DNA of 64,000 nucleotides from Candidatus Spongiisocius sp. (GTDB lineage: Bacteria; Actinomycetota; Acidimicrobiia; Spongiisociales; Spongiisociaceae). This document shows positions 1 through 64,000 of this stretch, piece by piece (position 1 is the first letter of the stretch; each line of letters begins with the position of its first letter). Under the pieces are notes generated by a model. That model worked only from the letters and a program-made list of their open reading frames with translations. It ran no database searches and was not told the origin of the DNA. The stretch spans positions 2,201,437 through 2,265,436 of the forward strand of contig OZ241858.1 in NCBI GenBank assembly GCA_965203035.1. The letters are read 5' to 3'. The position numbers and the translations under genes were made by a program.

Positions 1-361
1 GCGCCATCGCCTGGTCCAAGCGTTCCGTCCTATCCTCCGTTCCGGCACCGTTGTCTGCCCCGAAGGCCACCTCGTCCGAAACACGGTCGCGGAACAGTTG
101 GGCGTCGGGATTCTGGAACACCAAGCCGATGCTGCGCGAGAGTTTGGCGGGTCTCACCTTCGCCGTGTCCGTGCCGTCGACCGTCACCGTGCCCGTGGTG
201 GGTTTGAGCAGGCCGTTGAACAGGCGGAGCATCGTCGATTTACCGGCGCCGTTGTGCCCGAGGACGAACAGGACCTCGCCGACGGACACGTCCAGGTTCA
301 GTTCGCGTATCGCCTCCACACCCTTCGGGTACGTGTAGCTGACATCGCGAAGCCGTATCAC
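1..361 (-). CDS. ABC ATPase of ECF/cobalt-type transporter (EcfA2/CbiO-like). The 3' end runs off the window. GTG start at 361 overlaps the upstream stop (GTGA).
   Basis: Minus-strand translation gives VIRLRDVSYTYPKG...GEVLFVLGHNGAGKSTMLRL...IGLVFQNPDAQLF. Walker A and an ECF-ATPase-like N-terminus are present. Not in the ORF track because it lacks an ATG start and is truncated. Confidence 0.75.
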   Translation of the reverse strand, partial: MIRLRDVSYTYPKGVEAIRELNLDVSVGEVLFVLGHNGAGKSTMLRLFNGLLKPTTGTVTVDGTDTAKVRPAKLSRSIGLVFQNPDAQLFRDRVSDEVAFGADNGAGTEDRTERLDQAMA

Positions 362-1266
362 CTCGAGCCTCCTGCCCCGACGGAGGCTCGGAGTGACTCC
401 AGCAACTGATCCGTCCCTAGGGGCGCCTGATCACCCAGGTCCATCCCGCGTTCGCTGAGCTCGGCCCAGATAGCGACGTAGCGAGGGATCAGGACCTTGC
501 CGGAGAGCGGTCCCGGGTCGGCGAGCAGGGAAGCAGGGCTCCCATCCGCCGTCACTCGACCCTCCTCCAGGATGACCAGCCGGTCGGTGACGGCCAACCA
601 GCGGCTCAGGTCCTGGGCTACCAGTACCACCGTCGTGTGCTCCCTGCGCAGCTTCTTGACTATGGACACCACCTCCGCGGTCCCGGTGGGATCGAGTTGG
701 GAGGTCGGGTCGTCGAGGACCAAGATGGGTTTGTGCTGGGCCAGAGCACACGCTATTGCCAGCCGCTGCGACTGGCCGCCCGAAAGGCGGCGGGGGTGGT
801 GCCCGGCCATCTCGGCCAGCCCGACGCTCTCCAAGGCCTCCAGGACCCTGGAGATGATCTCGGCAGGGGGTAGTCCCTCGTTCTCCAAGGCGTAGGCGGC
901 CTCGTCGAACACCGTCCTCGTGGCAGCGGTCAGCTGGTCGAAGGGGTTGTCGAAGACCATGCCGATGGACTCGATGATCGCGTGCGGCACGGCGGACTCC
1001 ACGTCGTGGCCGAGCACCCGTGCCGAACCCTCCACCTTCCCGCTCAACAGCCTCGGAACGAAACCGGCCACAACCCGGGCCAGCGTGGACTTGCCGCTCC
1101 CGGAAGGCCCCGTGATAAGGGTGAGCTGGTCACTGTAGAGCTCGAGGGTCACCCCGGTCAGCGAGGGCTCGGATGCGGTGTCGTAGGTAATTCCAAAGTG
1201 ATCGAACGTGGCGAACGCCGCGTTCGCCGACCCGGTGGAGTCCGGCGAGCCGGCGCCGCTCACCAT
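358..1266 (-). CDS. ABC ATPase of ECF/cobalt-type transporter (EcfA1/CbiO-like)
   Basis: Walker A (GPSGSGKST), ABC signature (LSGGQSQRLAIACAL) and Walker B (ILVLDDPTSQLD). It lies in tandem with a second ATPase and an EcfT-like gene. Confidence 0.8.
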   Translation of the reverse strand: MVSGAGSPDSTGSANAAFATFDHFGITYDTASEPSLTGVTLELYSDQLTLITGPSGSGKSTLARVVAGFVPRLLSGKVEGSARVLGHDVESAVPHAIIESIGMVFDNPFDQLTAATRTVFDEAAYALENEGLPPAEIISRVLEALESVGLAEMAGHHPRRLSGGQSQRLAIACALAQHKPILVLDDPTSQLDPTGTAEVVSIVKKLRREHTTVVLVAQDLSRWLAVTDRLVILEEGRVTADGSPASLLADPGPLSGKVLIPRYVAIWAELSERGMDLGDQAPLGTDQLLESLRASVGAGGSR

Positions 1267-2051
1267 AGGATGGCGAGGACGACGAGCGGGATCACAGCCA
1301 GCAGCAACGCCTTCTGCAGCAGCTTCCCCTTATCTTCCACTGCGACGGCAGAGGTGCGGCGCCCGGGCCGCGCGAACCCCCTCGATTCGAGGGCCAGGGT
1401 CCTCATCTCGACCGCGATCAGGGAACTGACCAGCAGGGGCTTGAGCAGCGCGAAGAGGGTCCGGAGCCGTCGCGGCAGACTTCCCTTCGTATCGAAGCCC
1501 CGCGACTGCTGGGCATCGAGGATCTGGGCAGCCCGGAGCCGCATCTCCGGGAGCAGTTCCGCTCCCGCGAGGTACGCGTACGCCAGCTTGTGCGAGACCC
1601 CGCGCTGGATGAGGGCGGTCGCGAAGCGCTTGGGGTGCACGGTCGTCATGGCGGCGGTCACTGCGATGACGAAGACGGCCAAGCGGGCGGCGGTGGTTCC
1701 GGCGAGTGCCAGGCCTTCAGCGTTGATGGAGATGGGACCCCAGCTGGCGATCGGTTCCGAGTCGTAGGGGCGGACCACCCCGTGTATCACGAAGAGGGCG
1801 AACGTCATCGGGGCCATGAGGCGGAGGGACTTGAGCACGACCATCCACAGGCGGCTCGCTAGGAGGATCGCCACCGCCACCAGCAGCAGGACCGCGGGAA
1901 CCTGGAACGTGTCGCCGGCGAATCCCGCAACCGATAGTGGAAGCACTGCGGCCAGCTTGGTCAGGGGGTGCACCCGGTGGAGCCAGGTGCTCCCGACATC
2001 GTACAGCGCGGCTACCCGCGCCGGGGACCAGGTGGTCGTGTCGGCTTCCAC
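1260..2051 (-). CDS. ECF transporter transmembrane (T) component, EcfT/CbiQ family
   Basis: A 263-aa polytopic membrane protein with a CbiQ-like C-terminal region (ARLAVFVIAVTAAMTT...ALESRGF). It overlaps the downstream ATPase start. Confidence 0.7.
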   Translation of the reverse strand: MEADTTTWSPARVAALYDVGSTWLHRVHPLTKLAAVLPLSVAGFAGDTFQVPAVLLLVAVAILLASRLWMVVLKSLRLMAPMTFALFVIHGVVRPYDSEPIASWGPISINAEGLALAGTTAARLAVFVIAVTAAMTTVHPKRFATALIQRGVSHKLAYAYLAGAELLPEMRLRAAQILDAQQSRGFDTKGSLPRRLRTLFALLKPLLVSSLIAVEMRTLALESRGFARPGRRTSAVAVEDKGKLLQKALLLAVIPLVVLAILW

Positions 2052-2119
2052 TACCGCTTCATATTTCGCGTGGTCTGCCCGTGAGGCATTTCGGGCCCCA
2101 CGGGCAGACTGCTATCCGG

Positions 2120-2723
2120 TTAGAACGGAATTACCTCTCGGCCAAACGGAGGCCTGTAGCGTGCCGGGGTTCCCTTTATGAGGAGGAACGCCAGGAGCAC
2201 AGTGATCACCTTGTCGCCCGGAGTCGTGAGCAGCTGCTGACCGATGACGGATTCGACCATCCCTTGCCCCGATGCCACGAAGAAACCGGTTACTGCGTCG
2301 ACGCCCGACCCGGAGACACCTTCGAATACGAGGACGACGATGGGCGTGGCGGTGACAATCGTGACCACGGTCAGCACAACCATCATCCAGATCACCTTGC
2401 CGGTTGAGCGAAGGAACCCACGCGCCGCCATGACGCCGGCCGCTATCCCGAGTGCGGCATTGACAATCCCGAACGGAATCGATGTCGCCTCGAGGGTTAG
2501 TCCGATCACCAGGTTCGTAAGGACCCCGGCAACTGCCGCGACCCACGGACCCGCCAGGAAGGCCAGCATGGTGGTGCCTATGGTGTCGAGGAAGAGCGGC
2601 AGGTTGAGAACCTGGGTGAAGGTCCTTCCGATCATGTTGATCCCGATTGCCACCGGGATGAGTACCCATGCCGCTGTAGTGAAAGCTGTCTTGAATCTGA
2701 GTCCGTCTTGGATGGCAGTCATC
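2120..2723 (-). CDS. Small polytopic membrane protein (~200 aa, about 6 TM). Candidate ECF substrate-specific (S) component; an ABC-2-type permease for the upstream ATPase is the alternative.
   Basis: Hydrophobic helices throughout. The true start is probably the internal Met (MTAIQDGLRF) at 2723. The ORF-track N-terminal extension lies in a low-GC leader and does not look coding. Confidence 0.45.
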
Positions 2724-2893
2724 AGCGTCCGCTCCCTTCGCTGCTCTATACCTATCAAGGAGCATATTGATCGGAGACGGACGATGTCGGTGAAAAGTGA
2801 ATATAGATCGGGATACCTGTGACTCACGGTGTGCAACAAGGGACGCCGGATGGAGGTGTCAGATGAAAACGGTTGGTTTACCTGTCACAACCT

Positions 2894-3781
2894 TCACGAT
2901 GCCACCGCTTCCCTGAAGAGATCCGAGAGCGTAGGCGGACCGTACGAGAACTCCCGCACCGCCCTGCCGTCCGAGAGCGCGGTCATTATCTCCTCCATGC
3001 CGAGTTCGGCGGGCACCCTGAGAATGTGACGGGTACCGATCGATTCCACCAACCGGACACCCGGAAGGGCGGGGGTGGGGGCCGGCGATGAGTCCACATC
3101 CACCTCGACCCTCCGGTGAGCCGCCCGGTCCTTGAGCGTCTTGACGGGCCCGGACAGAGCTACCCGGCCCTGGTTGATGATGGCGACGTCATCACATAGG
3201 TGCTCTACGAGATCCAGCTGATGGCTGGAGAAGAGCACCGCCGATCCTTGTTCCGCACGCTCTCTGAGTATCCGGGACATCTCCTCGACTCCGAGCGGGT
3301 CCAGGCCGCTGAAGGGCTCATCCAGCACCAGCAGCTCCGGATCGTGTACCAGTGCGGTTACGAGCTGCACCCTCTGCTGGTTTCCGTGAGAGAGGTCGTC
3401 GATCCGTGAGTCTGCCCGCTCCTCGAGCCCGATCCGGGCGATCCACCGGTCGGCTGCGCCGGCGGCGGCTGCCTTGCTGAGCCCGTGGAGACGACCGAAG
3501 TAGATCACCTGGCGGCGTACCGGCATGCGGGGGTACAGGCCGCGCATCTCCGGCATGTATCCGAACCGCCGGCGCGCGCCGTGGGTGACTGTTCGGCCCA
3601 TCCAGGTCACGGTGCCCGCATCGAGGCGCAGCAGGCCGAAGACGGCGCGCATGGCGCTGGTCTTGCCGGCGCCGTTGGGACCGAGGAAACCAACCAGCCG
3701 CCCCGGCTTTACGGAGAAACCGCAGTCATCCAAGGCAACCACGTCGCCGTAGCGCTTGGTAAGGCCGTCAAGTTCGAGCAT
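2894..3781 (-). CDS. ABC transporter ATP-binding protein (ABC-2/DrrA-like, with a C-terminal extension)
   Basis: Walker A (GPNGAGKTS), signature (LSHGNQQRVQLVTAL) and Walker B (LLVLDEPFSGLDP). Confidence 0.8.
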   Translation of the reverse strand: MLELDGLTKRYGDVVALDDCGFSVKPGRLVGFLGPNGAGKTSAMRAVFGLLRLDAGTVTWMGRTVTHGARRRFGYMPEMRGLYPRMPVRRQVIYFGRLHGLSKAAAAGAADRWIARIGLEERADSRIDDLSHGNQQRVQLVTALVHDPELLVLDEPFSGLDPLGVEEMSRILRERAEQGSAVLFSSHQLDLVEHLCDDVAIINQGRVALSGPVKTLKDRAAHRRVEVDVDSSPAPTPALPGVRLVESIGTRHILRVPAELGMEEIMTALSDGRAVREFSYGPPTLSDLFREAVAS

Positions 3782-3838
3782 GGACCGTAAGGAGGGTAAT
3801 CACCCGCGTGCCCGTACTCCCGCGGGCCGACCCGCTCC

Positions 3839-4552
3839 GTGGGAGGCAAGGGGCTTCCCATGGACGTCCTTGGCCGGTACAAGTACGGGGGCGTTGTGGA
3901 TGGAGGAGGTGCCATGTCCGAGACGTCATCCGGGCGCGGCATTCGCGCCGGGGCGCCGGGTATTCCAGTGTCCCGCCGGGGCGCTTCGCTCGTCCTGGGA
4001 GGCGCGCTGGTGCTCGTGATCGGATTCGCCCTCTGGAACCGGCCCCAGGCACCTCCGGCGGAGTCCCAACCCTCCCCGGAGGTTCTGGTCGTGCCCGTGT
4101 CCGCGGTCGAGACCCCTCCGGCTCTGGCGACCGTTCATGTCTCGGGCGCGGTCGCGGCGCCCGGCCTGGTGGTGTTGCCGGAAGGAAGCCGGGTGGCCGA
4201 TGCGATCGCGGGGGTGGGCGGCGCACTGCCCGGCTCGGAGCTTCGACTGATCAACCTGGCTGCGCCGGTAGCGGACGGCATGCATCTCGATGTTCCGTGG
4301 GCCGGCGACGGGACGGGCACGGGGATCGCACCGTCCGGCGCGGCGGGATCGGGCTACCCGGTAGACCTGAACCGGGCGGATCACGAGGCTCTCACCGGCA
4401 TTCCCGGGGTGGGCGAGGTGCTGGCGCTGCGCATCGCCGCACACAGGGAGGCCCACGGTCCGTTCACCACCATGGAGGACCTCCTGGACGTTCCGGGCAT
4501 CGGCGAAGGCAGGCTGGCCGGAATGCGCGACTACGTGGAGGTGGGTCGATAG
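3839..4552 (+). CDS. comEA: Competence protein ComEA (helix-hairpin-helix DNA-binding/uptake protein)
   Basis: N-terminal TM helix and C-terminal tandem HhH motifs (LNRADHEALTGIPGVGEVLALRIAAHREAHGPFTTMEDLLDVPGIGEGRL). The start could instead be a downstream in-frame ATG. Confidence 0.8.
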   Translation: MGGKGLPMDVLGRYKYGGVVDGGGAMSETSSGRGIRAGAPGIPVSRRGASLVLGGALVLVIGFALWNRPQAPPAESQPSPEVLVVPVSAVETPPALATVHVSGAVAAPGLVVLPEGSRVADAIAGVGGALPGSELRLINLAAPVADGMHLDVPWAGDGTGTGIAPSGAAGSGYPVDLNRADHEALTGIPGVGEVLALRIAAHREAHGPFTTMEDLLDVPGIGEGRLAGMRDYVEVGR

Positions 4553-4614
4553 GCCGCCTGCCGGACCCGGGAGCGAGATGGTTCCTGGCCGGCGCCGGCG
4601 CCATCTGGATCGGA

Positions 4615-6702
4615 GTGGTCGCCGGGATCCGGGCCCCCTGGATCGCTGTCCTGGCCTTCGGCGCCGCAGCCGTGGCCGGCGTCCTGCGCAGTTGGGGAGC
4701 CGTCGTGGTGGCGGGCCTCGCCACACTCGGAGCCCTCGGCGGCCTGTTCCTGGGCGCCCGCCATCAGGAGACGGTGGAGTCAGTGCTGCCCCAGGGTGAG
4801 GTGACACTACTGGTCGAGACTCTGGCCGATGCTTCGGGCGGTCCGGGGCAGGACCGGGTTCTCGTACGGATTCTGGCCGTCGAGGGAGCGGCAGGGCCGA
4901 TCGCCTGGGACGGTCCGGCAGGCAGGCTCCGAGGTGACGTGGCCGGCTGGACACGGGACAGCCGGTGGTGGGTTGAGACGACGATGTACCCCGGCGCCGA
5001 TCCCGTTGCCAGGGACAGAGCCAGGAACCCCATCGTCTGGCAGGGCCGGGTAGTACGCGCTCGTCCCGCGCCCGAACGGGTCGGATGGGTGGCGGGACAG
5101 GCTGCGCGGGTCCGTTCCCTGATGATCGATCGCCTCCGCCCGGACGCCGGCCGGGGTAGGGCGCTCCTGGCCGGATTCCTGCTCGGGGACGTTTCGAACC
5201 TGCGACCGTGGGAGGAGGAGGCGATGCGCCGCGCCGGCCTGTCGCACTTCGTGGCCGTGTCCGGAAGCAACGTGGCGCTGTTCCTGGGCGCCCTGTTCCT
5301 GGTAGCGGGCCCGCTGGGTTGGAGTTCCATACGTCGAGCAGTCCTGGGTCTGGCCGGCCTGGTCTTCTTCGTGTTCCTCATCGGGCCGGACCCGTCGGTG
5401 GTACGGGCCGCCACCATGGCGGGGCTGGTGCTGGTCGCCCGATCTTTCGGCCTGCGCCCGGACATCTGGCGGGTGATCGGGGTGGGGGTGGGGCTGCTCC
5501 TTCTGGTTTCTCCCGAGCTGGCCTACAGCCTCGGATTCCAGCTCTCGGTAGCAGCCACGGCCGGGGTGGTGGTCGGAACCGGGTGGTTCCGCAACCTCCG
5601 CCCCCGGTGGCTCGCCACCTCGCTGGGAGCTGCCTGCGGCGCCCAGCTGGCGGTAGCCCCGGTCCTGCTGCTCGCGATCGGGCATCTTCCCCTCTGGTCG
5701 CCGGTCGCCAACGTCGCGGCTGCGCCGCTCGTGGTGGCGGCAACCGGGTTGGGAGGAGCGGGGGCCGTCGCGAATGTGGACGGGCTGGTGGAGGCAGGCG
5801 CCCTTCTGGCTCGCGGGGTCCTGGGGATAGCCGATCTGTCGTCAACCCTGCCGCAGATCGGATGGACGGCCACCCTCCTGCTGGCCGGGTGCGGGTTGGT
5901 GGCGATCTCTCGCCGGTTCCGGCCGCTCGCGGTACTGGCGGCCAGCCTGTTCGCGTGCGTGTTGACGGTCTCCACCGTTCCGCATGCGGTGGCGGGTGCT
6001 CCGGCCCGGCCGGCGTTCATCGCCCTTGACGTCGGTCAGGGCGATGCGTTGCTGCTCCTGGGCGAGGAGGGCGAGACGGTGCTGGTCGACGGGGGGAGCG
6101 ACGGCGCCAGGATCCGGGCCGGCCTGGCCCGGTTCGATGTCAGGGCCGTGGACCTGCTGGTCCTGTCCCATGCCCATCATGACCACTACGGCGGACTGGT
6201 CGACGTCATCGGATCGCTTCCGGTCGGGCAGGTGTGGTACGCACCTTTCCCGGGCCGGACGGACGGGTACGCGAGCCTGGTGGAGGCAGCCGAGCAGGTG
6301 ACCCGGGTCGCGGTACCGAGCCTCGGCGTTCACGTGATCGGATCCATCCGGCTTGAGGTGCTGGGTCCGATCCGTCGGTATGCCTCTCCCAACGATCAGT
6401 CGATAGCCATCCGGGCCACGCTCGGCGGTGGGACCGTACTGCTGACCGGCGATATGGAACGTATTTCCCAGGCCGAGATCGACCCTCCCCGCGTAGATGT
6501 GCTGAAGGTTCCCCACCAGGGCGCCGCCACCTCCGATCCGGAGTGGTTGGTAAGAACAGGCGCGTCCGTGGCGGTGGTGAGCGTCGGACCCAACCGGTTC
6601 GGCCACCCCTCTGAGGAATTGCTCGCCACGCTCGAGAGGGCCGGCATGCAGGTGCGTCGCACCGACCGTGAAGGCGACGTGGTGGTCGGGCTCGGACAGT
6701 GA
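4615..6702 (+). CDS. comEC: DNA internalization competence protein ComEC/Rec2 (competence domain plus C-terminal metallo-beta-lactamase domain)
   Basis: ComEC competence domain (GLSHFVAVSGSNVALFLGALF) and an MBL motif (LLVLSHAHHDHYGGL). It lies in frame 1 of the long 3808..6702 ORF. The start is uncertain (no ATG; GTG at 4615 or CTG at 4558). Confidence 0.8.
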   Translation: MVAGIRAPWIAVLAFGAAAVAGVLRSWGAVVVAGLATLGALGGLFLGARHQETVESVLPQGEVTLLVETLADASGGPGQDRVLVRILAVEGAAGPIAWDGPAGRLRGDVAGWTRDSRWWVETTMYPGADPVARDRARNPIVWQGRVVRARPAPERVGWVAGQAARVRSLMIDRLRPDAGRGRALLAGFLLGDVSNLRPWEEEAMRRAGLSHFVAVSGSNVALFLGALFLVAGPLGWSSIRRAVLGLAGLVFFVFLIGPDPSVVRAATMAGLVLVARSFGLRPDIWRVIGVGVGLLLLVSPELAYSLGFQLSVAATAGVVVGTGWFRNLRPRWLATSLGAACGAQLAVAPVLLLAIGHLPLWSPVANVAAAPLVVAATGLGGAGAVANVDGLVEAGALLARGVLGIADLSSTLPQIGWTATLLLAGCGLVAISRRFRPLAVLAASLFACVLTVSTVPHAVAGAPARPAFIALDVGQGDALLLLGEEGETVLVDGGSDGARIRAGLARFDVRAVDLLVLSHAHHDHYGGLVDVIGSLPVGQVWYAPFPGRTDGYASLVEAAEQVTRVAVPSLGVHVIGSIRLEVLGPIRRYASPNDQSIAIRATLGGGTVLLTGDMERISQAEIDPPRVDVLKVPHQGAATSDPEWLVRTGASVAVVSVGPNRFGHPSEELLATLERAGMQVRRTDREGDVVVGLGQ

Positions 6703-6750
6703 CAGCTCGGCTCGGTTCTAAGCGACCTCCCATCGCTACGATCCGGCCCG

Positions 6751-7500
6751 ATGGCCATGACGACTCAGCGCAAGCGGATCCTGATCACCGGAGCCGGCAG
6801 GTGGAACAAGGGGGAGGAGGGGGGCCTGGGCGCGGCGCTGGCGATCCGGCTCGCCGGCCAGGGACACACCGTCGTCGTCAACCACCGTTCCAGCGGCGAA
6901 TCGGCCGAGCGGCTGGTCGAGGCGATCCGGAACCGGGCGGCGAGCGCACTGGCCGTCCGGGCGGACGTCACCGATCCGGACGACGTGGAGAGGATGGGGA
7001 GGACCATCGAGCAGGAACTCGGCGGACTCGACGCGGTGATCAACAACGCCGGCCTTTTCCTGATCAAGGACTACGAACACCTGACCCCCGATGAGTGGGA
7101 GTCGCAGATAGCGTCGACCGCGACGGCCACCTACTACGTGTCCAACATCCTGCTGCCCTTGCTGCGCGAGCAGGGCGGAAGGATCATCAACATCGCCGAC
7201 GCGGGCGCCGATCGGATCACCGCCCGGCCCCGCACCCTTCCGTACCACATCGGCAAGATGGGAGTGCTGATGATCACCCGGACCATGGCCAGGGCGGAGG
7301 CCGGCCATGGTGTCACTGTCAACGCCATCCTTCCGGGGGTCCTGGAGAACTCCGAACCCCTTCCGGATCGGGCCCGCATACCGGCGGGACGCCACGGCAC
7401 CGCGGACGACGTCCTGGAAGCGGTCACGTTCCTCCTGAGCGAGAAGGCCGGCTACGTCACCGGCGCCTTCATCCAGGTCGGTGGGGGCTGGAACCTCTAG
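6751..7500 (+). CDS. SDR-family short-chain dehydrogenase/reductase
   Basis: Rossmann TGAGRWNKG...GxG motif, NNAG motif, and the YxxxK catalytic region (LPYHIGKMG). Confidence 0.75.
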   Translation: MAMTTQRKRILITGAGRWNKGEEGGLGAALAIRLAGQGHTVVVNHRSSGESAERLVEAIRNRAASALAVRADVTDPDDVERMGRTIEQELGGLDAVINNAGLFLIKDYEHLTPDEWESQIASTATATYYVSNILLPLLREQGGRIINIADAGADRITARPRTLPYHIGKMGVLMITRTMARAEAGHGVTVNAILPGVLENSEPLPDRARIPAGRHGTADDVLEAVTFLLSEKAGYVTGAFIQVGGGWNL

Positions 7501-7582
7501 TGGTTCGCGGGATGACGGTGTGCTACGACCGCCGGGCCATGCCTGATGGTTCAGCACGCATACCCTCGGCCCGGATCCGCTC

Positions 7583-8572
7583 GTGAATGCCCTTACCCAC
7601 CTCAAGGGTCCCTCCAGACCCGGTCCGGGCGACCGGAAAGTTCTGCTGGACCGGGCCGGTGAGCTGTTCGCCGGCGCCGAGATCGAGCCGACCGACATCA
7701 TCCGGATCGACGTGCCGGGCCGGGGCCAGTCGGTAGGGGGAGAGGGCCTGCTGAGGCCCGAGCTCGAACCGATCGTGCCCGCCCTGCAGTCGGGATCCCT
7801 GTTCGGCGGGCGTACGGGTGTCATGTTGATGGACGCTCAGCTACTCCAGTCCGATGAGGCTGCCGTCGTGACCGATCTACTCGCTCACCAGGCCGGTGGG
7901 ATCCCGCCGGTGGTGCTGGTCACGAGCGGAAAGCTCCCGTCCCCGCTCGCAGCCCATGTGAAGAGGAACGCCGAGGTGATAACGGTCCGCAAGCTGGCCG
8001 ACCGTGACGTCGCCCTGTGGGTGCGCGACGCCGCCCGCCGGCGCGGGTTACGCCTCGGTTCGGACGCCGCTCAGGCCCTTGTCCAGCGCTTCGGATCCGA
8101 CGTCGGGGCCATCGACCACGCTCTCGACCAACTGAGCATTTCCGGGGGGCCGGTAACCGAACAGGTCATCCTGGACCGCTTCCGCAACCGGCCGGACCAG
8201 CCCCTTTGGAAGCTGACCGACGCCCTCGGGAAGGGGGCCGCAGAGGAAGCCATCCGCCGGCTGCATGATCTCCTCACCCACGGGCACCCCCTCGTTCTTG
8301 TGGCGACCATCGAGAACGACCTCCGGAAAAGGGCGCTGGCCGCGGCCGCGCCGGATATCGCCACGTTCGCGGAGTGGATCGGCGGTAAGCCCGGCGCCTA
8401 CCCGACCCGGAAGGCATGGCAGGCAGGACGGGCCATGTCAAGGGAGGATCTGAACAGGGCCGTAGATGCTGTTCGCAGGGCCGATGCCACGCTGAAAGGT
8501 ATGCCGCCAGAGACCCACCTACCGACCTTGGAGCGCTTGGTGGCCGCCCTCTGCATCTGGTACCGCGGTTAG
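7583..8572 (+). CDS. holA: DNA polymerase III delta subunit
   Basis: Conserved position downstream of comEC. Length and overall similarity fit the HolA family. The stop codon TAG is the first unit of the heptamer array. Confidence 0.7.
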   Translation: MNALTHLKGPSRPGPGDRKVLLDRAGELFAGAEIEPTDIIRIDVPGRGQSVGGEGLLRPELEPIVPALQSGSLFGGRTGVMLMDAQLLQSDEAAVVTDLLAHQAGGIPPVVLVTSGKLPSPLAAHVKRNAEVITVRKLADRDVALWVRDAARRRGLRLGSDAAQALVQRFGSDVGAIDHALDQLSISGGPVTEQVILDRFRNRPDQPLWKLTDALGKGAAEEAIRRLHDLLTHGHPLVLVATIENDLRKRALAAAAPDIATFAEWIGGKPGAYPTRKAWQAGRAMSREDLNRAVDAVRRADATLKGMPPETHLPTLERLVAALCIWYRG

Positions 8573-8639
8573 TTGTTAGTTGTTAGTTGTTAGTTGTTAG
8601 TTGTTAGTTGTTCCGATGTAACTAACGACTACAAACTAG
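8570..8639. repeat. Heptamer hairpin element A: (TAGTTGT)x6 direct array (8570-8611), loop TCCGATGT, then three inverted degenerate copies (AACTAAC GACTACA AACTAG, 8621-8639).
   Basis: Read directly from the sequence. An AT-rich island at the convergent holA/rpsT junction. The stop codons of both genes lie inside the element. Confidence 0.9.
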
Positions 8640-8889
8640 AAACGAGACGGGCCAGGCGCGCCTTCCGGCGGTTGGCGGTGTTCTTCTTGAGCACACCTTT
8701 CGCCACAGCCTGATCGATACGCTTCTGGGCGCTTCGCAAGGCCTGCTCGGTTGCCTCACGGTCACCGCTCTCGGCGGCTTCCTCCACCTGGCGCGCCCGG
8801 GTCTTCAGCTCCGAACGGATCGACCTGTTGCGGACCCTGCTGGCAATGGCCTGCCTGTCGCGCTTTTCCTGGGACTTGGTGTGTGGCAT
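8629..8889 (-). CDS. rpsT: 30S ribosomal protein S20
   Basis: MPHTKSQEKRDRQAIASRVRNRS...KNTANRRKARLARLVSSL, about 86 aa and S20-like. The start is the internal Met at 8889; the ORF-track N-extension is rejected. Confidence 0.9.
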   Translation of the reverse strand: MPHTKSQEKRDRQAIASRVRNRSIRSELKTRARQVEEAAESGDREATEQALRSAQKRIDQAVAKGVLKKNTANRRKARLARLVSSL

Positions 8890-9064
8890 CTTGTGACCCG
8901 CCGTGTTCGAGTTGCTTGCCGGATAGGCTCGAACCTGTCGAGCGGCACCAGGGGTGAGCGTGCGGACCGTGAGGCTAGCAGGCGCGGCCGACCGGTCCAA
9001 CGTAAACCACCCTTCGCATCGTCACCCCTGGTAGCGCCGGTGGGTACGGGTATCATGTCCGGCC

Positions 9065-10072
9065 ATGTTGGACGGTCGAAGGGCGCGGATCCTGCGCATC
9101 ATGATCGAGGAGCACATCCGCACGGGTGAGCCGGTGAGTTCCCGCGCCATTCTCGAGTCCGGCAACCTGGCGGTTTCCAGCGCCACGATCCGGACCGAGT
9201 TGGTGGCACTGGAGGCTGCCGGCTACGCCTTCCAGCCTCACACCTCCGCCGGGCGGATACCGACGCCGCAGGCCTATCGCTACTACGTGGACAGCCTGAT
9301 GCGTCCCCGGGAGACGCCGGTCGCCTCCGCCAGAGTGGCCGAGTTCTTCGCATCGGTCCAGACGGAGTTGGGCCGCCTGCTCAAGGCCACGTCCGCCCTG
9401 CTCAGCGAGATCACCCACTTCCCGTCGGTGGTGACCAGCCCCAGCATTGCAAGCGAGGTCATCCGGGCGGTGCATCTGGTTCGGACCACGGTCAATACGG
9501 TCCTCATGGTGGTGGTGACGGTCGCCGGACGCGTATCCCAGACGCTCCTGCATCTGCCGGTGCCGGTGGATAGCGCCGACGTGCAGGAGGCCGAGAGGCT
9601 GATCCGGCGCTTCCAGGTGGGCGCTTCGATGGCCGAGAGCCTCGATCTGGAGGCGATGTCCCTGGCCAACCCGACCGAACGGGTGGCATCCGTTCTCCGG
9701 CAGGCGGCGGCGGCATTCGAGAACACCGGAGCAGCGGACCACGAGTTGTACATGGGTCCGGCGTCCTACCTGACGGCTGCCTGGGGGGAACTGTCCAAGG
9801 TTCAAGGCGTCCTCGACGTCCTGGAGCGCGAGGCGGCACTGCTCGAGGTACTGGGTCACCTTCCGGCCGGCACGGAAGTGCGGATCGGCTCCGAACTGGG
9901 CATCGACTCCGCCACGGACATCTCCCTGGTGACCACCACTTACGGCGAGGAGTCGGCGGGTCCCGCCGGTCGGCTCGGAGTGCTGGGACCGATGCGTATG
10001 GACTACGGCCGGACCATCCGGGTACTCGAGGAGATCGGCGACGGCCTCGACGAGAGCCTCGGCGAGTCCTAG
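9065..10072 (+). CDS. hrcA: Heat-inducible transcription repressor HrcA
   Basis: HrcA-family N-terminal winged-helix (RRARILRIMIEEHIRTGEPVSSRAI) and overall length. Immediately followed by dnaJ. Confidence 0.9.
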   Translation: MLDGRRARILRIMIEEHIRTGEPVSSRAILESGNLAVSSATIRTELVALEAAGYAFQPHTSAGRIPTPQAYRYYVDSLMRPRETPVASARVAEFFASVQTELGRLLKATSALLSEITHFPSVVTSPSIASEVIRAVHLVRTTVNTVLMVVVTVAGRVSQTLLHLPVPVDSADVQEAERLIRRFQVGASMAESLDLEAMSLANPTERVASVLRQAAAAFENTGAADHELYMGPASYLTAAWGELSKVQGVLDVLEREAALLEVLGHLPAGTEVRIGSELGIDSATDISLVTTTYGEESAGPAGRLGVLGPMRMDYGRTIRVLEEIGDGLDESLGES

Positions 10073-10092
10073 GCGCCGGCAGAGGGACCGAA

Positions 10093-11151
10093 GTGGCCGA
10101 CTACTACCGCACCCTGGACGTTGAGCGCGACGCGTCCCGAGACGAGATCAAGCGGGCCTTCCGGCGGCTGGCCAGGGAGTCCCACCCCGACGCCAATCCC
10201 GATGACCCGACGGCCGAGGCTCGTTTCCGCCAGGTTGCGGAGGCCTACGAGGTTCTGTCCGATCCCGAGCGGCGAGCCCGGTACGACCGTGGGGAGACTC
10301 TCGATCCGGGCGGATTCTTCCAGGGTGCGAGTTCGCTCGACGACCTGCTGCGGTCGGTCTTCGGCGACAGCGGCCTCTTCGGAACCGTTACCCGTGAACC
10401 ACGGGTCAATCGAGGGCGGGACGTTCGGGTCAACGTGGTGCTCACCTTGGAGGAGGCGGCCTTCGGGGTCGAGAAACCAGTCGTGTTCCGTACGGCGCTG
10501 ACCTGCGAATCGTGTGCGGGCTCGGGCTCCGGGGACGGCGCCGGTCTCCGGGCGTGCCGGATCTGCGGAGGGAGCGGCCAGGTGAGGATGGCCCGGCGCA
10601 GCGTGTTCGGCTCATTGATGACCTTGACCACGTGCCGGGCCTGCCAGGGCGACGGCTCGGTGCTGGCCGATCCGTGCGGGAGTTGCCGCGGAGAAGGAAC
10701 CAGGGAGGGCGAGAAAACCGTCCGGGTCGAGATTCCACCCGGAGTGGAGGAAGGTAACCGACTCCGGCTTCCCGCCAGGGGGGAAGCCGGTCGCCGCGGT
10801 GCCCGTGCGGGCGACCTGTACCTCGATCTGATCATCCAGCCGCACTCCGTCTTCGAGCGTGACGGAGACGACCTGGTCAGTGACGTGGAGGTGGGTATCG
10901 TCGCCGCGACGCTGGGAACCCAGGTAGAGGTGCCGCTCCTCGACGGCGGGACCCATCGGATCAAAGTCCCGGCCGGATCCCAGTACGGAGAGGTCATCCG
11001 GGTGCCGGGCAAGGGGATCACCCGGCTTCGCAGCTCGCGTCGAGGTGACCTCTACCTTCGCGTCAAGGTGGTCGTGCCCACCAGGCTCAGCCGCTCCCAG
11101 CGCAAGCTCCTGCGCCAGTTCGCCGATGACGCCGGTGAAGAACTCCTGTGA
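10093..11151 (+). CDS. dnaJ: Chaperone DnaJ (J-domain, CxxCxGxG zinc finger, C-terminal domain)
   Basis: J-domain HPD motif (ESHPDANPDD) and four CxxCxG repeats. Confidence 0.9.
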   Translation: MADYYRTLDVERDASRDEIKRAFRRLARESHPDANPDDPTAEARFRQVAEAYEVLSDPERRARYDRGETLDPGGFFQGASSLDDLLRSVFGDSGLFGTVTREPRVNRGRDVRVNVVLTLEEAAFGVEKPVVFRTALTCESCAGSGSGDGAGLRACRICGGSGQVRMARRSVFGSLMTLTTCRACQGDGSVLADPCGSCRGEGTREGEKTVRVEIPPGVEEGNRLRLPARGEAGRRGARAGDLYLDLIIQPHSVFERDGDDLVSDVEVGIVAATLGTQVEVPLLDGGTHRIKVPAGSQYGEVIRVPGKGITRLRSSRRGDLYLRVKVVVPTRLSRSQRKLLRQFADDAGEELL

Positions 11152-11264
11152 GCAACCTCACCGCCATCCTGCAGGAAGTGCACGGCGCACCTCATCGATA
11201 GGCTGACCGTTCGTGGTATCCTGACCAGGCCTTTGGAGCTCCGCACCATCGCCCTGTCGCGCTA

Positions 11265-12242
11265 ATGCCTCCCGTCGCGCCGCCTGCCCGAACCCTGCAC
11301 GTGCCCGGTATCAGCCTGATGCTGGACCTGCTCGGCGAACGGGATTCCCACCTCCGGCTGGTGGAGTCGGCATACCCTGAAGCCGTAATCGTGGCGCGTG
11401 GCGACGAGATCGTGTTCCAGGGCGAGGAGCGGTCGGCCCGCCGGGCCCACAAAGTGGTGGAGGAGCTGCTGATGCTGGTACAGCGGGGTATGAGCCTGGA
11501 GCGCGAGGGCGTGCACCGCGTCATCGAGATGGTCAATGACTCGGTGCCGTCTCCCAGCGGTGTCCTCGGGGAGACCATCGAGGTAGCCCGGGGGAAGATC
11601 GTCCGACCCAAGACGGTGGGGCAACTCCGCTATGTAGAGGCGATCCGCCGATCGACCCTCGTTTTCGGAATCGGACCGGCCGGGACCGGCAAGACCTATC
11701 TCGCCATGGCGGCCGCGACCGAGTCCCTGATCACCGGCAAGGTCAAGCGGATCGTCCTCACCAGACCGGCGGTCGAGGCCGGGGAGAGGCTCGGCTTCCT
11801 GCCCGGCGATCTGGAAGCGAAGTTCAACCCCTACCTACGACCGCTGTACGACGCCCTGTACGAGATGCTGGGGCCTGACGACGTAATGGGATACATGGAG
11901 AGGGGAACGATCGAGATCGCCCCGCTGGCCTACATGCGAGGCCGCACGCTCAACGATTCGATCGTGGTGCTGGACGAGGCGCAGAACACGTCCCGGGCAC
12001 AGATGAAGATGTTCCTCACCCGGCTGGGATTCAACTCGAAGATGATCATCACAGGCGACGCCACCCAGGTCGATCTGCCGCGCGATCGCCTCTCGGGGAT
12101 GGTCCACGCCCGGACCATCCTGGAGGAGGTGCGCGACGTGGCGGTGGTCCACCTGAGCGCCGCCGATGTGGTTCGCCACCGTCTAGTGGCAGAGATCGTG
12201 GAAGCTTACGAGGCAGCGGACAGCCGGTCGCCCGACCGATGA
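11265..12242 (+). CDS. phoH: PhoH-family ATPase
   Basis: Walker A (GPAGTGKTYLAMAAA) and PhoH signature (RLGFLPGDLEAKFNPYLRPLYDAL). Confidence 0.9.
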   Translation: MPPVAPPARTLHVPGISLMLDLLGERDSHLRLVESAYPEAVIVARGDEIVFQGEERSARRAHKVVEELLMLVQRGMSLEREGVHRVIEMVNDSVPSPSGVLGETIEVARGKIVRPKTVGQLRYVEAIRRSTLVFGIGPAGTGKTYLAMAAATESLITGKVKRIVLTRPAVEAGERLGFLPGDLEAKFNPYLRPLYDALYEMLGPDDVMGYMERGTIEIAPLAYMRGRTLNDSIVVLDEAQNTSRAQMKMFLTRLGFNSKMIITGDATQVDLPRDRLSGMVHARTILEEVRDVAVVHLSAADVVRHRLVAEIVEAYEAADSRSPDR

Positions 12243-14839
12243 CACCTCGCGTCAAGTCCATCATCACCGGGGTGATCCTGGTGGCGACCGCGGGTCTCTC
12301 CTGGGCCGGCATGCTGATCGAGCAGCAGTTCACCACTGTCCAGGTGGTCCCGGGGGAGCCGGCGCCTCAGGCCTTCGTGGCGGAGTCCCCGATCGAGATC
12401 GAGGATTCCGCCGCCACCGAGATCGCCCGCCAGGCGGCCCGGGATTCGGTAAACCCGGTCTACGGGCGGCACGAGGACATCGACGCCTTGGTGATCAACG
12501 ACATCCAGGCATTTTTCCGGTCGCTCAGAGTCGCCACCGTGGATCAGGGTGCCCGCCCCTTGCCGGTGGTTACCACCACTAGCACGGTGGTCCCACCGGC
12601 GGCGGCCACCACGACCGTTGCCACGACCGTTGACTCAGTGGCCGCTCCCGGCACGGAGGCGGAACCGCCCACGGTTTCCGAGGAGGCGCCCACGCCGACC
12701 ACCCTGCCCGCGGCCGTGGCCGCGACGGCGGGTGTCACCGGGCGGGTGTTCATCGACACCGACGCCAACGGGTTCTTCAGCCTGGGCGTGGATCACGGAC
12801 TGGGCGAGGTGAGGGTGGTGGCCTACGACACGACCGGCACCCGCTTCGAAACGGTCACCTTCTCCGACGGCCGGTACTCGCTCGGGCGGATGGCTCCAGG
12901 GCCCGCGGCCGTCCTCATAGACACCGACACCGTTCCTGACCGGTTGACCGGACCGGAGCGGTTTCTCTACCAGGATGTCGAACTCGTGGAAGGCCAGGAG
13001 ACATCGACCATCCACATTCCGCTCCGGCTCGCGGTGACACCTAAGGACACCCAGTTGGCCAGCCTCCAGGCGAGCGGCCTGCTGCTGTCCGATAGTGCGG
13101 TTTCCCTTCTAGTGGACATCGCCACGGGGGACGTCCTGCGCGAGATACTGGGTGATGAGGCGTGGCTGCTCTCTATCGAACGCGAGACCCTCCTGCTGGC
13201 GACCGAGGCCCTGAATACCGACGGCGGGATCCTCAGCGAGGAGCTTCGCGACGTCCAGATACAGTTCCGCTCGACCCCTAGGTTCGTGCAGCTCCCTGAC
13301 GCCGATTCGGCGGTCTGGCAACAAGTCTCCCAGGTGGTTCCCGAAGTTGCCACCGTGTTCCTGGCTGCCAACAAGACGGTCGACGCCGTGGCCACGGAGA
13401 GCCTCCGGGAGGAGGAGGCCGCTGGAGTGGCCTCCTTGACCACCCGGTTCGAAGCGGGTGAAGTGATCATCGACGAGGGTCAGGAGGTGACGGAGGAGAT
13501 CGAGGCCGCCCTGTCCGAGGCGGGATTGCTCGGGGCGGCGGCACCCCGTTACCTGGCGCTGGCCGCAGCGGTGGCCATCGTGGTCGGGCTGCCGGCGCTC
13601 TACCTGTACCGGTTCCAGTCGAGTGTGTGGAAGTCGATGCGCCGCATGTCCCTGTTCGGCCTGCTGGTGGTGCTCGCGGCGGTGTCCGCCCGCGGGGCGG
13701 CCGTGTTGGCGGCCGGGGGAGACGGTGCGATCGGGTTCCTGATGCCGGCGGCCGCCTTCGGCCTGATGACCGCCATCCTCTTCGATGCGCGGACCGCGGT
13801 GTTGATGGCGGTGGTGGTGGGGTCTATGACGGCCATCGCCACCACCGATCCGGCCTACACGCTGTACGCCGGCCTGTCGGTCCTGGTCCCGATCACGTTC
13901 GTATCGGCCATCTCGGCGCGGCGCGACCTGCGGAGGGCGGGCCTGTACATCATGGCGATGTGCGGGGCCTTCGCAGCTCTGATCGCCTGGTTCTTCCCCC
14001 AGGACATCAGCATTCTCCGGGCGGCCGCGTTCGCGGTCGGAGGCGGCGCCATCTCCTGGCTGGTCGGGAGTTCGCTACTCTCCGTTTTCGAGATCGTGTT
14101 CGACATCACAACGTCTTTGCGCCTCCTGGACCTGACCGATCGCAACCATCCTGCGCTCCGCCTCCTCGAGGAGAAGGCCATCGGCTCCTTCAACCACTCC
14201 CTGATGGTGGGCACGCTGGCCGATCGCGCGGCCCGGGCGGTGGGGGCCAACCCCTTGCTGGCCCGAGCCGCCGCCTACTACCACGATCTCGGCAAGACCG
14301 AGCACCCGCAGTTCTTCATCGAGAACCAATTCGGCATCCAGAACCCCCACGACGAGATGCCCCCGTTGCAGTCCGCCGAGGTGCTGCGCCGTCATGTGCT
14401 CGACGGGCTTAGCCTGGCCCGCAAGTTCAGGATTCCCGGAGATGTGGCCGAGGCCGTCATCACCCATCATGGCGACGGCATCATGCATTTCTTCTACGAC
14501 AAGGCCCGGAAGGAGTACGGCGCCGATGCCGTGGACCGGGAGGATTACCGTCACGCCGGGCGCAAACCGGTCAAGAAGGAAATGGCCATTGTGATGATGG
14601 CCGACTCGGTCGAAGGCGCCTGCCGGGCGGTCTTCCAGGTGGAGGAGCCGACGCCCGAGCGTATCGAGCGGTTGGTCGAGAAGGTGGTGGGAGAGAAGGT
14701 GACCGACGGCCAGCTCTCTGCTTCGGATGTGACGCTTGGTGACCTCACCAAGGTGAAGGAAGCCATGGTCGAGGCGCTGGTAGGGCATTACCACCAGCGC
14801 ATCCCCTACCCGAACTTTCCCGAAGGAGAACCGGTTTGA
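12239..14839 (+). CDS. 7TM-HD membrane phosphohydrolase (YqfF/7TMR-HDED family) with an extended T/P/A-rich extracellular region
   Basis: HD domain (HSLMVGTLADRAA...AYYHDLGK) after a 7-TM block. Conserved phoH-yqfF-ybeY-era neighbourhood. Confidence 0.85.
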   Translation: MTPRVKSIITGVILVATAGLSWAGMLIEQQFTTVQVVPGEPAPQAFVAESPIEIEDSAATEIARQAARDSVNPVYGRHEDIDALVINDIQAFFRSLRVATVDQGARPLPVVTTTSTVVPPAAATTTVATTVDSVAAPGTEAEPPTVSEEAPTPTTLPAAVAATAGVTGRVFIDTDANGFFSLGVDHGLGEVRVVAYDTTGTRFETVTFSDGRYSLGRMAPGPAAVLIDTDTVPDRLTGPERFLYQDVELVEGQETSTIHIPLRLAVTPKDTQLASLQASGLLLSDSAVSLLVDIATGDVLREILGDEAWLLSIERETLLLATEALNTDGGILSEELRDVQIQFRSTPRFVQLPDADSAVWQQVSQVVPEVATVFLAANKTVDAVATESLREEEAAGVASLTTRFEAGEVIIDEGQEVTEEIEAALSEAGLLGAAAPRYLALAAAVAIVVGLPALYLYRFQSSVWKSMRRMSLFGLLVVLAAVSARGAAVLAAGGDGAIGFLMPAAAFGLMTAILFDARTAVLMAVVVGSMTAIATTDPAYTLYAGLSVLVPITFVSAISARRDLRRAGLYIMAMCGAFAALIAWFFPQDISILRAAAFAVGGGAISWLVGSSLLSVFEIVFDITTSLRLLDLTDRNHPALRLLEEKAIGSFNHSLMVGTLADRAARAVGANPLLARAAAYYHDLGKTEHPQFFIENQFGIQNPHDEMPPLQSAEVLRRHVLDGLSLARKFRIPGDVAEAVITHHGDGIMHFFYDKARKEYGADAVDREDYRHAGRKPVKKEMAIVMMADSVEGACRAVFQVEEPTPERIERLVEKVVGEKVTDGQLSASDVTLGDLTKVKEAMVEALVGHYHQRIPYPNFPEGEPV

Positions 14840-14889
14840 CCACCGAACGCCCGGCGCCCCACCCGAGTCCGGCAGCGGGGGACTAGCCC

Positions 14890-15360
14890 ATGGAGATCAA
14901 CTTGGCGAACCATCAGGACCTGCCGGTGGACGCGGACGCGCTCCGCGCCCTGGCGAAAGCCGTGCTGGAGAACGAAGACATGCCCTCGTCAACCGAGGTG
15001 GGGCTCATGCTGGTTACCGACGATGACATGGCGGTGCATAATCAGCGGTTCATGGGCCGGGACGGGCCCACCGACGTGCTGGCGCTACCCCTCGCTCCAC
15101 CCGGCTTGGAACATCGGGATAGGGCCACCCGAAGCGGTTCGGGGGTTCCGTACGCGCTCGGCGATGTGATCATTGCACCCGGTTACGTACGCGGCCAGGC
15201 GCAGCGTCTCGGCACCGCGTACGAGGTGGAGATCGCGCTCATGGTCGCCCACGGGCTGCTGCATCTGATCGGCTACGACCACGAGTCGGACTCGGAAGCT
15301 GAACGCATGGAATCGAGGGAGCGCCACCTCCTGGCGGCGATGGGGATGGAGCGGCCATGA
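14890..15360 (+). CDS. ybeY: rRNA maturation endoribonuclease YbeY
   Basis: HGLLHLIGYDHE zinc-binding motif. Conserved position. Confidence 0.9.
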   Translation: MEINLANHQDLPVDADALRALAKAVLENEDMPSSTEVGLMLVTDDDMAVHNQRFMGRDGPTDVLALPLAPPGLEHRDRATRSGSGVPYALGDVIIAPGYVRGQAQRLGTAYEVEIALMVAHGLLHLIGYDHESDSEAERMESRERHLLAAMGMERP

Positions 15361-16553
15361 GTTGGCTGGCCTGGGCGGCGGCGGCGATGGTTCTCGCGCT
15401 GGCGGCGGCACTGAGGGCGGCCGGGGAATCGCTGGTCCGCACGCCACGGGCCGATGCCCTTCACGACGCCGCGGATGGCAACGAGGGCGCCGGGATCGTG
15501 GCAGGCCTGCTGGAGGACAGGGCCCGGATCCAACCGGCCATCTCGCTGATGCATGCCACCCTCCTGGTAACCACCGCGCTGGCCGCAGCCTGGGTCACCG
15601 GCACCGTGCTGAGCGGGTCCCGGCTGGTGATGGCGCTGGTCATGACGGCCGGAATTATCGTGCTGCTCGGAGATGTGCTGCCGCGTTCGGTCGGCCGGAA
15701 ACGACCCCACCGCATCGCATACCGGCTGGCCAGGCTGTTGCGGCTGACGATTTCGATCGGCGGACGTGCGGCCGACCTGATCGAGGATGAGGAGGACGGC
15801 GCCCCGGCCCCGGCCCCGGCCAACGGCGATCACGACCCGTCCGATCGAGAGGAGATCCGCATGATCTCCTCCGTTCTCGAGTTCTCCGATGCCATCGTGC
15901 GCGAGGTGATGGTCCCGCGGACGGACATGGTGACGCTGGGCGTCGCCAGTACCACTGCCGAGGCCCTGGATCTCATCCTGGACTGCGGCTACTCGCGAGT
16001 GCCGGTCACCGGCAAGGGGACGGACGACATCGTGGGGATGGTGTACGCGAAGGATCTACTGCGCCGGGTGGGGGCATCACGGGATCCGGAACCGGTCACG
16101 GAGATCTCTCGCGAGCCCTACTTCGTTCCCGAGTCCAAGCCGGTGCGTGACCTGCTGCGGGAGATGCAGTCGCGACAGATCCACATTGCCATTGCTGTTG
16201 ACGAGTTCGGCGGGACCGCCGGGCTGGTCACGATCGAGGACCTGATCGAGGAGTTGGTGGGCGAGATCGTCGACGAGTACGACACGGAGGCGCCCATGGT
16301 GCAGCCTCTGGAGGACGGAGGGTTCCTGGTGGCGGCCCGATTGTCGGTGGACGACCTCAACCAGGTATTGGGCGCCGATCTGCCCGACCACGAATGGGAC
16401 ACCGTGGGAGGCCTGGTGCTCGGCCTGGCCGGACGGGTACCAATGGTGGGCGAGAGGTTCGAGATGGGGGAAGCCGTACTCGTAGCCGACCGGGTACAGG
16501 GTCGGCGGGTCGAGCGGGTGCTGGTCCACCGGGTGGGCGACACCGGTCGCTAG
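15357..16553 (+). CDS. CNNM/CorC-family membrane protein (DUF21, tandem CBS, CorC-HlyC domain)
   Basis: N-terminal TM region followed by a CBS pair and a transporter-associated C-terminus. Conserved position between ybeY and era. Confidence 0.85.
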   Translation: MSWLAWAAAAMVLALAAALRAAGESLVRTPRADALHDAADGNEGAGIVAGLLEDRARIQPAISLMHATLLVTTALAAAWVTGTVLSGSRLVMALVMTAGIIVLLGDVLPRSVGRKRPHRIAYRLARLLRLTISIGGRAADLIEDEEDGAPAPAPANGDHDPSDREEIRMISSVLEFSDAIVREVMVPRTDMVTLGVASTTAEALDLILDCGYSRVPVTGKGTDDIVGMVYAKDLLRRVGASRDPEPVTEISREPYFVPESKPVRDLLREMQSRQIHIAIAVDEFGGTAGLVTIEDLIEELVGEIVDEYDTEAPMVQPLEDGGFLVAARLSVDDLNQVLGADLPDHEWDTVGGLVLGLAGRVPMVGERFEMGEAVLVADRVQGRRVERVLVHRVGDTGR

Positions 16554-16644
16554 CCCTGATTATTCATGTTCCCAGCACGCCGACCCGGATCAGGCCACCA
16601 TCCGGACAAACCGCCGTCCATGAATAATTGGGGCTGAGGCACGC

Positions 16645-17529
16645 GTGCGTTCCGGATTCGTCGCGGTTGTGGGGCGGCCCAACGTCGGCAAGTCGACGTT
16701 GATAAACAGCCTGGTCGGGCACAAGGTGACCATCACCTCCCGGCGGCCCCAGACCACCCGGCTGAGCGTCCGGGGCGTGCTGACGGTCGACGATCCCGCC
16801 GCCCAGATCGTATTCGTGGACACCCCCGGCCTCCACCGCCCCCGGACGGCCCTCGGCGAGCGCCTCAACTCGACCGCATACCGGACCCTGACCGACACCG
16901 ACTGCACGGCGTTCGTCATCGACGCCACCGCCCGCGTCGGGCCCGGAGACCGCCGGATCGCCGAGCATCTCCTCGAAACGGTCGATCCTGAGCAGGTGAT
17001 CCTGATCGTCAACAAGGTGGATGCCGCCCGACGGGGCCGTGTGGCCGAGCGGCTCAGCGAGGCGGCGCTGTGGGACTTCGGCGCCTACATCCCGGTCTCG
17101 GCTCTCGAGGGCGACGGCCTGGACAGGGTGGTGGCCGAGCTGATCCCGCGCCTCCCGGAAGGCCCGGCCCTGTATCCGCCTGATGTGGTGAGCGACCGGC
17201 CGGATGAGGTGTTGATCGCCGAGACGGTCCGGGAGAAGTTGCTACCGGGGCTCTGGCAGGAGTTGCCCCATTCGGTGGCGGTCAAGACCGAGGGAATCGA
17301 GGTCCGGGAGGACGGCCTGACGCGCATCGAGGCGGTGATCTACGTGGAGCGGGAGTCCCAGAAGGGGATCGTGGTGGGGGCAGGAGGGTCCAACCTGCGG
17401 GACGCCGGTACCAGGGCGCGGCACGAGCTGGAGGAAGCGTTGGGACGGCGGGTGTTTCTCGATCTCCGCGTGAAGGTCGAGAAGGACTGGCAGCGCTATC
17501 CGGATCGGATGGAGCGCCTCGGCCTGTAG
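16645..17529 (+). CDS. era: GTPase Era
   Basis: G1 motif (GRPNVGKST), G3 (DTPG), G4 (NKVD), and a C-terminal KH domain. GTG start. Confidence 0.95.
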   Translation: MRSGFVAVVGRPNVGKSTLINSLVGHKVTITSRRPQTTRLSVRGVLTVDDPAAQIVFVDTPGLHRPRTALGERLNSTAYRTLTDTDCTAFVIDATARVGPGDRRIAEHLLETVDPEQVILIVNKVDAARRGRVAERLSEAALWDFGAYIPVSALEGDGLDRVVAELIPRLPEGPALYPPDVVSDRPDEVLIAETVREKLLPGLWQELPHSVAVKTEGIEVREDGLTRIEAVIYVERESQKGIVVGAGGSNLRDAGTRARHELEEALGRRVFLDLRVKVEKDWQRYPDRMERLGL

Positions 17530-17614
17530 CTGTCCATCGTGCCGGGTATGCCGTGCCGGGTACAATCGCGCGACCCGCCCGTGAGGGCGAATGTCGAGGT
17601 CACGAAGGTGAGGG

Positions 17615-19009
17615 TTGGTGCGATTCCGGATCGAGAAGGACTCCATGGGGGAGGTGCAGGTGCCGTCGGATGCCCTGTACGGCGCCTCGACCCGGCGGGC
17701 ACTCGAGAACTTCCCGATATCCGACCGGAGGTTCGGCCGCTCGTTCATCTGGGCGCTCGGCCTGATCAAGGGCTCGGCCGCCCAGATGGCCGGGGCGGCG
17801 GGTCATCTGCCCGGTGAGATCGCCGAGGCGGTTTCCCAGGCGTCCGACGAGGTCATGGCCGGAGACTGGGACGAGCAGTTCGTGCTCGATGTCTTCCAGA
17901 CCGGGTCCGGTACCTCCACCAATACCAACGCCAACGAGGTGATCGCCAACCGGGCAGCCCAGCTGCTCGGAGGGTCGATCGGGGACCGGTCGGTCCACCC
18001 CAACGATCACGTGAACTTCGGCCAGTCCTCGAACGACGTGATCCCCACCGCCATACACCTGGCGGCTGCACGGGCTACCAGAGAGGACCTGGTGCCGGCA
18101 CTGGAGGCGCTGGCGGGGTCACTGGGGGAGCGGGCCGCCGACTTCTCGGGCGTGGTCAAGTCCGGCCGCACTCACCTCATGGACGCCACGCCGGTGACGC
18201 TGGGCCAGGAGTTCTCCTCGTACGCGGCCCAGATCGACAAGGGCGTCGAGCGCCTGGAGGCTGTGTTGCCGGGCCTCGACGAGCTCGCCCTGGGAGGCAC
18301 CGCAGTCGGCACGGGGATCAACGCACCCCCCGGGTTCGCGGCGTCGGTGGTCGGGCTGATGGCCACGAGGACCGGTTACCCGCTCCGCGAGGCCGACAAC
18401 CACTTCGAGGCCCAGGCCGCGAAGGATGCGGTCGTGATGGCTTCGGGCGCCCTGAAGACCGTCGCCGTGTCCCTGTTCAAGATCGCCAACGACCTGCGCT
18501 GGCTCTCGTCCGGACCCCGTACGGGACTGGGGGAGATCAGGCTTCCCGCCCTCCAGCCGGGATCCTCGATCATGCCCGGCAAGGTCAATCCGGTCATTCC
18601 CGAGATGGTCTGCCAGGTTGCCGCGCAGGTGATCGGAAACGACTCGGCCATCGCCTGGGGTGGCGCCAACGGCAATCTGGAACTCAACGTGATGATGCCG
18701 ATGATGGCCCACAACCTCCTGGACTCGATCGGGCTGCTGGCAAGCGCCTCGTCCACGTTCCGGGAGCGTTGTGTCGACGGGATAGAGGCGGATGCGGACC
18801 GGGCTCGCCGGCTGGTGGAGAGCAACCTGATCGTGGTCACCGCCCTCAACCCGAGGATCGGTTACGACAGGGCCGCCGAAGTGGCCAAGGAGGCCTACGC
18901 CTCGGGCCGCACCATCCGTGACGTCGTGCTCGACATGGGCCTGATGGAGCCGGAGGAGTTGGACGAGGTGCTGGACATCAAGCGGATGACCGAAGGCGGG
19001 ATTCTCTAG
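17615..19009 (+). CDS. Aspartate ammonia-lyase / class II fumarate hydratase family lyase. Motifs lean towards AspA.
   Basis: [11 protein letters not shown] signature loop. The VNPVIPE and FVLDVFQ motifs are closer to AspA; [11 protein letters not shown] resembles FumC. Confidence 0.85.
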
Positions 19010-19017
19010 TTTCAACG

Positions 19018-19179
19018 TGGTTGGTCTGTGTTTCGGCGGCGTGCTCTGAACCGCCATCGACGCCTCTGGCTGCGTCCTGCCTCCTCAACGTACCCTGCGG
19101 GTACGCCTTCGTCAGCAAATCCTTGCCATAGACGCCGCTGCCGGCGCCAGACCCCACCGCCGCGCCACAGACCAACCAC
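19018..19179. repeat. 162-bp element bounded by perfect 14-bp inverted repeats (GTGGTTGGTCTGTG ... CACAGACCAACCAC), with several internal short hairpins
   Basis: Read directly from the sequence. Located in the convergent aspA/sufU intergenic region. Confidence 0.6.
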
Positions 19180-19224
19180 GGGACGCGCGATTGCTGACGA
19201 CTGCGCATAACGTGAACACGGCCA

Positions 19225-19273
19225 AGTTGCTAGTTGTTCCATTGGCTAGAAACTATTGACTATCAACTACCAA
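19225..19273. repeat. Heptamer hairpin element B: AGTTGCT AGTTGTT, loop CCATTGG, then four inverted degenerate copies (CTAGAAA CTATTGA CTATCAA CTACCAA).
   Basis: Same architecture and loop context as element A (TAGTTGTTCC...CTAGAAAC). The sufU stop codon is embedded. Confidence 0.8.
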
Positions 19274-19724
19274 CAAAGTTGTTAATGGCCTGTTCCAGGG
19301 TAGTCCAGGGCAGGTTGGCGCACTTGATCCGGACCGGGAACTTACGGACTCCCTGAAGTGCCTCGAGATCACCGAGTACCGCACCGGGCCGGCTCGGATC
19401 GAGCCCGGGGTCTCCGGCGCCGTCGATGCTCATCATCCCCTTGAACCGGCCGGTGACTGTTCGTATCGTCTCGATGCTCCTGCCCTTCACGGCGTCGCCC
19501 ATCATCGAACCCGATGCCTGGGATATCGAACACCCGTGACCGGTGACCCCGATCGCGGTGACGTGGTCCCCCTCGATCAGCAATTCGACCCGGACCTCGT
19601 CACCACACAGCGGATTGTTGCCGTCGGCTACCGCGTTGGCCCGCGCCAGGGCCTTCCGGTTACGGGGGCTCCGGTAGTGGTCGAGGATTACCTCACGGTA
19701 GAGATCTTCAAGCGCCATGAGCAT
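19263..19724 (-). CDS. sufU: SUF-system Fe-S cluster scaffold SufU/IscU-family protein
   Basis: Conserved Cys motifs (NPLCGDEV, GHGCSIS). Confidence 0.85.
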   Translation of the reverse strand: MLMALEDLYREVILDHYRSPRNRKALARANAVADGNNPLCGDEVRVELLIEGDHVTAIGVTGHGCSISQASGSMMGDAVKGRSIETIRTVTGRFKGMMSIDGAGDPGLDPSRPGAVLGDLEALQGVRKFPVRIKCANLPWTTLEQAINNFVGS

Positions 19725-19792
19725 CCAACGATAGAGATCGCAGCCGGTTCGCGGCGATTACCGGATCGTCGGCTGTCGGCAATCCCGGCCTC

Positions 19793-21028
19793 TCAGGCGC
19801 CGTAGAGTCCGAATATGCGGCGGGCCACGCCGAGGGCGTCCACCAGCGCGTCCACGTCCTCGGCCACGTTGTAGACATAGAACGAGGCCCGGGTCGTGGC
19901 GATCAGGCCCAGGCTCCGGAGCAAGGGCTTGGCGCAGTGGTGCCCGGCTCGGACCGCCACTCCTTCCTGGTCGAGGATGGTGGCCACGTCGTGAGCGTGG
20001 ATGCCCTCGAGGTCGAAGCTGATCGCCCCGCCCCGGTCAACGGTGTCTGCCGGGCCTTGGACAGAAAGGCCGGGAACCTCGGCAAGTCGCTCCAGGGCGT
20101 AGCCGGTGAGATCCCGGTCATGTTCCACAACGGCATGCATCCCGATGGCGGACAGGTAGTCCACCGCCGCCCCCAACCCGATCGCCTCCACGAACGGCGG
20201 CGTTCCGGCCTCGAACTTGTGGGGCACTTCCGCCCAGTCCGACTCGTGCAGGCGGACATCACGGATCATCTCGCCCCCGCCCTCGGCGGGCTCCATGCCC
20301 TCCAGCAGTTCCCTCCGGCCCCACAGGACCCCGATGCCGGTCGGCCCGAGCATCTTGTGGCCCGAGAATCCGAGGAAGTCTGCTCCGAGGGTCTGGACGT
20401 CCACAGGGGCGTGGGGGACCAGTTGGGCGCCGTCGACCAGGAGCACCGCGCCGACCTCGTGAGCCAGACCGGCGATCTCGTCCACCGGAGGCATGGTGCC
20501 CAACACGTTGGACATTCCCGACACCGCCACGACCTTGACCCGCTCGTCGAACCGCTCGCGAGCGCTCTCCATATCGAGCCGGTAGTCGTCGGTCAGCTCC
20601 ATGTAGCACAGTTCCGCCCCGGTGTGGCGGGCGATGATGTGCCAGGGCACGATATTGGCGTGATGCTCCATCACGCTGGTCAGGATCCGGTCACCGGGTT
20701 TCAGGATGTTGAGACCCCATCCGTACGCGAAGAGGTTCATCGCCGCGGTGGCGCTTCGGGTGAAGATGATCTCCTCGTCGCATGCGGCGTTCAGGAAGAC
20801 GGCCACCTTGTGGCGGGCCTCCTCGTAGGCCTCGGTGGCCTCCTGCGAAAGGGTGTAGGCGCCGCGGTGGACGTTGGCATAGGAGTTCCGGTAGACATCC
20901 ATCATCGCGTCTAGCACCTGAACCGGCTTCTGGGAGCTCGCTGCGGAGTCGAGAAAAGCCATCCTGCGACCGTTGATCCTCCGCTCCAGGATCGGAAAGT
21001 CGCTGCGTATGGCGTCCGTGTCCATCAT
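19793..21028 (-). CDS. sufS: Cysteine desulfurase SufS (class V aminotransferase)
   Basis: PLP-binding motif (SGHKMLGPTG) and the C-terminal catalytic Cys region (RAGHHCAKPL). Confidence 0.9.
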   Translation of the reverse strand: MMDTDAIRSDFPILERRINGRRMAFLDSAASSQKPVQVLDAMMDVYRNSYANVHRGAYTLSQEATEAYEEARHKVAVFLNAACDEEIIFTRSATAAMNLFAYGWGLNILKPGDRILTSVMEHHANIVPWHIIARHTGAELCYMELTDDYRLDMESARERFDERVKVVAVSGMSNVLGTMPPVDEIAGLAHEVGAVLLVDGAQLVPHAPVDVQTLGADFLGFSGHKMLGPTGIGVLWGRRELLEGMEPAEGGGEMIRDVRLHESDWAEVPHKFEAGTPPFVEAIGLGAAVDYLSAIGMHAVVEHDRDLTGYALERLAEVPGLSVQGPADTVDRGGAISFDLEGIHAHDVATILDQEGVAVRAGHHCAKPLLRSLGLIATTRASFYVYNVAEDVDALVDALGVARRIFGLYGA

Positions 21029-21783
21029 GGCGCCGGGGCGGATCGGAAGGCCTCGTATCCTTCCTCCTCGAGCCGGCGGGCCAGCTCGGCGCCACCGGAT
21101 CTCACGATCCGGCCATCCACCAGTACGTGGACGTGGTCGGGCGTGATGTAGTCGAGCAGCCGCTGGTAATGGGTGATCACCACGAACCCGCGCTCGGCCC
21201 CGGCCAGGCGGTTCACCCCTTCGGCCACCACCTGCAGCGCGTCGATGTCGAGCCCCGAGTCCGTCTCGTCCATGATGGCCAGTTCCGGCTCGAGCACCGC
21301 CATCTGCAGGACCTCGTTGCGCTTGCGCTCGCCTCCGGAGAACCCCTGGTTCACGTAGCGGTCGGCGAAGGATGCGTCCATTCCGAGCGACTCCATCGCG
21401 TCCATGACCCGCAACCGCAACTCCAGCACGGTGTAATCGACACCGGTCCGGTTGCTGAGCGCGGTGCGCAGGAAGTTGACGACCGATACGCCCGGTATCT
21501 CCTCCGGATACTGGAAGGCGAGGAACATCCCCATGTTGGCCCGGGTGGGCGGGTCGGCATCGGTGATGTCCTCCCCCTTGAAAGAGACGGTCCCGGACGT
21601 GACCTCGTAACCCGGATGTCCCATCAGGACCTTGGCCAGGGTGGACTTCCCGGAGCCGTTGGGCCCCATGATGGCGTGGACCTCGCCCCGGCAGGTCGCC
21701 AGGTCGACGCCTTGCAGGATGGGTTGCCCATCGACAGACGCATGCAGGCCTTCAACGGCCAGCAGGGGGCCAGGGTCGGTCAA
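21025..21783 (-). CDS. sufC: Fe-S cluster assembly ATPase SufC
   Basis: Walker A (GPNGSGKST), signature (FSGGERKRNEVLQMAVLEP), Walker B (IMDETDSGLD). The start is probably TTG at 21783; the ORF-track extension is rejected. Confidence 0.85.
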   Translation of the reverse strand: MTDPGPLLAVEGLHASVDGQPILQGVDLATCRGEVHAIMGPNGSGKSTLAKVLMGHPGYEVTSGTVSFKGEDITDADPPTRANMGMFLAFQYPEEIPGVSVVNFLRTALSNRTGVDYTVLELRLRVMDAMESLGMDASFADRYVNQGFSGGERKRNEVLQMAVLEPELAIMDETDSGLDIDALQVVAEGVNRLAGAERGFVVITHYQRLLDYITPDHVHVLVDGRIVRSGGAELARRLEEEGYEAFRSAPAP

Positions 21784-22094
21784 GATCGGATCTCCTGGAG
21801 AGCGAAGCGAGTGCGCGCCCCAGGCTACCCGTCCCGCTGCGGTGTCGGTAAACCAATGGACGGTTACCACCGCCGTCCACCTGAAGGGTGCCGGGAAATG
21901 TCGTCCTGCCGACGCCCAAGACTTGATTTCGGTCAGCGGAAGCCCGGCCGGATCAAGCCGTCCCCATCGACGCCCCCTCCCGGTACTGTCGACCCAAGAT
22001 CACGACTGCGAGCCGCAGCCCGGGAACCGATCGGCGGTCCCGGTACGTCATAGGGAGGAATTGGCTGATCAGATGTCCCTATGGAAGGAGCCGA

Positions 22095-24232
22095 GGATGA
22101 GAAGGCACGCATCTTGGTTGGTGGGCTTGGCCCTCATTGCCGGGGCTTGCGCTCCCGACCCGGCCACGGCGCCCCCGCCGGACGCATCGATCGTAGGCAC
22201 CACCGAACATCGGGAGCCGACGGTGGCGACGGCCGGCGGTTCTATAGCCTCGACCACCGTTCTCGACAACGCGGTGGGCCTGTTCGCCTCGGCACTGGTG
22301 GAGTTCGACTCCTGCGATGCGTTCCTCGGCCACGTCAAGGCGGAAGCAATGGAGCGCGTCGGACCCTACGGCCTGCCCGGTGCGGGCTATTTCGGCCCGG
22401 AGCTCTGGAACGGCGAGATTCTGGAAGAGGCCATGGTCGAGGAGGCGGCCGCCGACGCGTCTGACACCGCGACGGCAGCATCCTCCCCGGCACCGCAGGC
22501 CGGAGTGGATTACTCGACGACCAACGTCCAGGAGATCGGCGTCGACGAACCCGACATCGTCAAGACCGACGGAAATCGGATCCTCGTGCTGGCTCAGGGC
22601 ATCCTGTACTACGTCGACGTGTCGTCAGGTCGCCCTGACCTCCTGGGATGGTTGGATCTCTGGTCCCGGGATTCCCGGGAGGGTGAGGACGCGGAGTTCT
22701 GGCGTCACGAGATGTTCCTCGGCGCCGGCAGCGCGTTGCTGATTGCCGGCGGGCGCGGGGCGGACGGAGATCTCACCCAGGTGGTCCAGGTCGATCTGTC
22801 CGACCCCGAGAACCTGGCCGTGACGGCCACTCTCACGGTGGAGGGCAGGTACGTGTCGGCCCGCCTGGTGGGGGAACGGGCCAGCCTGGTCATCTCCTCC
22901 CGGCCGCACGAGCGGCTCCCGTGGGTATATCCCGGATCGAGGTCGGCCGAGCCGAGGGCCGAGCTGAGCAACCGGATGACCATCGAGGAGTCGACTCTGG
23001 AGGACTGGGCCCCGGGCTATGTCCGCGAGGGCACCGGCGGCGTCTCCGAAGGCCTGTTCCTCGACTGCGCGTCGGCATTCGCCCCCAAGGAGTTCTCCGG
23101 GTTCGACTTCCTGTCCGTGCTGAGCCTGGACATCGCCGGCGGTGTCGAGATCGACGCGGTATCCACCGTGATGTCAGGAGGCGACACGATCTACGCCTCG
23201 TCAACCGACCTCTACGTGGCCACCGAGCGCTGGGTTGATTGGTCCGTCCTCGATGAGGAGGAGGCGATCAGCGAAGCCGAGACCATCCGCACCTATATCC
23301 ATCAATTCGACATCGCCGGGGCGGACGGGGCCGAGTATCTCGCGAGCGGATCGGTGAACGGATACCTCCTGAACCAGTTCGCCATGTCAGAGCACGACGG
23401 CCATCTGCGGGTGGCGTCCACCAACGAGCCGCCCTGGGGTTGGTGGTTCGACGAGAACCGACCTTCCGTGAGCCGGGTTGACGTCCTGGCGAGGGATGGC
23501 CGCCAACTCCGGGTCGTCGGGTCAGTGGGCGGCCTCGGTGAGGGCGAGCGGATCTTCGCCGTCCGGTTCATCGGCGAGGTCGGGTACGTGGTCACCTTCC
23601 GCCAGACCGATCCGCTGTACACCATCGACCTGTCCGACCCAGAAGACCCCCGGGTGGTGGGCGAGCTCAAGATCCTCGGCTACTCCGCCTACCTGCACCC
23701 GATCGGAGAGGGGCTCCTGCTGGGAATCGGTCAGGACGCTGATGAGCAGGGCAGGACGCGCGGCGCCCAGGTCTCGGTGTTCGACGTGTCCGATCTGGCC
23801 AACCCGATTCGTATCCATCAGTTCACCCTCGAGGACTCGTTCTCCGAGGTTGAGTGGGATCACCGAGCTTTCCTGTACTGGGCCCCGGAGGAGATAGCCG
23901 TCATGCCGGTCAGCTGGTGGGAGCAGGATGTCCAGTCGGGCTCCTGGGATGGTCGCGCGGGCGCATTCGTCCTGTCGGTCGGCGCCGGAGGCATCCGGCA
24001 GCGGGCGACTATAGAGCACGAGATCAAGAACGCGCGCGGCATCTCCGAGGAGGAACTCCGCTACATGTACTGGTGGCTCCTGCCGATCCGCCGCTCCCTG
24101 GTGGTGGGTGACACCCTCTTTACCCTCTCGGAAGGCGGCCTGCTGGGATCGGACCTGGGGACATTCGAGCCAACCTCCTGGATCGGGTTTCAGATCCCGG
24201 ACTACGGGGTGCCGGAACCCGTCATCTACTGA
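22095..24232 (+). CDS. Secreted lipoprotein with a beta-propeller domain (Beta_propel-like family). Function unknown.
   Basis: Lipobox (LALIAGAC) at the second in-frame ATG, preceded by AAGGAG. Repeated propeller-like blocks. No catalytic motifs recognised. Confidence 0.65.
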
Positions 24233-24256
24233 GGCGGTCCGTCCCTCTTGAACCGA

Positions 24257-24287
24257 GCGCCCTGCGGTCCGCGAGACTGCAGGGCGC
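24257..24287 (+). terminator. GC-rich hairpin (9-bp stem GCGCCCTGC/GCAGGGCGC) downstream of the lipoprotein gene. Candidate intrinsic terminator with a weak U-tract.
   Basis: Perfect inverted repeat read from the sequence. Confidence 0.35.
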
Positions 24288-24340
24288 CCCCTTCCCCCTG
24301 TCCTGATCTCTGCGAACGGCAGGACAGGTAGGATTCCCGG

Positions 24341-24784
24341 ATGCCCTCCGATCCGGTCATCGCACTAGGGGCGGCGCTGATCCTGCTGGTCCTGGCCGCC
24401 GTCGGGGTGGCCGTCCGGATGGGACGCAGAAGCAACCGGGCAGATCGGCAACCCGTCTACGTCATCAACGACGCCATCGACCACGCGGTGGAGCATCTCG
24501 ACCCGGAGGTACTGGACCGGATCCGCCGCGCCGGCGCGCAACGCATCATCGAATGGTCGGTGCACTACCTTCAGGGTCTGGCGGTTCCTGCTCGCCGACG
24601 GAGGGGCTTGCGGGTGGTGGCCGGGGGAGAGGGCAACGCCATCGAGTACATCCGCGGCGAGCTGGCAGAAAGAGGATACGATTACACCCCGTCCGACATT
24701 GCCGCGGTACTGGCCGGAGAGGCGACGTACCTGGCGGGCATAGGAGCAATGGGAGAGCGGGTCGAGGAAGGGAACCCTGTATGA
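24341..24784 (+). CDS. Hypothetical membrane-anchored protein (single N-terminal TM)
   Basis: N-terminal TM helix followed by a soluble domain. Stop overlaps the next start (ATGA). Confidence 0.5.
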   Translation: MPSDPVIALGAALILLVLAAVGVAVRMGRRSNRADRQPVYVINDAIDHAVEHLDPEVLDRIRRAGAQRIIEWSVHYLQGLAVPARRRRGLRVVAGGEGNAIEYIRGELAERGYDYTPSDIAAVLAGEATYLAGIGAMGERVEEGNPV

Positions 24785-25071
24785 GGGCACGCTGCGGTCG
24801 CTGCGGCACCGGTTTCGAGGTAATGGCGCCGGGCCGCTACGCCTGTCCGGCCTGCGGTGTCACCAACGAGGTGCGCGGCCCCGCCGGCGGTCCGCCCGGC
24901 GCCGGACCTCGGGCACAGGACATGGCGCCCCCACCCCCTCCGCCCGAGGCCCCCTCCCGGAGAACCCGATGCCGTGCCGCCCAGTGTGGTTTCAGCTTCA
25001 TCGTCGGCGACGTGAACGTGGCGCCCTGCCCGATGTGCGGGACCGAGGTGCGCGTCGGGAGAGGGGTCTGA
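24781..25071 (+). CDS. Small double zinc-ribbon protein (two CxxC...CPxC units separated by a Pro-rich linker)
   Basis: RCGRCGTGF...YACPACG and RCRAAQCGF...PCPMCGT. Translationally coupled to its neighbours. Confidence 0.55.
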   Translation: MRARCGRCGTGFEVMAPGRYACPACGVTNEVRGPAGGPPGAGPRAQDMAPPPPPPEAPSRRTRCRAAQCGFSFIVGDVNVAPCPMCGTEVRVGRGV

Positions 25072-25290
25072 GTGGCCACCGGGACATCCTCGCGCCTATC
25101 CAGATTCGAGAAGAGCCGCTTTATCGGCGCCAGGGACACGATGATCGTCTACGACTGCGACGATGCCGGCCAGTTCGCCCGGCTCGAGGCCCGGCTCGGG
25201 GACGACAACCTGCTGGGTCGCAACCTGATCCAGAGCTTCGCCCCCGACACGCTGGCCGAGGCCCGCAACCGGGGATTTCGTAGTTTGTAG
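25072..25290 (+). CDS. Hypothetical small protein (72 aa, GTG start). Its C-terminal RSL* is encoded by the heptamer array.
   Basis: The ORF directly follows the upstream stop. No recognisable motifs. Confidence 0.3.
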   Translation: MATGTSSRLSRFEKSRFIGARDTMIVYDCDDAGQFARLEARLGDDNLLGRNLIQSFAPDTLAEARNRGFRSL

Positions 25291-25359
25291 TTGCTGGTTT
25301 CCAGTTGGTAGTGGCTACCTGTGCCTAACAACTGACAACTCCCAACTAACAACTAAAGA
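25281..25359. repeat. Heptamer hairpin element C: left array TAGTTTG TAGTTGC TGGTTTC CAGTTGG TAGTGGC, loop TACCTGTGC, right inverted array CTAACAA CTGACAA CTCCCAA CTAACAA CTAAAGA.
   Basis: Read directly from the sequence. Stop codons of the convergent ORFs on both strands lie inside the arrays. Confidence 0.85.
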
Positions 25360-25445
25360 ACTCCGAGCAGGAACCAGGCACCCACCCCCACCAGTATCAC
25401 CATGGCGGTGATCAACGCCGCGATGATCAGGTACCTGGTAGGCAT
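25353..25445 (-). CDS. Possible 30-aa single-TM hydrophobic peptide (MPTRYLIIAALITAMVILVGVGAWFLLGVL)
   Basis: Manual minus-strand translation. Too short for the ORF track. Its stop TAG is the first unit of the minus-strand heptamer array. The SD is weak. Confidence 0.25.
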   Translation of the reverse strand: MPTRYLIIAALITAMVILVGVGAWFLLGVL

Positions 25446-25530
25446 GCCGGGAGGGTAACCATGAGTTTGCCCGCTCCGTCCGCACCGGCTAATTGTCAGC
25501 GGCGGGTCGCCACTAGGCTGGGCGCTTCCC

Positions 25531-26934
25531 TTGGCGAACCGGAGAGTCGCATCTGTGTATGACGTAATCGTGATCGGCGGTGGCCCGGGCGGCTACGGCG
25601 CCGCCCTGTTCGCGCACAACTTCGGACTATCTGTGGCTCTGGTCGAGAAGGACGAGGTGGGCGGCACCTGCCTGCTGCGCGGATGCATACCGGCCAAGAG
25701 TTGGCTCCAATCGGCCGAGGTGTATTCGACGGTTCGCTCCGCGGGGGAGTTCGGAGTGGTGATCGGGGAGGCATCCTTCGACTGGCCGAAGGCGCTGGCG
25801 CGCAAGGACCGCATCGTGAACGGCCTGGTACGGGGCCTGTCCGGCCTGCTGAGGATGCGCAAGGTCGAGGTCGTCAAGGGCGCGGGCCGGATGGCCGGAC
25901 CGGGAAGGGTCGAGGTCGACCAGGACGGATCAACCCGTGTTCTGGAAGGCCGGAGCGTGATACTCGCCACCGGATCGGCTCCGATCGAGCTACCGGCCTT
26001 TCCCTACGACGGAGTGAGGATCGTCAGCTCCGATCATGCACTCGACTGGACCGAGCGGCCCGACCGGGTGGGAATAATCGGGGGCGGGATCGTGGGATGC
26101 GAGTTCGCCAGCCTGCTGGCCGACGTCGGGAGCCAGGTGGTGGTCTTCGAGATGCTGGACCAGATCATCCCCGGCTTCGAGCCGGCCGCCGCGCGCGAGC
26201 TCCAGAAGCAACTGAGGCGCAAGAAGGTGCGGTTCTTCCTCGAGGCGGCGGCGAGGGTCGACAACTCCGGCGACCATCCCGTTCTCCTGGGCGGGACCGG
26301 CGCCGCCGAGCAGGGAATCGAGGTTGACGCAGTGCTGGTGGCGGTGGGGCGACGTCCGGTCACCGAGAACCTGGGGCTGGATACGGTGCGGGCCGAGACC
26401 GACCGGGGCTTCGTGATTGCCGATCGGGAAACCATGCAGACCGCCGAGCCGGGTGTGTTCGCGGTCGGCGACATCGTGGCCGGCACTCCCGGTCTTGCCC
26501 ATGGCGCCTTCGCCGAGGCCATCGCCGCCGTCACCTTCATAGCCACCGGGAGACCCCGTCCGGTCGACTACCAGGCCCTCCCGAGTGTCGTCTACACCCA
26601 CCCTGAGGTGGCGTCCGTGGGACTCACCTCGGTCGATGCGGCCGCCGGGGGAATCGAGGTCGAGGAGCACGACCACTCCTTCGTAGGCGTGGGCCGGGCC
26701 CGCATCATCGGGAAGAACCAGGGATTCGTGAAGATCCTGAACGAGGTCGGTGGGCCTATCGTGGGCGCCACCGTGGTGGGACCGCAGGCCGGCGAGATGA
26801 TCCACGAGTTGATGTACGCGGTGGGCTGGGAGGCCCTTCCGGAGGAGATGGCGGCGTTCATACATGCCCATCCCACCCTGAGCGAGGCGATAGGAGAGAC
26901 CCTGCTGTCCTCGTCCGGTCTTTCCCTTCACTGA
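25531..26934 (+). CDS. lpd: Dihydrolipoyl dehydrogenase (E3)
   Basis: FAD motif (GGGPGGYGAA), redox-active disulfide (GGTCLLRGCIPAK), NAD motif. Confidence 0.9.
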   Translation: MANRRVASVYDVIVIGGGPGGYGAALFAHNFGLSVALVEKDEVGGTCLLRGCIPAKSWLQSAEVYSTVRSAGEFGVVIGEASFDWPKALARKDRIVNGLVRGLSGLLRMRKVEVVKGAGRMAGPGRVEVDQDGSTRVLEGRSVILATGSAPIELPAFPYDGVRIVSSDHALDWTERPDRVGIIGGGIVGCEFASLLADVGSQVVVFEMLDQIIPGFEPAAARELQKQLRRKKVRFFLEAAARVDNSGDHPVLLGGTGAAEQGIEVDAVLVAVGRRPVTENLGLDTVRAETDRGFVIADRETMQTAEPGVFAVGDIVAGTPGLAHGAFAEAIAAVTFIATGRPRPVDYQALPSVVYTHPEVASVGLTSVDAAAGGIEVEEHDHSFVGVGRARIIGKNQGFVKILNEVGGPIVGATVVGPQAGEMIHELMYAVGWEALPEEMAAFIHAHPTLSEAIGETLLSSSGLSLH

Positions 26935-26975
26935 GTCCACGGATGAGGCCCCGAACCCCGGAAAGGTAAAGAAAC

Positions 26976-28286
26976 ATGCCAACCACAGTGTCCATGCCGC
27001 AGTTGGGCGAGACGGTGACGGAGGGCACCGTGCTCCGGTGGATGAAGCAGGTGGGTGACTCCATCGCTCGCGACGAGGCCATCGTCGAGATCTCCACGGA
27101 CAAGGTCGACACGGAAGTTCCGTCGCCGGTGGCCGGTGTGGTCAGCGAGATACTTGTCGGAGAGGGTGACACGATCGAGGTTGGCACGGCCATGGTGGTG
27201 ATCGCCTCGCCGGACGAAGACTCGACGGCCGCACCTTCCGTGGGGGTCGAGACGCCCGACTCGGAGGAGGGGGGTGTGCCCCGGTCGGCGGCCGCTCCGG
27301 TTGCCGCTCCGGCCCTTACACCTGCGCGTTCCGACCGGCCCGGGCCCCGCAAGTTCCTGTCGCCGGTGGTTCGCCGCCTGGCCCGGGAGCACGACATCGA
27401 CCCGAGCGTCATCGACGGCACCGGGCGGGACGGCCGGGTGACGCGCAACGATGTGCTCGCCTACATCGAGAGCATGAAGGCGAAGCCCGAACCGGCGCCC
27501 GCGCCACCGCCCGATCCGTCCCCGTCCCCGGCCCCGGCCCCGGCCCCGGCTGATCCTGTCCCCCCGACCGATGAGCCCGCGAAGCTCAGCCGGCTGCGGG
27601 TGCGAATCGCCGACAACATGGTCGCTTCCCTGCGAACCGCCGCCCACGTGTGGACCTCGATGGAGGTCGACTACGAGCAGGTGGAGAGGGTGCGCCGGGC
27701 CCATCGCGAGTCCTTCCGCCGGCAGGAAGGGTTCTCGCTCACCTACCTGCCGTTCATCGCCCGCGCCACGCTGGACGCCCTCCGGGCCTTTCCGGTGGTC
27801 AACAGCTCTTTCGACCAGCAGGGGCGCACCGCCACCTTCCACCAGGATGTCGACCTCGGCATCGCCGTCGACCTCAACCAGGATGGCCTGATGGTGGTCA
27901 CCATCCGGAAGGCGGATGACTACTCGGTGAGAGCCCTCGCCAGAAAGGTTCGCGACCTGGCGGTACGCGCACGCAGCGGTCGGGTGGGCCCCGGTGACGT
28001 ATCGGGTAGCACCTTCACGATCACCAACCCCGGACCCTACGGATCGTTCATGTCGGTCCCGATCATCAACGTTCCCAATGTGGCCATCCTCTCGACCGAC
28101 GGGATCGCCAAACGCCCCAAGGTGATAACCACGCCCGATGGAGCGGACGCCATCGCCATCAGGCACCTGGGTTACCTCGGCCTGTCGTGGGATCATCGAG
28201 CCTTCGACGGATCCGTCGCGGTCCTGTTCCTGCGCCGGATAAAGGAAAACCTGGAGAACTGGGATTGGGAACAGCAACTGATCTAG
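26976..28286 (+). CDS. Dihydrolipoamide acyltransferase E2 component (lipoyl domain, E3-binding domain, catalytic domain)
   Basis: Lipoyl-lysine motif (EISTDKVDTEV), Pro/Ala-rich linkers, and a catalytic C-terminus (DHRAFDG). Confidence 0.9.
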   Translation: MPTTVSMPQLGETVTEGTVLRWMKQVGDSIARDEAIVEISTDKVDTEVPSPVAGVVSEILVGEGDTIEVGTAMVVIASPDEDSTAAPSVGVETPDSEEGGVPRSAAAPVAAPALTPARSDRPGPRKFLSPVVRRLAREHDIDPSVIDGTGRDGRVTRNDVLAYIESMKAKPEPAPAPPPDPSPSPAPAPAPADPVPPTDEPAKLSRLRVRIADNMVASLRTAAHVWTSMEVDYEQVERVRRAHRESFRRQEGFSLTYLPFIARATLDALRAFPVVNSSFDQQGRTATFHQDVDLGIAVDLNQDGLMVVTIRKADDYSVRALARKVRDLAVRARSGRVGPGDVSGSTFTITNPGPYGSFMSVPIINVPNVAILSTDGIAKRPKVITTPDGADAIAIRHLGYLGLSWDHRAFDGSVAVLFLRRIKENLENWDWEQQLI

Positions 28287-30043
28287 AACCGGTCCTGCTC
28301 ACGGCCGAACCTGACCGGCGGTTCCGGGTCGCGGCCGACCCGGCCCGGCTGCGTACCAGGTGGTTGGGCCGTCTCGCCTACGGCGAGGCCTGGGATCTGC
28401 AACGCGCCTTCTGGGAAGGTCGGCAGACCGGCCGGGCCACGTCCGATTACCTGCTCCTCCAAGAACATCCCCATGTCTATACGGTGGGGCGCAACGGCGA
28501 CGGCTCCCACCTCCTGATTCCCGAAGAGGGCTTGGCCGGCATAGGCGCGCGGCGTTTCGACATCGATCGCGGTGGCGACATCACCTACCACGGCCCCGGA
28601 CAGCTGGTCGGCTATCCCATCGTGGCCCTGGCCGACCTGCGGAAGATCGTCCCCTACGTCCGGGCCGTGGAGGAGGTTCTGATCCGTACGCTCTCCGACT
28701 TCGGAGTGGAGGCTTGGCGCGATACCGGGTACACGGGAGTCTGGACCGACCGGGGGAAGATCGCAGCGATCGGCGTACGCGTGGCGCGGGGCGTCACTAT
28801 GCATGGCTTCGCCCTGAACGTCGATCCCGATATGGGCTATTTCGATCATATGAACCCCTGCGGCATCACCGACCGGCCCGTCACCTCCCTGGTGGAGTTG
28901 CTGGGATGGAAGGTCTCCATCGAGGAGGCGGTGGACGTACTGGTCCCTCGCTTCGTGGAGGTGTTCGGATACCAGGAGAACGACCTCCAGCTGGGCGCCT
29001 TCACGCGGGGACAGGGACGGCCCCGGGCATTCGAGGTGGATCGGCTGCTCGCCGAGGGAACCTTCGCTCCGAAGGGTCGGGCCGCCGTGCCGGTGACGAT
29101 CGGCAAGCGGCTGGAGGGCGAGCCGCCCCGGGCGCCCTGGATGAAGGTGACCGCCCGCCTGGGACCCGAATACCGGCAGCTCGGGAGGCTGATGCGGGAG
29201 CTCGACCTCCACACCGTGTGCGAGGAAGCAGGCTGCCCGAACATCTACGAGTGCTGGAGCGAGGGCGCCGCCACCATCATGATCCTCGGTGGCGTCTGCA
29301 CCCGGGCATGCGGTTTCTGCGACGTCACGACGGGCCGCCCCCAGGGACTCGACCTGAACGAGCCGGCCCGGGTGGCCGAGGCGATAGCTGCCATGGGACT
29401 GCGCCACGCCGTGATCACGTCGGTCAACCGCGATGACCTGCCCGACGGCGGCTCGACCGTCTTCGCCAGGACGGTGCAGGAGGTGCGGAGTCGGGTACCG
29501 GAGTGCGACGTCGAGGTGCTGATTCCCGACTTCAAGGGGGTCAGGGGGGACCTGGAGCGGGTCATGGATGCGGGGCCGGCGGTCCTGAACCACAACACCG
29601 AGACCGTGCTCCGGTTGCAGCGTGAGGTGCGAACCGCCGCCTCGTACGGACGCTCACTCGCCCTCCTGGCCCGTGCGAAGTGGCACCGGCCGGACGGGGT
29701 GGTGAAGTCGGGCTTGATCGTGGGCATGGGCGAGACCCGTGAGGAGGTCCTGGGCGCCATAGCCGACCTCCGGGCGGTCGGTGTGGATGTGGTCACGGTA
29801 GGCCAGTACCTGCGGCCCACGGTCAGGCACCGCCCCGTCCACCGCTACGTGCACCCCGACGAGTTCGACGAGTACGCCGACTTCGGCCGGCGGATCGGTC
29901 TGGCGCACATCGAGTCAGGCCCGCTGGTGCGGTCGTCGTACCACGCCCGGGACTCCCTGGACGCAGCCGCCACGTCCGAGGGTCGGCAACCATCGGCGGT
30001 CGCCGGCCCTGATCCGTCCCGGTTGCCGGCAACACTCACGTAG
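28265..30043 (+). CDS. Apparent fusion of octanoyltransferase LipB (N-terminal) and lipoyl synthase LipA (C-terminal) in one uninterrupted reading frame
   Basis: LipB block (LQEHPHVYTVGRNG...HGPGQLVGYPIV...NPCGI). LipA radical-SAM block (CEEAGCPNIYECW...CTRACGFCDV). No stop codon separates them. The start is uncertain (TTG at 28265 or 28364). Confidence 0.75.
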   Translation: MGTATDLEPVLLTAEPDRRFRVAADPARLRTRWLGRLAYGEAWDLQRAFWEGRQTGRATSDYLLLQEHPHVYTVGRNGDGSHLLIPEEGLAGIGARRFDIDRGGDITYHGPGQLVGYPIVALADLRKIVPYVRAVEEVLIRTLSDFGVEAWRDTGYTGVWTDRGKIAAIGVRVARGVTMHGFALNVDPDMGYFDHMNPCGITDRPVTSLVELLGWKVSIEEAVDVLVPRFVEVFGYQENDLQLGAFTRGQGRPRAFEVDRLLAEGTFAPKGRAAVPVTIGKRLEGEPPRAPWMKVTARLGPEYRQLGRLMRELDLHTVCEEAGCPNIYECWSEGAATIMILGGVCTRACGFCDVTTGRPQGLDLNEPARVAEAIAAMGLRHAVITSVNRDDLPDGGSTVFARTVQEVRSRVPECDVEVLIPDFKGVRGDLERVMDAGPAVLNHNTETVLRLQREVRTAASYGRSLALLARAKWHRPDGVVKSGLIVGMGETREEVLGAIADLRAVGVDVVTVGQYLRPTVRHRPVHRYVHPDEFDEYADFGRRIGLAHIESGPLVRSSYHARDSLDAAATSEGRQPSAVAGPDPSRLPATLT

Positions 30044-30171
30044 TGGAGCTGCCGCGACCGCATCACGGGGGTGCGGGCACCCCTGACCAGGTCGCGCCGG
30101 ATGGCAGGTCGGCGCGACGGACCTCGCGACGCGATTAGCCTCCGGCCCAAGCCGATCGTAAGCGAGGAGAC

Positions 30172-32133
30172 GTGGCCGAGCGCACCATCGAAAACCTATT
30201 GCAGGAAGATCGCATCTTCCGGCCGTCGCCGGAGTTCACCGGACAGGCCAACGCCCAACCCGGCCTCCACGAGCAGGCTGCCATTGACCCGGTCGCATAC
30301 TGGGAGACGCAGGCCCGCAACCGCGTGACCTGGTTCAAGGAGCCCACCGTCCTCCTGGACGACTCCAATCCGCCCTTCTTCAAGTGGTTCACCGACGGCG
30401 AGCTCAACATGTCCTACAACTGCCTCGACCGCCACCTAGAGGCAGGCAAGGGCGGCAAGGTGGCCTATTACTGGGAGGGCGAGCCGGGGGACGAGCGTGC
30501 CATCACGTACCAGGATCTCTACGAGGAGGTTTGCCGGTTCGCCAACGGTCTGCGCTCGATCGGTGTCCGGAAGGGCGACCGGGTGGCCGTCTACATGGGC
30601 ATGGTTCCTGAACTGGCGGTGGCCATGCTGGCCTGTGCTCGCATCGGCGCCGCCCACAGCGTCATCTTCGGCGGTTTCTCGTCCGACGCCATCTACGACC
30701 GCGTCGAGGACGCCGGCGCCCGGGTTCTGATCACCTGCGACGGCGCCTGGCGCCGGGGGAAAGTCGTGGATCTGAAGGTGGCCGCCGACCGCGCCATGGA
30801 CAGGACCGACCTGGTCGAGCGCTGCGTGGTGCTACGCCGGACCGAGAACGACGTGACCATGGAGGAGGGTCGGGACATCTGGTGGCACGACCTCGTCGAC
30901 GGCCAGAGCGCGGTGTGCGAGCCCGAGGTGATGAATGCCGAGGACCTGCTCTACCTCCTGTACACGTCCGGCACCACCGCCAAGCCCAAGGGCATCATGC
31001 ACACCACGGGCGGATACCTGGTGGGCGCGGCGACCACGCACAGCTTCGTGTTCGACATCAAGCCCGACCAGGACATCTGGTGGTGCGCCGCCGACATCGG
31101 CTGGGTGACCGGTCACACCTACATCGTCTACGGGCCTCTGGCCAACCAGACCACCTCGGTCATGTACGAGGGCACGCCCGACTACCCGGACAAGGACCGG
31201 CTGTGGTCGATCATAGCCAAGTACAAGGTGACGCAGCTCTATACCGCCCCCACCGCCATCCGGGCCTTCATGAAGTGGGGTGAGGAGTACCCGCAACGGC
31301 ACGATCTGTCCACACTGCGGGTTCTCGGCACGGTGGGCGAGCCCATCAACCCCGAGGCTTGGATGTGGTATCACGAGCACATCGGCGGTGGCAAGGCGCC
31401 GGTGACGGACACCTGGTGGCAGACCGAGACCGGTTCGATCATGATCGCCCCCCTACCCGGCGTCACCGCCACCAAGCCGGGCTCGGCCACCAACCCGATG
31501 CCGGGCATCCAAGCCGACGTGGTCGACGACGCGGGCAACCCGGTCGGCAGGGGAGGGGGCGGCTATCTGGTGATCCGCAACACCTGGCCCTCCATGCTGC
31601 GCTCCATCTGGGGCGACGATCAGCGGTACGTAGACACCTACTGGTCCCAGTTCGATGGCATGTACTTCCCGGGCGACGGGGCCAAGCTGGACGACGACGG
31701 GTACCTGTGGTTGCTGGGCCGGGTGGACGACGTCATGCTGGTGTCCGGTCACAACATCTCGACCATGGAGGTGGAGTCGGCCCTCGTCTCGCATCCGTCC
31801 GTGGCGGAGGCGGCCGTCGTCGGCCGGTCCGATCCCCTCACCGGCCAGGCGATCGCCGCCTTCGTCAGCCTGCGGGCCGGCATCGAGGGTGACGGATCCC
31901 TGCTGGCCGAGCTACGGGATCATGTCGCCAACTCGATCGGTCCGATCGCCAAGCCCAAGAGCATCGTCTTCACGCCGGACGTGCCCAAGACCCGTTCGGG
32001 CAAGATCATGAGGCGCCTGCTGAGGGATATCTCGGAGCAGCGGAAGCTGGGCGATGTGACCACGCTGGCCAACGCCGATATCGTGGCCGAGATCGCGGAG
32101 ATGGCGGCCGCGGCTCCTGCTGACGAGGACTGA
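30172..32133 (+). CDS. acs: Acetyl-CoA synthetase (acetate-CoA ligase)
   Basis: AMP-binding motif (YTSGTTAKPKG) and an Acs-specific N-terminus (NMSYNCLDRH). Confidence 0.95.
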   Translation: MAERTIENLLQEDRIFRPSPEFTGQANAQPGLHEQAAIDPVAYWETQARNRVTWFKEPTVLLDDSNPPFFKWFTDGELNMSYNCLDRHLEAGKGGKVAYYWEGEPGDERAITYQDLYEEVCRFANGLRSIGVRKGDRVAVYMGMVPELAVAMLACARIGAAHSVIFGGFSSDAIYDRVEDAGARVLITCDGAWRRGKVVDLKVAADRAMDRTDLVERCVVLRRTENDVTMEEGRDIWWHDLVDGQSAVCEPEVMNAEDLLYLLYTSGTTAKPKGIMHTTGGYLVGAATTHSFVFDIKPDQDIWWCAADIGWVTGHTYIVYGPLANQTTSVMYEGTPDYPDKDRLWSIIAKYKVTQLYTAPTAIRAFMKWGEEYPQRHDLSTLRVLGTVGEPINPEAWMWYHEHIGGGKAPVTDTWWQTETGSIMIAPLPGVTATKPGSATNPMPGIQADVVDDAGNPVGRGGGGYLVIRNTWPSMLRSIWGDDQRYVDTYWSQFDGMYFPGDGAKLDDDGYLWLLGRVDDVMLVSGHNISTMEVESALVSHPSVAEAAVVGRSDPLTGQAIAAFVSLRAGIEGDGSLLAELRDHVANSIGPIAKPKSIVFTPDVPKTRSGKIMRRLLRDISEQRKLGDVTTLANADIVAEIAEMAAAAPADED

Positions 32134-32163
32134 GCCGGCTGCCTGCGTGCCGGAGGAGAGGTC

Positions 32164-32937
32164 ATGCTGCTGACAGGTAAACGGTTGCTGGTGACCGGCG
32201 TGCTCACGCACGGTTCGATCGCCTGGCACAGCGCCAAGGTGGCCCAGGAGCAGGGCGCCGAGATCGTGCTGACCGGTTTCGGAAGGGGGATGCGCCTCAC
32301 GGAGCGCTCAGCCCGCCGCCTCCCGGATCCCCCCGAAGTGTTGGAACTCGACATCAACGATCCCGTTCACATGGAGCGCCTGGTGGACGATTTGGAGGAC
32401 CGCTGGGGGAGCCTGGACGGGGCCCTTCACGCCATAGCATTCGCGCCCGAGGACGCGCTGGGGGGCAAGTTCCTGACCACCCCCGTAGAGAGCGCCGCCC
32501 TTGCCTTCACCACCTCGGCCTTCTCGTACAAGACGCTGGCCGTGGGGCTGCTGCCGCTCCTCGAGAAGGCAGGCGGAGGCTCGCTGGTGACCCTCGACTT
32601 CGACAACAGCACCCAGGCCTGGCCCGCCTACGACTGGATGGGCGTCTCGAAGGCCGCGCTGGCCTCGGTGACCCGCTACCTGGCCCGCGACCTGGGGCAC
32701 TCCAACGTCCGGGTCAACGCTGTATCGGCCGGGCCGTTGTCGACGATGGCGGCCAAGGGCATTCCCGGGTTCGACCGGTTCCAGGATGTCTGGAACGAGC
32801 GAGCTCCGCTCGCCTGGGACACCGCGGATCCCACCCCGGTGGCCAACATGATCTGCGTAATGCTCTCCGACTTCGCCACCAAGGTCACCGGCGAGGTCAT
32901 CCATGTGGATGCCGGCTTCCACGCCATCGCCACCTGA
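32164..32937 (+). CDS. fabI: Enoyl-ACP reductase (NADH), FabI/InhA type
   Basis: Close similarity to InhA/FabI across the N-terminal Rossmann region (GKRLLVTGVLTHGSIAWHSAKVAQEQGAEIVLTGF). Confidence 0.9.
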   Translation: MLLTGKRLLVTGVLTHGSIAWHSAKVAQEQGAEIVLTGFGRGMRLTERSARRLPDPPEVLELDINDPVHMERLVDDLEDRWGSLDGALHAIAFAPEDALGGKFLTTPVESAALAFTTSAFSYKTLAVGLLPLLEKAGGGSLVTLDFDNSTQAWPAYDWMGVSKAALASVTRYLARDLGHSNVRVNAVSAGPLSTMAAKGIPGFDRFQDVWNERAPLAWDTADPTPVANMICVMLSDFATKVTGEVIHVDAGFHAIAT

Positions 32938-33007
32938 ACCGCTCCCCGGAGGCCTGATCGACCGGCCTCGTCGCCCTTCTGGGTCAGCTAGCGAAGAGCG
33001 AGGACCC

Positions 33008-33039
33008 AAAAAAAGACCCGGCCCCAAATGGGCCGGGTG
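33008..33039 (-). terminator. Rho-independent terminator on the minus strand: 10-bp GC stem (GACCCGGCCC/GGGCCGGGTC), loop ATTTG, then a T7 tract.
   Basis: The plus strand shows AAAAAAA GACCCGGCCC caaat GGGCCGGGT. No annotated minus-strand gene lies upstream of it. Confidence 0.55.
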
Positions 33040-33510
33040 GGTAACCGCCCTCTAACGCTGGCGCGTCAGGGGCGAAGCGCTGGGATCGAATGTAACACGA
33101 GTCAAGGTCCAGAGACAAGGAGCAGGTTGAGTCACCAGTCTGGGGGACGTCGATACGGTCCTACCGTCTCCGGGAGTTGACATGAGCGGAAATCGTCTTC
33201 CGTGAGCCGGTACCACCAATGGTTGCCGACACCCTCATCCGGATCTCCCTGTAGATCCCCAGCTGTCGGGTTACGGCGCGGGTGCCGGTCGGACGGGAAC
33301 CACGCACGAAATGCTGAATCCGACACTTTCGGAACCGTTCGCACTACGTTTTCGGAATCATTTGCCACTACGTTTCCGGAGTCTGCCCTCTCCGGCAAGG
33401 CAACTGTGGACCGTGGCCGGACATGTCTGGAGGTGCGCTGTTCCGGATCTCCTGCGACCGTGCGAAGATAGGTCCGCGTTGAACGGTCCAGCCAACCCAG
33501 GTGTGGAGAT

Positions 33511-34263
33511 ATGGATCCAGCCGGATATCTGAGCGCCCTGGTCTTCGGGGCACTTTCCTTCGTGTCGCCCTGCGTCCTGCCCCTGTTGCCCGGATACCTG
33601 GGGCTCATGTCCGGCTACTCGGTGGCTGACCTGCAGCAGGGGAAGGCCTCCACCGCCCGGATGCTCCGGGTCACCGTGATGTTCGTGGTCGGGCTGACGA
33701 TCGTGTTCGTGGCCCTAGGAGCGGGGGCAACCTCGGTGGCCGGCCTGCTCGCCCGCAACAAGGGAGCCATCACCACGGTGGCGGGCTGGATGATCGCCGT
33801 GTTCGGGCTGGTCATCGTGCTGATGGCGCTCAGCACGTCGCCCCGCCTGGCCTTCCTCTACCGGGAGCGCCGGCTCCACTTGCGCCCTTCGCAGTTGGGG
33901 GGTTGGGCGCCGCTGTTGATGGGCATGGCATTCGGTTTCGGCTGGACCCCGTGCATCGGGCCGGTGCTGGCGGCCATCCTCACACAGGCCGCCACCCAGG
34001 AGACGGTCGGCCGGGGGATGCTCCTGCTGTTCGTCTTCTCGATGGGTATGGGCCTTCCGTTCATCGCCGCCGGGATCGGGGTGACCAAGCTCTACTCGGG
34101 GATCAAGCTCCTCCAGCGCCACCTGCGGACCATCAACGTCCTGTCGGGCCTCCTGATGATGGTCTTCGGCTGGCTGTTCATCACAGGCCGTATCACGGAC
34201 CTGTCGAGCCTGGTGAGTGAGTGGATGATCCGGCTCGGCCTCGAGGGTCTGGCCTCAATCTGA
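33511..34263 (+). CDS. ccdA: Cytochrome c biogenesis protein CcdA (DsbD-family thiol-disulfide transporter)
   Basis: Conserved Cys pair in TM1 (FVSPCVLPLLPGY) and the 6-TM DsbD-core topology. Confidence 0.85.
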   Translation: MDPAGYLSALVFGALSFVSPCVLPLLPGYLGLMSGYSVADLQQGKASTARMLRVTVMFVVGLTIVFVALGAGATSVAGLLARNKGAITTVAGWMIAVFGLVIVLMALSTSPRLAFLYRERRLHLRPSQLGGWAPLLMGMAFGFGWTPCIGPVLAAILTQAATQETVGRGMLLLFVFSMGMGLPFIAAGIGVTKLYSGIKLLQRHLRTINVLSGLLMMVFGWLFITGRITDLSSLVSEWMIRLGLEGLASI

Positions 34264-34373
34264 TCTAATCGTGGTCACGGGGGACCCGCAATAGCGAATC
34301 GCTCACGGCGTGTGGCGTCCTCACCCACCCGCTAGCCTCGTAGCGCTCCCGGTGGCAAGGCGCAGGTCGCCGG

Positions 34374-35873
34374 GTGATGGGAGGACTCGTGGGCAGGCCG
34401 GCTGCCTGGGTATTGGCCGTTGTCCTTGTCGCGGGCCTGGTGGTCACGGAGCCGCCCGGCGCCGTTCAAGCCCAGGATGCGGAGCTCTGCGACGCCTCCG
34501 GCGCCCGCCTTTTCGCCGACGTCGCTGCCGGCGACTACGCCGCCGAGTACATCCTCTGCATGAGGGTTCTCAGCCTCACCCAAGGGAACTCCAGCGGGGG
34601 ATACGGCCCGGACGACACCTTGAACCGGGGGCAGATGGCGTCGTTCATCGTGCGCCTCTGGCGGGACATCCTCGGCGGGGAGTGCCCGACCGGAGACACG
34701 CCCTTCACGGATGTGCCGAGCACAGGCACCCACGCCGCCAATATCGCGTGCCTGTACAACCTCGGGATCACCAAGGGCGTCTCCGACACCGAGTTCGCTT
34801 CGCACAACCCGGTGAAGACCTCCCAGGTGTCCAGGTTCTTCCTAAGGATCTACGAGCGACACGGTGGTAAGTGTCCTGATCGGGCGTCGGAACTCGACGA
34901 GGCGGTCGAGTGCCTGGAATCCCTCCATGTCATCCCCACAGCCGGCGAGGGCCGGAGCAGCCGGGCCATGATCAGATCGCAGATGGCCGTCTACATGATC
35001 GGCCTGTGGCACAACCTCGAGTACGGTCCTCCGCCCGTTCCGCCCCTCCTCGGCACCCCGACCGAAGTCCGTGGCGCTGGCCTCGCGCCGGCCCTGCTCT
35101 CGCAGATCACGGTCGCTCCGGAGTGGATCACCGGCTACAGCCGCAGCCTCTTCGACCATTGGAAGGACCTGGACGGGGACGGTTGCGACACCCGCCGCGA
35201 GGTGCTGATCAGGGACTCGAGAATCGATCCGGCGATGGACAGTGGCCGCACCTGCTGGGTGACCTCGGGTCTCTGGTACTCGTACTACGACGGCATCTGG
35301 CTCACGGATCCCTCCGAACTCGACATCGACCATCTGGTTCCGCTGGCGGAGGCCTGGGCGTCGGGCGCCCATCTCTGGAACCCTGACCGGCGCGAACAAT
35401 TCGCCAATGACGAGAACGCGCTCGTAGCGGTCACGGCCGGGTCCAACCGGAGCAAGGGCGCCCGCGATCCGGCCGAGTGGATGCCGGCCGACGACGCCGG
35501 CTACTGCCCGTACGCAGCGGCATGGGTGGCCGTCAAGGCCCGCTACGACCTCACTATGGATCGGACGGAGTACGACTTCCTCGCGGACGTGCTCGACGGG
35601 ACCTGTGCCACCACGACCGTGAACCTGGACACACCGATCCTGGCGTTCCCCGTGCTGGCGATTCCGGAACTGCCGGCCGTCGCGCCCACGACCACCACCA
35701 CGTCAGCCCAGGGGAGGCCTCCGGACCCGGGCGACAGCAAGAACTGCTCCGATTTCTCCACCCACCGCGATGCGCAGGAATGGTTCGATCGCTACTTCCC
35801 CTACTACGGCGACGTGGCCAGGCTGGACCGGGACGGCGACGGTGTGGCCTGCGAGTCCCTCCCGCGGGGCTGA
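34374..35873 (+). CDS. Secreted multidomain protein: signal peptide, three SLH-like repeats, DUF1524 HNH-like nuclease domain, C-terminal Excalibur calcium-binding domain
   Basis: SLH-like F(A/T)DV motifs. DUF1524 block (DIDHLVPLAEAW...NRSKGARDP). Excalibur block (NCSDF...LDRDGDGVACE). Confidence 0.7.
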   Translation: MMGGLVGRPAAWVLAVVLVAGLVVTEPPGAVQAQDAELCDASGARLFADVAAGDYAAEYILCMRVLSLTQGNSSGGYGPDDTLNRGQMASFIVRLWRDILGGECPTGDTPFTDVPSTGTHAANIACLYNLGITKGVSDTEFASHNPVKTSQVSRFFLRIYERHGGKCPDRASELDEAVECLESLHVIPTAGEGRSSRAMIRSQMAVYMIGLWHNLEYGPPPVPPLLGTPTEVRGAGLAPALLSQITVAPEWITGYSRSLFDHWKDLDGDGCDTRREVLIRDSRIDPAMDSGRTCWVTSGLWYSYYDGIWLTDPSELDIDHLVPLAEAWASGAHLWNPDRREQFANDENALVAVTAGSNRSKGARDPAEWMPADDAGYCPYAAAWVAVKARYDLTMDRTEYDFLADVLDGTCATTTVNLDTPILAFPVLAIPELPAVAPTTTTTSAQGRPPDPGDSKNCSDFSTHRDAQEWFDRYFPYYGDVARLDRDGDGVACESLPRG

Positions 35874-35908
35874 CCGGACCCCCGGTCCGTATCGACAACA
35901 GGAGGCTG

Positions 35909-37345
35909 CTACCGCCAATCCCTGGCCAGGTCGCTCAGCCGTGCCCTGCCGAACAGTTGTGCGGCCGCCTCGGCGGCCACGGCCCTCACCTCGTCCTCGT
36001 CCACCCTCGTGGAACGCCCATCCTCAACGATGACTTCGCCCGCCACGATCACCATCTCGACATCGGCCGCGCTGCCGGAGTGAACCACCGACGCAACCGG
36101 GCGGCTCCATGGCGTATGCCGGACGCCGGAGACGTCGACAACCACCAGATCGGCCGCCCGGCCCGGTTCCAGCGAACCGGCCTCCAGACCGGTCATGGCC
36201 GCACCGCCCAGCGTTCCCAGTTCGAGAAACTGCTCCACAGTGGTGGCGGTCGAGTCCAGGCTGGCCACCCGGTGCATCAGCATGCCGGCCTTCATGGCCT
36301 CGAAGATGTCCTGCCCGGCGACTGCCACCCCGTCGCTGCCGAGGGCCACGGTGGCTCCGGCCGACAAGAGCGGATCCAGGTGGAGCACGCCGGAGGCCAG
36401 GTACTGGTTGGAGATCGGGTTGTGCACGGCTGTAGCGTTGGCAGCGCCCATGGCTGCTACCTCGTCGGGATCCAACCAGACGGCGTGAGCGAGCGTGGTG
36501 TGGCGGCTGAGCAGCCCGCGGTCCGCCAGCCAGGCCACCGGCCGGGTTCCGTGCACCTCCGTGAAGAACGAGATCTCGTCCTGGACCTCCGAACAGTGCA
36601 TGTGCCAGCGAACGTCGCCGGCCTCAGCCATCTCCGCGGAGGCCTCGATCAGCTCCGGCCATACGTAGACGATGTTCTCCGGACACGGCCAGACCTCGAC
36701 CAGGCCGCCTCGCGGGCGCTCCGCCATGCACTCCGCGGTGATGTCGAGTTCGTCCTGATTTGTCAGGGCGAACAGGTCCGGATCAACCCCCATCAGCTCT
36801 CCGCCAGGGTTCATCTCGCCGAAGATTCCCCGGGCGATGGCGCCCCTGATCCCCACCTCCTCCACCGCGTCGGCCACGGCCAGGATGGTCTCCGTGTCGG
36901 TAGGCGCATAGTGGTTGTCCACCACCATGGTGGTTCCGGACAGGGCGGCCTGAAGCGCGCCGAGGCGGACGGCGGCCACGCTCATCTCCCTGGTGATGGC
37001 CTTCGAGTAGGGGAGCATGAACCTCTGGAGCCAGGGAACCAGCGTCATGCCGTCGCCGAGCCCGCGGCCCAACGACTGGAACAGGTGCGTGTGGCCGTCG
37101 GTCATCCCGGGGAGGACCACCTTGCCCCGGCAGTCGATGACCTTCCCGGCAGTCTCCCGCAGTTCACGGAGTTCCCCGCTGTCGCCGACCGCCGTGATCT
37201 TCCCGTCTGCGAGGGCCACGGCGCCGCCATCCAGCACCCGCCGGTTCCCGTCGAGGGTGATCACCACCCCGCCCTCGAGCAAGAGGTCGCACTCGAGACG
37301 ATCAGGGGAAGAAGGAGTCTGGCTCATGGGTGACCTCCGTGTCAT
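35909..37345 (-). CDS. Metal-dependent amidohydrolase (MtaD/SsnA/chlorohydrolase-like deaminase family)
   Basis: HxH metal motif (DGHTHLFQS) and an amidohydrolase fold. Confidence 0.8.
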   Translation of the reverse strand: MTRRSPMSQTPSSPDRLECDLLLEGGVVITLDGNRRVLDGGAVALADGKITAVGDSGELRELRETAGKVIDCRGKVVLPGMTDGHTHLFQSLGRGLGDGMTLVPWLQRFMLPYSKAITREMSVAAVRLGALQAALSGTTMVVDNHYAPTDTETILAVADAVEEVGIRGAIARGIFGEMNPGGELMGVDPDLFALTNQDELDITAECMAERPRGGLVEVWPCPENIVYVWPELIEASAEMAEAGDVRWHMHCSEVQDEISFFTEVHGTRPVAWLADRGLLSRHTTLAHAVWLDPDEVAAMGAANATAVHNPISNQYLASGVLHLDPLLSAGATVALGSDGVAVAGQDIFEAMKAGMLMHRVASLDSTATTVEQFLELGTLGGAAMTGLEAGSLEPGRAADLVVVDVSGVRHTPWSRPVASVVHSGSAADVEMVIVAGEVIVEDGRSTRVDEDEVRAVAAEAAAQLFGRARLSDLARDWR

Positions 37346-37464
37346 GAAGCACCTGCCCGGCGCTGTTGCCCGATCGTAACTATCCGGGCGGTAAGGACCT
37401 GTAGAGCGCGGTGTTCCGGTGCGGGCAGTCTTGCGGATGGCCCGCCGGGCGCGCTAAACTCGGG

Positions 37465-37539
<75 letters not shown>

Positions 37540-37559
37540 ACCCCCGCTACCCGATACAG

Positions 37560-37602
37560 CCCTCGTTCCCCAATCGATGGGGACGGGGGTTGTTGCTTTG
37601 TG
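37560..37602 (+). terminator. Candidate hairpin plus T-rich tract after tRNA-fMet
   Basis: CCCTCGTTCCCC aatcgat GGGGACGGGGG, followed by TTGTTGCTTTGTG. Confidence 0.3.
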
Positions 37603-37655
37603 ATCTGCCGGCTTCCCGGCGACGGTGGCGAAAGGACCAGGCATTGAGTGCTCCG

Positions 37656-38186
37656 ATGACGGTGTTCGAGGCGATGCGAAGGCGCCGCATGCACCGGCAG
37701 TACCGGCCCGAACCACCCGATCAGGAGACCCTTGAACGCTTGGTCTACGCCGCCGGACGCGCCCAGGTGGCCCGCCCTGGCATCCGCCACCTGATCGTGG
37801 TCACCGACCCGCGGATCGTCCGCACCATGCGCCAGGCATGTCCGGGATTCGTGAACAACGCCCCGGCCGCCATCGCCGTATGCAGCGATCTGAAGAGGTC
37901 GGAGCAGGAGTCGGGGATACGGGGCGTAGAGGTGGTGAGCAGGCTTGATGCGGGTGCGTCCGCCGCCTTCATGGCCATCGCGGCGCCCGCACTCGGAATC
38001 GGCGTATGCAAGATCACCAGTTGGAGCGAGGAAGTGGTCCAGGCCATCCTGGGCCTTCCGGAGCATGTACGTCCGGAGGTGCTCATGGCGGTGGGGATAC
38101 CGGTTGCCAATCCCTCCAAGCCGCTGAAGGGCTTCCAGCCGTCCGTCCATGCCGACCGGTTCGGTCGCCCGTGGGGTGCGCCATGA
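37656..38186 (+). CDS. Nitroreductase-family protein
   Basis: Nitroreductase-family N-terminus (RRRMHRQY...) and overall fold. The start is set at the internal Met. Confidence 0.7.
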   Translation: MTVFEAMRRRRMHRQYRPEPPDQETLERLVYAAGRAQVARPGIRHLIVVTDPRIVRTMRQACPGFVNNAPAAIAVCSDLKRSEQESGIRGVEVVSRLDAGASAAFMAIAAPALGIGVCKITSWSEEVVQAILGLPEHVRPEVLMAVGIPVANPSKPLKGFQPSVHADRFGRPWGAP

Positions 38187-38503
38187 GCAGCCAGGATGCC
38201 GATCCCCGGGAGTTCCTGTTCGACTTCGTGCTGTACCTCGTTACCTGCGCGCGGCTCCACCTCGATGAGAAGCCCATCTACGGGGCGTTCCGGATGATCG
38301 AGGGCGCCAGCCGTCTCATCGAGGCGGCAGAGGATCTGCCCGGCTGGGAGGTGGACGGGTTCCTGGCCGAGCAGCGGGCGGCGATCGAGGCCAACAAGGC
38401 TCGGATGACGGTCGACAAGGACGGCTTCCGCGACTGGCTGAGCGACCTGGCCAGAGACCTGGCCGCCGAAGCCACCAGGAGAAACCTCGATCCGGCGGGG
38501 TGA
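38183..38503 (+). CDS. Hypothetical protein (106 aa), translationally coupled to the nitroreductase (ATGA)
   Basis: An ORF with no recognisable motifs. Confidence 0.35.
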   Translation: MSSQDADPREFLFDFVLYLVTCARLHLDEKPIYGAFRMIEGASRLIEAAEDLPGWEVDGFLAEQRAAIEANKARMTVDKDGFRDWLSDLARDLAAEATRRNLDPAG

Positions 38504-38577
38504 GCAGGGGAACGGAGCCCCTCTCTCGCGCATTAATCGATGGACCGGGGCGATCGCGCCCCTATAGTTCTGTATCC

Positions 38578-39432
38578 ATGCGGATCCGAATCAGCGTGGT
38601 AGCGGTTCTGGCTACCCTCGTTCTCCCTGTTCCCGGCGCCGTCGCCCAGGCCGGAGACGACGCCGCGCGCCAAACCGCATCACTGCGCAGCTCGCTCGAG
38701 CCCGGCGACGTCCTCCTGCGCGGTCAATCGCTCCGATCCCCGGACGGCGCCCACCGACTGGCGTTCCTGCCGGACGGCAACCTGGTCCTGTATCGAGGCG
38801 CCGAAGAGGTCTGGTCCTCGGGAACGAGCCGCCAGGCAGGCAACCGCCTTCTCATGCAGCACGACGGTGACCTCGTCATGTACCTGGCGCTTCAGTTCGG
38901 AACCGTGCCGGTCTGGCGTTCCGGTACCGGCGGCTTCGATGGCGCTGAGCTGAGACTGCCCGAGGATGGGGGAGCGACCATCCGCCGCCACGATGCGCAG
39001 CTTCTCTGGTCGGCCGGGTTGACGGCGCCCGATGTGGGTCTTGCCGGCCGTCAGCACGCCGTCTATGACCGGCGCGGCGAGAAGATGATGGCCTGGCTGG
39101 TCGAAGCCGACGGGACGCTGACGGACACCTACCCCGTGAGCGGCATGTTCCGGAACCCGCCCGCCGGTCACTACGAGATCTACTCGAAGTCCGAGGTGGC
39201 CTACGGTTTCCGAGGGGGCAGCATGAAACACATGGTCCGCTTCGCCTGGGGAGCGAGCGGTTGGCGGATAGGCTTCCATTCGATCGGTGTGGACGCGAGC
39301 GGAGCACCGAACCAGACGCTCGACCAACTCGGCCAGGGGTTGTCGGCAGGTTGTGTTCGGCAGCGTGACGACAAGGCGGCGTTCCTGTACGACTGGGCGC
39401 CGATCGGCATGCCGGTTGTGGTGCTGGGCTGA
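38578..39432 (+). CDS. Secreted bulb-type (B_lectin) mannose-binding lectin domain fused to an L,D-transpeptidase (YkuD) catalytic domain
   Basis: Signal peptide. QSLRSPDGAHRLAFLPDGNLVLY and LMQHDGDLVMY lectin repeats. H...SAGCVRQ catalytic motif. Confidence 0.7.
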   Translation: MRIRISVVAVLATLVLPVPGAVAQAGDDAARQTASLRSSLEPGDVLLRGQSLRSPDGAHRLAFLPDGNLVLYRGAEEVWSSGTSRQAGNRLLMQHDGDLVMYLALQFGTVPVWRSGTGGFDGAELRLPEDGGATIRRHDAQLLWSAGLTAPDVGLAGRQHAVYDRRGEKMMAWLVEADGTLTDTYPVSGMFRNPPAGHYEIYSKSEVAYGFRGGSMKHMVRFAWGASGWRIGFHSIGVDASGAPNQTLDQLGQGLSAGCVRQRDDKAAFLYDWAPIGMPVVVLG

Positions 39433-39531
39433 CACCCTCGCTCCATGAAGGGCACCTGAAGCACGACCACGACCTGGTTGGCGCCTGGGTGAGGTTCCGG
39501 GGTTCCGGCACGGGCGACTCTCTTCGGTAAC

Positions 39532-41019
39532 GTGGACCGCATGAAAGTCACTCCGAGCCCGGCCGGGTTCCGCCGCCTTGCCGAGCATGCTTCTGTGGTC
39601 CCGATCAGGATGGCCTTGCTGTCTGACCGGGAGACTCCGGTCAGCGCGTTCGGCAAGCTGGTCGGCGACTCGCCCGGCTTCCTGCTCGAATCCCTCGAAG
39701 GAGGGGAGCGTTGGGCGCGCTGGTCGTTCCTCGGATGGGATCCGATCTTCACGCTCACAAGCCGGGACGGGGTAAGCCATATCGACCATCCCCGGGTCCG
39801 GTTACCCGAGGGAGACCCGCTCACGGTCCTCGAACGGCTGCTTGCCCGCTACGCCATGGACCCGATGGACGACCTGCCCCCCTTGCATTCCGGAGCGGTC
39901 GGATATCTCTCCTATGACGCGGTCCGCTACATCGAGCGGCTTCCCGACCGGCCTCAGGACGACCGTGGCCTGCCCGAAATGATGTGGCAGTTCGTGGGCA
40001 GCCTGGCGGCCCTCGATCATCCCGGTCAGACCTTGCACCTGGTCCGCAACGTCTTCACCGACCTCGAGGAAGACCTGGACGCCGCCTACCAAGACGCGGT
40101 AACCCGGCTCCACGACGCCGCTGATCGGCTCGGGACCGCCCTCCGTTACCGCCCGGCCGCCGGGCTCGACCATGCGGCCCGGCCCGCCCTGCCCGCAGCT
40201 TCGACCCTCGATCAGGAGGAGTTCGAACGGGCTGTCCTGAAGGTCAAGGACTACATCCGGGAGGGCGACGCCTACCAGGTAGTGCTCAGCCGCCGCATCG
40301 GGACCCCATTCGACGGGGATCCGTTCGATCTGTACCGCGCCCTGCGCCTCATCAACCCCTCGCCCTTCCTCTTCTACCTCCGGCACCCGGACCTCACCGT
40401 GGCGGGCTCGTCGCCGGAGCTGATGACCCGGGTGAGGGATGGGACCGTGTTCTCCCGTCCCATCGCCGGCACCCGGCGGCGGGGCGTCTCCCCGGAGGAG
40501 GACCACGCCCTGGAGAAGGAGATGCTGGCCGACCCGAAGGAACGGGCCGAACACGTCATGCTCATCGACCTGGCCCGCAACGATCTGGGCCGGGTCTGCG
40601 ACTTCGGCACGGTGACCGTGGACGACCTGATGGTGGTGGAGCGCTACTCGCACGTCATGCATTTGGTGTCGGGCGTATCGGGACGGCTCCGAGACGGGCT
40701 GGGCCCGGTCGACGTGGTCAGGGCGGTGTTCCCCCACGGCACCGTATCGGGAGCGCCCAAGGTGCGAGCGATGGAGATCATCGACGAGATCGAGCCGGTG
40801 GCCCGCGGTCCCTATGCCGGCGCCGCCGGGTATATGGACTTCAGCGGCAACGTGGATACCGCCATCTGCCTGCGGACCGTCGTGATAGCCGGTGGCACCG
40901 CCTGGGTCCAGGCCGGCGCAGGCCTGGTGGCGGATTCCGATCCCGAGACCGAGTTCCAGGAAACCGAGGACAAGGCGGCCGCGGCGCTGGCGGCCGTTGC
41001 GGGGGCGGAGTTGCTTTGA
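39532..41019 (+). CDS. trpE: Anthranilate synthase component I
   Basis: Chorismate-binding enzyme motifs (LINPSPFLFYL, GAPK, the PYAGAAGY region). Confidence 0.95.
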   Translation: MDRMKVTPSPAGFRRLAEHASVVPIRMALLSDRETPVSAFGKLVGDSPGFLLESLEGGERWARWSFLGWDPIFTLTSRDGVSHIDHPRVRLPEGDPLTVLERLLARYAMDPMDDLPPLHSGAVGYLSYDAVRYIERLPDRPQDDRGLPEMMWQFVGSLAALDHPGQTLHLVRNVFTDLEEDLDAAYQDAVTRLHDAADRLGTALRYRPAAGLDHAARPALPAASTLDQEEFERAVLKVKDYIREGDAYQVVLSRRIGTPFDGDPFDLYRALRLINPSPFLFYLRHPDLTVAGSSPELMTRVRDGTVFSRPIAGTRRRGVSPEEDHALEKEMLADPKERAEHVMLIDLARNDLGRVCDFGTVTVDDLMVVERYSHVMHLVSGVSGRLRDGLGPVDVVRAVFPHGTVSGAPKVRAMEIIDEIEPVARGPYAGAAGYMDFSGNVDTAICLRTVVIAGGTAWVQAGAGLVADSDPETEFQETEDKAAAALAAVAGAELL

Positions 41020-41957
41020 CCGTGCGACCAGGCGAGCCCGGCGACTCCAGGGACCGGTACGCCCGCGCCAGGACCGGCGCGGGATTCGCCACAGACATGC
41101 TGGGCCTGTTCTGGGCCGTCGGGCCGGATGCGATCTCCTTCCTCCAGGGCATACTCAGCCAGGACGTAGGGGGGCTTTCTCCCGGTCAGGCGGCGAGGTC
41201 CTTCCTCCTGCAACCCCGCGGGAAGCTCGACGCCCTGCTCTGGGTACTGCGCGACGAGGACCGGGTGGGGATCGTCGCGGACGCCACCCACCAGGATGGG
41301 GCAATCGCCTCGCTGTCCCGGTGGCGCCTGCGCGTCGACGTCGAGTTCCACCAGGACCGGCGTCCCGTTCTCGACGTCTGGGGGCCCTCGGATCGGGTGC
41401 CCGGAGCGCCGGGTGGCTGGCGGGATGAGCAGGGGACGCTGGTCGCGGAACTGCGCGCGCAACCGGTGCGGCGCCGCATCATCGCCGGATGGAGCCCGCA
41501 ACAGATCGGGCAACTCGGCGCCGTACCGATCGACCGCGCCGCGGTCGACGCGTTCCGGGTCGAGGCCGGAGAACCCCGGATGGGCATCGATGTAGACGGC
41601 AGGACCATTCCCCAGGAGACGGGCCTGGTCCCCGAGGCGGTCTCGTTCACCAAGGGGTGTTTTCTCGGCCAGGAACTGGTGGCTCGCATCGACAGCCGGG
41701 GCCGGGTCAACCGCCATCTCCGGGCGATAAGGATGCTCGGGCAGGCCATCCCGCCCCCGGGCGCCCGCGTCTCCCACGGGGCGAGGGTGGTGGGAGAGGT
41801 CACCACCGTTGCGGAGAGTCCCGTCCACCAGGCCCCGATCGCGCTGGCGTTGATCCGGCGCGAAGCCCCGCCGGGCAGCCGCGTCACGGTGACCTGGGAG
41901 GACGGCCAGACCGAGGCCGAGGTGCGCGGCCTACCGATGACCGTCCGGGCCGGATGA
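41016..41957 (+). CDS. YgfZ/GcvT-like folate-binding protein
   Basis: KGCFLGQELVARIDSRGRVNRHL matches the YgfZ signature (KGCYxGQE). Confidence 0.7.
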   Translation: MTVRPGEPGDSRDRYARARTGAGFATDMLGLFWAVGPDAISFLQGILSQDVGGLSPGQAARSFLLQPRGKLDALLWVLRDEDRVGIVADATHQDGAIASLSRWRLRVDVEFHQDRRPVLDVWGPSDRVPGAPGGWRDEQGTLVAELRAQPVRRRIIAGWSPQQIGQLGAVPIDRAAVDAFRVEAGEPRMGIDVDGRTIPQETGLVPEAVSFTKGCFLGQELVARIDSRGRVNRHLRAIRMLGQAIPPPGARVSHGARVVGEVTTVAESPVHQAPIALALIRREAPPGSRVTVTWEDGQTEAEVRGLPMTVRAG

Positions 41958-42051
41958 GGTTCCGACCGATCTGAACCGCGGCGCCCCGCGACGCCGCGGC
42001 GGCGCCGGCCGTATGCCTATACCGCCACGAGTCCGAGTAGCCTTCGACCCC

Positions 42052-42819
42052 ATGCTGGACAAGGTTCTCGCATCGACGCGCCGCCGCCTTCCCGTGGTCA
42101 TCGCGCGCCAGGACGATCTACGCCGGACCGTCCGGGACATGCCCCCCGCACGAGGTTTCGCGGAAGCTCTGACGGCGCCCGGCCTGTCGGTCATCGCTGA
42201 GTTCAAGCGCGCCTCTCCCTCCAAGGGAGTCATCAACGCCGGCATGGTTCCCGGAGAGCAGGCGGCGAGTTTCCAGGCTGGTGGCGCGTCGGCGCTCTCG
42301 GTGCTCACCGAGCCCGATCACTTCCTCGGCGGCCCGGACGACCTCCGGGATGCCCGCGAAGCGGTGAGCCTGCCGGTACTGCGGAAGGACTTCACGCTCG
42401 ACCCGGCCCAGGTCTGGGAGACGCGGGCGATGGGAGCGGATGCGGTGCTGCTGATCGTCTCCCTCCTGGATGACCCGCTCCTGTCCGCCCTGATCGAGAC
42501 GGCCACCGAGGCCGGCCTGACCGCCCTCGTGGAGGTCCATGACCGGCTGGAGGCCAAGCGGGCCACCGAGGCCGGCGCCACCGTCATCGGGGTCAACAAC
42601 CGGGACCTGCGCACCTTCCGGGTCGACCTGGCCACCTCCGAGCGGATCGCGCCGCTCCTCGACGATGTCGACGTCCGGGTGGCGGAGAGCGGCGTTCACG
42701 GCCCGGCCGACGCGACCCGGCTGCGGGACGCCGGCTACGACGCGGTGCTGGTGGGCGAGTACCTGTCGAGGGCCGAGGACGCCGGCACGGCCGTCCGCGG
42801 CCTCAAGATGCTCCCATGA
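42052..42819 (+). CDS. trpC: Indole-3-glycerol phosphate synthase
   Basis: EFKRASPSKG and the LRKDF motif. An alternative start lies at 42013. Confidence 0.9.
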   Translation: MLDKVLASTRRRLPVVIARQDDLRRTVRDMPPARGFAEALTAPGLSVIAEFKRASPSKGVINAGMVPGEQAASFQAGGASALSVLTEPDHFLGGPDDLRDAREAVSLPVLRKDFTLDPAQVWETRAMGADAVLLIVSLLDDPLLSALIETATEAGLTALVEVHDRLEAKRATEAGATVIGVNNRDLRTFRVDLATSERIAPLLDDVDVRVAESGVHGPADATRLRDAGYDAVLVGEYLSRAEDAGTAVRGLKMLP

Positions 42820-43424
42820 CCTGGGTCAAGGTCTGCGGAATGCGCACCGTCAGCGACCTGGAGGCGGCCGCCGAGGCCGGCGCCGACGCGGTCGGTCTCG
42901 TGCTGGTCGATGGTTCCCCCCGCCGTCTCACGGTTGCGGAGGCCTCCCGGCTGGCCGGGGCGACACCCCTCCCGGCAGTGATACTGACGGCCGATACCAG
43001 CCCCGACCGGCTCCTCGAGTTGGTCGAGCAGGTGGGCGCCTCGGGTGTCCAGCCCTATGGCGAGGATTCGAGCCGGGCCGCCGCGGCGGCCGGAGAGGCC
43101 GGGGCGTTCGTCCTCCTACCGGTGCGCGCCAGGGGACCGGTGAACCTGGAGCGCTTCCCGGAGAACCAGACCCCGCTCCTCGACGCCTATTCGCCGGACC
43201 GGCTCGGCGGTACCGGCAGGACCGTCCCCGCCGAGTGGCTACCGCCTGAGGGCGCCCGGTACGTGCTGGCCGGAGGTCTGGACCCCCGCAACGTGGCAGG
43301 CGCCGTAGCCCGCTACCGTCCCTGGGGTGTGGACGCCTCGTCCGGACTCGAGTCATCACCGGGCGTTAAGGACCCTGCACGGATCATCGACTTCGTACGC
43401 AACGCCAAGGGGGTCGGCGAATGA
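42816..43424 (+). CDS. trpF: Phosphoribosylanthranilate isomerase
   Basis: VKVCG N-terminus, the LAGGL motif, and [10 protein letters not shown]. Confidence 0.85.
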
Positions 43425-44629
43425 CGTCAGCCACGGATGGTCGAGCCAGCCTCCGCCTGGACCGCCCGGACGAGCAGGGCCGCTTCGGCGACTACGGCGG
43501 GATGTTCGCTCCGGAGACCCTGATGCCGGCCCTGCAACGGCTGGCCACCGACTTCGCCGATGCGTGGGCGGATGCCGGATTCGTAGCCCACTTCCATGAC
43601 CTCCTGGAGAAGTACACAGGGCGGCCCACGCCGTTGCACGCCGCCGATCACCTGTCGGAGGAAACCGGGACGAGGGTGCTGCTCAAGCGCGAGGACCTGG
43701 CGCATACCGGCGCCCACAAGATCAACAACGCCATCGGCCAGGCCATCCTGGCTACCCGCACTGCCAAGACCCGGCTCATAGCCGAGACCGGCGCAGGGCA
43801 GCACGGGGTGGCCACCGCCACCGCCGCCGCCTACGCCGGCCTGGAATGCGTGGTCTACATGGGAGAGAAGGACATCGAGCGCCAGTCCCTCAACGTCCAG
43901 CGCATGCGCATGCTCGGCGCGGACGTGGTTCCGGTCTCAGCCGGCGCGGCCACCCTCAAGGATGCGGTCAACGAGGCCATGCGGGACTGGGTGCGCACGG
44001 TGGAGACCACCCACTACATCATCGGCTCGGCGGTCGGGCCCCATCCCTTCCCCTGGATGGTGAGGGAGTTCCAGAGGATCATCGGGGACGAGAGCATCCG
44101 CCAGCTACAGGGAGAATCCGTCGATGTGGTGGTGGCGTGCGTGGGGGGCGGCTCGAACGCCATCGGCATGTTCTACCCCTTCGCCGGGCGTGACGGCGTC
44201 GACCTGGTCGGTGTCGAGGCGGCGGGCCACGGGATCCAAACCGGACGGCACGGCGCCTCGATCGGCGCCGGATCGCCGGGAATCCTGCATGGCGCCCGCA
44301 CCTACATGCTCCAGGACGACGAGGGCCAGGTCCTGGAGGCCCACTCGATCTCGGCCGGCCTCGACTACCCGGGGGTCGGGCCGGAGCACGCCTACTTCGC
44401 CGACACCGGCCTGGCGCGATACGTCTCGATCACTGACGAGGAGGCTCTGGGTGGAGTCGATCTCCTCTCCCGAACCGAAGGTATCATCCCGGCGCTCGAG
44501 TCGGCGCATGCCATCGCCTGGGTGGCCAAGGATGCGGCCCGGCTGGCAGGAAAGACGGTGCTCATCAACCTGTCAGGCCGAGGCGACAAGGACATGGACA
44601 TGATCGCGGCCAAGGCAGGTATCGGGTGA
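43421..44629 (+). CDS. trpB: Tryptophan synthase beta chain
   Basis: PLP motif ([10 protein letters not shown]) and GGGSNAIG. Confidence 0.95.
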
Positions 44630-45420
44630 GCCGCCGCGGGCTGGACGACCTGTTCACGCGGGTACGGGCAGAGGGGAGAACCGCCTTCCTGCCCTTCATG
44701 ACCGCCGGGCTGCCCAGCCCGGACCGGACCGTGGAGTGCTTCGAGGCGATGGCGGACGCCGGCGCGGACGCCTTCGAAGTCGGCATCCCCTACAGCGATC
44801 CCATGATGGACGGGCCGACCATTCAGGTGGCCAGCGCCCGCGCCATCGAACAGGGTATGACCCTCAAGGGCGGGTTCGGTGTCCTCCGCCGGGTGGTCGA
44901 TGCGACCGGCAAGCCCTCGCTGGCCATGTCCTACGCCAACCCGGTGTTCCGGCTGGGACCGGATGAATTCGCCCGCCGGGCCGCCGATGCGGGCGCCGCA
45001 GGGCTGATAATCGCGGATCTTCCCCTGGAGGAGGCGGCGCCGGTGGCCGAGGCATGCGACCGGTCCGGAATCGGCCTGGTGCTGTTCGCGGCACCCACCA
45101 CCCAGGACGAGCGCCTGGAACGGATCGCCGAACGTGCCCCGGTCTTCATCTACGGGGTCGCCGAACTGGGCGTGACCGGCGAGCGGGACGAGCAGTCGGA
45201 CCACCCCAGAACCTTGGCCGCGCGAATCCGGGCCATAACGCGCGTGCCGCTGGTGATGGGTGTCGGCATAAGCACGCCTGCGCAGGCCGCGGCGCTGGCG
45301 CCGGACGTGGACGGGATCATCGTGGGCTCGGCCCTGGTGCGCCGGGCGCTCCAGTCCCCCCGTCCGATCACCGACATAGCCGATGCCACCAGGAGACTGG
45401 TAGACGTCCTGTCCGATTGA
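44626..45420 (+). CDS. trpA: Tryptophan synthase alpha chain
   Basis: TIM-barrel fold with conserved catalytic Glu and Asp ([15 protein letters not shown]). Confidence 0.9.
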
Positions 45421-45432
45421 CCGGCTCGGCCG

Positions 45433-47238
45433 TTAACCGGCGCCCCTCGCGCGCGTGCCGGGCATCCGCATGACCGACACGAAGGCCTCCGGCGGTATCT
45501 CAACCCGTCCGATCGCCTTCATGCGCCGCTTGCCCGCCTTCTGCTTCGCCAGCAGCTTGCGCTTCCGGGTGACATCTCCGCCGTAGAGCTTGGCGGTCAC
45601 GTCCTTGCGGAAGGCCTTGACCGTCTCGCGGGCGATGATCCGGCCTCCGATCGCCGCCTGGATGGGGACGTCGTACTGCTGGCGCGGGATCAGTTCCATG
45701 AGCTTCTCGGTCATCTGCCGTCCGTAGGGATAGGAAGAATCCCGGTGGACGATCGCGCTGAAGGCGTCTACCGGCTCGTGATGCAGCAGGATGTCCACCT
45801 TCACCAGATCGGCATCCTCGTAGTGTCCGGCGTCGTAGTCCAGGCTGGCATATCCCTGTGTCCGGCTCTTGAGCTGGTCGTAGAAGTCTGTTACCACCTC
45901 GGCCAGCGGCAGGTGGTAACGGAGTTCCACCCGTTCGGGAGACAGGTACTCCATGCCCTTGATGCGTCCCCGGCGGCCCTGGCAGAGATCCATCAGACGG
46001 CCGGTGTAGCGGGCCGGGCTGATGATGCTCGCCGCCAGGATCGGCTCGGCGATGGACAGCACCTCGCCGGCCGGAGGCATCTTGGCGGGGCTGTCAACGG
46101 GAACTTCCTCCCCGGCCGTCGTCCGCACCCGATACTCCACCGACGGCTTGGTGGCGATGATGTCCAGGGCGAACTCGCGCTCGAGGCGCTGGGTGATGAT
46201 CTCCATGTGCAAGAGGCCGAGGAAGCCACACCGGTAGCCGAACCCGAGTGCGGTGGAGGTCTCCGGCTCGTAGCTGAAGCTGGAGTCGTTGAGGCGTAGC
46301 CGGTCTAGGGCGTCTCGTAGTTCGGGATACTCGTCCCCGTCCAGGGGATAGAGGCCGCAGAACACCATGGGTTTGGGCTCGCGATAGCCCGGTAGGGGGG
46401 TGGAGGCTGGATGGGCGGCGTCGGTGACGGTCTCGCCGGGACGGGCCTCCGCCGTGTTCTTGACCCCGGATATGAGGTATCCCACCTCTCCGGGGCCCAG
46501 CTGCTCCACGGGAACGGCGGACGGCGTGCGCACCCCGATCTCCTGGAGGTTGTACATGGCGCCGGTCTGCATGAAACGCACCCGCGAGCCGGCGCGCAGC
46601 CTACCCCGCACGATCCGGATCGAGCTGATGACCCCCCGGTAGCTGTCGAAATGGGAATCGAACACCAGGGCCGCCAGCTCCGCATCCTCATCGCCGTCCG
46701 GCGGCGGTACGCGCCGGCAGACCGCGTCGAGGAGCCCGGCAACTCCCTCGCCGGTCTTGGCCGACACCCGCAGCACCTCTTCGGCCGCTATTCCCAGGAC
46801 CTGCTCGATCTCCTCGGCCACCCGGTCGGGATCGGCGGCGGGAAGATCGACCTTGTTGAGAACCGGTACCACGGTCAGATCGTGTTCCAGCGCCAGCGCG
46901 CAGTTGGCCAGGGTCTGCGCCTCGATGCCCTGCGAGGCGTCGACCAGCAGGATCACCCCCTCGCACGCCGCCAGGGACCGCGATACCTCGTACCCGAAGT
47001 CGACGTGGCCCGGCGTGTCGATCAGATTGATCCTCCACGGCCCGTACTCCAGGCTGACGCTCTGGAGCTTGATGGTGATACCGCGCTCCCGCTCGAGATC
47101 CATATTGTCGAGGTACTGGGCTCGCATCCGGCGTGCGTCCACAGCCCCGCACAACTCCAGGAATCGATCCGCGAGCGTCGACTTGCCGTGGTCGATATGA
47201 GCAATAATGGCTACGTTGCGTATGCGAGATTGATCCAT
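45433..47238 (-). CDS. lepA: Elongation factor 4
   Basis: GTPase motifs ([21 protein letters not shown]) and the LepA C-terminal domain. Confidence 0.95.
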
Positions 47239-47368
47239 GCCTGGGGAGGGGGGTCGAAAACCGAATCCTGGGAGGCTCGCCGGTCGGGCAAACCACGGTC
47301 CTAGACGCAGGCTAGCCAGCGAACCGCACGTTCCGGCTTCGAGTGACCCCCGGGTAAGATCATCTCCA

Positions 47369-47452
47369 GCCGGGATGGCGGAATTGGTAGACGCGCCGGA
47401 CTCAAAATCCGGTGCCCCTTGGGGCGTATGGGTTCGAGTCCCATTCCCGGTA
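47369..47452 (+). tRNA. tRNA-Leu (anticodon CAA), type II with long variable arm
   Basis: GCCGGGATGGCGGAATTGGTAGACGCGCCGGACTCAAAATCCGG...GGGTTCGAGTCCCATTCCCGGTA. Confidence 0.85.
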
Positions 47453-47456
47453 CGGG

Positions 47457-47610
47457 CAGTGGCCAGTGGCCGGTTGCCAGTGGCCAGAGGCGACTTGGTC
47501 TAATCAATTCCCTTGTGCCCTTTCCTCTGTTCGATGGCATGTGTCATTCCCTTCCTGGGTTACAACATCACTGACCACTGACCACTGACCACTGACCACT
47601 GACCACTGCC
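47457..47610. repeat. Heptamer element D: left array (CAGTGGC)x5 with two degenerate units (47457-47491), a 77-nt AT-richer spacer, and right inverted array (CACTGAC)x5 plus CACTGCC (47569-47610). It ends 16 nt before the polA ATG.
   Basis: Read directly from the sequence. The reverse complement of the right array is (CAGTGGT)n, so the two arrays are mutually inverted. Confidence 0.9.
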
Positions 47611-47626
47611 ACGCTACGATCATCGC

Positions 47627-50284
<2,658 letters not shown>

Positions 50285-50503
50285 TATGGGGGACGGTTGA
50301 CGGATACCCTCCTAGAATGCGCCTGCGTGGCCAGGCGGGGAGGTGTTATTCTTCGCCTCGCTCCGTCACCGCAACGCACCAGCGGTACGGTTTTCCTGCC
50401 TGGAGGTCCACAACCAGCCATACCCAACCCGATCAATCCGGCCGGGCGTGATCCGTTCCGGCCCAGACCCCAAGCCCAGGCCTCCACGCAGAGAAATAGG
50501 AAA

Positions 50504-51923
50504 GATGGAAACTCCCACCGACAAGACAGAGCAGACCCAAGACACCGGCATCGAGAACCCGGCTACATCCTTTGGACCGGTGGTATCCCTTCCGCCGGTC
50601 GTGGTGCCGACCGAGATGGTCGCCAACCCGGATGAGGACAACCCGGTCATGGGGCCGCCCGCTATCAAGGCTCGTAGCGTCAGTTCCCTGCCGGACGACC
50701 TCGGCCCGGAGGACTTCGAAGCCGCCATTGCCGAGACCGTCCTCGAATTCAAAGAGGGTGACATCCTCGAGGGACACGTCGTCAACATGGGCCAGGACGA
50801 AGTCCTGGTCGATATCGGCTACAAGTCCGAGGGCGTCGTTCCGCTCAAGGAACTCTCGATTCGCAAGAACGTCACTCCGGACCAGATCGTTTCGATCGGC
50901 CAGAAGATCGAGGTACTGGTCATCGACAAGGAGGACGAGCAGGGCCGCCTGATCCTGTCCAAGAAGCGGGCCCTCTACGAACGGGTCTGGGGCCAGATAG
51001 AAGCGGTCAAGGAGCACAAGGGCACCGTTCGGGGCACTGTGATCGAGGTGGTCAAGGGCGGATTGATCGTGGACATCGGACTCAGGGGCTTCCTGCCCGC
51101 CTCGCTGGTCGATCTCCGCCGGGTTCGTGATCTCGAACCGTTCATAGGCGAGGACATCGAAGCCAAGGTCATCGAGTTGGACCGTAACCGCAACAACGTA
51201 GTGCTGTCGCGGCGCGCCTACCTGGAGGAGGCCCAGGCCGAGCAAAGAGGCGCGTTCCTCAGCAACCTCACGGTGGGCGAGACCCGGACCGGCTCGGTCT
51301 CGTCGGTGGTGAACTTCGGGGCCTTCGTGGACCTCGGAGGAATGGACGGGCTGGTTCACGTCTCCGAATTGAGTTGGAAGCACGTCAACCATCCGTCCGA
51401 GGTGGTCAAGGTCGGCCAGAAGGTGACCGTCAAGGTCCTGGAAATCGACCACAACCGGGAACGGATTTCCCTGTCCATCAAGCAGACCACCGCCGATCCG
51501 TGGCAGGCGTTCAGCCGCCGGCACGAGGTCGGGACGGTCCTCGAGGGAGAGGTGATCAAGACGGTTCCCTTCGGGGCCTTCGTAGCGGTTGGAGACGGCG
51601 TCGAGGGCTTGGTCCACGTCTCGGAGATCGCCATGCATCGGGTCGAGTCTCCCGAGTTGGAACTCTCCATCGGCCAGCGGGTCAAGGTCAAGCTGACCGA
51701 GATGGACGAGGGACGCCGCCGGGTGAGTTTCTCCATCAAGCAGGCCCTACCCGAGTTCAGTGCCCGGCAGTCGGGCCACCGTCCTCCACGTCGCCGGCGC
51801 CCCGCCGTATCCGAGTTCGAACGAGCGGACACCAAAGAGGAGAAGCAGCCCTCCTTCGACGTGGATGCCTCCCTGGAGGCGATCCTCCAGGAGCTGAAGG
51901 AGCGGGGGATCGGCCGCCGGTAG
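50504..51923 (+). CDS. rpsA: 30S ribosomal protein S1
   Basis: Four tandem S1 domains. The start is the internal Met (METPTDK). There is a long structured 5' leader. Confidence 0.9.
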
Positions 51924-51937
51924 AGACGGGGCCGATC

Positions 51938-52558
51938 ATGAAACCGCTGCGGTTGGTCATCGGCGGGGGGATCGGTTCGGGTAAGTCACGGGTAGGCAGG
52001 TTGCTGGTCGAGCGCGGCTTCGCCGTTCTCGACGCGGACCGGGTAGGTCATTCGCTCCTGTCGGGGGACCATCCGGTAGCCCGCCGGGTTGCCGAGCGCT
52101 GGCCGGACGCCGTGACGACCGGCGGGACGATCGACCGGCGCGCGCTGGGGCGCATAGTCTTTGGCGACCGCGACCAGCTCGCCGAACTCGAGGCCATCAC
52201 CCACCCGGCTATTCGCGACGGCATAGCCGGATGGGCTCGGGAGGCGGGAAGGCGTCCCGCGGCCGTGGAGATTCCGATCCTGGCGGACCTGGTCGACGGC
52301 AGCTGGTTGTGGGTGATAATCGAAGCGCCCCTCGAACTCAGGAAGAAGCGGCTACGGGGGCGGGGCATGTCGGACGGGGAAGTCGAGGCTCGCCTGGCCT
52401 CCCAGCCCAGCCACGGGGAATGGTTGGATGCAGCCGACTTCGTGATCGGCAACGCGGGAACCCCGGAGCAACTCGGCCGGGCGCTCGACGACACCCTGGC
52501 ACGGATCATGGCCTCGACCCGCGCCCGATCCGCGGCCGACCCGACCGGCGCGGGTTAG
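51938..52558 (+). CDS. coaE: Dephospho-CoA kinase
   Basis: P-loop (GGIGSGKS) and a CoaE-like fold. Confidence 0.85.
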   Translation: MKPLRLVIGGGIGSGKSRVGRLLVERGFAVLDADRVGHSLLSGDHPVARRVAERWPDAVTTGGTIDRRALGRIVFGDRDQLAELEAITHPAIRDGIAGWAREAGRRPAAVEIPILADLVDGSWLWVIIEAPLELRKKRLRGRGMSDGEVEARLASQPSHGEWLDAADFVIGNAGTPEQLGRALDDTLARIMASTRARSAADPTGAG

Positions 52559-53625
52559 GGCGTTCCCCGGATCCGTTCGCCGCGTTCGTCCTCAACGACC
52601 GGTCTCCGGACGCCGGTACCCGACTGTTTCTTGACAGCGAGCGCCGACAGGGCCTCCATCACCACGCGGTTGGCAGCCATCGACGTCAGGTCGGCGTGGT
52701 CGAAGGGTGGTGAGACCTCCACCACGTCCATGCCCGCCAACTCGACCGCACCGACTATCCGCCGGACCGCCCGCAGGAGCTCGCGGGTGCTCATCCCGCC
52801 GGGCTCGGCCGTTCCCGTCCCCGGGGCATAGGCCGGGTCGAGGACGTCGATGTCCACGCTGAGATACACGGCATCGGCGCCGTCGAGCGCCTCGTCGATC
52901 GCCCGGTCGATCACCGCCTCGGCGCCATGCTCCTCGATCTCGGTGATGAAGTGTGACCGGAAGCCCTTCTCCTCCATCCAGGCCAGCGTCTCCCGGTCCG
53001 GCCAGTAACCCCTGAGCCCGACCTGGACGAAGTTCGGCCCGGCGATCGCTCCCGACTCCAGGAGCTTCCGCATCGGAGCCCCGTGGTTCGCGATCGGTCC
53101 GGTCACCTCGCCTGTGTCGGCGTGCGCGTCGAAATGGACCATCCCGATCCTCGCCGGATCGTTGACCTCCGCGATGGCCGTGGCCGATGGCCAGGTGATG
53201 CCATGGTCGCCTCCGAGAACGATCGGAACCGCACCCGTTCCGGCCAGGTCGCGCACCTTCCGGTAGATCATCGCGTAGCCCCGTTCCAGCCATACCGGCT
53301 CGATGTTGGCGTCACCTGCGTCGACTACGTCCAGAACATCGAAGAGGCTCACGCCGAGCTGGAGGGAGTAGAAGCTGCCGTAGTTGTTGTTGCCCGTCCG
53401 TATGGCCCTGGGCCCGAATCTCGCCCCCGGCCGGTAGGTGGTGCCGTCGTCGAGCGGAGCCCCCACGATTACCGCGTCAGGGGCCAGGTCGGCAACCTGC
53501 TCGATGTCGGTCACCAGTGGCAGCTTGGCGAACGTCGTGGCCCCCATGTACGCAGGCAGGGCGGAGTCAGGGCGTTCGACGAACTCCTCGCTGTGCCATC
53601 CGTGCATGTTCCCGTAGTCAGGCAT
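52555..53625 (-). CDS. Agmatinase/ureohydrolase-family (arginase fold) enzyme
   Basis: Mn-binding motifs (GGDHGIT, VHFDAHADT, SVDIDVLDPAYAPGTGT). The start is set at an internal Met; the ORF-track extension is rejected. Confidence 0.8.
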   Translation of the reverse strand: MPDYGNMHGWHSEEFVERPDSALPAYMGATTFAKLPLVTDIEQVADLAPDAVIVGAPLDDGTTYRPGARFGPRAIRTGNNNYGSFYSLQLGVSLFDVLDVVDAGDANIEPVWLERGYAMIYRKVRDLAGTGAVPIVLGGDHGITWPSATAIAEVNDPARIGMVHFDAHADTGEVTGPIANHGAPMRKLLESGAIAGPNFVQVGLRGYWPDRETLAWMEEKGFRSHFITEIEEHGAEAVIDRAIDEALDGADAVYLSVDIDVLDPAYAPGTGTAEPGGMSTRELLRAVRRIVGAVELAGMDVVEVSPPFDHADLTSMAANRVVMEALSALAVKKQSGTGVRRPVVEDERGERIRGTP

Positions 53626-53860
53626 CGCCCCTCGTGTCATCGTCCGCGACGAACGATAGACCATCCGGGCGCCGTTCAAGCACCCCGCCATTGCGCGCCG
53701 CCCCCACCGGGACATCTCCTCCGGGCGGTGTCCTGGGCAAGGTTTCGGAGGCTACCGAAACATGTCCGGTCGGACCGACAGCCCGGCACGGAATGCGAGT
53801 CGCGTCGTGGCGGGCCAACCGATCCCCGCCTGTCTCAGCACCCTTCTATGATCGAGCGGC

Positions 53861-55879
53861 GTGGCGGACTTCGCAGTTGTCTCGGACTTCAACCCGGCCG
53901 GTGATCAACCGGCCGCCATCGACGCGCTGGTCGAGGGTGTGGAACGCGGCGATGCGTTCCAGACCCTGCTGGGCATCACCGGCTCCGGGAAGTCCGCCAC
54001 CATCGCCTGGACGATCGAGCGAGCCCAACGGCCTGCCCTGGTGATCGCTCCGAACAAGGCCCTCGCCGCCCAGCTGGCCTCCGAGTTCCGCCAGTTCTTC
54101 CCCGGCAATCGGGTGGAGTACTTCGTCTCCTACTACGACTACTACCAACCGGAGGCCTACATCCCCCAGACCGATACCTACATCGAGAAGGACGCCACCA
54201 TCAACGACGAGATCGACCGGCTCCGTCATGCTGCCACCTCGTCGCTGCTGTTCCGGGACGATGTGGTGATAGTGGCCAGCGTTTCCTGCATCTACGGGCT
54301 GGGCAGTCCGGATGAGTACGCCGGGCAGGTCCTCCGGCTGATCCGGGGCGTCGAATTCCCGCTCCACCAGGCCATCCGCCGGCTGGTGGACATCCAGTAC
54401 CAGCGCAACGAGGTCAACCTGGTGCGGGGCCGGTTCCGCGTCAGGGGCGACACCCTCGAAGTCTTCCCCGCCTACGAGGAGACCATCGCCCGGGTGGAGT
54501 ACTTCGGAGATGAGGTGGAGAGGATCGTCCGCATCAACCCCGTCACCGGCGAGATCATCGACGAGATGAAGGAACTGTGGGTGTACCCGGCCACCCACTA
54601 TGCCGCCTCGGAGGAGCGCATGGAGCGGGCGATGGTGGGTATCCAGGCCGAGCTACGAGAGCGCCTGGCGGAACTGGAGCAGCAGGGAAAGCTGCTCGAG
54701 GCGCAACGGCTCCGCATGCGTACCACCTACGACCTGGAGATGATCCGCGAGGTGGGGTTCTGCTCCGGGATCGAGAACTACAGCCGCCACATCGACGGTA
54801 GGGCGCCCGGGGAGGCCCCCTACACGCTGCTCGACTACTTCCCGGATGACTTCCTGACCATCATCGACGAGAGCCATGTGGCCATCCCGCAGCTCCACGG
54901 CCAGTACGAGGGGGATCGAAGCCGCAAGGACGTGCTCGTGGAGCACGGTTTCCGCCTGCCTTCGGCACTCGACAACCGGCCGCTGCGCTTCGATGAGTGG
55001 CTGGAGAAGACCGGCCAGGTGATCTTCATGTCGGCCACGCCCAGCCCCTTCGAGCGCCGGCATTCCGACAACATCGTCGAGCAGATAGTGCGGCCCACCG
55101 GGCTGGTCGATCCGGAGGTGGTGGTCAGGCCCGCAAAGGGTCAGATAGACGATCTCATCGGGGAGATCCGGGACCAGGCTGTGCTGGGCAACCGGGTGCT
55201 GGTCACCACGCTGACCAAGAAGATGTCCGAGGATCTCACCGACTACCTGCTGGAAATGGGGATCCGGGCTCGCTACCTCCATTCGGAGATCGACACCCTG
55301 GAACGCGTTCAGTTGCTGCGCGAACTGCGGTTGGGGGAGTACGACGTGCTGGTAGGCATCAACCTGCTCCGGGAGGGACTGGACCTGCCCGAGGTGTCGT
55401 TGGTGGCGATCCTGGATGCCGACAAGGAAGGCTTCCTCCGCTCCGAGACCAGCCTGATCCAGATCATCGGCCGGGCGGCTCGGAACGTCTCGGGCCGGGT
55501 GATCATGTACGCGGACGACGTGACCGACTCCATGAGGGCCGCTATCGGGGAGACCAACCGGCGCCGCTACCTGCAGGTGCGCTACAACGAGGAGCACGGC
55601 ATCGACCCCCAGACCATCCGCAAGAAGGTGTCCGACATCCTCGAGCTGGTGTCATCGAGCGGGCCATCGTCGCGCCGCCGGGACAGGAGCCTGGGCTCGA
55701 TGGAGGTGAGCTCCCCGGTGGAGCTGGCCGGCGAGGACCTGGGCCGCATGATCCAGAGCCTTGAGGACGAGATGCGGGAAGCTGCCCGGGAACTCCGCTT
55801 CGAGTACGCCGCCCGCCTCCGGGACGAGGTGGCCGAACTCAAACGAGAGATGAAGGAACTCAGCGAGGTAACGAGGTAG
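53861..55879 (+). CDS. uvrB: Excinuclease ABC subunit B
   Basis: Walker A (GITGSGKS), helicase motifs, and a C-terminal UVR domain. Confidence 0.95.
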
Positions 55880-55967
55880 TCACCGCGTCGCCGGCCGAGC
55901 CTTGCCCTGGCCGCCGGGCCGGCTGGTCACGGGCAACCGCTAGCATGGCGGGTATCCCGCCTCCCCT

Positions 55968-58808
55968 GTGTCGAACCGCCCGAGCTTCATGACCAGAGAC
56001 CAGCTCATCGTTCGCGGAGCACGCGAGCACAACCTCCAGGACATCTCCGTCGAGCTTCCCCGCGAGAGGTTCATCGTCTTCACCGGCCTGTCCGGATCGG
56101 GGAAGTCCAGCCTGGCGTTCGACACCATCTACGCGGAGGGCCAGCGCCGCTACGTGGAGAGCCTGTCCGCTTACGCCCGCCAGTTCCTGGGTCAGATGGA
56201 CAAGCCCGATGTGGACTTCATCGAGGGCCTGTCACCCGCCATCTCGATCGACCAGAAGACCGCCAGCCGGAATCCCCGTTCCACGGTCGGCACCGTCACC
56301 GAGATCCATGACTACCTCCGCCTCCTCTACGCCCGCATCGGGAAGCCCCACTGTCCCCGCTGCGGGAAGGTGGTGGCGCGCCAGACTCCCCAGCAGATCG
56401 TTGACCGGATAGCCGAGCTCGAGGAGGGCACTCGCTTCCAGGTACTGGCGCCCATCGTCCGCGGACGTAAGGGGGAGTACGAGGAGCTGTTCCGGGACCT
56501 GTCCCGCCAGGGTTTCAGCCGGGCCCGGGTGGACGGTGAGATCATGGACCTGGCCGAGTCCATCCGTCTCGACCGCTATTACACCCACACCATCGAGGTG
56601 GTGGTCGACCGGCTGGTGGCGGGCCGGGGCGATATCCGGCGCCTCACCGACTCCCTGGAAACCGCCTTGGGCCTGACCGGTGGCACCGCGGTGGTCGACG
56701 TCATCGACGGGTCTGAGCTGACCTTCAGCCAGCACCTCTCCTGCGACAGCTGCGGCATCTCGTTCGACCAGCTGGAGCCCCGGTCGTTCTCCTTCAACAG
56801 CCCCTACGGCGCCTGCGAGGCCTGCTCCGGCATCGGCACCAGGTTCGAGGTGGATCCCCGCCTGGTCGTACCGGATGACGAGCTCTCCATCGCGGATGGC
56901 GCGCTCGCCCCATGGGCTACGAACAGCAACCGCTACTACCAGCATCTCCTCAACGGCCTGGCCCGGACGCTGGGCTTCGACGTAGACGCCCGGTTCTGCG
57001 ACCTGGACATCGAGCACCAGCAGGCGGTGCTGCACGGCACCGGAGACCTCCGGGTCCAGGTGTCATTCACCAACCGGTTCGGCCGGCGACGGCGCTACCG
57101 GGCCAAATACGAAGGGGTGATCCCGGTGTTGCGCCGCCGCCACGAGCAGACCGAGTCGGATCGAGCCCGGTCGTTGTACGAGGAGTACATGCGCCAGGTG
57201 CCCTGCCCGACCTGCTCCGGCGCCCGCCTCAACCCGGTGTCGCTGGCCGTCACCGTGGGGGGGCTGAACATCTTCGAGGTCTGCGACCGGTCCATCCGGG
57301 GCACGCTCGAAGCTCTCGACCGGCTCGAGCTCGGGGAACGGGATGCGACCATCGCCGGTCCGGTGCTGAAGGAGATCCACGAGCGCCTCCGTTTCCTCCT
57401 CGATGTGGGCCTCGAGTACCTGACCCTCTACCGCGGCGCCGCCACCCTTTCGGGAGGCGAGGCGCAGCGCATCCGCCTCGCAACGCAGATCGGCTCGGGA
57501 CTGGTGGGCGTTCTATACGTGCTCGACGAGCCGTCCATCGGCCTTCACCAGCGGGACAACCGGCGGCTGCTGGAGACTCTGCTCCGGCTCCGTGATCTCG
57601 GTAACACCCTGATCGTGGTCGAGCACGACGAAGAGACCATTCGGACCGCCGATCACGTGGTCGACCTGGGCCCGGGAGCGGGTGAGCGGGGCGGGCACGT
57701 GGTGGCTGAAGGGGACCTGACGGACCTTCTGGCCGAGCCGGAATCGCTGACGGGCGCCTATCTGGCAGGGCGCCGGCACATCCCCACACCCGGGCGGCGT
57801 CGCAACGGAGACGGCCGGTCGCTCAAGGTGATCGGAGCCGCCGAGAACAACCTGCGCAACCTCGACGTGGAACTCCCTCTGGGGAAGCTGATCGCCGTCA
57901 CGGGGGTGTCCGGGAGCGGCAAGTCCTCCCTGGTGCAGGAAATCCTGTCGAAAGGCCTGCACAGCCGGCTGTATCGCTCGCGGGCCGTTCCCGGACGGCA
58001 TCGCCGCATCGTCGGGGTCGAATACCTCGACAAGGTGATAAACATCGACCAGTCGCCCATCGGCCGCACCCCGCGCTCGAACGCCGCCACATACACGAAG
58101 GTGTTCGACCGGATCCGCAAGCTGTTCTCCTCCACGCCGGAGGCCCGGGCCCGCGGCTACCTGCCGGGGCGCTTCTCCTTCAATGTCAAGGGCGGTCGGT
58201 GCGAGGCCTGCCGGGGCGATGGCAACATCAGGATCGAGATGCACTTCCTGCCGGACGTCTACGTGACCTGCGAGGTCTGCGAGGGCCGGCGCTACAACCG
58301 GGACACCTTGCAGGTGCTGTGGAAGGGCCGGTCGATCGCCGACGTCCTCAACATGCCGGCCGAGGAGGCACTCTCGTTCTTCGAAGCGCAGCCCCCGATC
58401 GCCCGGATCGTCCAGACCATCTGCGATGTCGGCCTCGGTTACATCCGTCTGGGCCAGCCGGCCCCGACCCTTTCCGGCGGGGAGGCCCAGCGGGTGAAGC
58501 TGGCATCCGAGCTGGGCAAGCGCGCCACGGGCAATACCTTCTACATCCTCGACGAGCCCACCACCGGACTCCACTTCGAGGACACCCGCAAGCTCCTTGA
58601 GGTACTCCACCGCCTCGTGGACACCGGCAACACGGTGGTGGTGATCGAACACAACCTGGACGTGGTGCGCTCTGCCGACTGGATCATCGACCTCGGCCCG
58701 GAAGGCGGAGATGAGGGCGGGCGGATCGTCGCCTCGGGCACCCCCGAGCAGGTGGCCGCCGTGCCCGAGTCCTATACCGGCAAGTTCCTCCGCGACGTAC
58801 TCCCGTAA
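55968..58808 (+). CDS. uvrA: Excinuclease ABC subunit A
   Basis: Two ABC modules ([24 protein letters not shown]) and zinc-finger Cys clusters. Confidence 0.95.
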
Positions 58809-58841
58809 GAGCCGGCGCTCAGAAACAGTCAGCTGAGGCTA

Positions 58842-58869
58842 AACTTAGTCTATGAACTTAGTCTATAGT
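58842..58869 (+). promoter_or_regulatory. Two 12-bp direct repeats (AACTTAGTCTAT, spacer of 1 nt) overlapping a TATAGT -10-like hexamer upstream of the TA operon. Candidate autoregulatory operator.
   Basis: Read directly from the sequence. A GAGGAG SD lies 8 nt before the ATG at 58895. Confidence 0.4.
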
Positions 58870-58894
58870 GAGCCATGTGAGAGGAGCAGTTCGT

Positions 58895-59131
58895 ATGGCC
58901 GTGACCGTGAACGTACATCAGGCCAAGACGCACCTGTCGAGGTTGCTGGATCGCGCCCACGCCGGAGAGGAGATCATCCTCGCCAAGGCGGGCAAGCCCT
59001 ATGCCGTGCTCGGACCCCTTCCTCCATCCGATGTGGGCCGCCGCCCCGGCCGGCTGGCCGATCAGACTGTCGGCCCGGAGATACTCCTGCCCCTTCCGTC
59101 CGCCGAACTCGATGCCTGGGAAGGGAGATGA
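58895..59131 (+). CDS. Type II antitoxin (VapB/Phd-YefM-like small DNA-binding protein)
   Basis: MAVTVNVHQAKTHLSRLLDRAHAGEEIILAKAGKPYAVL. Stop overlaps the toxin start (ATGA). Confidence 0.7.
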   Translation: MAVTVNVHQAKTHLSRLLDRAHAGEEIILAKAGKPYAVLGPLPPSDVGRRPGRLADQTVGPEILLPLPSAELDAWEGR

Positions 59132-59517
59132 TGCGGCTATTGCTAGACACGCATACCTTGTTGTGGTGGTGGACCAACAACCCCAACCTCTCGGCCCTCG
59201 CCCGGAATTCCATTGCTGACGGGACATCCGAGGTATTCGTCAGCGCGGCGAGCGCTTGGGAAATCGCTACTTTAAGACGGCTAGGACGCCTGGATCGCGC
59301 TCCCGACGCCACCGGCCGCTTCCATGAGTTGGTTGCGGCAGATGAGTTCCGTCACCTGGCAATCACCTACAGACACTGTCTCCGTGCCGGCGCCTATACG
59401 GCAGAGCATCGCGATCCCTTCGACCGGATGCTGGCCGCCCAGAGCGAGATGGAGTCACTCACCCTGGTGACCAAGGATCTCGCGTTCGGGCAATTCGAAA
59501 CCACGGTTATCTGGTAA
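59128..59517 (+). CDS. vapC: PIN-domain ribonuclease toxin (VapC family)
   Basis: N-terminal LLDTHTLLWWW with the acidic PIN residues, and the size (129 aa). Paired with the upstream antitoxin. Confidence 0.75.
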   Translation: MMRLLLDTHTLLWWWTNNPNLSALARNSIADGTSEVFVSAASAWEIATLRRLGRLDRAPDATGRFHELVAADEFRHLAITYRHCLRAGAYTAEHRDPFDRMLAAQSEMESLTLVTKDLAFGQFETTVIW

Positions 59518-59593
59518 GACAGGCGGTGACCTCCGCCGTGGCAACAGCCGCGAATTACCTCACCGGGACCGCCGCTGATGGGAGTGGATAGCC

Positions 59594-60346
59594 GTGAGCA
59601 CGCCAGGGAAACATGAACGAGCAGACGACTGGATCGACCTAGCCGGCTGGTGGATGGCCGAGGCCGATGACCCGGCCTACCGGGAGGCGGTGGTTCCGCT
59701 CTTCCTCGAAGTGTTCCGGCCGCAGAGCGGGAAGGTGGTGCTGGATCTCGGTTGCGGGGACGGGCGCATCGGCGAGATGGTGGCGGCTCAGGGCGTCACG
59801 GTGGTCGGTGTGGACGTCAACATCGAACTGGCCCGTATGGCAGCCGGTCGCCATCCGGTGTTCCTCAGGCGGCTACCCGATCTGGCCTGCGTACGCGACG
59901 AGGCTGTGGACGGCGCCTACGCCGTCCTGGCGCTGGAGCACTTCGAGGGCTCGGGGTGCTTCTTCACCGAGACCGCCCGGGTCACCCGCGCCGGCGGATC
60001 GTTGACGGTCGTCGTCAACCATCCCGTATACACGGCGCCCCGGTCCGGGCCGGTGATCGATCCGAGCGACGGCGAGCTGCTGTGGCGGTTCGGCCGCTAC
60101 CTGAGCCGGGGAAACAGTTTCGAGCCCGCCGGTGACCAGGCCGTCGAGTTCCGGCACCGGCCCATCGGAGTGCTGCTCACCGACGCGGCCGGCGCCGGAT
60201 GGCAGGTGGAGGAAGTCCGCGAGCGGGGCATGGGTACTGAAACCGGCGCCCGCGACGACCTGCTGGCCCGGCATGGCGACATCCCCCACCTCATGGCCAT
60301 CCGGTGGCGCCGACGTAGTAGACCCGGCCCTCCGCCTAAGCGATAG
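59594..60346 (+). CDS. Class I SAM-dependent methyltransferase
   Basis: SAM-binding motif I (VLDLGCGDGRIG). Confidence 0.8.
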   Translation: MSTPGKHERADDWIDLAGWWMAEADDPAYREAVVPLFLEVFRPQSGKVVLDLGCGDGRIGEMVAAQGVTVVGVDVNIELARMAAGRHPVFLRRLPDLACVRDEAVDGAYAVLALEHFEGSGCFFTETARVTRAGGSLTVVVNHPVYTAPRSGPVIDPSDGELLWRFGRYLSRGNSFEPAGDQAVEFRHRPIGVLLTDAAGAGWQVEEVRERGMGTETGARDDLLARHGDIPHLMAIRWRRRSRPGPPPKR

Positions 60347-60387
60347 GGCCGGGTCTGGTTGTCCGATGTTCGATTTCGGCTAACGGA

Positions 60388-61326
60388 TCAGCCTGCCGCT
60401 CGCGCCGACGCCAGCCAGCCGTCGACCATGTCGCGGTTAGCAGCGATCCAAGCCTCGGCATCGCCTTCGATATCAGCCTCGGAGTATTCCCCGGCGGCCA
60501 TCCTGGCGTTCTGTGCCGCGATGTCAGCCAGCGGGATCGCCACCAACTCGAGGAGTTGGCGGATGTCCGGGTTCCTATCCAAGAAGTCGGTGTTGGCCAC
60601 CGCTCGGATGTCGTTGATGTCGGACTGCACCCACACGGCATTCTGGCCCGGCACCAGGGCGGTGCTGGTCCAGTTGGGCGTCCAGGCATAGAACAACGCC
60701 GACTCGCCGGCCGCTACCTCATCGATGACGCCTCTGATCAACTGGTCGTAGGTGCCGGAGATCTGCTCCACACCGGCGCCCCAGCTCTCGTTGGCGATCT
60801 GTTCGTTGAACTCGACCTGGCATCCCCATCCGACATTGCAGCCGATGAAGTCGGCCTTGCCGTTGCCGTTCTTATCGAAGGCCCCGGCATTGGCGGCCAC
60901 GCCGTCCATCGAGGAGATTCCCAGCCTGTCGGCTGTGGCCTTATCGACCATGATGCCCGAGCCGCCGCCGCCGGCTACCTGCCAGCCAACCACCTCAATG
61001 GGTAGATCGACCGCTTGGCCGGTGACGTTCTCTCCCTCCAGGAAGATGCCATGAAGGGGGAACCAGCCGTTGGCCCAGAGGTCGTACTGGCCCGCGGCTA
61101 GGGCGGGATAGAACGAGTAAGGCCTGAGTTCGGCGGCTGCCGGATCGGTGACCTCGTGTCCGAGCTCCTCGATCAGCTGCGCATAGATGGCAGCCTGCAT
61201 GTAGCCGGAACTCCAGTCGGCCCGGGCGATCGCCACGGGGCCCTCCTCTTCTTGGACGGCGCAGGCCGAAAGCACGAGCACTGAAGCCGCTATAGCGGCG
61301 ATCAGTTTGCTCGATCTCTTGATCAC
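60388..61326 (-). CDS. Glycine betaine/osmoprotectant-binding lipoprotein (ProX/OpuAC-like substrate-binding protein)
   Basis: Lipobox (LVLSAC). Substrate-binding-protein fold with aromatic-box Trp residues (LWANGWFP). Confidence 0.75.
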   Translation of the reverse strand: MIKRSSKLIAAIAASVLVLSACAVQEEEGPVAIARADWSSGYMQAAIYAQLIEELGHEVTDPAAAELRPYSFYPALAAGQYDLWANGWFPLHGIFLEGENVTGQAVDLPIEVVGWQVAGGGGSGIMVDKATADRLGISSMDGVAANAGAFDKNGNGKADFIGCNVGWGCQVEFNEQIANESWGAGVEQISGTYDQLIRGVIDEVAAGESALFYAWTPNWTSTALVPGQNAVWVQSDINDIRAVANTDFLDRNPDIRQLLELVAIPLADIAAQNARMAAGEYSEADIEGDAEAWIAANRDMVDGWLASARAAG

Positions 61327-63101
61327 TTTTCACCTCCTTGTCCCAGTCGCTCGATCAAGCCGCTGTGTTGTGCTTGGAAGATGGCCTCGTCGTAGTGGCT
61401 CTCCAAGAGGTCGAGCTCTTCGTCGAAGGCCTTCTTCAAGCTCCACAGCATTATCAGGAGCACGAAGAGGAAGGGCAGTCCGGTCGCCACGGCAGCCGTC
61501 TGCAGGGCCGACAGGCCCCCTCCGATCAGCAGAACGATGGCCACCAAGCCTTCCATCAACGCCCAGAACACGCGCTGCGGCTTGGGCGAGTCGAGCTTTC
61601 CGCCCGACGTGAGGTGGTCCACCACGAGTGATCCCGAGTCCGACGAGGTGACGAAGAACGATATCAGCAACAGGATGCCCACTATCGAGACGAAGAAGGT
61701 CCATGGGAAGGCCTCCAGCATCACGAATAGGGCTGTCGCCACGTTCTCGTTTACCGCCGTCGCAACGTCCAGTTCGCCGGTCATCTGCAGATTCATGGCC
61801 GCTCCGCCGAACACCGCGAACCACAGGAAGCACAGCAGGCAGGGAAGGACGATCACACCGATGATCATCTCCCTCACCGAGCGGCCCTTGGAGATCCGGG
61901 CGATGAACATTCCTACGAAGGGCGACCATGAGATCCACCATCCCCAGTAGAAGATGGTCCACCATTGCTGCCACTGCGTGTCGAGCAGGGCTGCGTTCCA
62001 GAAGGAGAACTCCGGCAGGATCTGGATGTAGACACCGATGCTCTCCACGTACAGCGAGAGAACCAGCAGCGTCGGTCCCACCGCCAGCACGAATACCAGG
62101 AAGGCGGCAGCCAGCCACACATTCAGGGCGCTCAGCCTCTTGACTCCGGCGTCCAAGCCGGCCACAACCGAGATGGTGGCCAGCCCCGTGATGCCGGCGA
62201 TCAGCAGTATCTGGGTCAGGAGGGTGTCGGGGAGACCGAAGACCTGATTCAGCCCCGCGGCAGCCTGCGAGGCGCCGAACCCCAGCGAGGTAGCGAGCCC
62301 GAACAGGGTGGCCACCACGGTGAGCACGTCGATCGCATTGCCCCACGCTCCGTAGATCCTCGGACCCAGGATCGGGTAGAACACCGACCGGAATGTCAGT
62401 GGTAGGCCCCGGTTATACGCGAAGAATCCCAGTGCCAGGGCCACCAGACCGTACAGCGCCCATCCATGGATCCCCCAGTGGAGGTAGGAGGTCGCCAGCG
62501 AGGCTCTGGCCGCGCCCGTCGACAAGGGCTCTACATCGAACAGGGGTGGCGGCGCCGTCAGGTGGAAGATCGGCTCTGCCACACCCCAGAACATCAGCCC
62601 GATGCCGAGACCGGCCGAGATCAACATGGCGTACCAGGCAGGGGTGGAGAACTCCGGAAGAGCCGCCGGCCCGCCTAGCCGGATCTTGCCGTACCTGCCC
62701 AACGCGAAGTAGAGCGCGGCGCCGATGAAGACGTTGAACGCGATGATGTAGAGCCAGCCCACCTTCTCGTTGATGAAGCTGAGGATGGCGCTGAACACCC
62801 CGCCCGCCTGATCCGGGAAGATCAGGGTGGCCGCGATGAAGACCAGGAGGAATCCGGCCGCGGAGAACGTCACCTGGGGATGTATGTCGAATCCCCACCG
62901 GATTATGTTCTTGTCACCGGGCTCCCGGTCGGCCACCTCGGGATAGAAGTCGATGTCAGGATCGACCTGAAGGCCCTCGAATCGCGCCCGATGCCGGATG
63001 GCATCATCGCGACGTCGTTCCCGGTCCTTCTCCCAGTCGTCGTAGGCCCCGGAGATGCTGGTGAGGTCAAGGTCCTGGTCGTGGCCTTTGTCGTCAGCCA
63101 T
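61323..63101 (-). CDS. BCCT-family betaine/carnitine/choline transporter
   Basis: BCCT signature (WTIFYWGWWISWSPFVGMFIARISKGRSVREMI). 12 TM. Confidence 0.9.
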   Translation of the reverse strand: MADDKGHDQDLDLTSISGAYDDWEKDRERRRDDAIRHRARFEGLQVDPDIDFYPEVADREPGDKNIIRWGFDIHPQVTFSAAGFLLVFIAATLIFPDQAGGVFSAILSFINEKVGWLYIIAFNVFIGAALYFALGRYGKIRLGGPAALPEFSTPAWYAMLISAGLGIGLMFWGVAEPIFHLTAPPPLFDVEPLSTGAARASLATSYLHWGIHGWALYGLVALALGFFAYNRGLPLTFRSVFYPILGPRIYGAWGNAIDVLTVVATLFGLATSLGFGASQAAAGLNQVFGLPDTLLTQILLIAGITGLATISVVAGLDAGVKRLSALNVWLAAAFLVFVLAVGPTLLVLSLYVESIGVYIQILPEFSFWNAALLDTQWQQWWTIFYWGWWISWSPFVGMFIARISKGRSVREMIIGVIVLPCLLCFLWFAVFGGAAMNLQMTGELDVATAVNENVATALFVMLEAFPWTFFVSIVGILLLISFFVTSSDSGSLVVDHLTSGGKLDSPKPQRVFWALMEGLVAIVLLIGGGLSALQTAAVATGLPFLFVLLIMLWSLKKAFDEELDLLESHYDEAIFQAQHSGLIERLGQGGEK

Positions 63102-63299
63102 GACGACCTCTCCCGATTCTCACGACCATACGAACTCCTTTCAGTCGCCTGGAAGTCCCGGCGCCGTCGCCGGCCCGGAACCTGTGCCTGTTCACTATAT
63201 GTACAAGGCAGTCCGAGCGATCACGGAAACGCGATATTTGTTTCGGTAACTGAGCAGAAAACACAGCTAGCCTTGGCACAGCCCCTACCGGAGACCGCT

Positions 63300-64000
63300 G
63301 TGCGACGCACCCTGATCGCCTGTTCGCTGTCGGCCGTGGTGCTGCTGGCCGTGGGGGCGGTGGTCCCCGCTTCGGGTCAGCCGGAGGAAGAACCCGCCGA
63401 GCCGAAGACCGTGCGGATAGCCCGGGCCACCTGGGACACCGGCTGGTTCCAGGCCGAGGTGTACCGGCTCCTGCTGCTGCGCCTGGGGTATCGCGTGGAT
63501 GGTCCGGTCACCATGGAGAACCCGGACTTCTATCGCGCGGTGGCAGCGGGCGAGGTCGATCTCTGGGCGAACGGATGGTTCCCGACCCATGACGGCCTCA
63601 TCGAAGAGGAACTCGTGGAGGCGGTCGGCACGCAGGTCGACGCGGGGGCGCTCCAGGGCTACTTCGTCGACGCGGCCACGGCCGGGGCTCACGGCATAAC
63701 CAACCTCGGAGATCTGGCCGATCCCGAAGTAGCCGCGCTGTTCGACCGCGACGGCGACGGGCGAGCCGACCTGATCGGCTGCGAGACCGGGTGGACCTGC
63801 TCCCATGTCATCGAACACCATCTAGACGTGTTCGGACTGGCCGCCACCGTGGAGCAGGTACAGGGGGACTACTCGCCGCTGATAGCGGATACCATCGCCC
63901 GTTTCGAGGCCGGACAGCCGGTCCTCTACTACACGTGGACTCCGAACTGGACCGTCGGCGAGCTGGTTCCCGGTCGTGACGTGGTGTGGCTGGAGACACC
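63300..64000 (+). CDS. Second glycine betaine-binding protein paralogue. The 3' end runs off the window.
   Basis: GTG start, signal peptide, and LWANGWFPTHDG. Paralogous to the 60388..61326 product. Not in the ORF track because it has no ATG start and no stop before the window end. Confidence 0.7.
   Translation, partial: MRRTLIACSLSAVVLLAVGAVVPASGQPEEEPAEPKTVRIARATWDTGWFQAEVYRLLLLRLGYRVDGPVTMENPDFYRAVAAGEVDLWANGWFPTHDGLIEEELVEAVGTQVDAGALQGYFVDAATAGAHGITNLGDLADPEVAALFDRDGDGRADLIGCETGWTCSHVIEHHLDVFGLAATVEQVQGDYSPLIADTIARFEAGQPVLYYTWTPNWTVGELVPGRDVVWLET

Follow-up and report, generated by a model that had tools for sequence, protein, structure and literature searches.

A probable SLH-tethered extracellular nuclease of the DUF1524 family in a sponge-symbiont-like member of the Acidimicrobiia

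The type IV restriction enzymes GmrSD, BrxU and SspE combine a DUF262 with a DUF1524 domain. In the 64-kb stretch of DNA analysed here (the window), one gene joins the same Pfam nuclease family to a signal peptide, SLH repeats and an Excalibur motif. This raises the question of whether its product is a restriction enzyme, a participant in DNA uptake, or an enzyme working on the cell surface. The initial annotation regarded it as a nuclease that is exported, tethered to the wall and equipped with a tail for calcium binding, and this reading, as a predicted activity, is consistent with every computational test available. Judged from sequence comparisons and structural models, the protein is probably an SLH-tethered, divalent-cation-dependent extracellular nuclease of sponge-symbiont-like Acidimicrobiia. 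It would most likely degrade environmental DNA or RNA on the cell surface, either to supply phosphorus, nitrogen or nucleosides or to remodel the matrix, and most likely serves neither restriction nor DNA uptake.

The gene and its domain architecture

In the list of open reading frames, the 499-codon frame spans exactly the interval given in the first row of Table 1. Its G+C fractions at the third and second codon positions (0.85 and 0.52) fit a genome of 67% G+C, and thus the frame is considered to be a real gene; a database search returned 593 homologues of its product. Three start codons are possible (GTG at 34374, ATG at 34377 and GTG at 34389), and the sequence GGGAGGA at 34379-34385 lies upstream of the last of them. 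This ambiguity has no effect on the reading of the protein. An exact-sequence look-up gave no match, and a 97%-identical relative (P0001) stood in for the window protein; RefSeq holds a protein of this identity. NCBIfam yielded no usable match for the 499 residues, tblastn found no second copy of the SLH, nuclease or Excalibur parts in the 64-kb window, and promoter, terminator and Rfam scans around the gene gave no regulatory lead.

The architecture first proposed for this protein (signal peptide, SLH-like repeats, DUF1524 and Excalibur) holds. In the HMM search that had been suggested as a check, SLH (PF00395), GmrSD_C/DUF1524 (PF07510) and Excalibur (PF05901) all score above the curated Pfam cut-offs, and the signal peptide at residues 1-33 was recognised by a heuristic and not by a dedicated predictor. 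Both motifs quoted at the outset are present, namely D317-I-D-H-L-V-P323 and D485-R-D-G-D-G-V-A-C-E494.

Table 1. Positions of the gene and of its predicted features in the window
Feature	Residues	Coordinates	Strand	Details
Complete CDS	1-499	34374..35873	+	499 aa + stop; ORF list, codon bias, homologues
Sec-type signal peptide (predicted)	1-33	34374..34472	+	R8, hydrophobic core 9-24, predicted cleavage V-Q-A↓Q-D
SLH repeat 1	45-102	34506..34679	+	F47-x-D-V, G71, N-R85-G-Q (TRAE equivalent); best Pfam stretch 47-89
SLH repeat 2	108-165	34695..34868	+	F111-T-D-V, G135, K-T149-S-Q; second Pfam SLH stretch
SLH repeat 3	168-217	34875..35024	+	degenerate, without F-x-D-V start, keeps I-R201-S-Q
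Pro-rich flexible linker	218-240	35025..35093	+	YGPPPVPPLLGTPTEV; pLDDT 60-73, <50 at residues 231-234
His-Me (beta-beta-alpha-metal) nuclease core of the exported DUF1524 clade	241-416	35094..35621	+	
EF-hand-like DxDxDG loop	265-276	35166..35201	+	D265-L-D-G-D-G-C-D-T-R-R-E276; N-terminal of the Pfam match (starts at residue 273)
Catalytic motif	317-323	35322..35342	+	D-I-D319-H320-L-V-P323; D319, H320 invariant in 72/72 relatives
Other active-site residues	R340, N345, N358, K361	35391..35456	+	invariant in 72/72 relatives
Pro/Thr-rich linker	417-455	35622..35738	+	contains PAVAPTTTTTSAQGRPPDPG; pLDDT <50 at 434-446
Excalibur domain	456-494	35739..35855	+	C458, D485-R-D-G-D-G-V-A-C493-E494; PF05901

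Export and wall anchoring

Residues 9-24 are the sole strongly hydrophobic stretch of the protein (mean Kyte-Doolittle value 2.8 over 15 residues). The putative cleavage site after residue 33 (V-Q-A↓Q) fits the -3/-1 rule, and the pattern [V/A]-x-A↓Q is kept among homologues. Neither a lipobox nor a twin-arginine motif was found in this signal peptide. A signal-like hydrophobic N-terminus is present in 95 of the 119 closest relatives and a lipobox-like motif in 34, and export is a property of this clade, not of the window protein alone. Exactly 12 cysteines occur in 27 of 31 full-length homologues (13 in the other four), and the 12 positions of the query are largely conserved among them. The signal peptide would be cut off after A33, and the six conserved Cys pairs may form disulfides.

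The SLH profile scores 33.1 bits against a cut-off of 20.8, in two stretches. Structurally, three tandem repeats are arranged as a three-pronged trimer, and the fold of this module matches those of SpaA and Sap. In SLH proteins the pyruvate ketal is contacted by a conserved Arg in the TRAE motif; here this residue is kept as R85, in all 42 sequences compared, and as R201, in 42 of 60. At the same position of repeat 2 there is no Arg; Ala occupies it in 37 of 51 sequences and Arg is never dominant. This alternation of Arg, no Arg and Arg parallels the TRAE/TVEE/TRAQ motifs of SpaA, whose arginines bind the pyruvate ketal, and repeat 2 resembles the TVEE of SpaA SLH2 (PMC6081394). The trimer comprises residues ~45-217, and the arginines that would bind its ligand are kept in repeats 1 and 3 and not in 2. 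No gene for a pyruvyl transferase of the CsaB type (PF04230) was found among the Pfam-scanned window proteins or in the gene tables of the fetched loci. Compared with SpaA and SlhA of P. alvei and with Sap and the BSL proteins of B. anthracis, the host here is an actinobacterium (Acidimicrobiia), every repeat has a pair of conserved Cys, the F-x-D-V start is missing from repeat 3, and the cargo is a nuclease instead of an S-layer lattice or a wall hydrolase.

Nuclease core and Excalibur tail

The GmrSD_C/DUF1524 profile scores 30.6 bits over residues 273-404 (cut-off 23) and 33.7 bits with the core alone, and it is matched by all 72 clade relatives; the core model has a pLDDT of 96.6. The catalytic motif of His-Me enzymes is (D/E)-H-x-x-P followed by two Asn (PMC4619093, PMC12707154), and the corresponding residues D319-H320-L-V-P323, N345 and N358 are invariant in the 72 relatives. 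This motif is shared with the GmrSD, BrxU and SspE enzymes. The D/E-H pair of GmrD and Vvn corresponds to D319-H320 (PMC4619093), and the active-site residues follow the D-H-N-N pattern of HNH enzymes. Carried by a Pro-rich tether of ~20 residues, the core would be a single-metal His-Me nuclease, in which H320 may serve as the general base and D319, as a metal ligand, together with N358 may hold the catalytic divalent ion. Within the set R340, N345, N358 and K361, conservation and fold suggest an Arg (R340) that stabilises the scissile phosphate, a structural Asn and a metal-binding Asn.

The closest solved structure is Endonuclease I of V. cholerae, with which the core shares the fold and the layout of the active site, and its geometry resembles that of the Endonuclease I/Vvn enzymes, which are non-specific and work in the periplasm or outside the cell. 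The likeness to this family (V. cholerae Endonuclease I, V. vulnificus Vvn and E. coli EndA) is structural only, with an identity of only 13%. The Endonuclease I profile (PF04231) has no match at E<=1 in any of the 72 relatives, and PDB sequence searches with the whole protein or the 72-sequence clade profile returned no nuclease relative but only SLH proteins and noise. By hhalign, D-I-D-H-L-V-P aligns with E-W-E-H-V-V-P of EndA, and R340 with the Arg of its GGRKNCAKD; this alignment (E 0.053) covers 31 active-site columns only and serves as illustration, not as proof of homology. Members of the Endonuclease I family have four disulfides, whereas two are predicted for the core of the window protein, which adds candidate DxDxDG Ca2+ loops, a wall tether and a multi-domain build. 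EndA is basic (pI 9.2 when mature), whereas the core has a pI of 4.3 and a net charge of -15, and 69 of 71 relatives are acidic as well. Such acidity is unusual for a non-specific DNA binder, and the enzyme may strictly require a cation or may act on a different phosphodiester. The literature searched contains no biochemical assay of any member of the exported DUF1524 clade.

Two segments of the protein are candidates for Ca2+ binding. In the EF-hand-like loop of the core, D265, C271, R274 and E276 are invariant and D267 and G270 at least 93% conserved in the 72 relatives, and D269 is invariant among 27 homologues; from its motif, the loop may provide a second Ca2+ site. The Excalibur domain (residues 456-494, pLDDT 82-91), with a Pfam score of 31.7 bits where 22 is the cut-off, shows the DxDxDGxxCE motif, and all 27 homologues keep its C458, D485, D489 and C493. 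If both DxDxDG loops bind Ca2+, they and the disulfides could restrict stability and activity of the enzyme to the space outside the cytoplasm.

Taking these parts together, it is likely that a Sec-exported, disulfide-stabilised protein of three modules sits on the outer side of the cell wall and hydrolyses extracellular nucleic acid, an activity predicted from its fold and residues. Retention of nucleases at the surface is familiar in Gram-positive bacteria from SpnA and SsnA (LPXTG anchors), Nuc2 of S. aureus, and YokF and YncB of B. subtilis (lipoproteins with SNase and Excalibur domains). The concept is the same, and YokF and YncB also end in Excalibur, as the window protein does. However, their folds are EEP or SNase and not His-Me, and their anchors are sortase-attached or lipid instead of non-covalent SLH.

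Genomic context, competing explanations and distribution

The name of the Pfam family, GmrSD_C, may suggest that the protein is an intracellular type IV restriction nuclease of the GmrSD kind, misread as secreted. However, Pfam finds no DUF262 (ParB/Srx-like NTPase) domain in the 499 residues, and the neighbours encode a DsbD_TM protein and an amidohydrolase. PADLOC has 0 matches for the protein, and its surroundings are housekeeping genes and not a defence island; without these attributes, the gene is not a defence gene. Since the signal peptide, SLH trimer, Excalibur domain and 12 conserved Cys also speak against the cytoplasm, such an enzyme is effectively refuted, its probability being close to nil.

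The initial annotation also suggested a part in DNA uptake, and the competence genes on which it based this are in the window: comEA at 3839..4552 (SLBB and HHH_3 domains) and comEC within 3808..6702 (Competence and metallo-beta-lactamase domains). A surface nuclease could in principle yield uptake substrates, processing incoming DNA for ComEA/ComEC like EndA of S. pneumoniae or NucA of B. subtilis. However, the two genes belong to a conserved comEA-comEC-holA housekeeping block ~28 kb upstream of the nuclease gene, and many unrelated genes (chaperone, lipoate, acetyl-CoA, fatty-acid) lie between. The proposed check for co-occurrence went the same way, as in four genomes of more distant relatives the 8-10 kb around the homologue contained no com gene. 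To our knowledge, almost all Actinomycetota have comEA and comEC, and the co-occurrence of these genes with the nuclease gene is therefore uninformative. The window protein would moreover be tethered on the outer side of the wall and not at the membrane channel, and its best structural match, V. cholerae Endonuclease I, is also known as Dns, a nuclease that lowers transformation instead of serving it. The uptake suggestion has therefore not stood up, and a competence nuclease is very unlikely here.

His-Me nucleases are common toxin modules (PMC5714182), the protein is predicted to be exported, and one relative (L091) has its SLH-DUF1524 gene in a variable island near cas genes; an antibacterial toxin against competitors, of the polymorphic toxin or bacteriocin class, has thus to be considered. 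Against it, no conserved small immunity-like ORF adjoins the gene in any neighbourhood examined, and besides a simple Sec signal the protein has no LXG, WXG, Rhs, CDI or translocation domain in Pfam. SLH anchoring would hold the protein on its producer, and the gene lies in the core genome amid housekeeping genes, all of which makes a toxin highly improbable. A wall-associated phosphodiesterase or binding protein for a substrate other than DNA (RNA only, cyclic or oligonucleotide signals, or a phosphodiester-linked wall polymer) would agree with the strongly acidic core of the clade and with the predicted seat of the enzyme on a wall polymer. It is nevertheless unlikely in view of the invariant full catalytic set D-H/R/N/N and the fold, which is that of a sugar-non-specific nuclease; we know of no His-Me finger enzyme acting on phosphodiesters other than nucleic acids.

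Surface hydrolysis of nucleic acid remains the preferred reading, and no particular physiological role is indicated by the neighbourhoods examined or the regulatory scans. Synteny of the upstream DsbD_TM gene is confined to relatives with at least 80% identity, and relatives of 45-59% identity occupy a different gene block. A conserved nuclease-amidohydrolase unit was considered and dropped because the amidohydrolases and SDRs adjoining the gene in the two contexts are only 27% and 24% identical and not orthologous.

Export of a DUF1524 nuclease, initially seen as remarkable, is commonplace. The core profile retrieves 4298 representatives of 50%-identity clusters at E<=1e-30, the clade, whose thousands of members are mostly from Actinomycetota, is present in more than 596 species genomes, and most of the closest relatives carry the signal-like N-terminus described above. 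In their classification of His-Me fingers, Jablonska et al. (2017, PMC5714182) already described DUF1524 proteins with a C-terminal Excalibur as putative nucleases acting outside the cell, and the exported DUF1524(-Excalibur) proteins belong to its group 3. SLH and DUF1524 are combined in at least 50 clusters among the top 120 matches, one of them so named by JGI. The architecture is already common in databases, and a claim of novelty is overstated. Labelled at present only as 'HNH endonuclease family protein' or 'DUF1524 (domain-containing) protein', the exported actinobacterial proteins are predicted to be extracellular, are 50-73% identical to the window protein in the core, have its invariant residues, DxDxDGC loop and four core Cys, and in many cases end in Excalibur. 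Most of them are 180-300 aa long, with nothing but a signal peptide or lipobox in front of the core. As a retention device, the 185-aa SLH trimer of the window protein stands in place of their lipid-bound or free form.

A broader picture can be drawn, though it is speculative and rather doubtful as a whole. The exported clade (>4000 50%-identity clusters, mostly Actinomycetota) might be a Gram-positive structural counterpart of Vibrio Endonuclease I/Dns, disulfide-locked, Ca2+-gated via the EF-hand-like loop, and working only outside the cell, so that it does no harm in the cytoplasm. The sponge-symbiont Acidimicrobiia might have mounted it on a lineage-specific, cysteine-stapled SLH cassette, where it would harvest phosphorus and nucleosides from a sponge mesohyl rich in DNA or control how much free DNA arrives at ComEA/ComEC. 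The finding opens no long-standing question. If the activity is confirmed, a very large and widespread family would gain a function, namely the turnover of nucleic acids outside the cells of Actinomycetota in soil and sea, and SLH-based surface display would be shown to operate in Acidimicrobiia through a modular cassette common to several cargo enzymes. For annotation, a PF07510 match with a signal peptide and without DUF262 should not be called a restriction enzyme.

The same Cys-containing SLH cassette (55-60% identity) bears other cargo, namely peptidase or propeller, LRR, RCC1 and FN3 domains, and seems from these comparisons to be a general display cassette. Among the nucleases, the placement of SLH varies, being N-terminal in Acidimicrobiia and between nuclease and Excalibur in Micrococcaceae, and other relatives have fusions with PF04122 cell-wall-binding repeats in place of SLH. 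Surface retention of exported DUF1524 nucleases has been arrived at repeatedly. Positive selection on the anchor was rejected, and the excess divergence of SLH1, being mostly synonymous (dN/dS 0.36), fits a recombination tract.

Domain architecture, predicted export and predicted wall anchoring

The observation is real. The gene at 34374..35873 is spanned exactly by a 499-codon ORF in the ORF list, and its G+C content (0.85 at third codon positions against 0.52 at second) is the signature of a true gene in a window of 67% G+C. Alternative starts lie at ATG 34377 or at GTG 34389, the latter preceded by GGGAGGA; the choice leaves the reading of the protein unchanged. The initial annotation described a signal peptide, three SLH-like repeats, a DUF1524 nuclease domain and a C-terminal Excalibur motif, and proposed a surface-tethered extracellular nuclease. 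Computationally, this reading is well supported by domains, fold models, catalytic conservation and export signals. In an HMM check, each of the three named domains scored above its curated Pfam cut-off, and the quoted motifs were found at residues 317-323 (DIDHLVP) and 485-494 (DRDGDGVACE). Residues 9-24, behind R8, form the sole strongly hydrophobic segment and are followed by a V-Q-A↓Q site, whose pattern, [V/A]-x-A↓Q, is seen again in homologues. Both fit the signal peptide, which was assigned heuristically from hydrophobicity and cleavage-site pattern.

Pfam scores two SLH stretches and leaves repeat 3 (168-217), which lacks the F-x-D-V start, unscored. All three repeats are present in the AlphaFold2 model (67 homologues; mean pLDDT 82.7, above 90 over residues 80-210), packed as the known three-pronged trimer, with which Foldseek agrees (E 2.5e-6, TM to target 0.71-0.80). 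At the position of the TRAE arginine, repeat 1 has R85 (Arg in 42/42 homologues) and repeat 3 has R201 (Arg in 42/60), whereas repeat 2 has T149, mostly Ala in homologues. In SpaA, the SLH protein of P. alvei, the motifs are TRAE/TVEE/TRAQ, and its two arginines touch the wall polymer at its pyruvate ketal (PMC6081394); the Arg / no-Arg / Arg pattern is common to both proteins. The trimer model, Foldseek and the arginine pattern thus show that the anchor matches SLH trimers that bind wall polymers, both in fold and in key residues, and the modelled trimer may bind such a polymer.

Features of the window, with residue numbers of the SLH/DUF1524/Excalibur protein where marked
Feature	Position	Strand	Remarks
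comEA	start of 3839..8572		SLBB + HHH_3
comEC	true start inside long ORF 3808..6702		Competence + metallo-beta-lactamase
comEA, comEC, SDR, holA-like	3839..8572		then hrcA, dnaJ, phoH, 7TM-HD protein
Beta_propel protein	21632..24232	+	866 aa; PF09826, 432 bits
Probable lipB-lipA fusion	28187..30043	+	octanoyltransferase-lipoyl synthase; downstream of lpd-sucB
fabI-DsbD_TM gap	32938..33510		573 bp, non-coding
Terminator-like hairpin	33038-33016	-	in the gap
Direct repeat, twice	33342 and 33366		18 nt, CACTACGTTTYCGGARTC; in the gap
CcdA/DsbD_TM-type gene	33511..34263	+	thiol-disulfide membrane transporter
SLH/DUF1524/Excalibur gene	34374..35873	+	499 aa
N-terminal cassette	34476..35039		185 aa; three SLH repeats, six conserved Cys
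SLH repeat 1	34479..34679		codons 36-102
SLH	residues 47-89 (best of two stretches)		Pfam, 33.1 bits
Acidic core	35079..35633		pI 4.34, net charge -15
EF-hand-like loop	35166..35201		residues 265-276
GmrSD_C/DUF1524	residues 273-404		Pfam, 30.6 bits
Excalibur	residues 456-494		Pfam, 31.7 bits
Amidohydrolase	35909..37345	-	convergent
tRNA-Met (CAT)	37475..37551		between amidohydrolase and nitroreductase genes
tRNA-Leu (CAA)	47369..47453

The cassette (55-60% identity, all six Cys retained) is also the N-terminal part of proteins with other cargo, namely a peptidase S9 or Tricorn/PD40 propeller, LRR, RCC1-like and FN3 (P0093-P0119), and up to five such genes are consecutive on one contig (L090 10001..22223). 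It looks like a lineage-specific, cysteine-stapled and reusable surface-display cassette. The nuclease core is itself retained by N-terminal SLH x3 in the target and other Acidimicrobiia, by SLH x3 that separates the nuclease from Excalibur (Zhihengliuella, Arthrobacter), by PF04122 wall-binding repeats in Microbacteriaceae-like proteins, and by lipoprotein signals. These varied anchors and cargoes favour the SLH part as a general display device, of which the nuclease is one cargo.

Against the near-identical strain of locus L002, 22 of the 32 differences in the gene fall in SLH repeat 1. The flanking genes and nuclease core are 99.2-99.9% identical and the SLH part only 95.3%, with dS 0.094 in codons 36-102 against 0 in the core (dN/dS 0.36). 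Recombination or gene conversion over this tract seems a better explanation of the divergence than positive selection.

The nuclease core and its class

The core model (residues 236-420, 72 relatives) reached pLDDT 96.6 and pTM 0.90. All the catalytic residues are in place (D319-H320, R340, N345, N358 and K361), and none of them varies among the 72 relatives. They match the D/E-H ... N ... N pattern described for GmrD, Gme-HNH and Vvn (PMC4619093). By sequence the exported clade is still DUF1524, since PF07510 is matched by 72/72 relatives and PF04231, the Endonuclease I family, by 0/72; a clade profile of the core had no match among PDB sequences. In structure, it is much closer to Endonuclease I/Vvn than to the intracellular DUF1524 enzymes. 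EWEHVVPAW..CW..GRKNCAKD of E. coli EndA lines up with DIDHLVPLAEAW..W..RREQFAND of the target (hhalign E 0.053, illustrative only). The main caution on the nuclease reading is the unexplained acidity of the core, atypical of a supposed non-specific DNA binder: 69/71 clade members are likewise strongly acidic (clade median pI 4.6), whereas mature EndA has a pI of 9.2.

Inside the core, D265-L-D-G-D-G-C-D-T-R-R-E276 has the EF-hand-like DxDxDG...E spacing. This loop, missing from the initial annotation, lies just N-terminal of the Pfam DUF1524 match, is nearly invariant in the 72 relatives and is a candidate second Ca2+ site beside Excalibur. The 12 Cys of the target are conserved; full-length homologues have exactly 12 in 27/31 cases and 13 in 4/31. 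Judging by how the target's cysteines are spaced, each SLH repeat would contain one pair, the core two (C271/C294 and C378/C411) and Excalibur one (C458/C493), as expected of a protein folding outside the cytoplasm.

In the proposed mechanism, the protein would be exported by Sec, with its signal peptide probably cut after A33, and would fold oxidatively with six predicted disulfides. The SLH trimer would be held non-covalently, presumably on pyruvylated wall polymer, and the Pro-rich-tethered His-Me nuclease would cleave nucleic acid by hydrolysis with one catalytic divalent ion; H320 would be the base, D319 and N358 would be the metal ligands, and R340 would contact the phosphate. The two DxDxDG sites may hold structural or activating Ca2+.

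Export of a DUF1524 domain had been presented as unusual, which was not borne out. The whole protein has 593 matches; at least 36 of the best 120 combine all three domains and a further 14 have SLH and DUF1524, so that SLH with DUF1524 occurs in at least 50 of them. One such match bears the JGI name 'S-layer homology domain/DUF1524/Excalibur', and RefSeq WP_420613224.1 of Candidatus Spongiisocius sp. (Acidimicrobiia, Ca. Spongiisociales) is 97% identical and shares a 90% cluster with the target, which makes a sponge-associated member of the Acidimicrobiia the probable source of the window. By itself, the core has 2438 matches, mostly 'HNH endonuclease family proteins' of 180-300 aa, including those of Streptomyces, Micromonospora and Nocardioides, and occurs in more than 596 species genomes; its profile has 4298 matches at E<=1e-30 among 1.84 billion cluster representatives. 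A signal-like hydrophobic start is present in 95/119 closest relatives and a lipobox-like motif in 34/119. DUF1524 proteins are also listed in fungal secretome papers, and the literature searched held no biochemical study of any exported-clade member. The target is one of a known, already predicted class, since DUF1524 proteins ending in an Excalibur domain had been described as putative extracellular nucleases (Jablonska et al., 2017; PMC5714182), and the new points are modest: the likeness to Endonuclease I/Vvn, the EF-hand-like loop of the core and the reusable cysteine-stapled SLH cassette.

Genomic neighbourhood and the proposed competence link

The window belongs to the core chromosome, and its gene order runs from an ABC/ECF transporter through the comEA-phoH region and 7TM-HD gene to lpd, sucB, acs, fabI, the DsbD_TM gene, the target, amidohydrolase, tRNA-Met, nitroreductase and YkuD, with polA, rpsA, uvrB and uvrA further downstream. 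From synteny with L004, the locus of an 80%-identity relative, the YkuD-polA stretch should hold the trp operon and lepA. The lipB-lipA call was also made by synteny, the 584-aa product of L004 matching LplA-B_cat, LIAS_N and Radical_SAM. The initial annotation rightly placed comEA and comEC in this window; the role in DNA uptake that it drew from them is unsupported, since both lie 28 kb away inside a comEA-comEC-SDR-holA-like order that is the usual housekeeping arrangement. No com genes were found near homologues (8-10 kb flanks, four more distant genomes).

The immediate synteny is common to relatives of at least 80% identity. At 45-59% identity the gene is flanked by a luciferase-like gene on one side and an aminotransferase on the other, adjoining a dihydropyrimidinase / CN-hydrolase / Mo-hydroxylase block. 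In three loci (L001 492..12941, L006 401..12921, L089 1..12304) a Mo-hydroxylase trio, dihydropyrimidinase (TIGR02033, 560 bits), CN-hydrolase and class-III aminotransferase stand beside the nuclease gene, and the block may serve pyrimidine catabolism. The amidohydrolase of the window groups with nucleobase or nucleoside deaminases, though its scores stay under the equivalog cut-offs; at 27% identity to that of the 45-59% relatives, it is not orthologous. The Zhihengliuella homologue neighbours tadA and upp. A nutritional theme is possible, and the neighbourhoods examined held neither a conserved partner gene nor an immunity-like ORF.

The DsbD_TM gene precedes the 12-cysteine exported target by 110 bp on the same strand, with no terminator-like site found between them; this adjacency is confined to relatives with 80% identity or more. 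The gap before it is 98.6% conserved in L002 and only 68 bp long in L004, and an Rfam scan of it gave no match. In one metagenomic relative, L091 (1..20213), an SLH-DUF1524 gene (12277..13683) adjoins an SLH-RCC1 gene within a variable island of cas7-cas4-cas1-cas2, N6 methyltransferase-like, PLD-like and STAND ATPase genes. The Beta_propel protein of the window may be exported too.

Follow-up and report, generated by a model that had tools for sequence, protein, structure and literature searches.

Inverted heptanucleotide arrays between tRNA-Leu and the predicted leaderless promoter of polA in a sponge-associated actinobacterium

Here we present an analysis of element D, a pair of mutually inverted heptamer arrays in the gap between a tRNA-Leu gene and polA in Candidatus Spongiisocius (throughout, the window is the whole stretch of 64,000 nucleotides that was analysed, positions 2,201,437 to 2,265,436 of contig OZ241858.1). 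Element D is a slippage-driven array pair of a known general kind, the heptanucleotide-repeat class that includes the LSSR, STRR and TAACTGA repeats; it is the lineage and the arrangement that we have not found described. The two hypermutable microsatellites together form a long imperfect palindrome, which matches exactly the pattern of the wider class of paired arrays: a gene end, a G-rich arm, a loop, a C-rich arm and a gene start. On the role of this palindrome our judgement is evenly divided for and against the reading that we favour, in which element D is a REP-like hairpin on the read-through RNA of tRNA-Leu and delimits that unit ahead of a leaderless polA promoter; arrays without any function would fit the whole data set too.

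Orthologous loci were gathered with a polA-based scan that took one genome per species and returned sponge-associated Acidimicrobiia, relatives of Ca. Spongiisociaceae. Identity of the PolA protein to that of the window is 95% in L001, 86% in L002, 82% in L003 and about 66% in a further group, and a contig from another assembly (L159) carries an identical PolA and a polA gene identical at 2658 of 2658 nt. Upstream of the gap lies tRNA-Leu (anticodon CAA, + strand, 47369-47453; called by ARAGORN and by Rfam RF00005 at 60.6 bits), which has no encoded CCA. The likely -10 box of its promoter, TAAGAT (+ strand, 47355-47360, by direct reading), stands 8 nt 5' of the mature tRNA 5' end; this box is identical in the window, L159, L001 and L002, and reads TAAGAT or TAATAT in L003 and L006.

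Direct reading, ARAGORN and TRF concur on two inverted 7-nt repeat arrays in the gap, both of them intergenic, between the end of tRNA-Leu at 47453 and the start of polA at 47627. The left, G-rich arm, (CAGTGGC)x5 (+ strand, 47457-47491; TRF period 7, 5.0 copies, 82% matches, score 49; G 15, C 10), begins 3 nt past the end of tRNA-Leu, is the 3' trailer of the tRNA-Leu transcript, and consists of three perfect CAGTGGC units plus CGGTTGC and CAGAGGC. A T/C-rich spacer, the loop of the palindrome (+ strand, 47492-47568), separates it from the right, C-rich arm (+ strand, 47569-47612; TRF period 7, 6.4 copies of CACTGAC, 97% matches, score 81; C 20, G 6), in which five perfect CACTGAC units and one CACTGCC are followed, after the last unit ends at 47610, by 16 nt before the polA ATG. 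The original prediction of CAGTGGC-type and CACTGAC-type arrays, mutually inverted around a 77-nt spacer of lower GC content (47%, against 66.8% for the window), is borne out by TRF, direct reading and shuffles, and its statement that the right array stops 16 nt short of the start codon and places TGA in every frame reads correctly as well (TGA at 47572, 47579, 47586, 47593 and 47600, hitting all three frames). With up to 2 mismatches, the two-unit pattern CACTGACCACTGAC has 6 matches in the window, all of them within element D, where 0.6 would be expected, and none of 100 shuffles reached 6; the arrays of element D are beyond chance.

Immediately downstream, polA (+ strand, 47627-50284, an ORF call) encodes a DNA polymerase I of 885 aa; Pfam domains 5_3_exonuc_N, 5_3_exonuc and DNA_pol_A were found on the identical PolA product, and PolA orthologues align starting at residue 1. 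Comparison of the orthologous loci places TACGAT (+ strand, 47615-47620), a conserved -10 box (TAnnnT) of a putative leaderless polA mRNA, so that it ends 6 nt before the ATG. Such spacing from TAnnnT to the start codon is the standard geometry of actinobacterial leaderless promoters, as established by transcriptomics in Mycobacterium and Streptomyces. Of 25 Acidimicrobiia loci, 24 have a TAnnnT hexamer ending 6-9 nt upstream of the polA start and none has a Shine-Dalgarno motif there, while GCTACGAT or ACTACGAT stands shortly ahead of the start codon in all compared relatives' loci, and relatives without array or spacer retain the same -10/ATG module. Within the window, the geometry recurs at 4 of 48 predicted gene starts (polA, uvrB at 53861, and genes at 6751 and 9065) and at 0.29% of internal in-frame ATG/GTG codons, an enrichment of about 29-fold at gene starts. 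Because the TAnnnT box is conserved 6-9 nt upstream and a Shine-Dalgarno motif is lacking, polA is most likely leaderless, with a predicted transcription start at or next to A47627. The right array would then most likely be DNA upstream of the polA promoter core, at about -16 to -58, and not a leader; by this comparative reasoning, a start at about 47627 would mean that the array cannot be the leader of polA.

Scans for consensus sigma-70 promoters and for terminators returned nothing in the window locus or in L001, and no consensus promoter was found by the sigma-70 scan in the spacer. The right array does hold a -35-like hexamer, CTGACC (+ strand, 47592-47597), which has 4 of 6 matches to TTGACA and lies 17 bp upstream of the -10 box. 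This hexamer is probably incidental, because it is not conserved in L001 (where it reads CCGACC), L004 or L023; a -35 element supplied by the array, lost as it is in relatives and in arrays of other units, was kept as a weak rival only.

No part of the locus is less conserved than the spacer. Between the window and L001 its identity is 65%, with shuffles at 56%, while 4-fold sites of polA are 87% identical and the lepA-tRNA intergenic region is identical at 122 of 130 nt; by this comparison the spacer diverges faster than 4-fold sites and is hypervariable between relatives. Its fold is not significant (z -0.09 and -0.41), and only the L002 spacer reaches z -3.0, where it holds a terminator-like hairpin of its own followed by a T-run (one weak terminator-like site in the scan). 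Copies of the spacer were found only in the window and the twin contig L159, in a search of the 64 kb and of about 1 Mb of related and metagenomic loci, and Rfam covariance models run over 47000-47900 at E<=1 returned only the tRNA. A structured RNA or small gene in the spacer was dropped as a candidate, there being no fold signal, no conservation and no further copy.

The arrays themselves change rapidly. In L001 and L002, tRNA-Leu and the two arrays are still present, and so is the stem base with its perfect pairing. The intergenic region of L159 is identical to that of the window except that the right array is one CACTGAC unit shorter, and a second array in the window, element A, has 6 units there and 4 in L160, where the adjoining holA is identical at 988 of 990 nt; these 7-nt differences in copy number were read from assemblies, not from reads, and contig L161 ends within the element A array. 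In L001 the right arm has CACCGAC x4 where the window has CACTGAC, and since the same substitution stands in four units it points to unit turnover, not to independent point mutation. In L003 both arrays belong to another unit family (AGTCGTT on one side, AACTACG or GACTAAG on the other), L004 and L023 have no tRNA, yet carry C-rich heptamers (CACCAGC, CCACTGA) directly before polA, and seven relatives (L005-L009, L018 and L036) have no array before polA. As a precedent for a hairpin at this site, L003 and L006 have an ordinary one directly 3' of tRNA-Leu. As read from these comparisons, the arrays are shown to behave as hypermutable microsatellites, formed, altered in length and made uniform by slippage that proceeds 7 nt at a time. 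Nor is polA the only gene concerned: in the Acidimicrobiia L004, L023 and L031 a heptamer array abuts the -10 box of leaderless uvrB, as a perfect (ATTCACC)15 followed by TACTCT, 6 nt and ATG in L004, and extending into the 3' end of coaE in L023 and L031. Altogether, C-rich heptamer arrays abut the polA -10 box in six lineages and the uvrB -10 box in three.

The arms at 47455-47490 and 47575-47610 span 36 nt and are 81% complementary. At the base of the stem, 8 bp pair perfectly between GGCAGTGG (+ strand, 47455-47462) and its partner CCACTGCC at 47603-47610, and this base consists of invariant G-C and A-U pairs in the window, L001 and L002 (alignment columns 19-25 and 167-173). On the + strand every internal unit contains one C.A mismatch, and the - strand has a G.U pair in its place. 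The long stem is predicted at -66.4 kcal/mol (z -3.1) for the + strand and at -84.6 kcal/mol (z -6.3) for the - strand; the latter folds better because G.U pairs replace the C.A mismatches. The stem is preserved in the window, L001 and L002. In these predictions the stem is not optimised on the + strand, though no - strand transcript is expected there. The left arm alone could form a local hairpin, with a computed fold of -24.4 kcal/mol and z -1.9. Across the alignment, the two arms are shown to change in a correlated way between relatives; a covariation test, limited to three lineages, gave one A-U / G.U / G-C series, at columns 35/157 (A-U in the window, G.U in L002, G-C in L001), with several pairs broken in L001. 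As evidence for co-variation of the arms in a long stem, the alignment is suggestive, not decisive.

Several observations count against a hairpin role. The fold test gave no significant long stem in L003, L004 or L023, and L004 and L023 retain the C-rich array before polA nonetheless; the distance between the arms, which is the loop of the long stem, is 77-84 nt. In L002 the spacer hairpin with its T-run would stop transcripts before the right arm, and in element A pairing is not tightly maintained, because the arms are unequal. The duplex predicted for both arms in one RNA would in any case depend on read-through from tRNA-Leu for co-transcription. No terminator-like site was found in 47100-47800 and no U-tract lies 3' of either the local or the long hairpin; tRNA-Met in the window has a canonical terminator at about 37556-37605. 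Mycobacterial RNA polymerase reportedly needs a U-tract for termination. From the predicted folds, pairing in element D is real but loosely maintained, and element D is not a canonical terminator. The original prediction had offered a tRNA terminator plus an insulating stem: this is kept as the most plausible, putative role, shorn of the intrinsic-terminator features (U-tract, short loop), which are absent. Extrusion of a DNA cruciform was also considered and set aside, by the reasoning that a loop of 77-84 nt makes it very unfavourable in duplex DNA.

Three further inverted heptamer elements with other units occur in the window. Element A (8568-8641), flanked by the stop codon of a holA-like gene and that of rpsT, sets GTTAGTT x6.4 against AACTAAC-like units, with unequal arms of 6 and about 3 units; element B (19225-19271) is weak, overlapping the 3' end of one gene and lying about 216 nt past that of the other; and element C (25279-25356) lies between convergent genes. 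Two of the three, A and C, sit between convergent gene ends, and A, B and C are also G-first though no gene start adjoins them. A look-up of the product of 25531-26934 gave no match. The earlier claim that the architecture of element D matches A-C holds as far as the inverted heptamer arrays go, but A-C are compact hairpins and D has a 77-nt spacer. The CAGTGGC/CACTGAC unit itself has no match in the window outside element D. The original prediction would have been refuted had arrays of its type been absent elsewhere; outside element D the window has none with D's unit, but such arrays abound in other sequences.

Beyond the window the class is widespread, its breadth being judged from the GC range and the variety of sample sources: among the matches listed, more than 120 metagenome contigs, whose GC ranges from 0.33 to 0.73, carry (CACTGAC)3. 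In 28 loci among these listed matches the array has a complementary GTCAGTG-type partner no more than 300 nt upstream, in none is the partner downstream, and the loops of such pairs measure 11-199 nt, a range that includes the 77 nt of element D. When all inverted period-7 pairs from the sampled loci are taken together, the 5' arm has G>C and the 3' arm C>G in 46 cases against none of the reverse, with 6 ties, and the G-first polarity holds 18:0 for units unrelated to CACTGAC in the same sample; ordinary perfect hairpins in the same DNA have no G-first bias (10:15 and 19:25). Every pair with both flanking genes callable (12 of 12) lies between co-directional genes and fills the gap almost completely, the C-rich arm standing against the downstream start. 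Across all arrays, the C-rich strand is the sense one ahead of starts (46:11) and the G-rich strand is the sense one behind stops (63:28). Plain ORF statistics are noisy, with shadow ORFs in high-GC contigs, and these context counts rest on GC3-filtered gene calls with a Pfam check. Of ten ORFs that start 4-27 nt downstream of a CACTGAC array, nine are genuine genes, with Pfam matches over the full length; genes after such arrays include those of ribosomal proteins S19, L4 and L17 and of Hsp33. In the literature searchable here, which is incomplete, we found no description of inverted pairing with a fixed G-first polarity, nor, in the same literature, of heptamer arrays in Acidimicrobiia or sponge symbionts.

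How a hairpin at this position might work can be laid out in a few steps. The sole RNA able to carry both arms would be read-through from the tRNA-Leu promoter, on which the arms would zip into a stem of about 36 bp; this REP-like hairpin would mark the end of the tRNA-Leu unit and could serve as a 3'-end structure or as a processing structure of the RNase III type. The stem might in addition mask the stretch ahead of the SD-less polA AUG, leaving the leaderless transcript as the only one to be translated efficiently. Gain or loss of a unit would leave the sequence beside the -10 box unchanged, the array being self-similar, and this preservation of the -10 flank would explain why slippage is tolerated at the promoter of a housekeeping gene.

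The nearest competitor to a REP-like hairpin, rather unlikely in our estimate if far from negligible, is that the arrays are functionless slippage microsatellites that expand in unconstrained DNA until they run up against the tRNA at one end and the -10 box at the other. Orientation would then come from purifying selection only, since G-rich arms with GTG, ATG or TTG would not be tolerated beside a start, and the complementarity of the arms would be kept by template switching between the arms of the quasi-palindrome. Much of what is described above fits such filler: the 7-nt indels between otherwise identical contigs, the unequal arms of element A, the arrays that enter coding 3' ends in L023 and L031, units that differ by species at the same site, relatives without arrays (L005-L009, L018, L036), and C.A mismatches left unrepaired. 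Nearly all pairs, moreover, lie beside a downstream start, and a start-proximity filter alone could give the polarity. It fits less well that the arms stay complementary and correlated in lineages with no more than 70-87% identity at 4-fold sites, that the polarity in the sampled loci is 46:0 with no exception, that G-rich arrays are favoured after stop codons too (63:28), and that the three in-window elements without an adjoining start are also G-first, which a start-proximity filter does not predict. A further possibility, which we think distinctly improbable, is that the C-rich array acts on the polA promoter as DNA and that its copy number tunes expression, either by offering a -35-like TGAC every 7 bp or as a tandem platform for a nucleoid or regulatory protein; in a variant, the array would be bound as single-stranded nucleic acid by an OB-fold protein (a cold-shock protein or S1) with a site size of about 7 nt. 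The spacing of exactly 17 bp between CTGACC and TACGAT argues for it, as do the C-rich arrays directly beside the -10 box, at polA in six lineages and at uvrB in three, and there are precedents in the TTTTGAT repeats of ctxAB (bioRxiv 2021.05.14.444153) and in Nostoc recF and recO (bioRxiv 2022.06.06.494920); cold-shock proteins and S1 have been proposed as binders of TAACTGA repeats (PMC4679880). However, the -35-like match is lost in L001 (CCGACC) and is missing from the ATTCACC, CACCAGC and AACTACG arrays that stand at the same position, the scan for consensus promoters was negative, units vary by locus and species so that no single sequence-specific binder fits, and the copy number of an array at a housekeeping gene differs between otherwise identical strains.

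The original prediction placed the polA promoter, as probable, in the spacer and offered a regulatory structure in the polA leader as one possibility; on this model the right array would be transcribed as a leader of polA, for instance as a structure or a stop-codon trap. That the array ends 16 nt before the ATG with TGA in all frames would suit a leader, other lineages have arrays that lie clearly in 5' UTRs or between cistrons, 0-27 nt before starts, and the heptamer SSR of hmw is transcribed (PMC12721329). At polA, however, 24 of 25 loci have a TAnnnT hexamer 6-9 nt ahead of the start, none has a Shine-Dalgarno motif, and in the window this -10 box lies between the array and the ATG; the spacer is unconserved, unstructured and without a consensus promoter, and relatives that lack array or spacer keep the -10/ATG module. 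The promoter is thus better sought in the conserved box downstream of the right array than in the spacer, and a leader of this kind seems highly improbable. The prediction itself held that a transcription start downstream of the right array would overturn the leader, and on comparative grounds the leader appears to fail in just this way. Nor can stop-codon trapping be the general purpose of such arrays, as CACCGAC, CACCAGC, ATTCACC and AACTACG units carry no stop codon. Least probable of all, to the point that we give it almost no weight, is a MITE-like or REP-like mobile element with the two arrays as terminal inverted repeats. A length of about 155 bp, the inverted repeats at its ends and a spacer that is replaced between relatives recall such elements, but the spacer is confined to the window and L159 in the 64 kb and about 1 Mb searched, direct reading finds no target-site duplication flanking the arrays, each locus has its own unit, and arrays change by single-unit steps; without dispersed copies of the spacer, a mobile element was rejected. 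Heptamer operators of the SARP type repeat every 11 bp, and were rejected too, the period here being 7.

A bolder extension of the REP-like hairpin, which we consider quite unlikely, is that inverted heptamer-array pairs are a distinct, cross-phylum and previously unrecognised directional intergenic element, with the G-rich arm leading and the C-rich arm following on any transcript, which would occupy the space from a gene end to the next gene start and in which polarity reflects a mechanism and not a filter. One candidate mechanism is a co-transcriptional hairpin that would at once hide the C-rich, Rho-attracting arm; another is that a ribosome or polymerase finishing the upstream gene might unzip the G arm and free a G-poor landing pad for SD-less initiation; and a third candidate, by analogy with hmw, is an engine of repeat-length change that would depend on the hairpin and on transcription. 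If such a class were real, element D would be its actinobacterial version, set against a leaderless promoter.

Whatever its role, this locus shows that heptamer arrays live in uncultured sponge-associated Acidimicrobiia, and that they can adjoin the -10 box of leaderless housekeeping genes (polA, uvrB) yet vary in length between otherwise identical strains. The strict G-first polarity of paired arrays, absent from ordinary hairpins, is the most interesting by-product of the analysis and is still unexplained. If it reflects function, it offers a simple and testable handle on the role of heptamer repeats; if it does not, element D is a clean example of slippage that remodels promoter-upstream DNA harmlessly. 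There is also a practical side, in that the arrays break short-read assemblies, as in L161, which ends inside one, and provide ready-made strain markers.

Reports of heptanucleotide tandem repeats in bacterial genomes go back to 1990, and the cyanobacterial STRR heptamers were reportedly described by Mazel and co-workers in that year. As relayed in two later papers, the long microsatellites of many high-GC genomes are most commonly heptanucleotide arrays, and LSSR heptamers are mostly intergenic and over-represented in high-GC non-pathogen genomes, Actinobacteria included, with slippage as their proposed origin (Mrazek et al. 2007, via PMC4679880, PMC4692102). Element D shares with LSSR and STRR repeats at least three contiguous head-to-tail heptamers, an intergenic position and 7-nt steps in copy number between close strains, and the STRR2 unit TTGGTCA is one base apart from GTGGTCA, the reverse complement of D's unit; it differs in its inverted pairing and fixed polarity, which we have not found described for LSSR or STRR. 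In Nostoc, heptamer arrays lie at the promoters or start codons of recF and recO (bioRxiv 2022.06.06.494920). In Beggiatoaceae, Cyanobacteria and Bacteroidetes, TAACTGA direct repeats occur 1-43 nt upstream of start codons, vary by 7-nt indels between strains and have no known function (MacGregor 2015, PMC4679880). They have an ACTGA core in common with element D and, like its class, present the C/A-rich strand forward before starts and the reverse orientation after stops, and Shine-Dalgarno motifs are often absent, as at polA. Element D carries CACTGAC on the sense strand 16 nt before the polA ATG, inside the roughly 40 nt that mark this type. However, TAACTGA repeats are almost only direct (169 direct sets and 1 indirect) and D has an inverted partner, and they lie in 5' UTRs while the array of D would lie upstream of the -10 box of a predicted leaderless gene, which sets it outside that part of the type.

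To our knowledge, hmw is the only heptamer-repeat case with a worked-out mechanism. At this locus of H. influenzae, the transcribed (ATCTTTC)n pairs with a G-rich arm, RNase III cleaves the resulting hairpin, and a change in repeat number needs both transcription and the hairpin (PMC12721329). Element D resembles hmw1A in that a heptamer SSR of variable copy number makes up one side of a long hairpin, in D a predicted one, located upstream of a gene. It differs in that the hmw1A SSR is transcribed in the 5' UTR of its own gene, only one arm there is an SSR, the polarity is opposite, with the C/T-rich arm 5', and hmw1A is a phase-variable adhesin gene, unlike polA, which is a housekeeping gene and predicted to be leaderless. 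With intrinsic terminators element D shares a G+C-rich hairpin directly after a tRNA gene, but it has no U-tract, its loop is 77-84 nt and the consensus scan was negative, and ordinary hairpins lack the G-first bias. The REP and BIME sequences of enterobacteria are single palindromes of 20-40 nt that have a conserved GTAG head and owe their mobility to RAYT transposases, and they form transcribed hairpins that affect stability at mRNA 3' ends. Although the arms of element D are tandem arrays with locus-specific units and no link to a transposase is evident, it is like REP and BIME sequences in being an imperfect palindrome at a 3' end or between co-directional cistrons, fast-evolving and repeated in the genome.

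In inverted pairs of heptamer arrays, the G-rich arm lies 5' and the C-rich arm 3' in 46 cases to none across the window and the compared loci L003-L158, and the same G-first polarity holds 18:0 for the pairs outside the CACTGAC family; no such bias was seen when ordinary hairpins of the same DNA were examined for it. Such a pair typically fills the entire gap between co-directional genes (for example L082:410-1053, L108:958-1027, L062:7718-7793 and L151:2509-2597). In L082, pairs sometimes occur at successive gene junctions within one operon.

Three further inverted elements of the window are built from other units. Element A (8568-8641) lies between a holA-like gene and rpsT; its left array, (GTTAGTT)x6.4, begins inside the stop codon of the holA-like gene, and its right arm of AACTAAC-like units ends at the rpsT stop codon. 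Contig L160, nearly identical to the window (holA matches at 988 of 990 nt), carries element A with only 4 units; relative to the window, its right arm is improved by a G-to-A substitution. Contig L161 ends inside the array. Element B (19225-19271; AGTTGYT against AACTAYY units) is found at gene 3' ends: it overlaps that of one gene on the minus strand and lies about 216 nt beyond the nearest plus-strand gene end. Its fold on the plus strand was tested and was not significant (z -1.0). Element C (25279-25356; GTAGTTT-type against CTAACAA-type units) lies between convergent genes and folds significantly on the plus strand (z -3.4).

For element D, the inverted CAGTGGC/CACTGAC arrays before polA, the long stem (within 47450-47630) is predicted to be markedly more stable in minus-strand RNA (-84.6 kcal/mol) than in plus-strand RNA (-66.4 kcal/mol), because each C.A mismatch turns into a G.U pair; a minus-strand transcript across this stem is not expected. 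An Acidimicrobiaceae MAG has a long inverted repeat, CCTTAGGATTGAGCGGCCAGATATGGCC ... GGCCAGATATGGCCGCTCAATCCTAAGG, in the interval between polA and a tRNA on the opposite strand (L020:1400-1620). Immediately after the stop codons of polA and of the gene that comes next stand (ACCCCGT)3 and (GTACCCC)5 arrays.

Repeats of other kinds also occur in the window. A 574-nt intergenic region (32938-33511) holds 2.3 copies of the 24-nt tandem repeat TTTCGGAACCATTCGCCACTACGT (33327-33380), as well as, near 33010-33045, an A-run with a hairpin after it. The perfect 13-nt direct repeat AACTTAGTCTATG x2 (58842-58866) immediately precedes a pair of small ORFs, at about 58895-59130 and 59130-59516. On visual inspection these resemble genes for an antitoxin and a PIN toxin, and the repeat may therefore be an operator.

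Besides polA, three genes of the window, starting at 6751, 9065 and 53861, have a promoter layout of the leaderless type, with TAnnnT 8 nt upstream of the start and no SD, and the GCTACGAT motif at 6751 is identical to that of polA. At the coaE-uvrB junction, three Acidimicrobiia carry heptamer arrays (L004:10942-11078, L023:10940-11005 and L031:10868-10935), which in L004 consist of (TAGTTGC)2 and then a perfect (ATTCACC)x15, and which in L023 and L031 run on into the 3' coding end of coaE. After each array comes TAnnnT and, 6-7 nt later, the uvrB start, so that uvrB in all three, judged from this spacing, appears to be leaderless, like polA.
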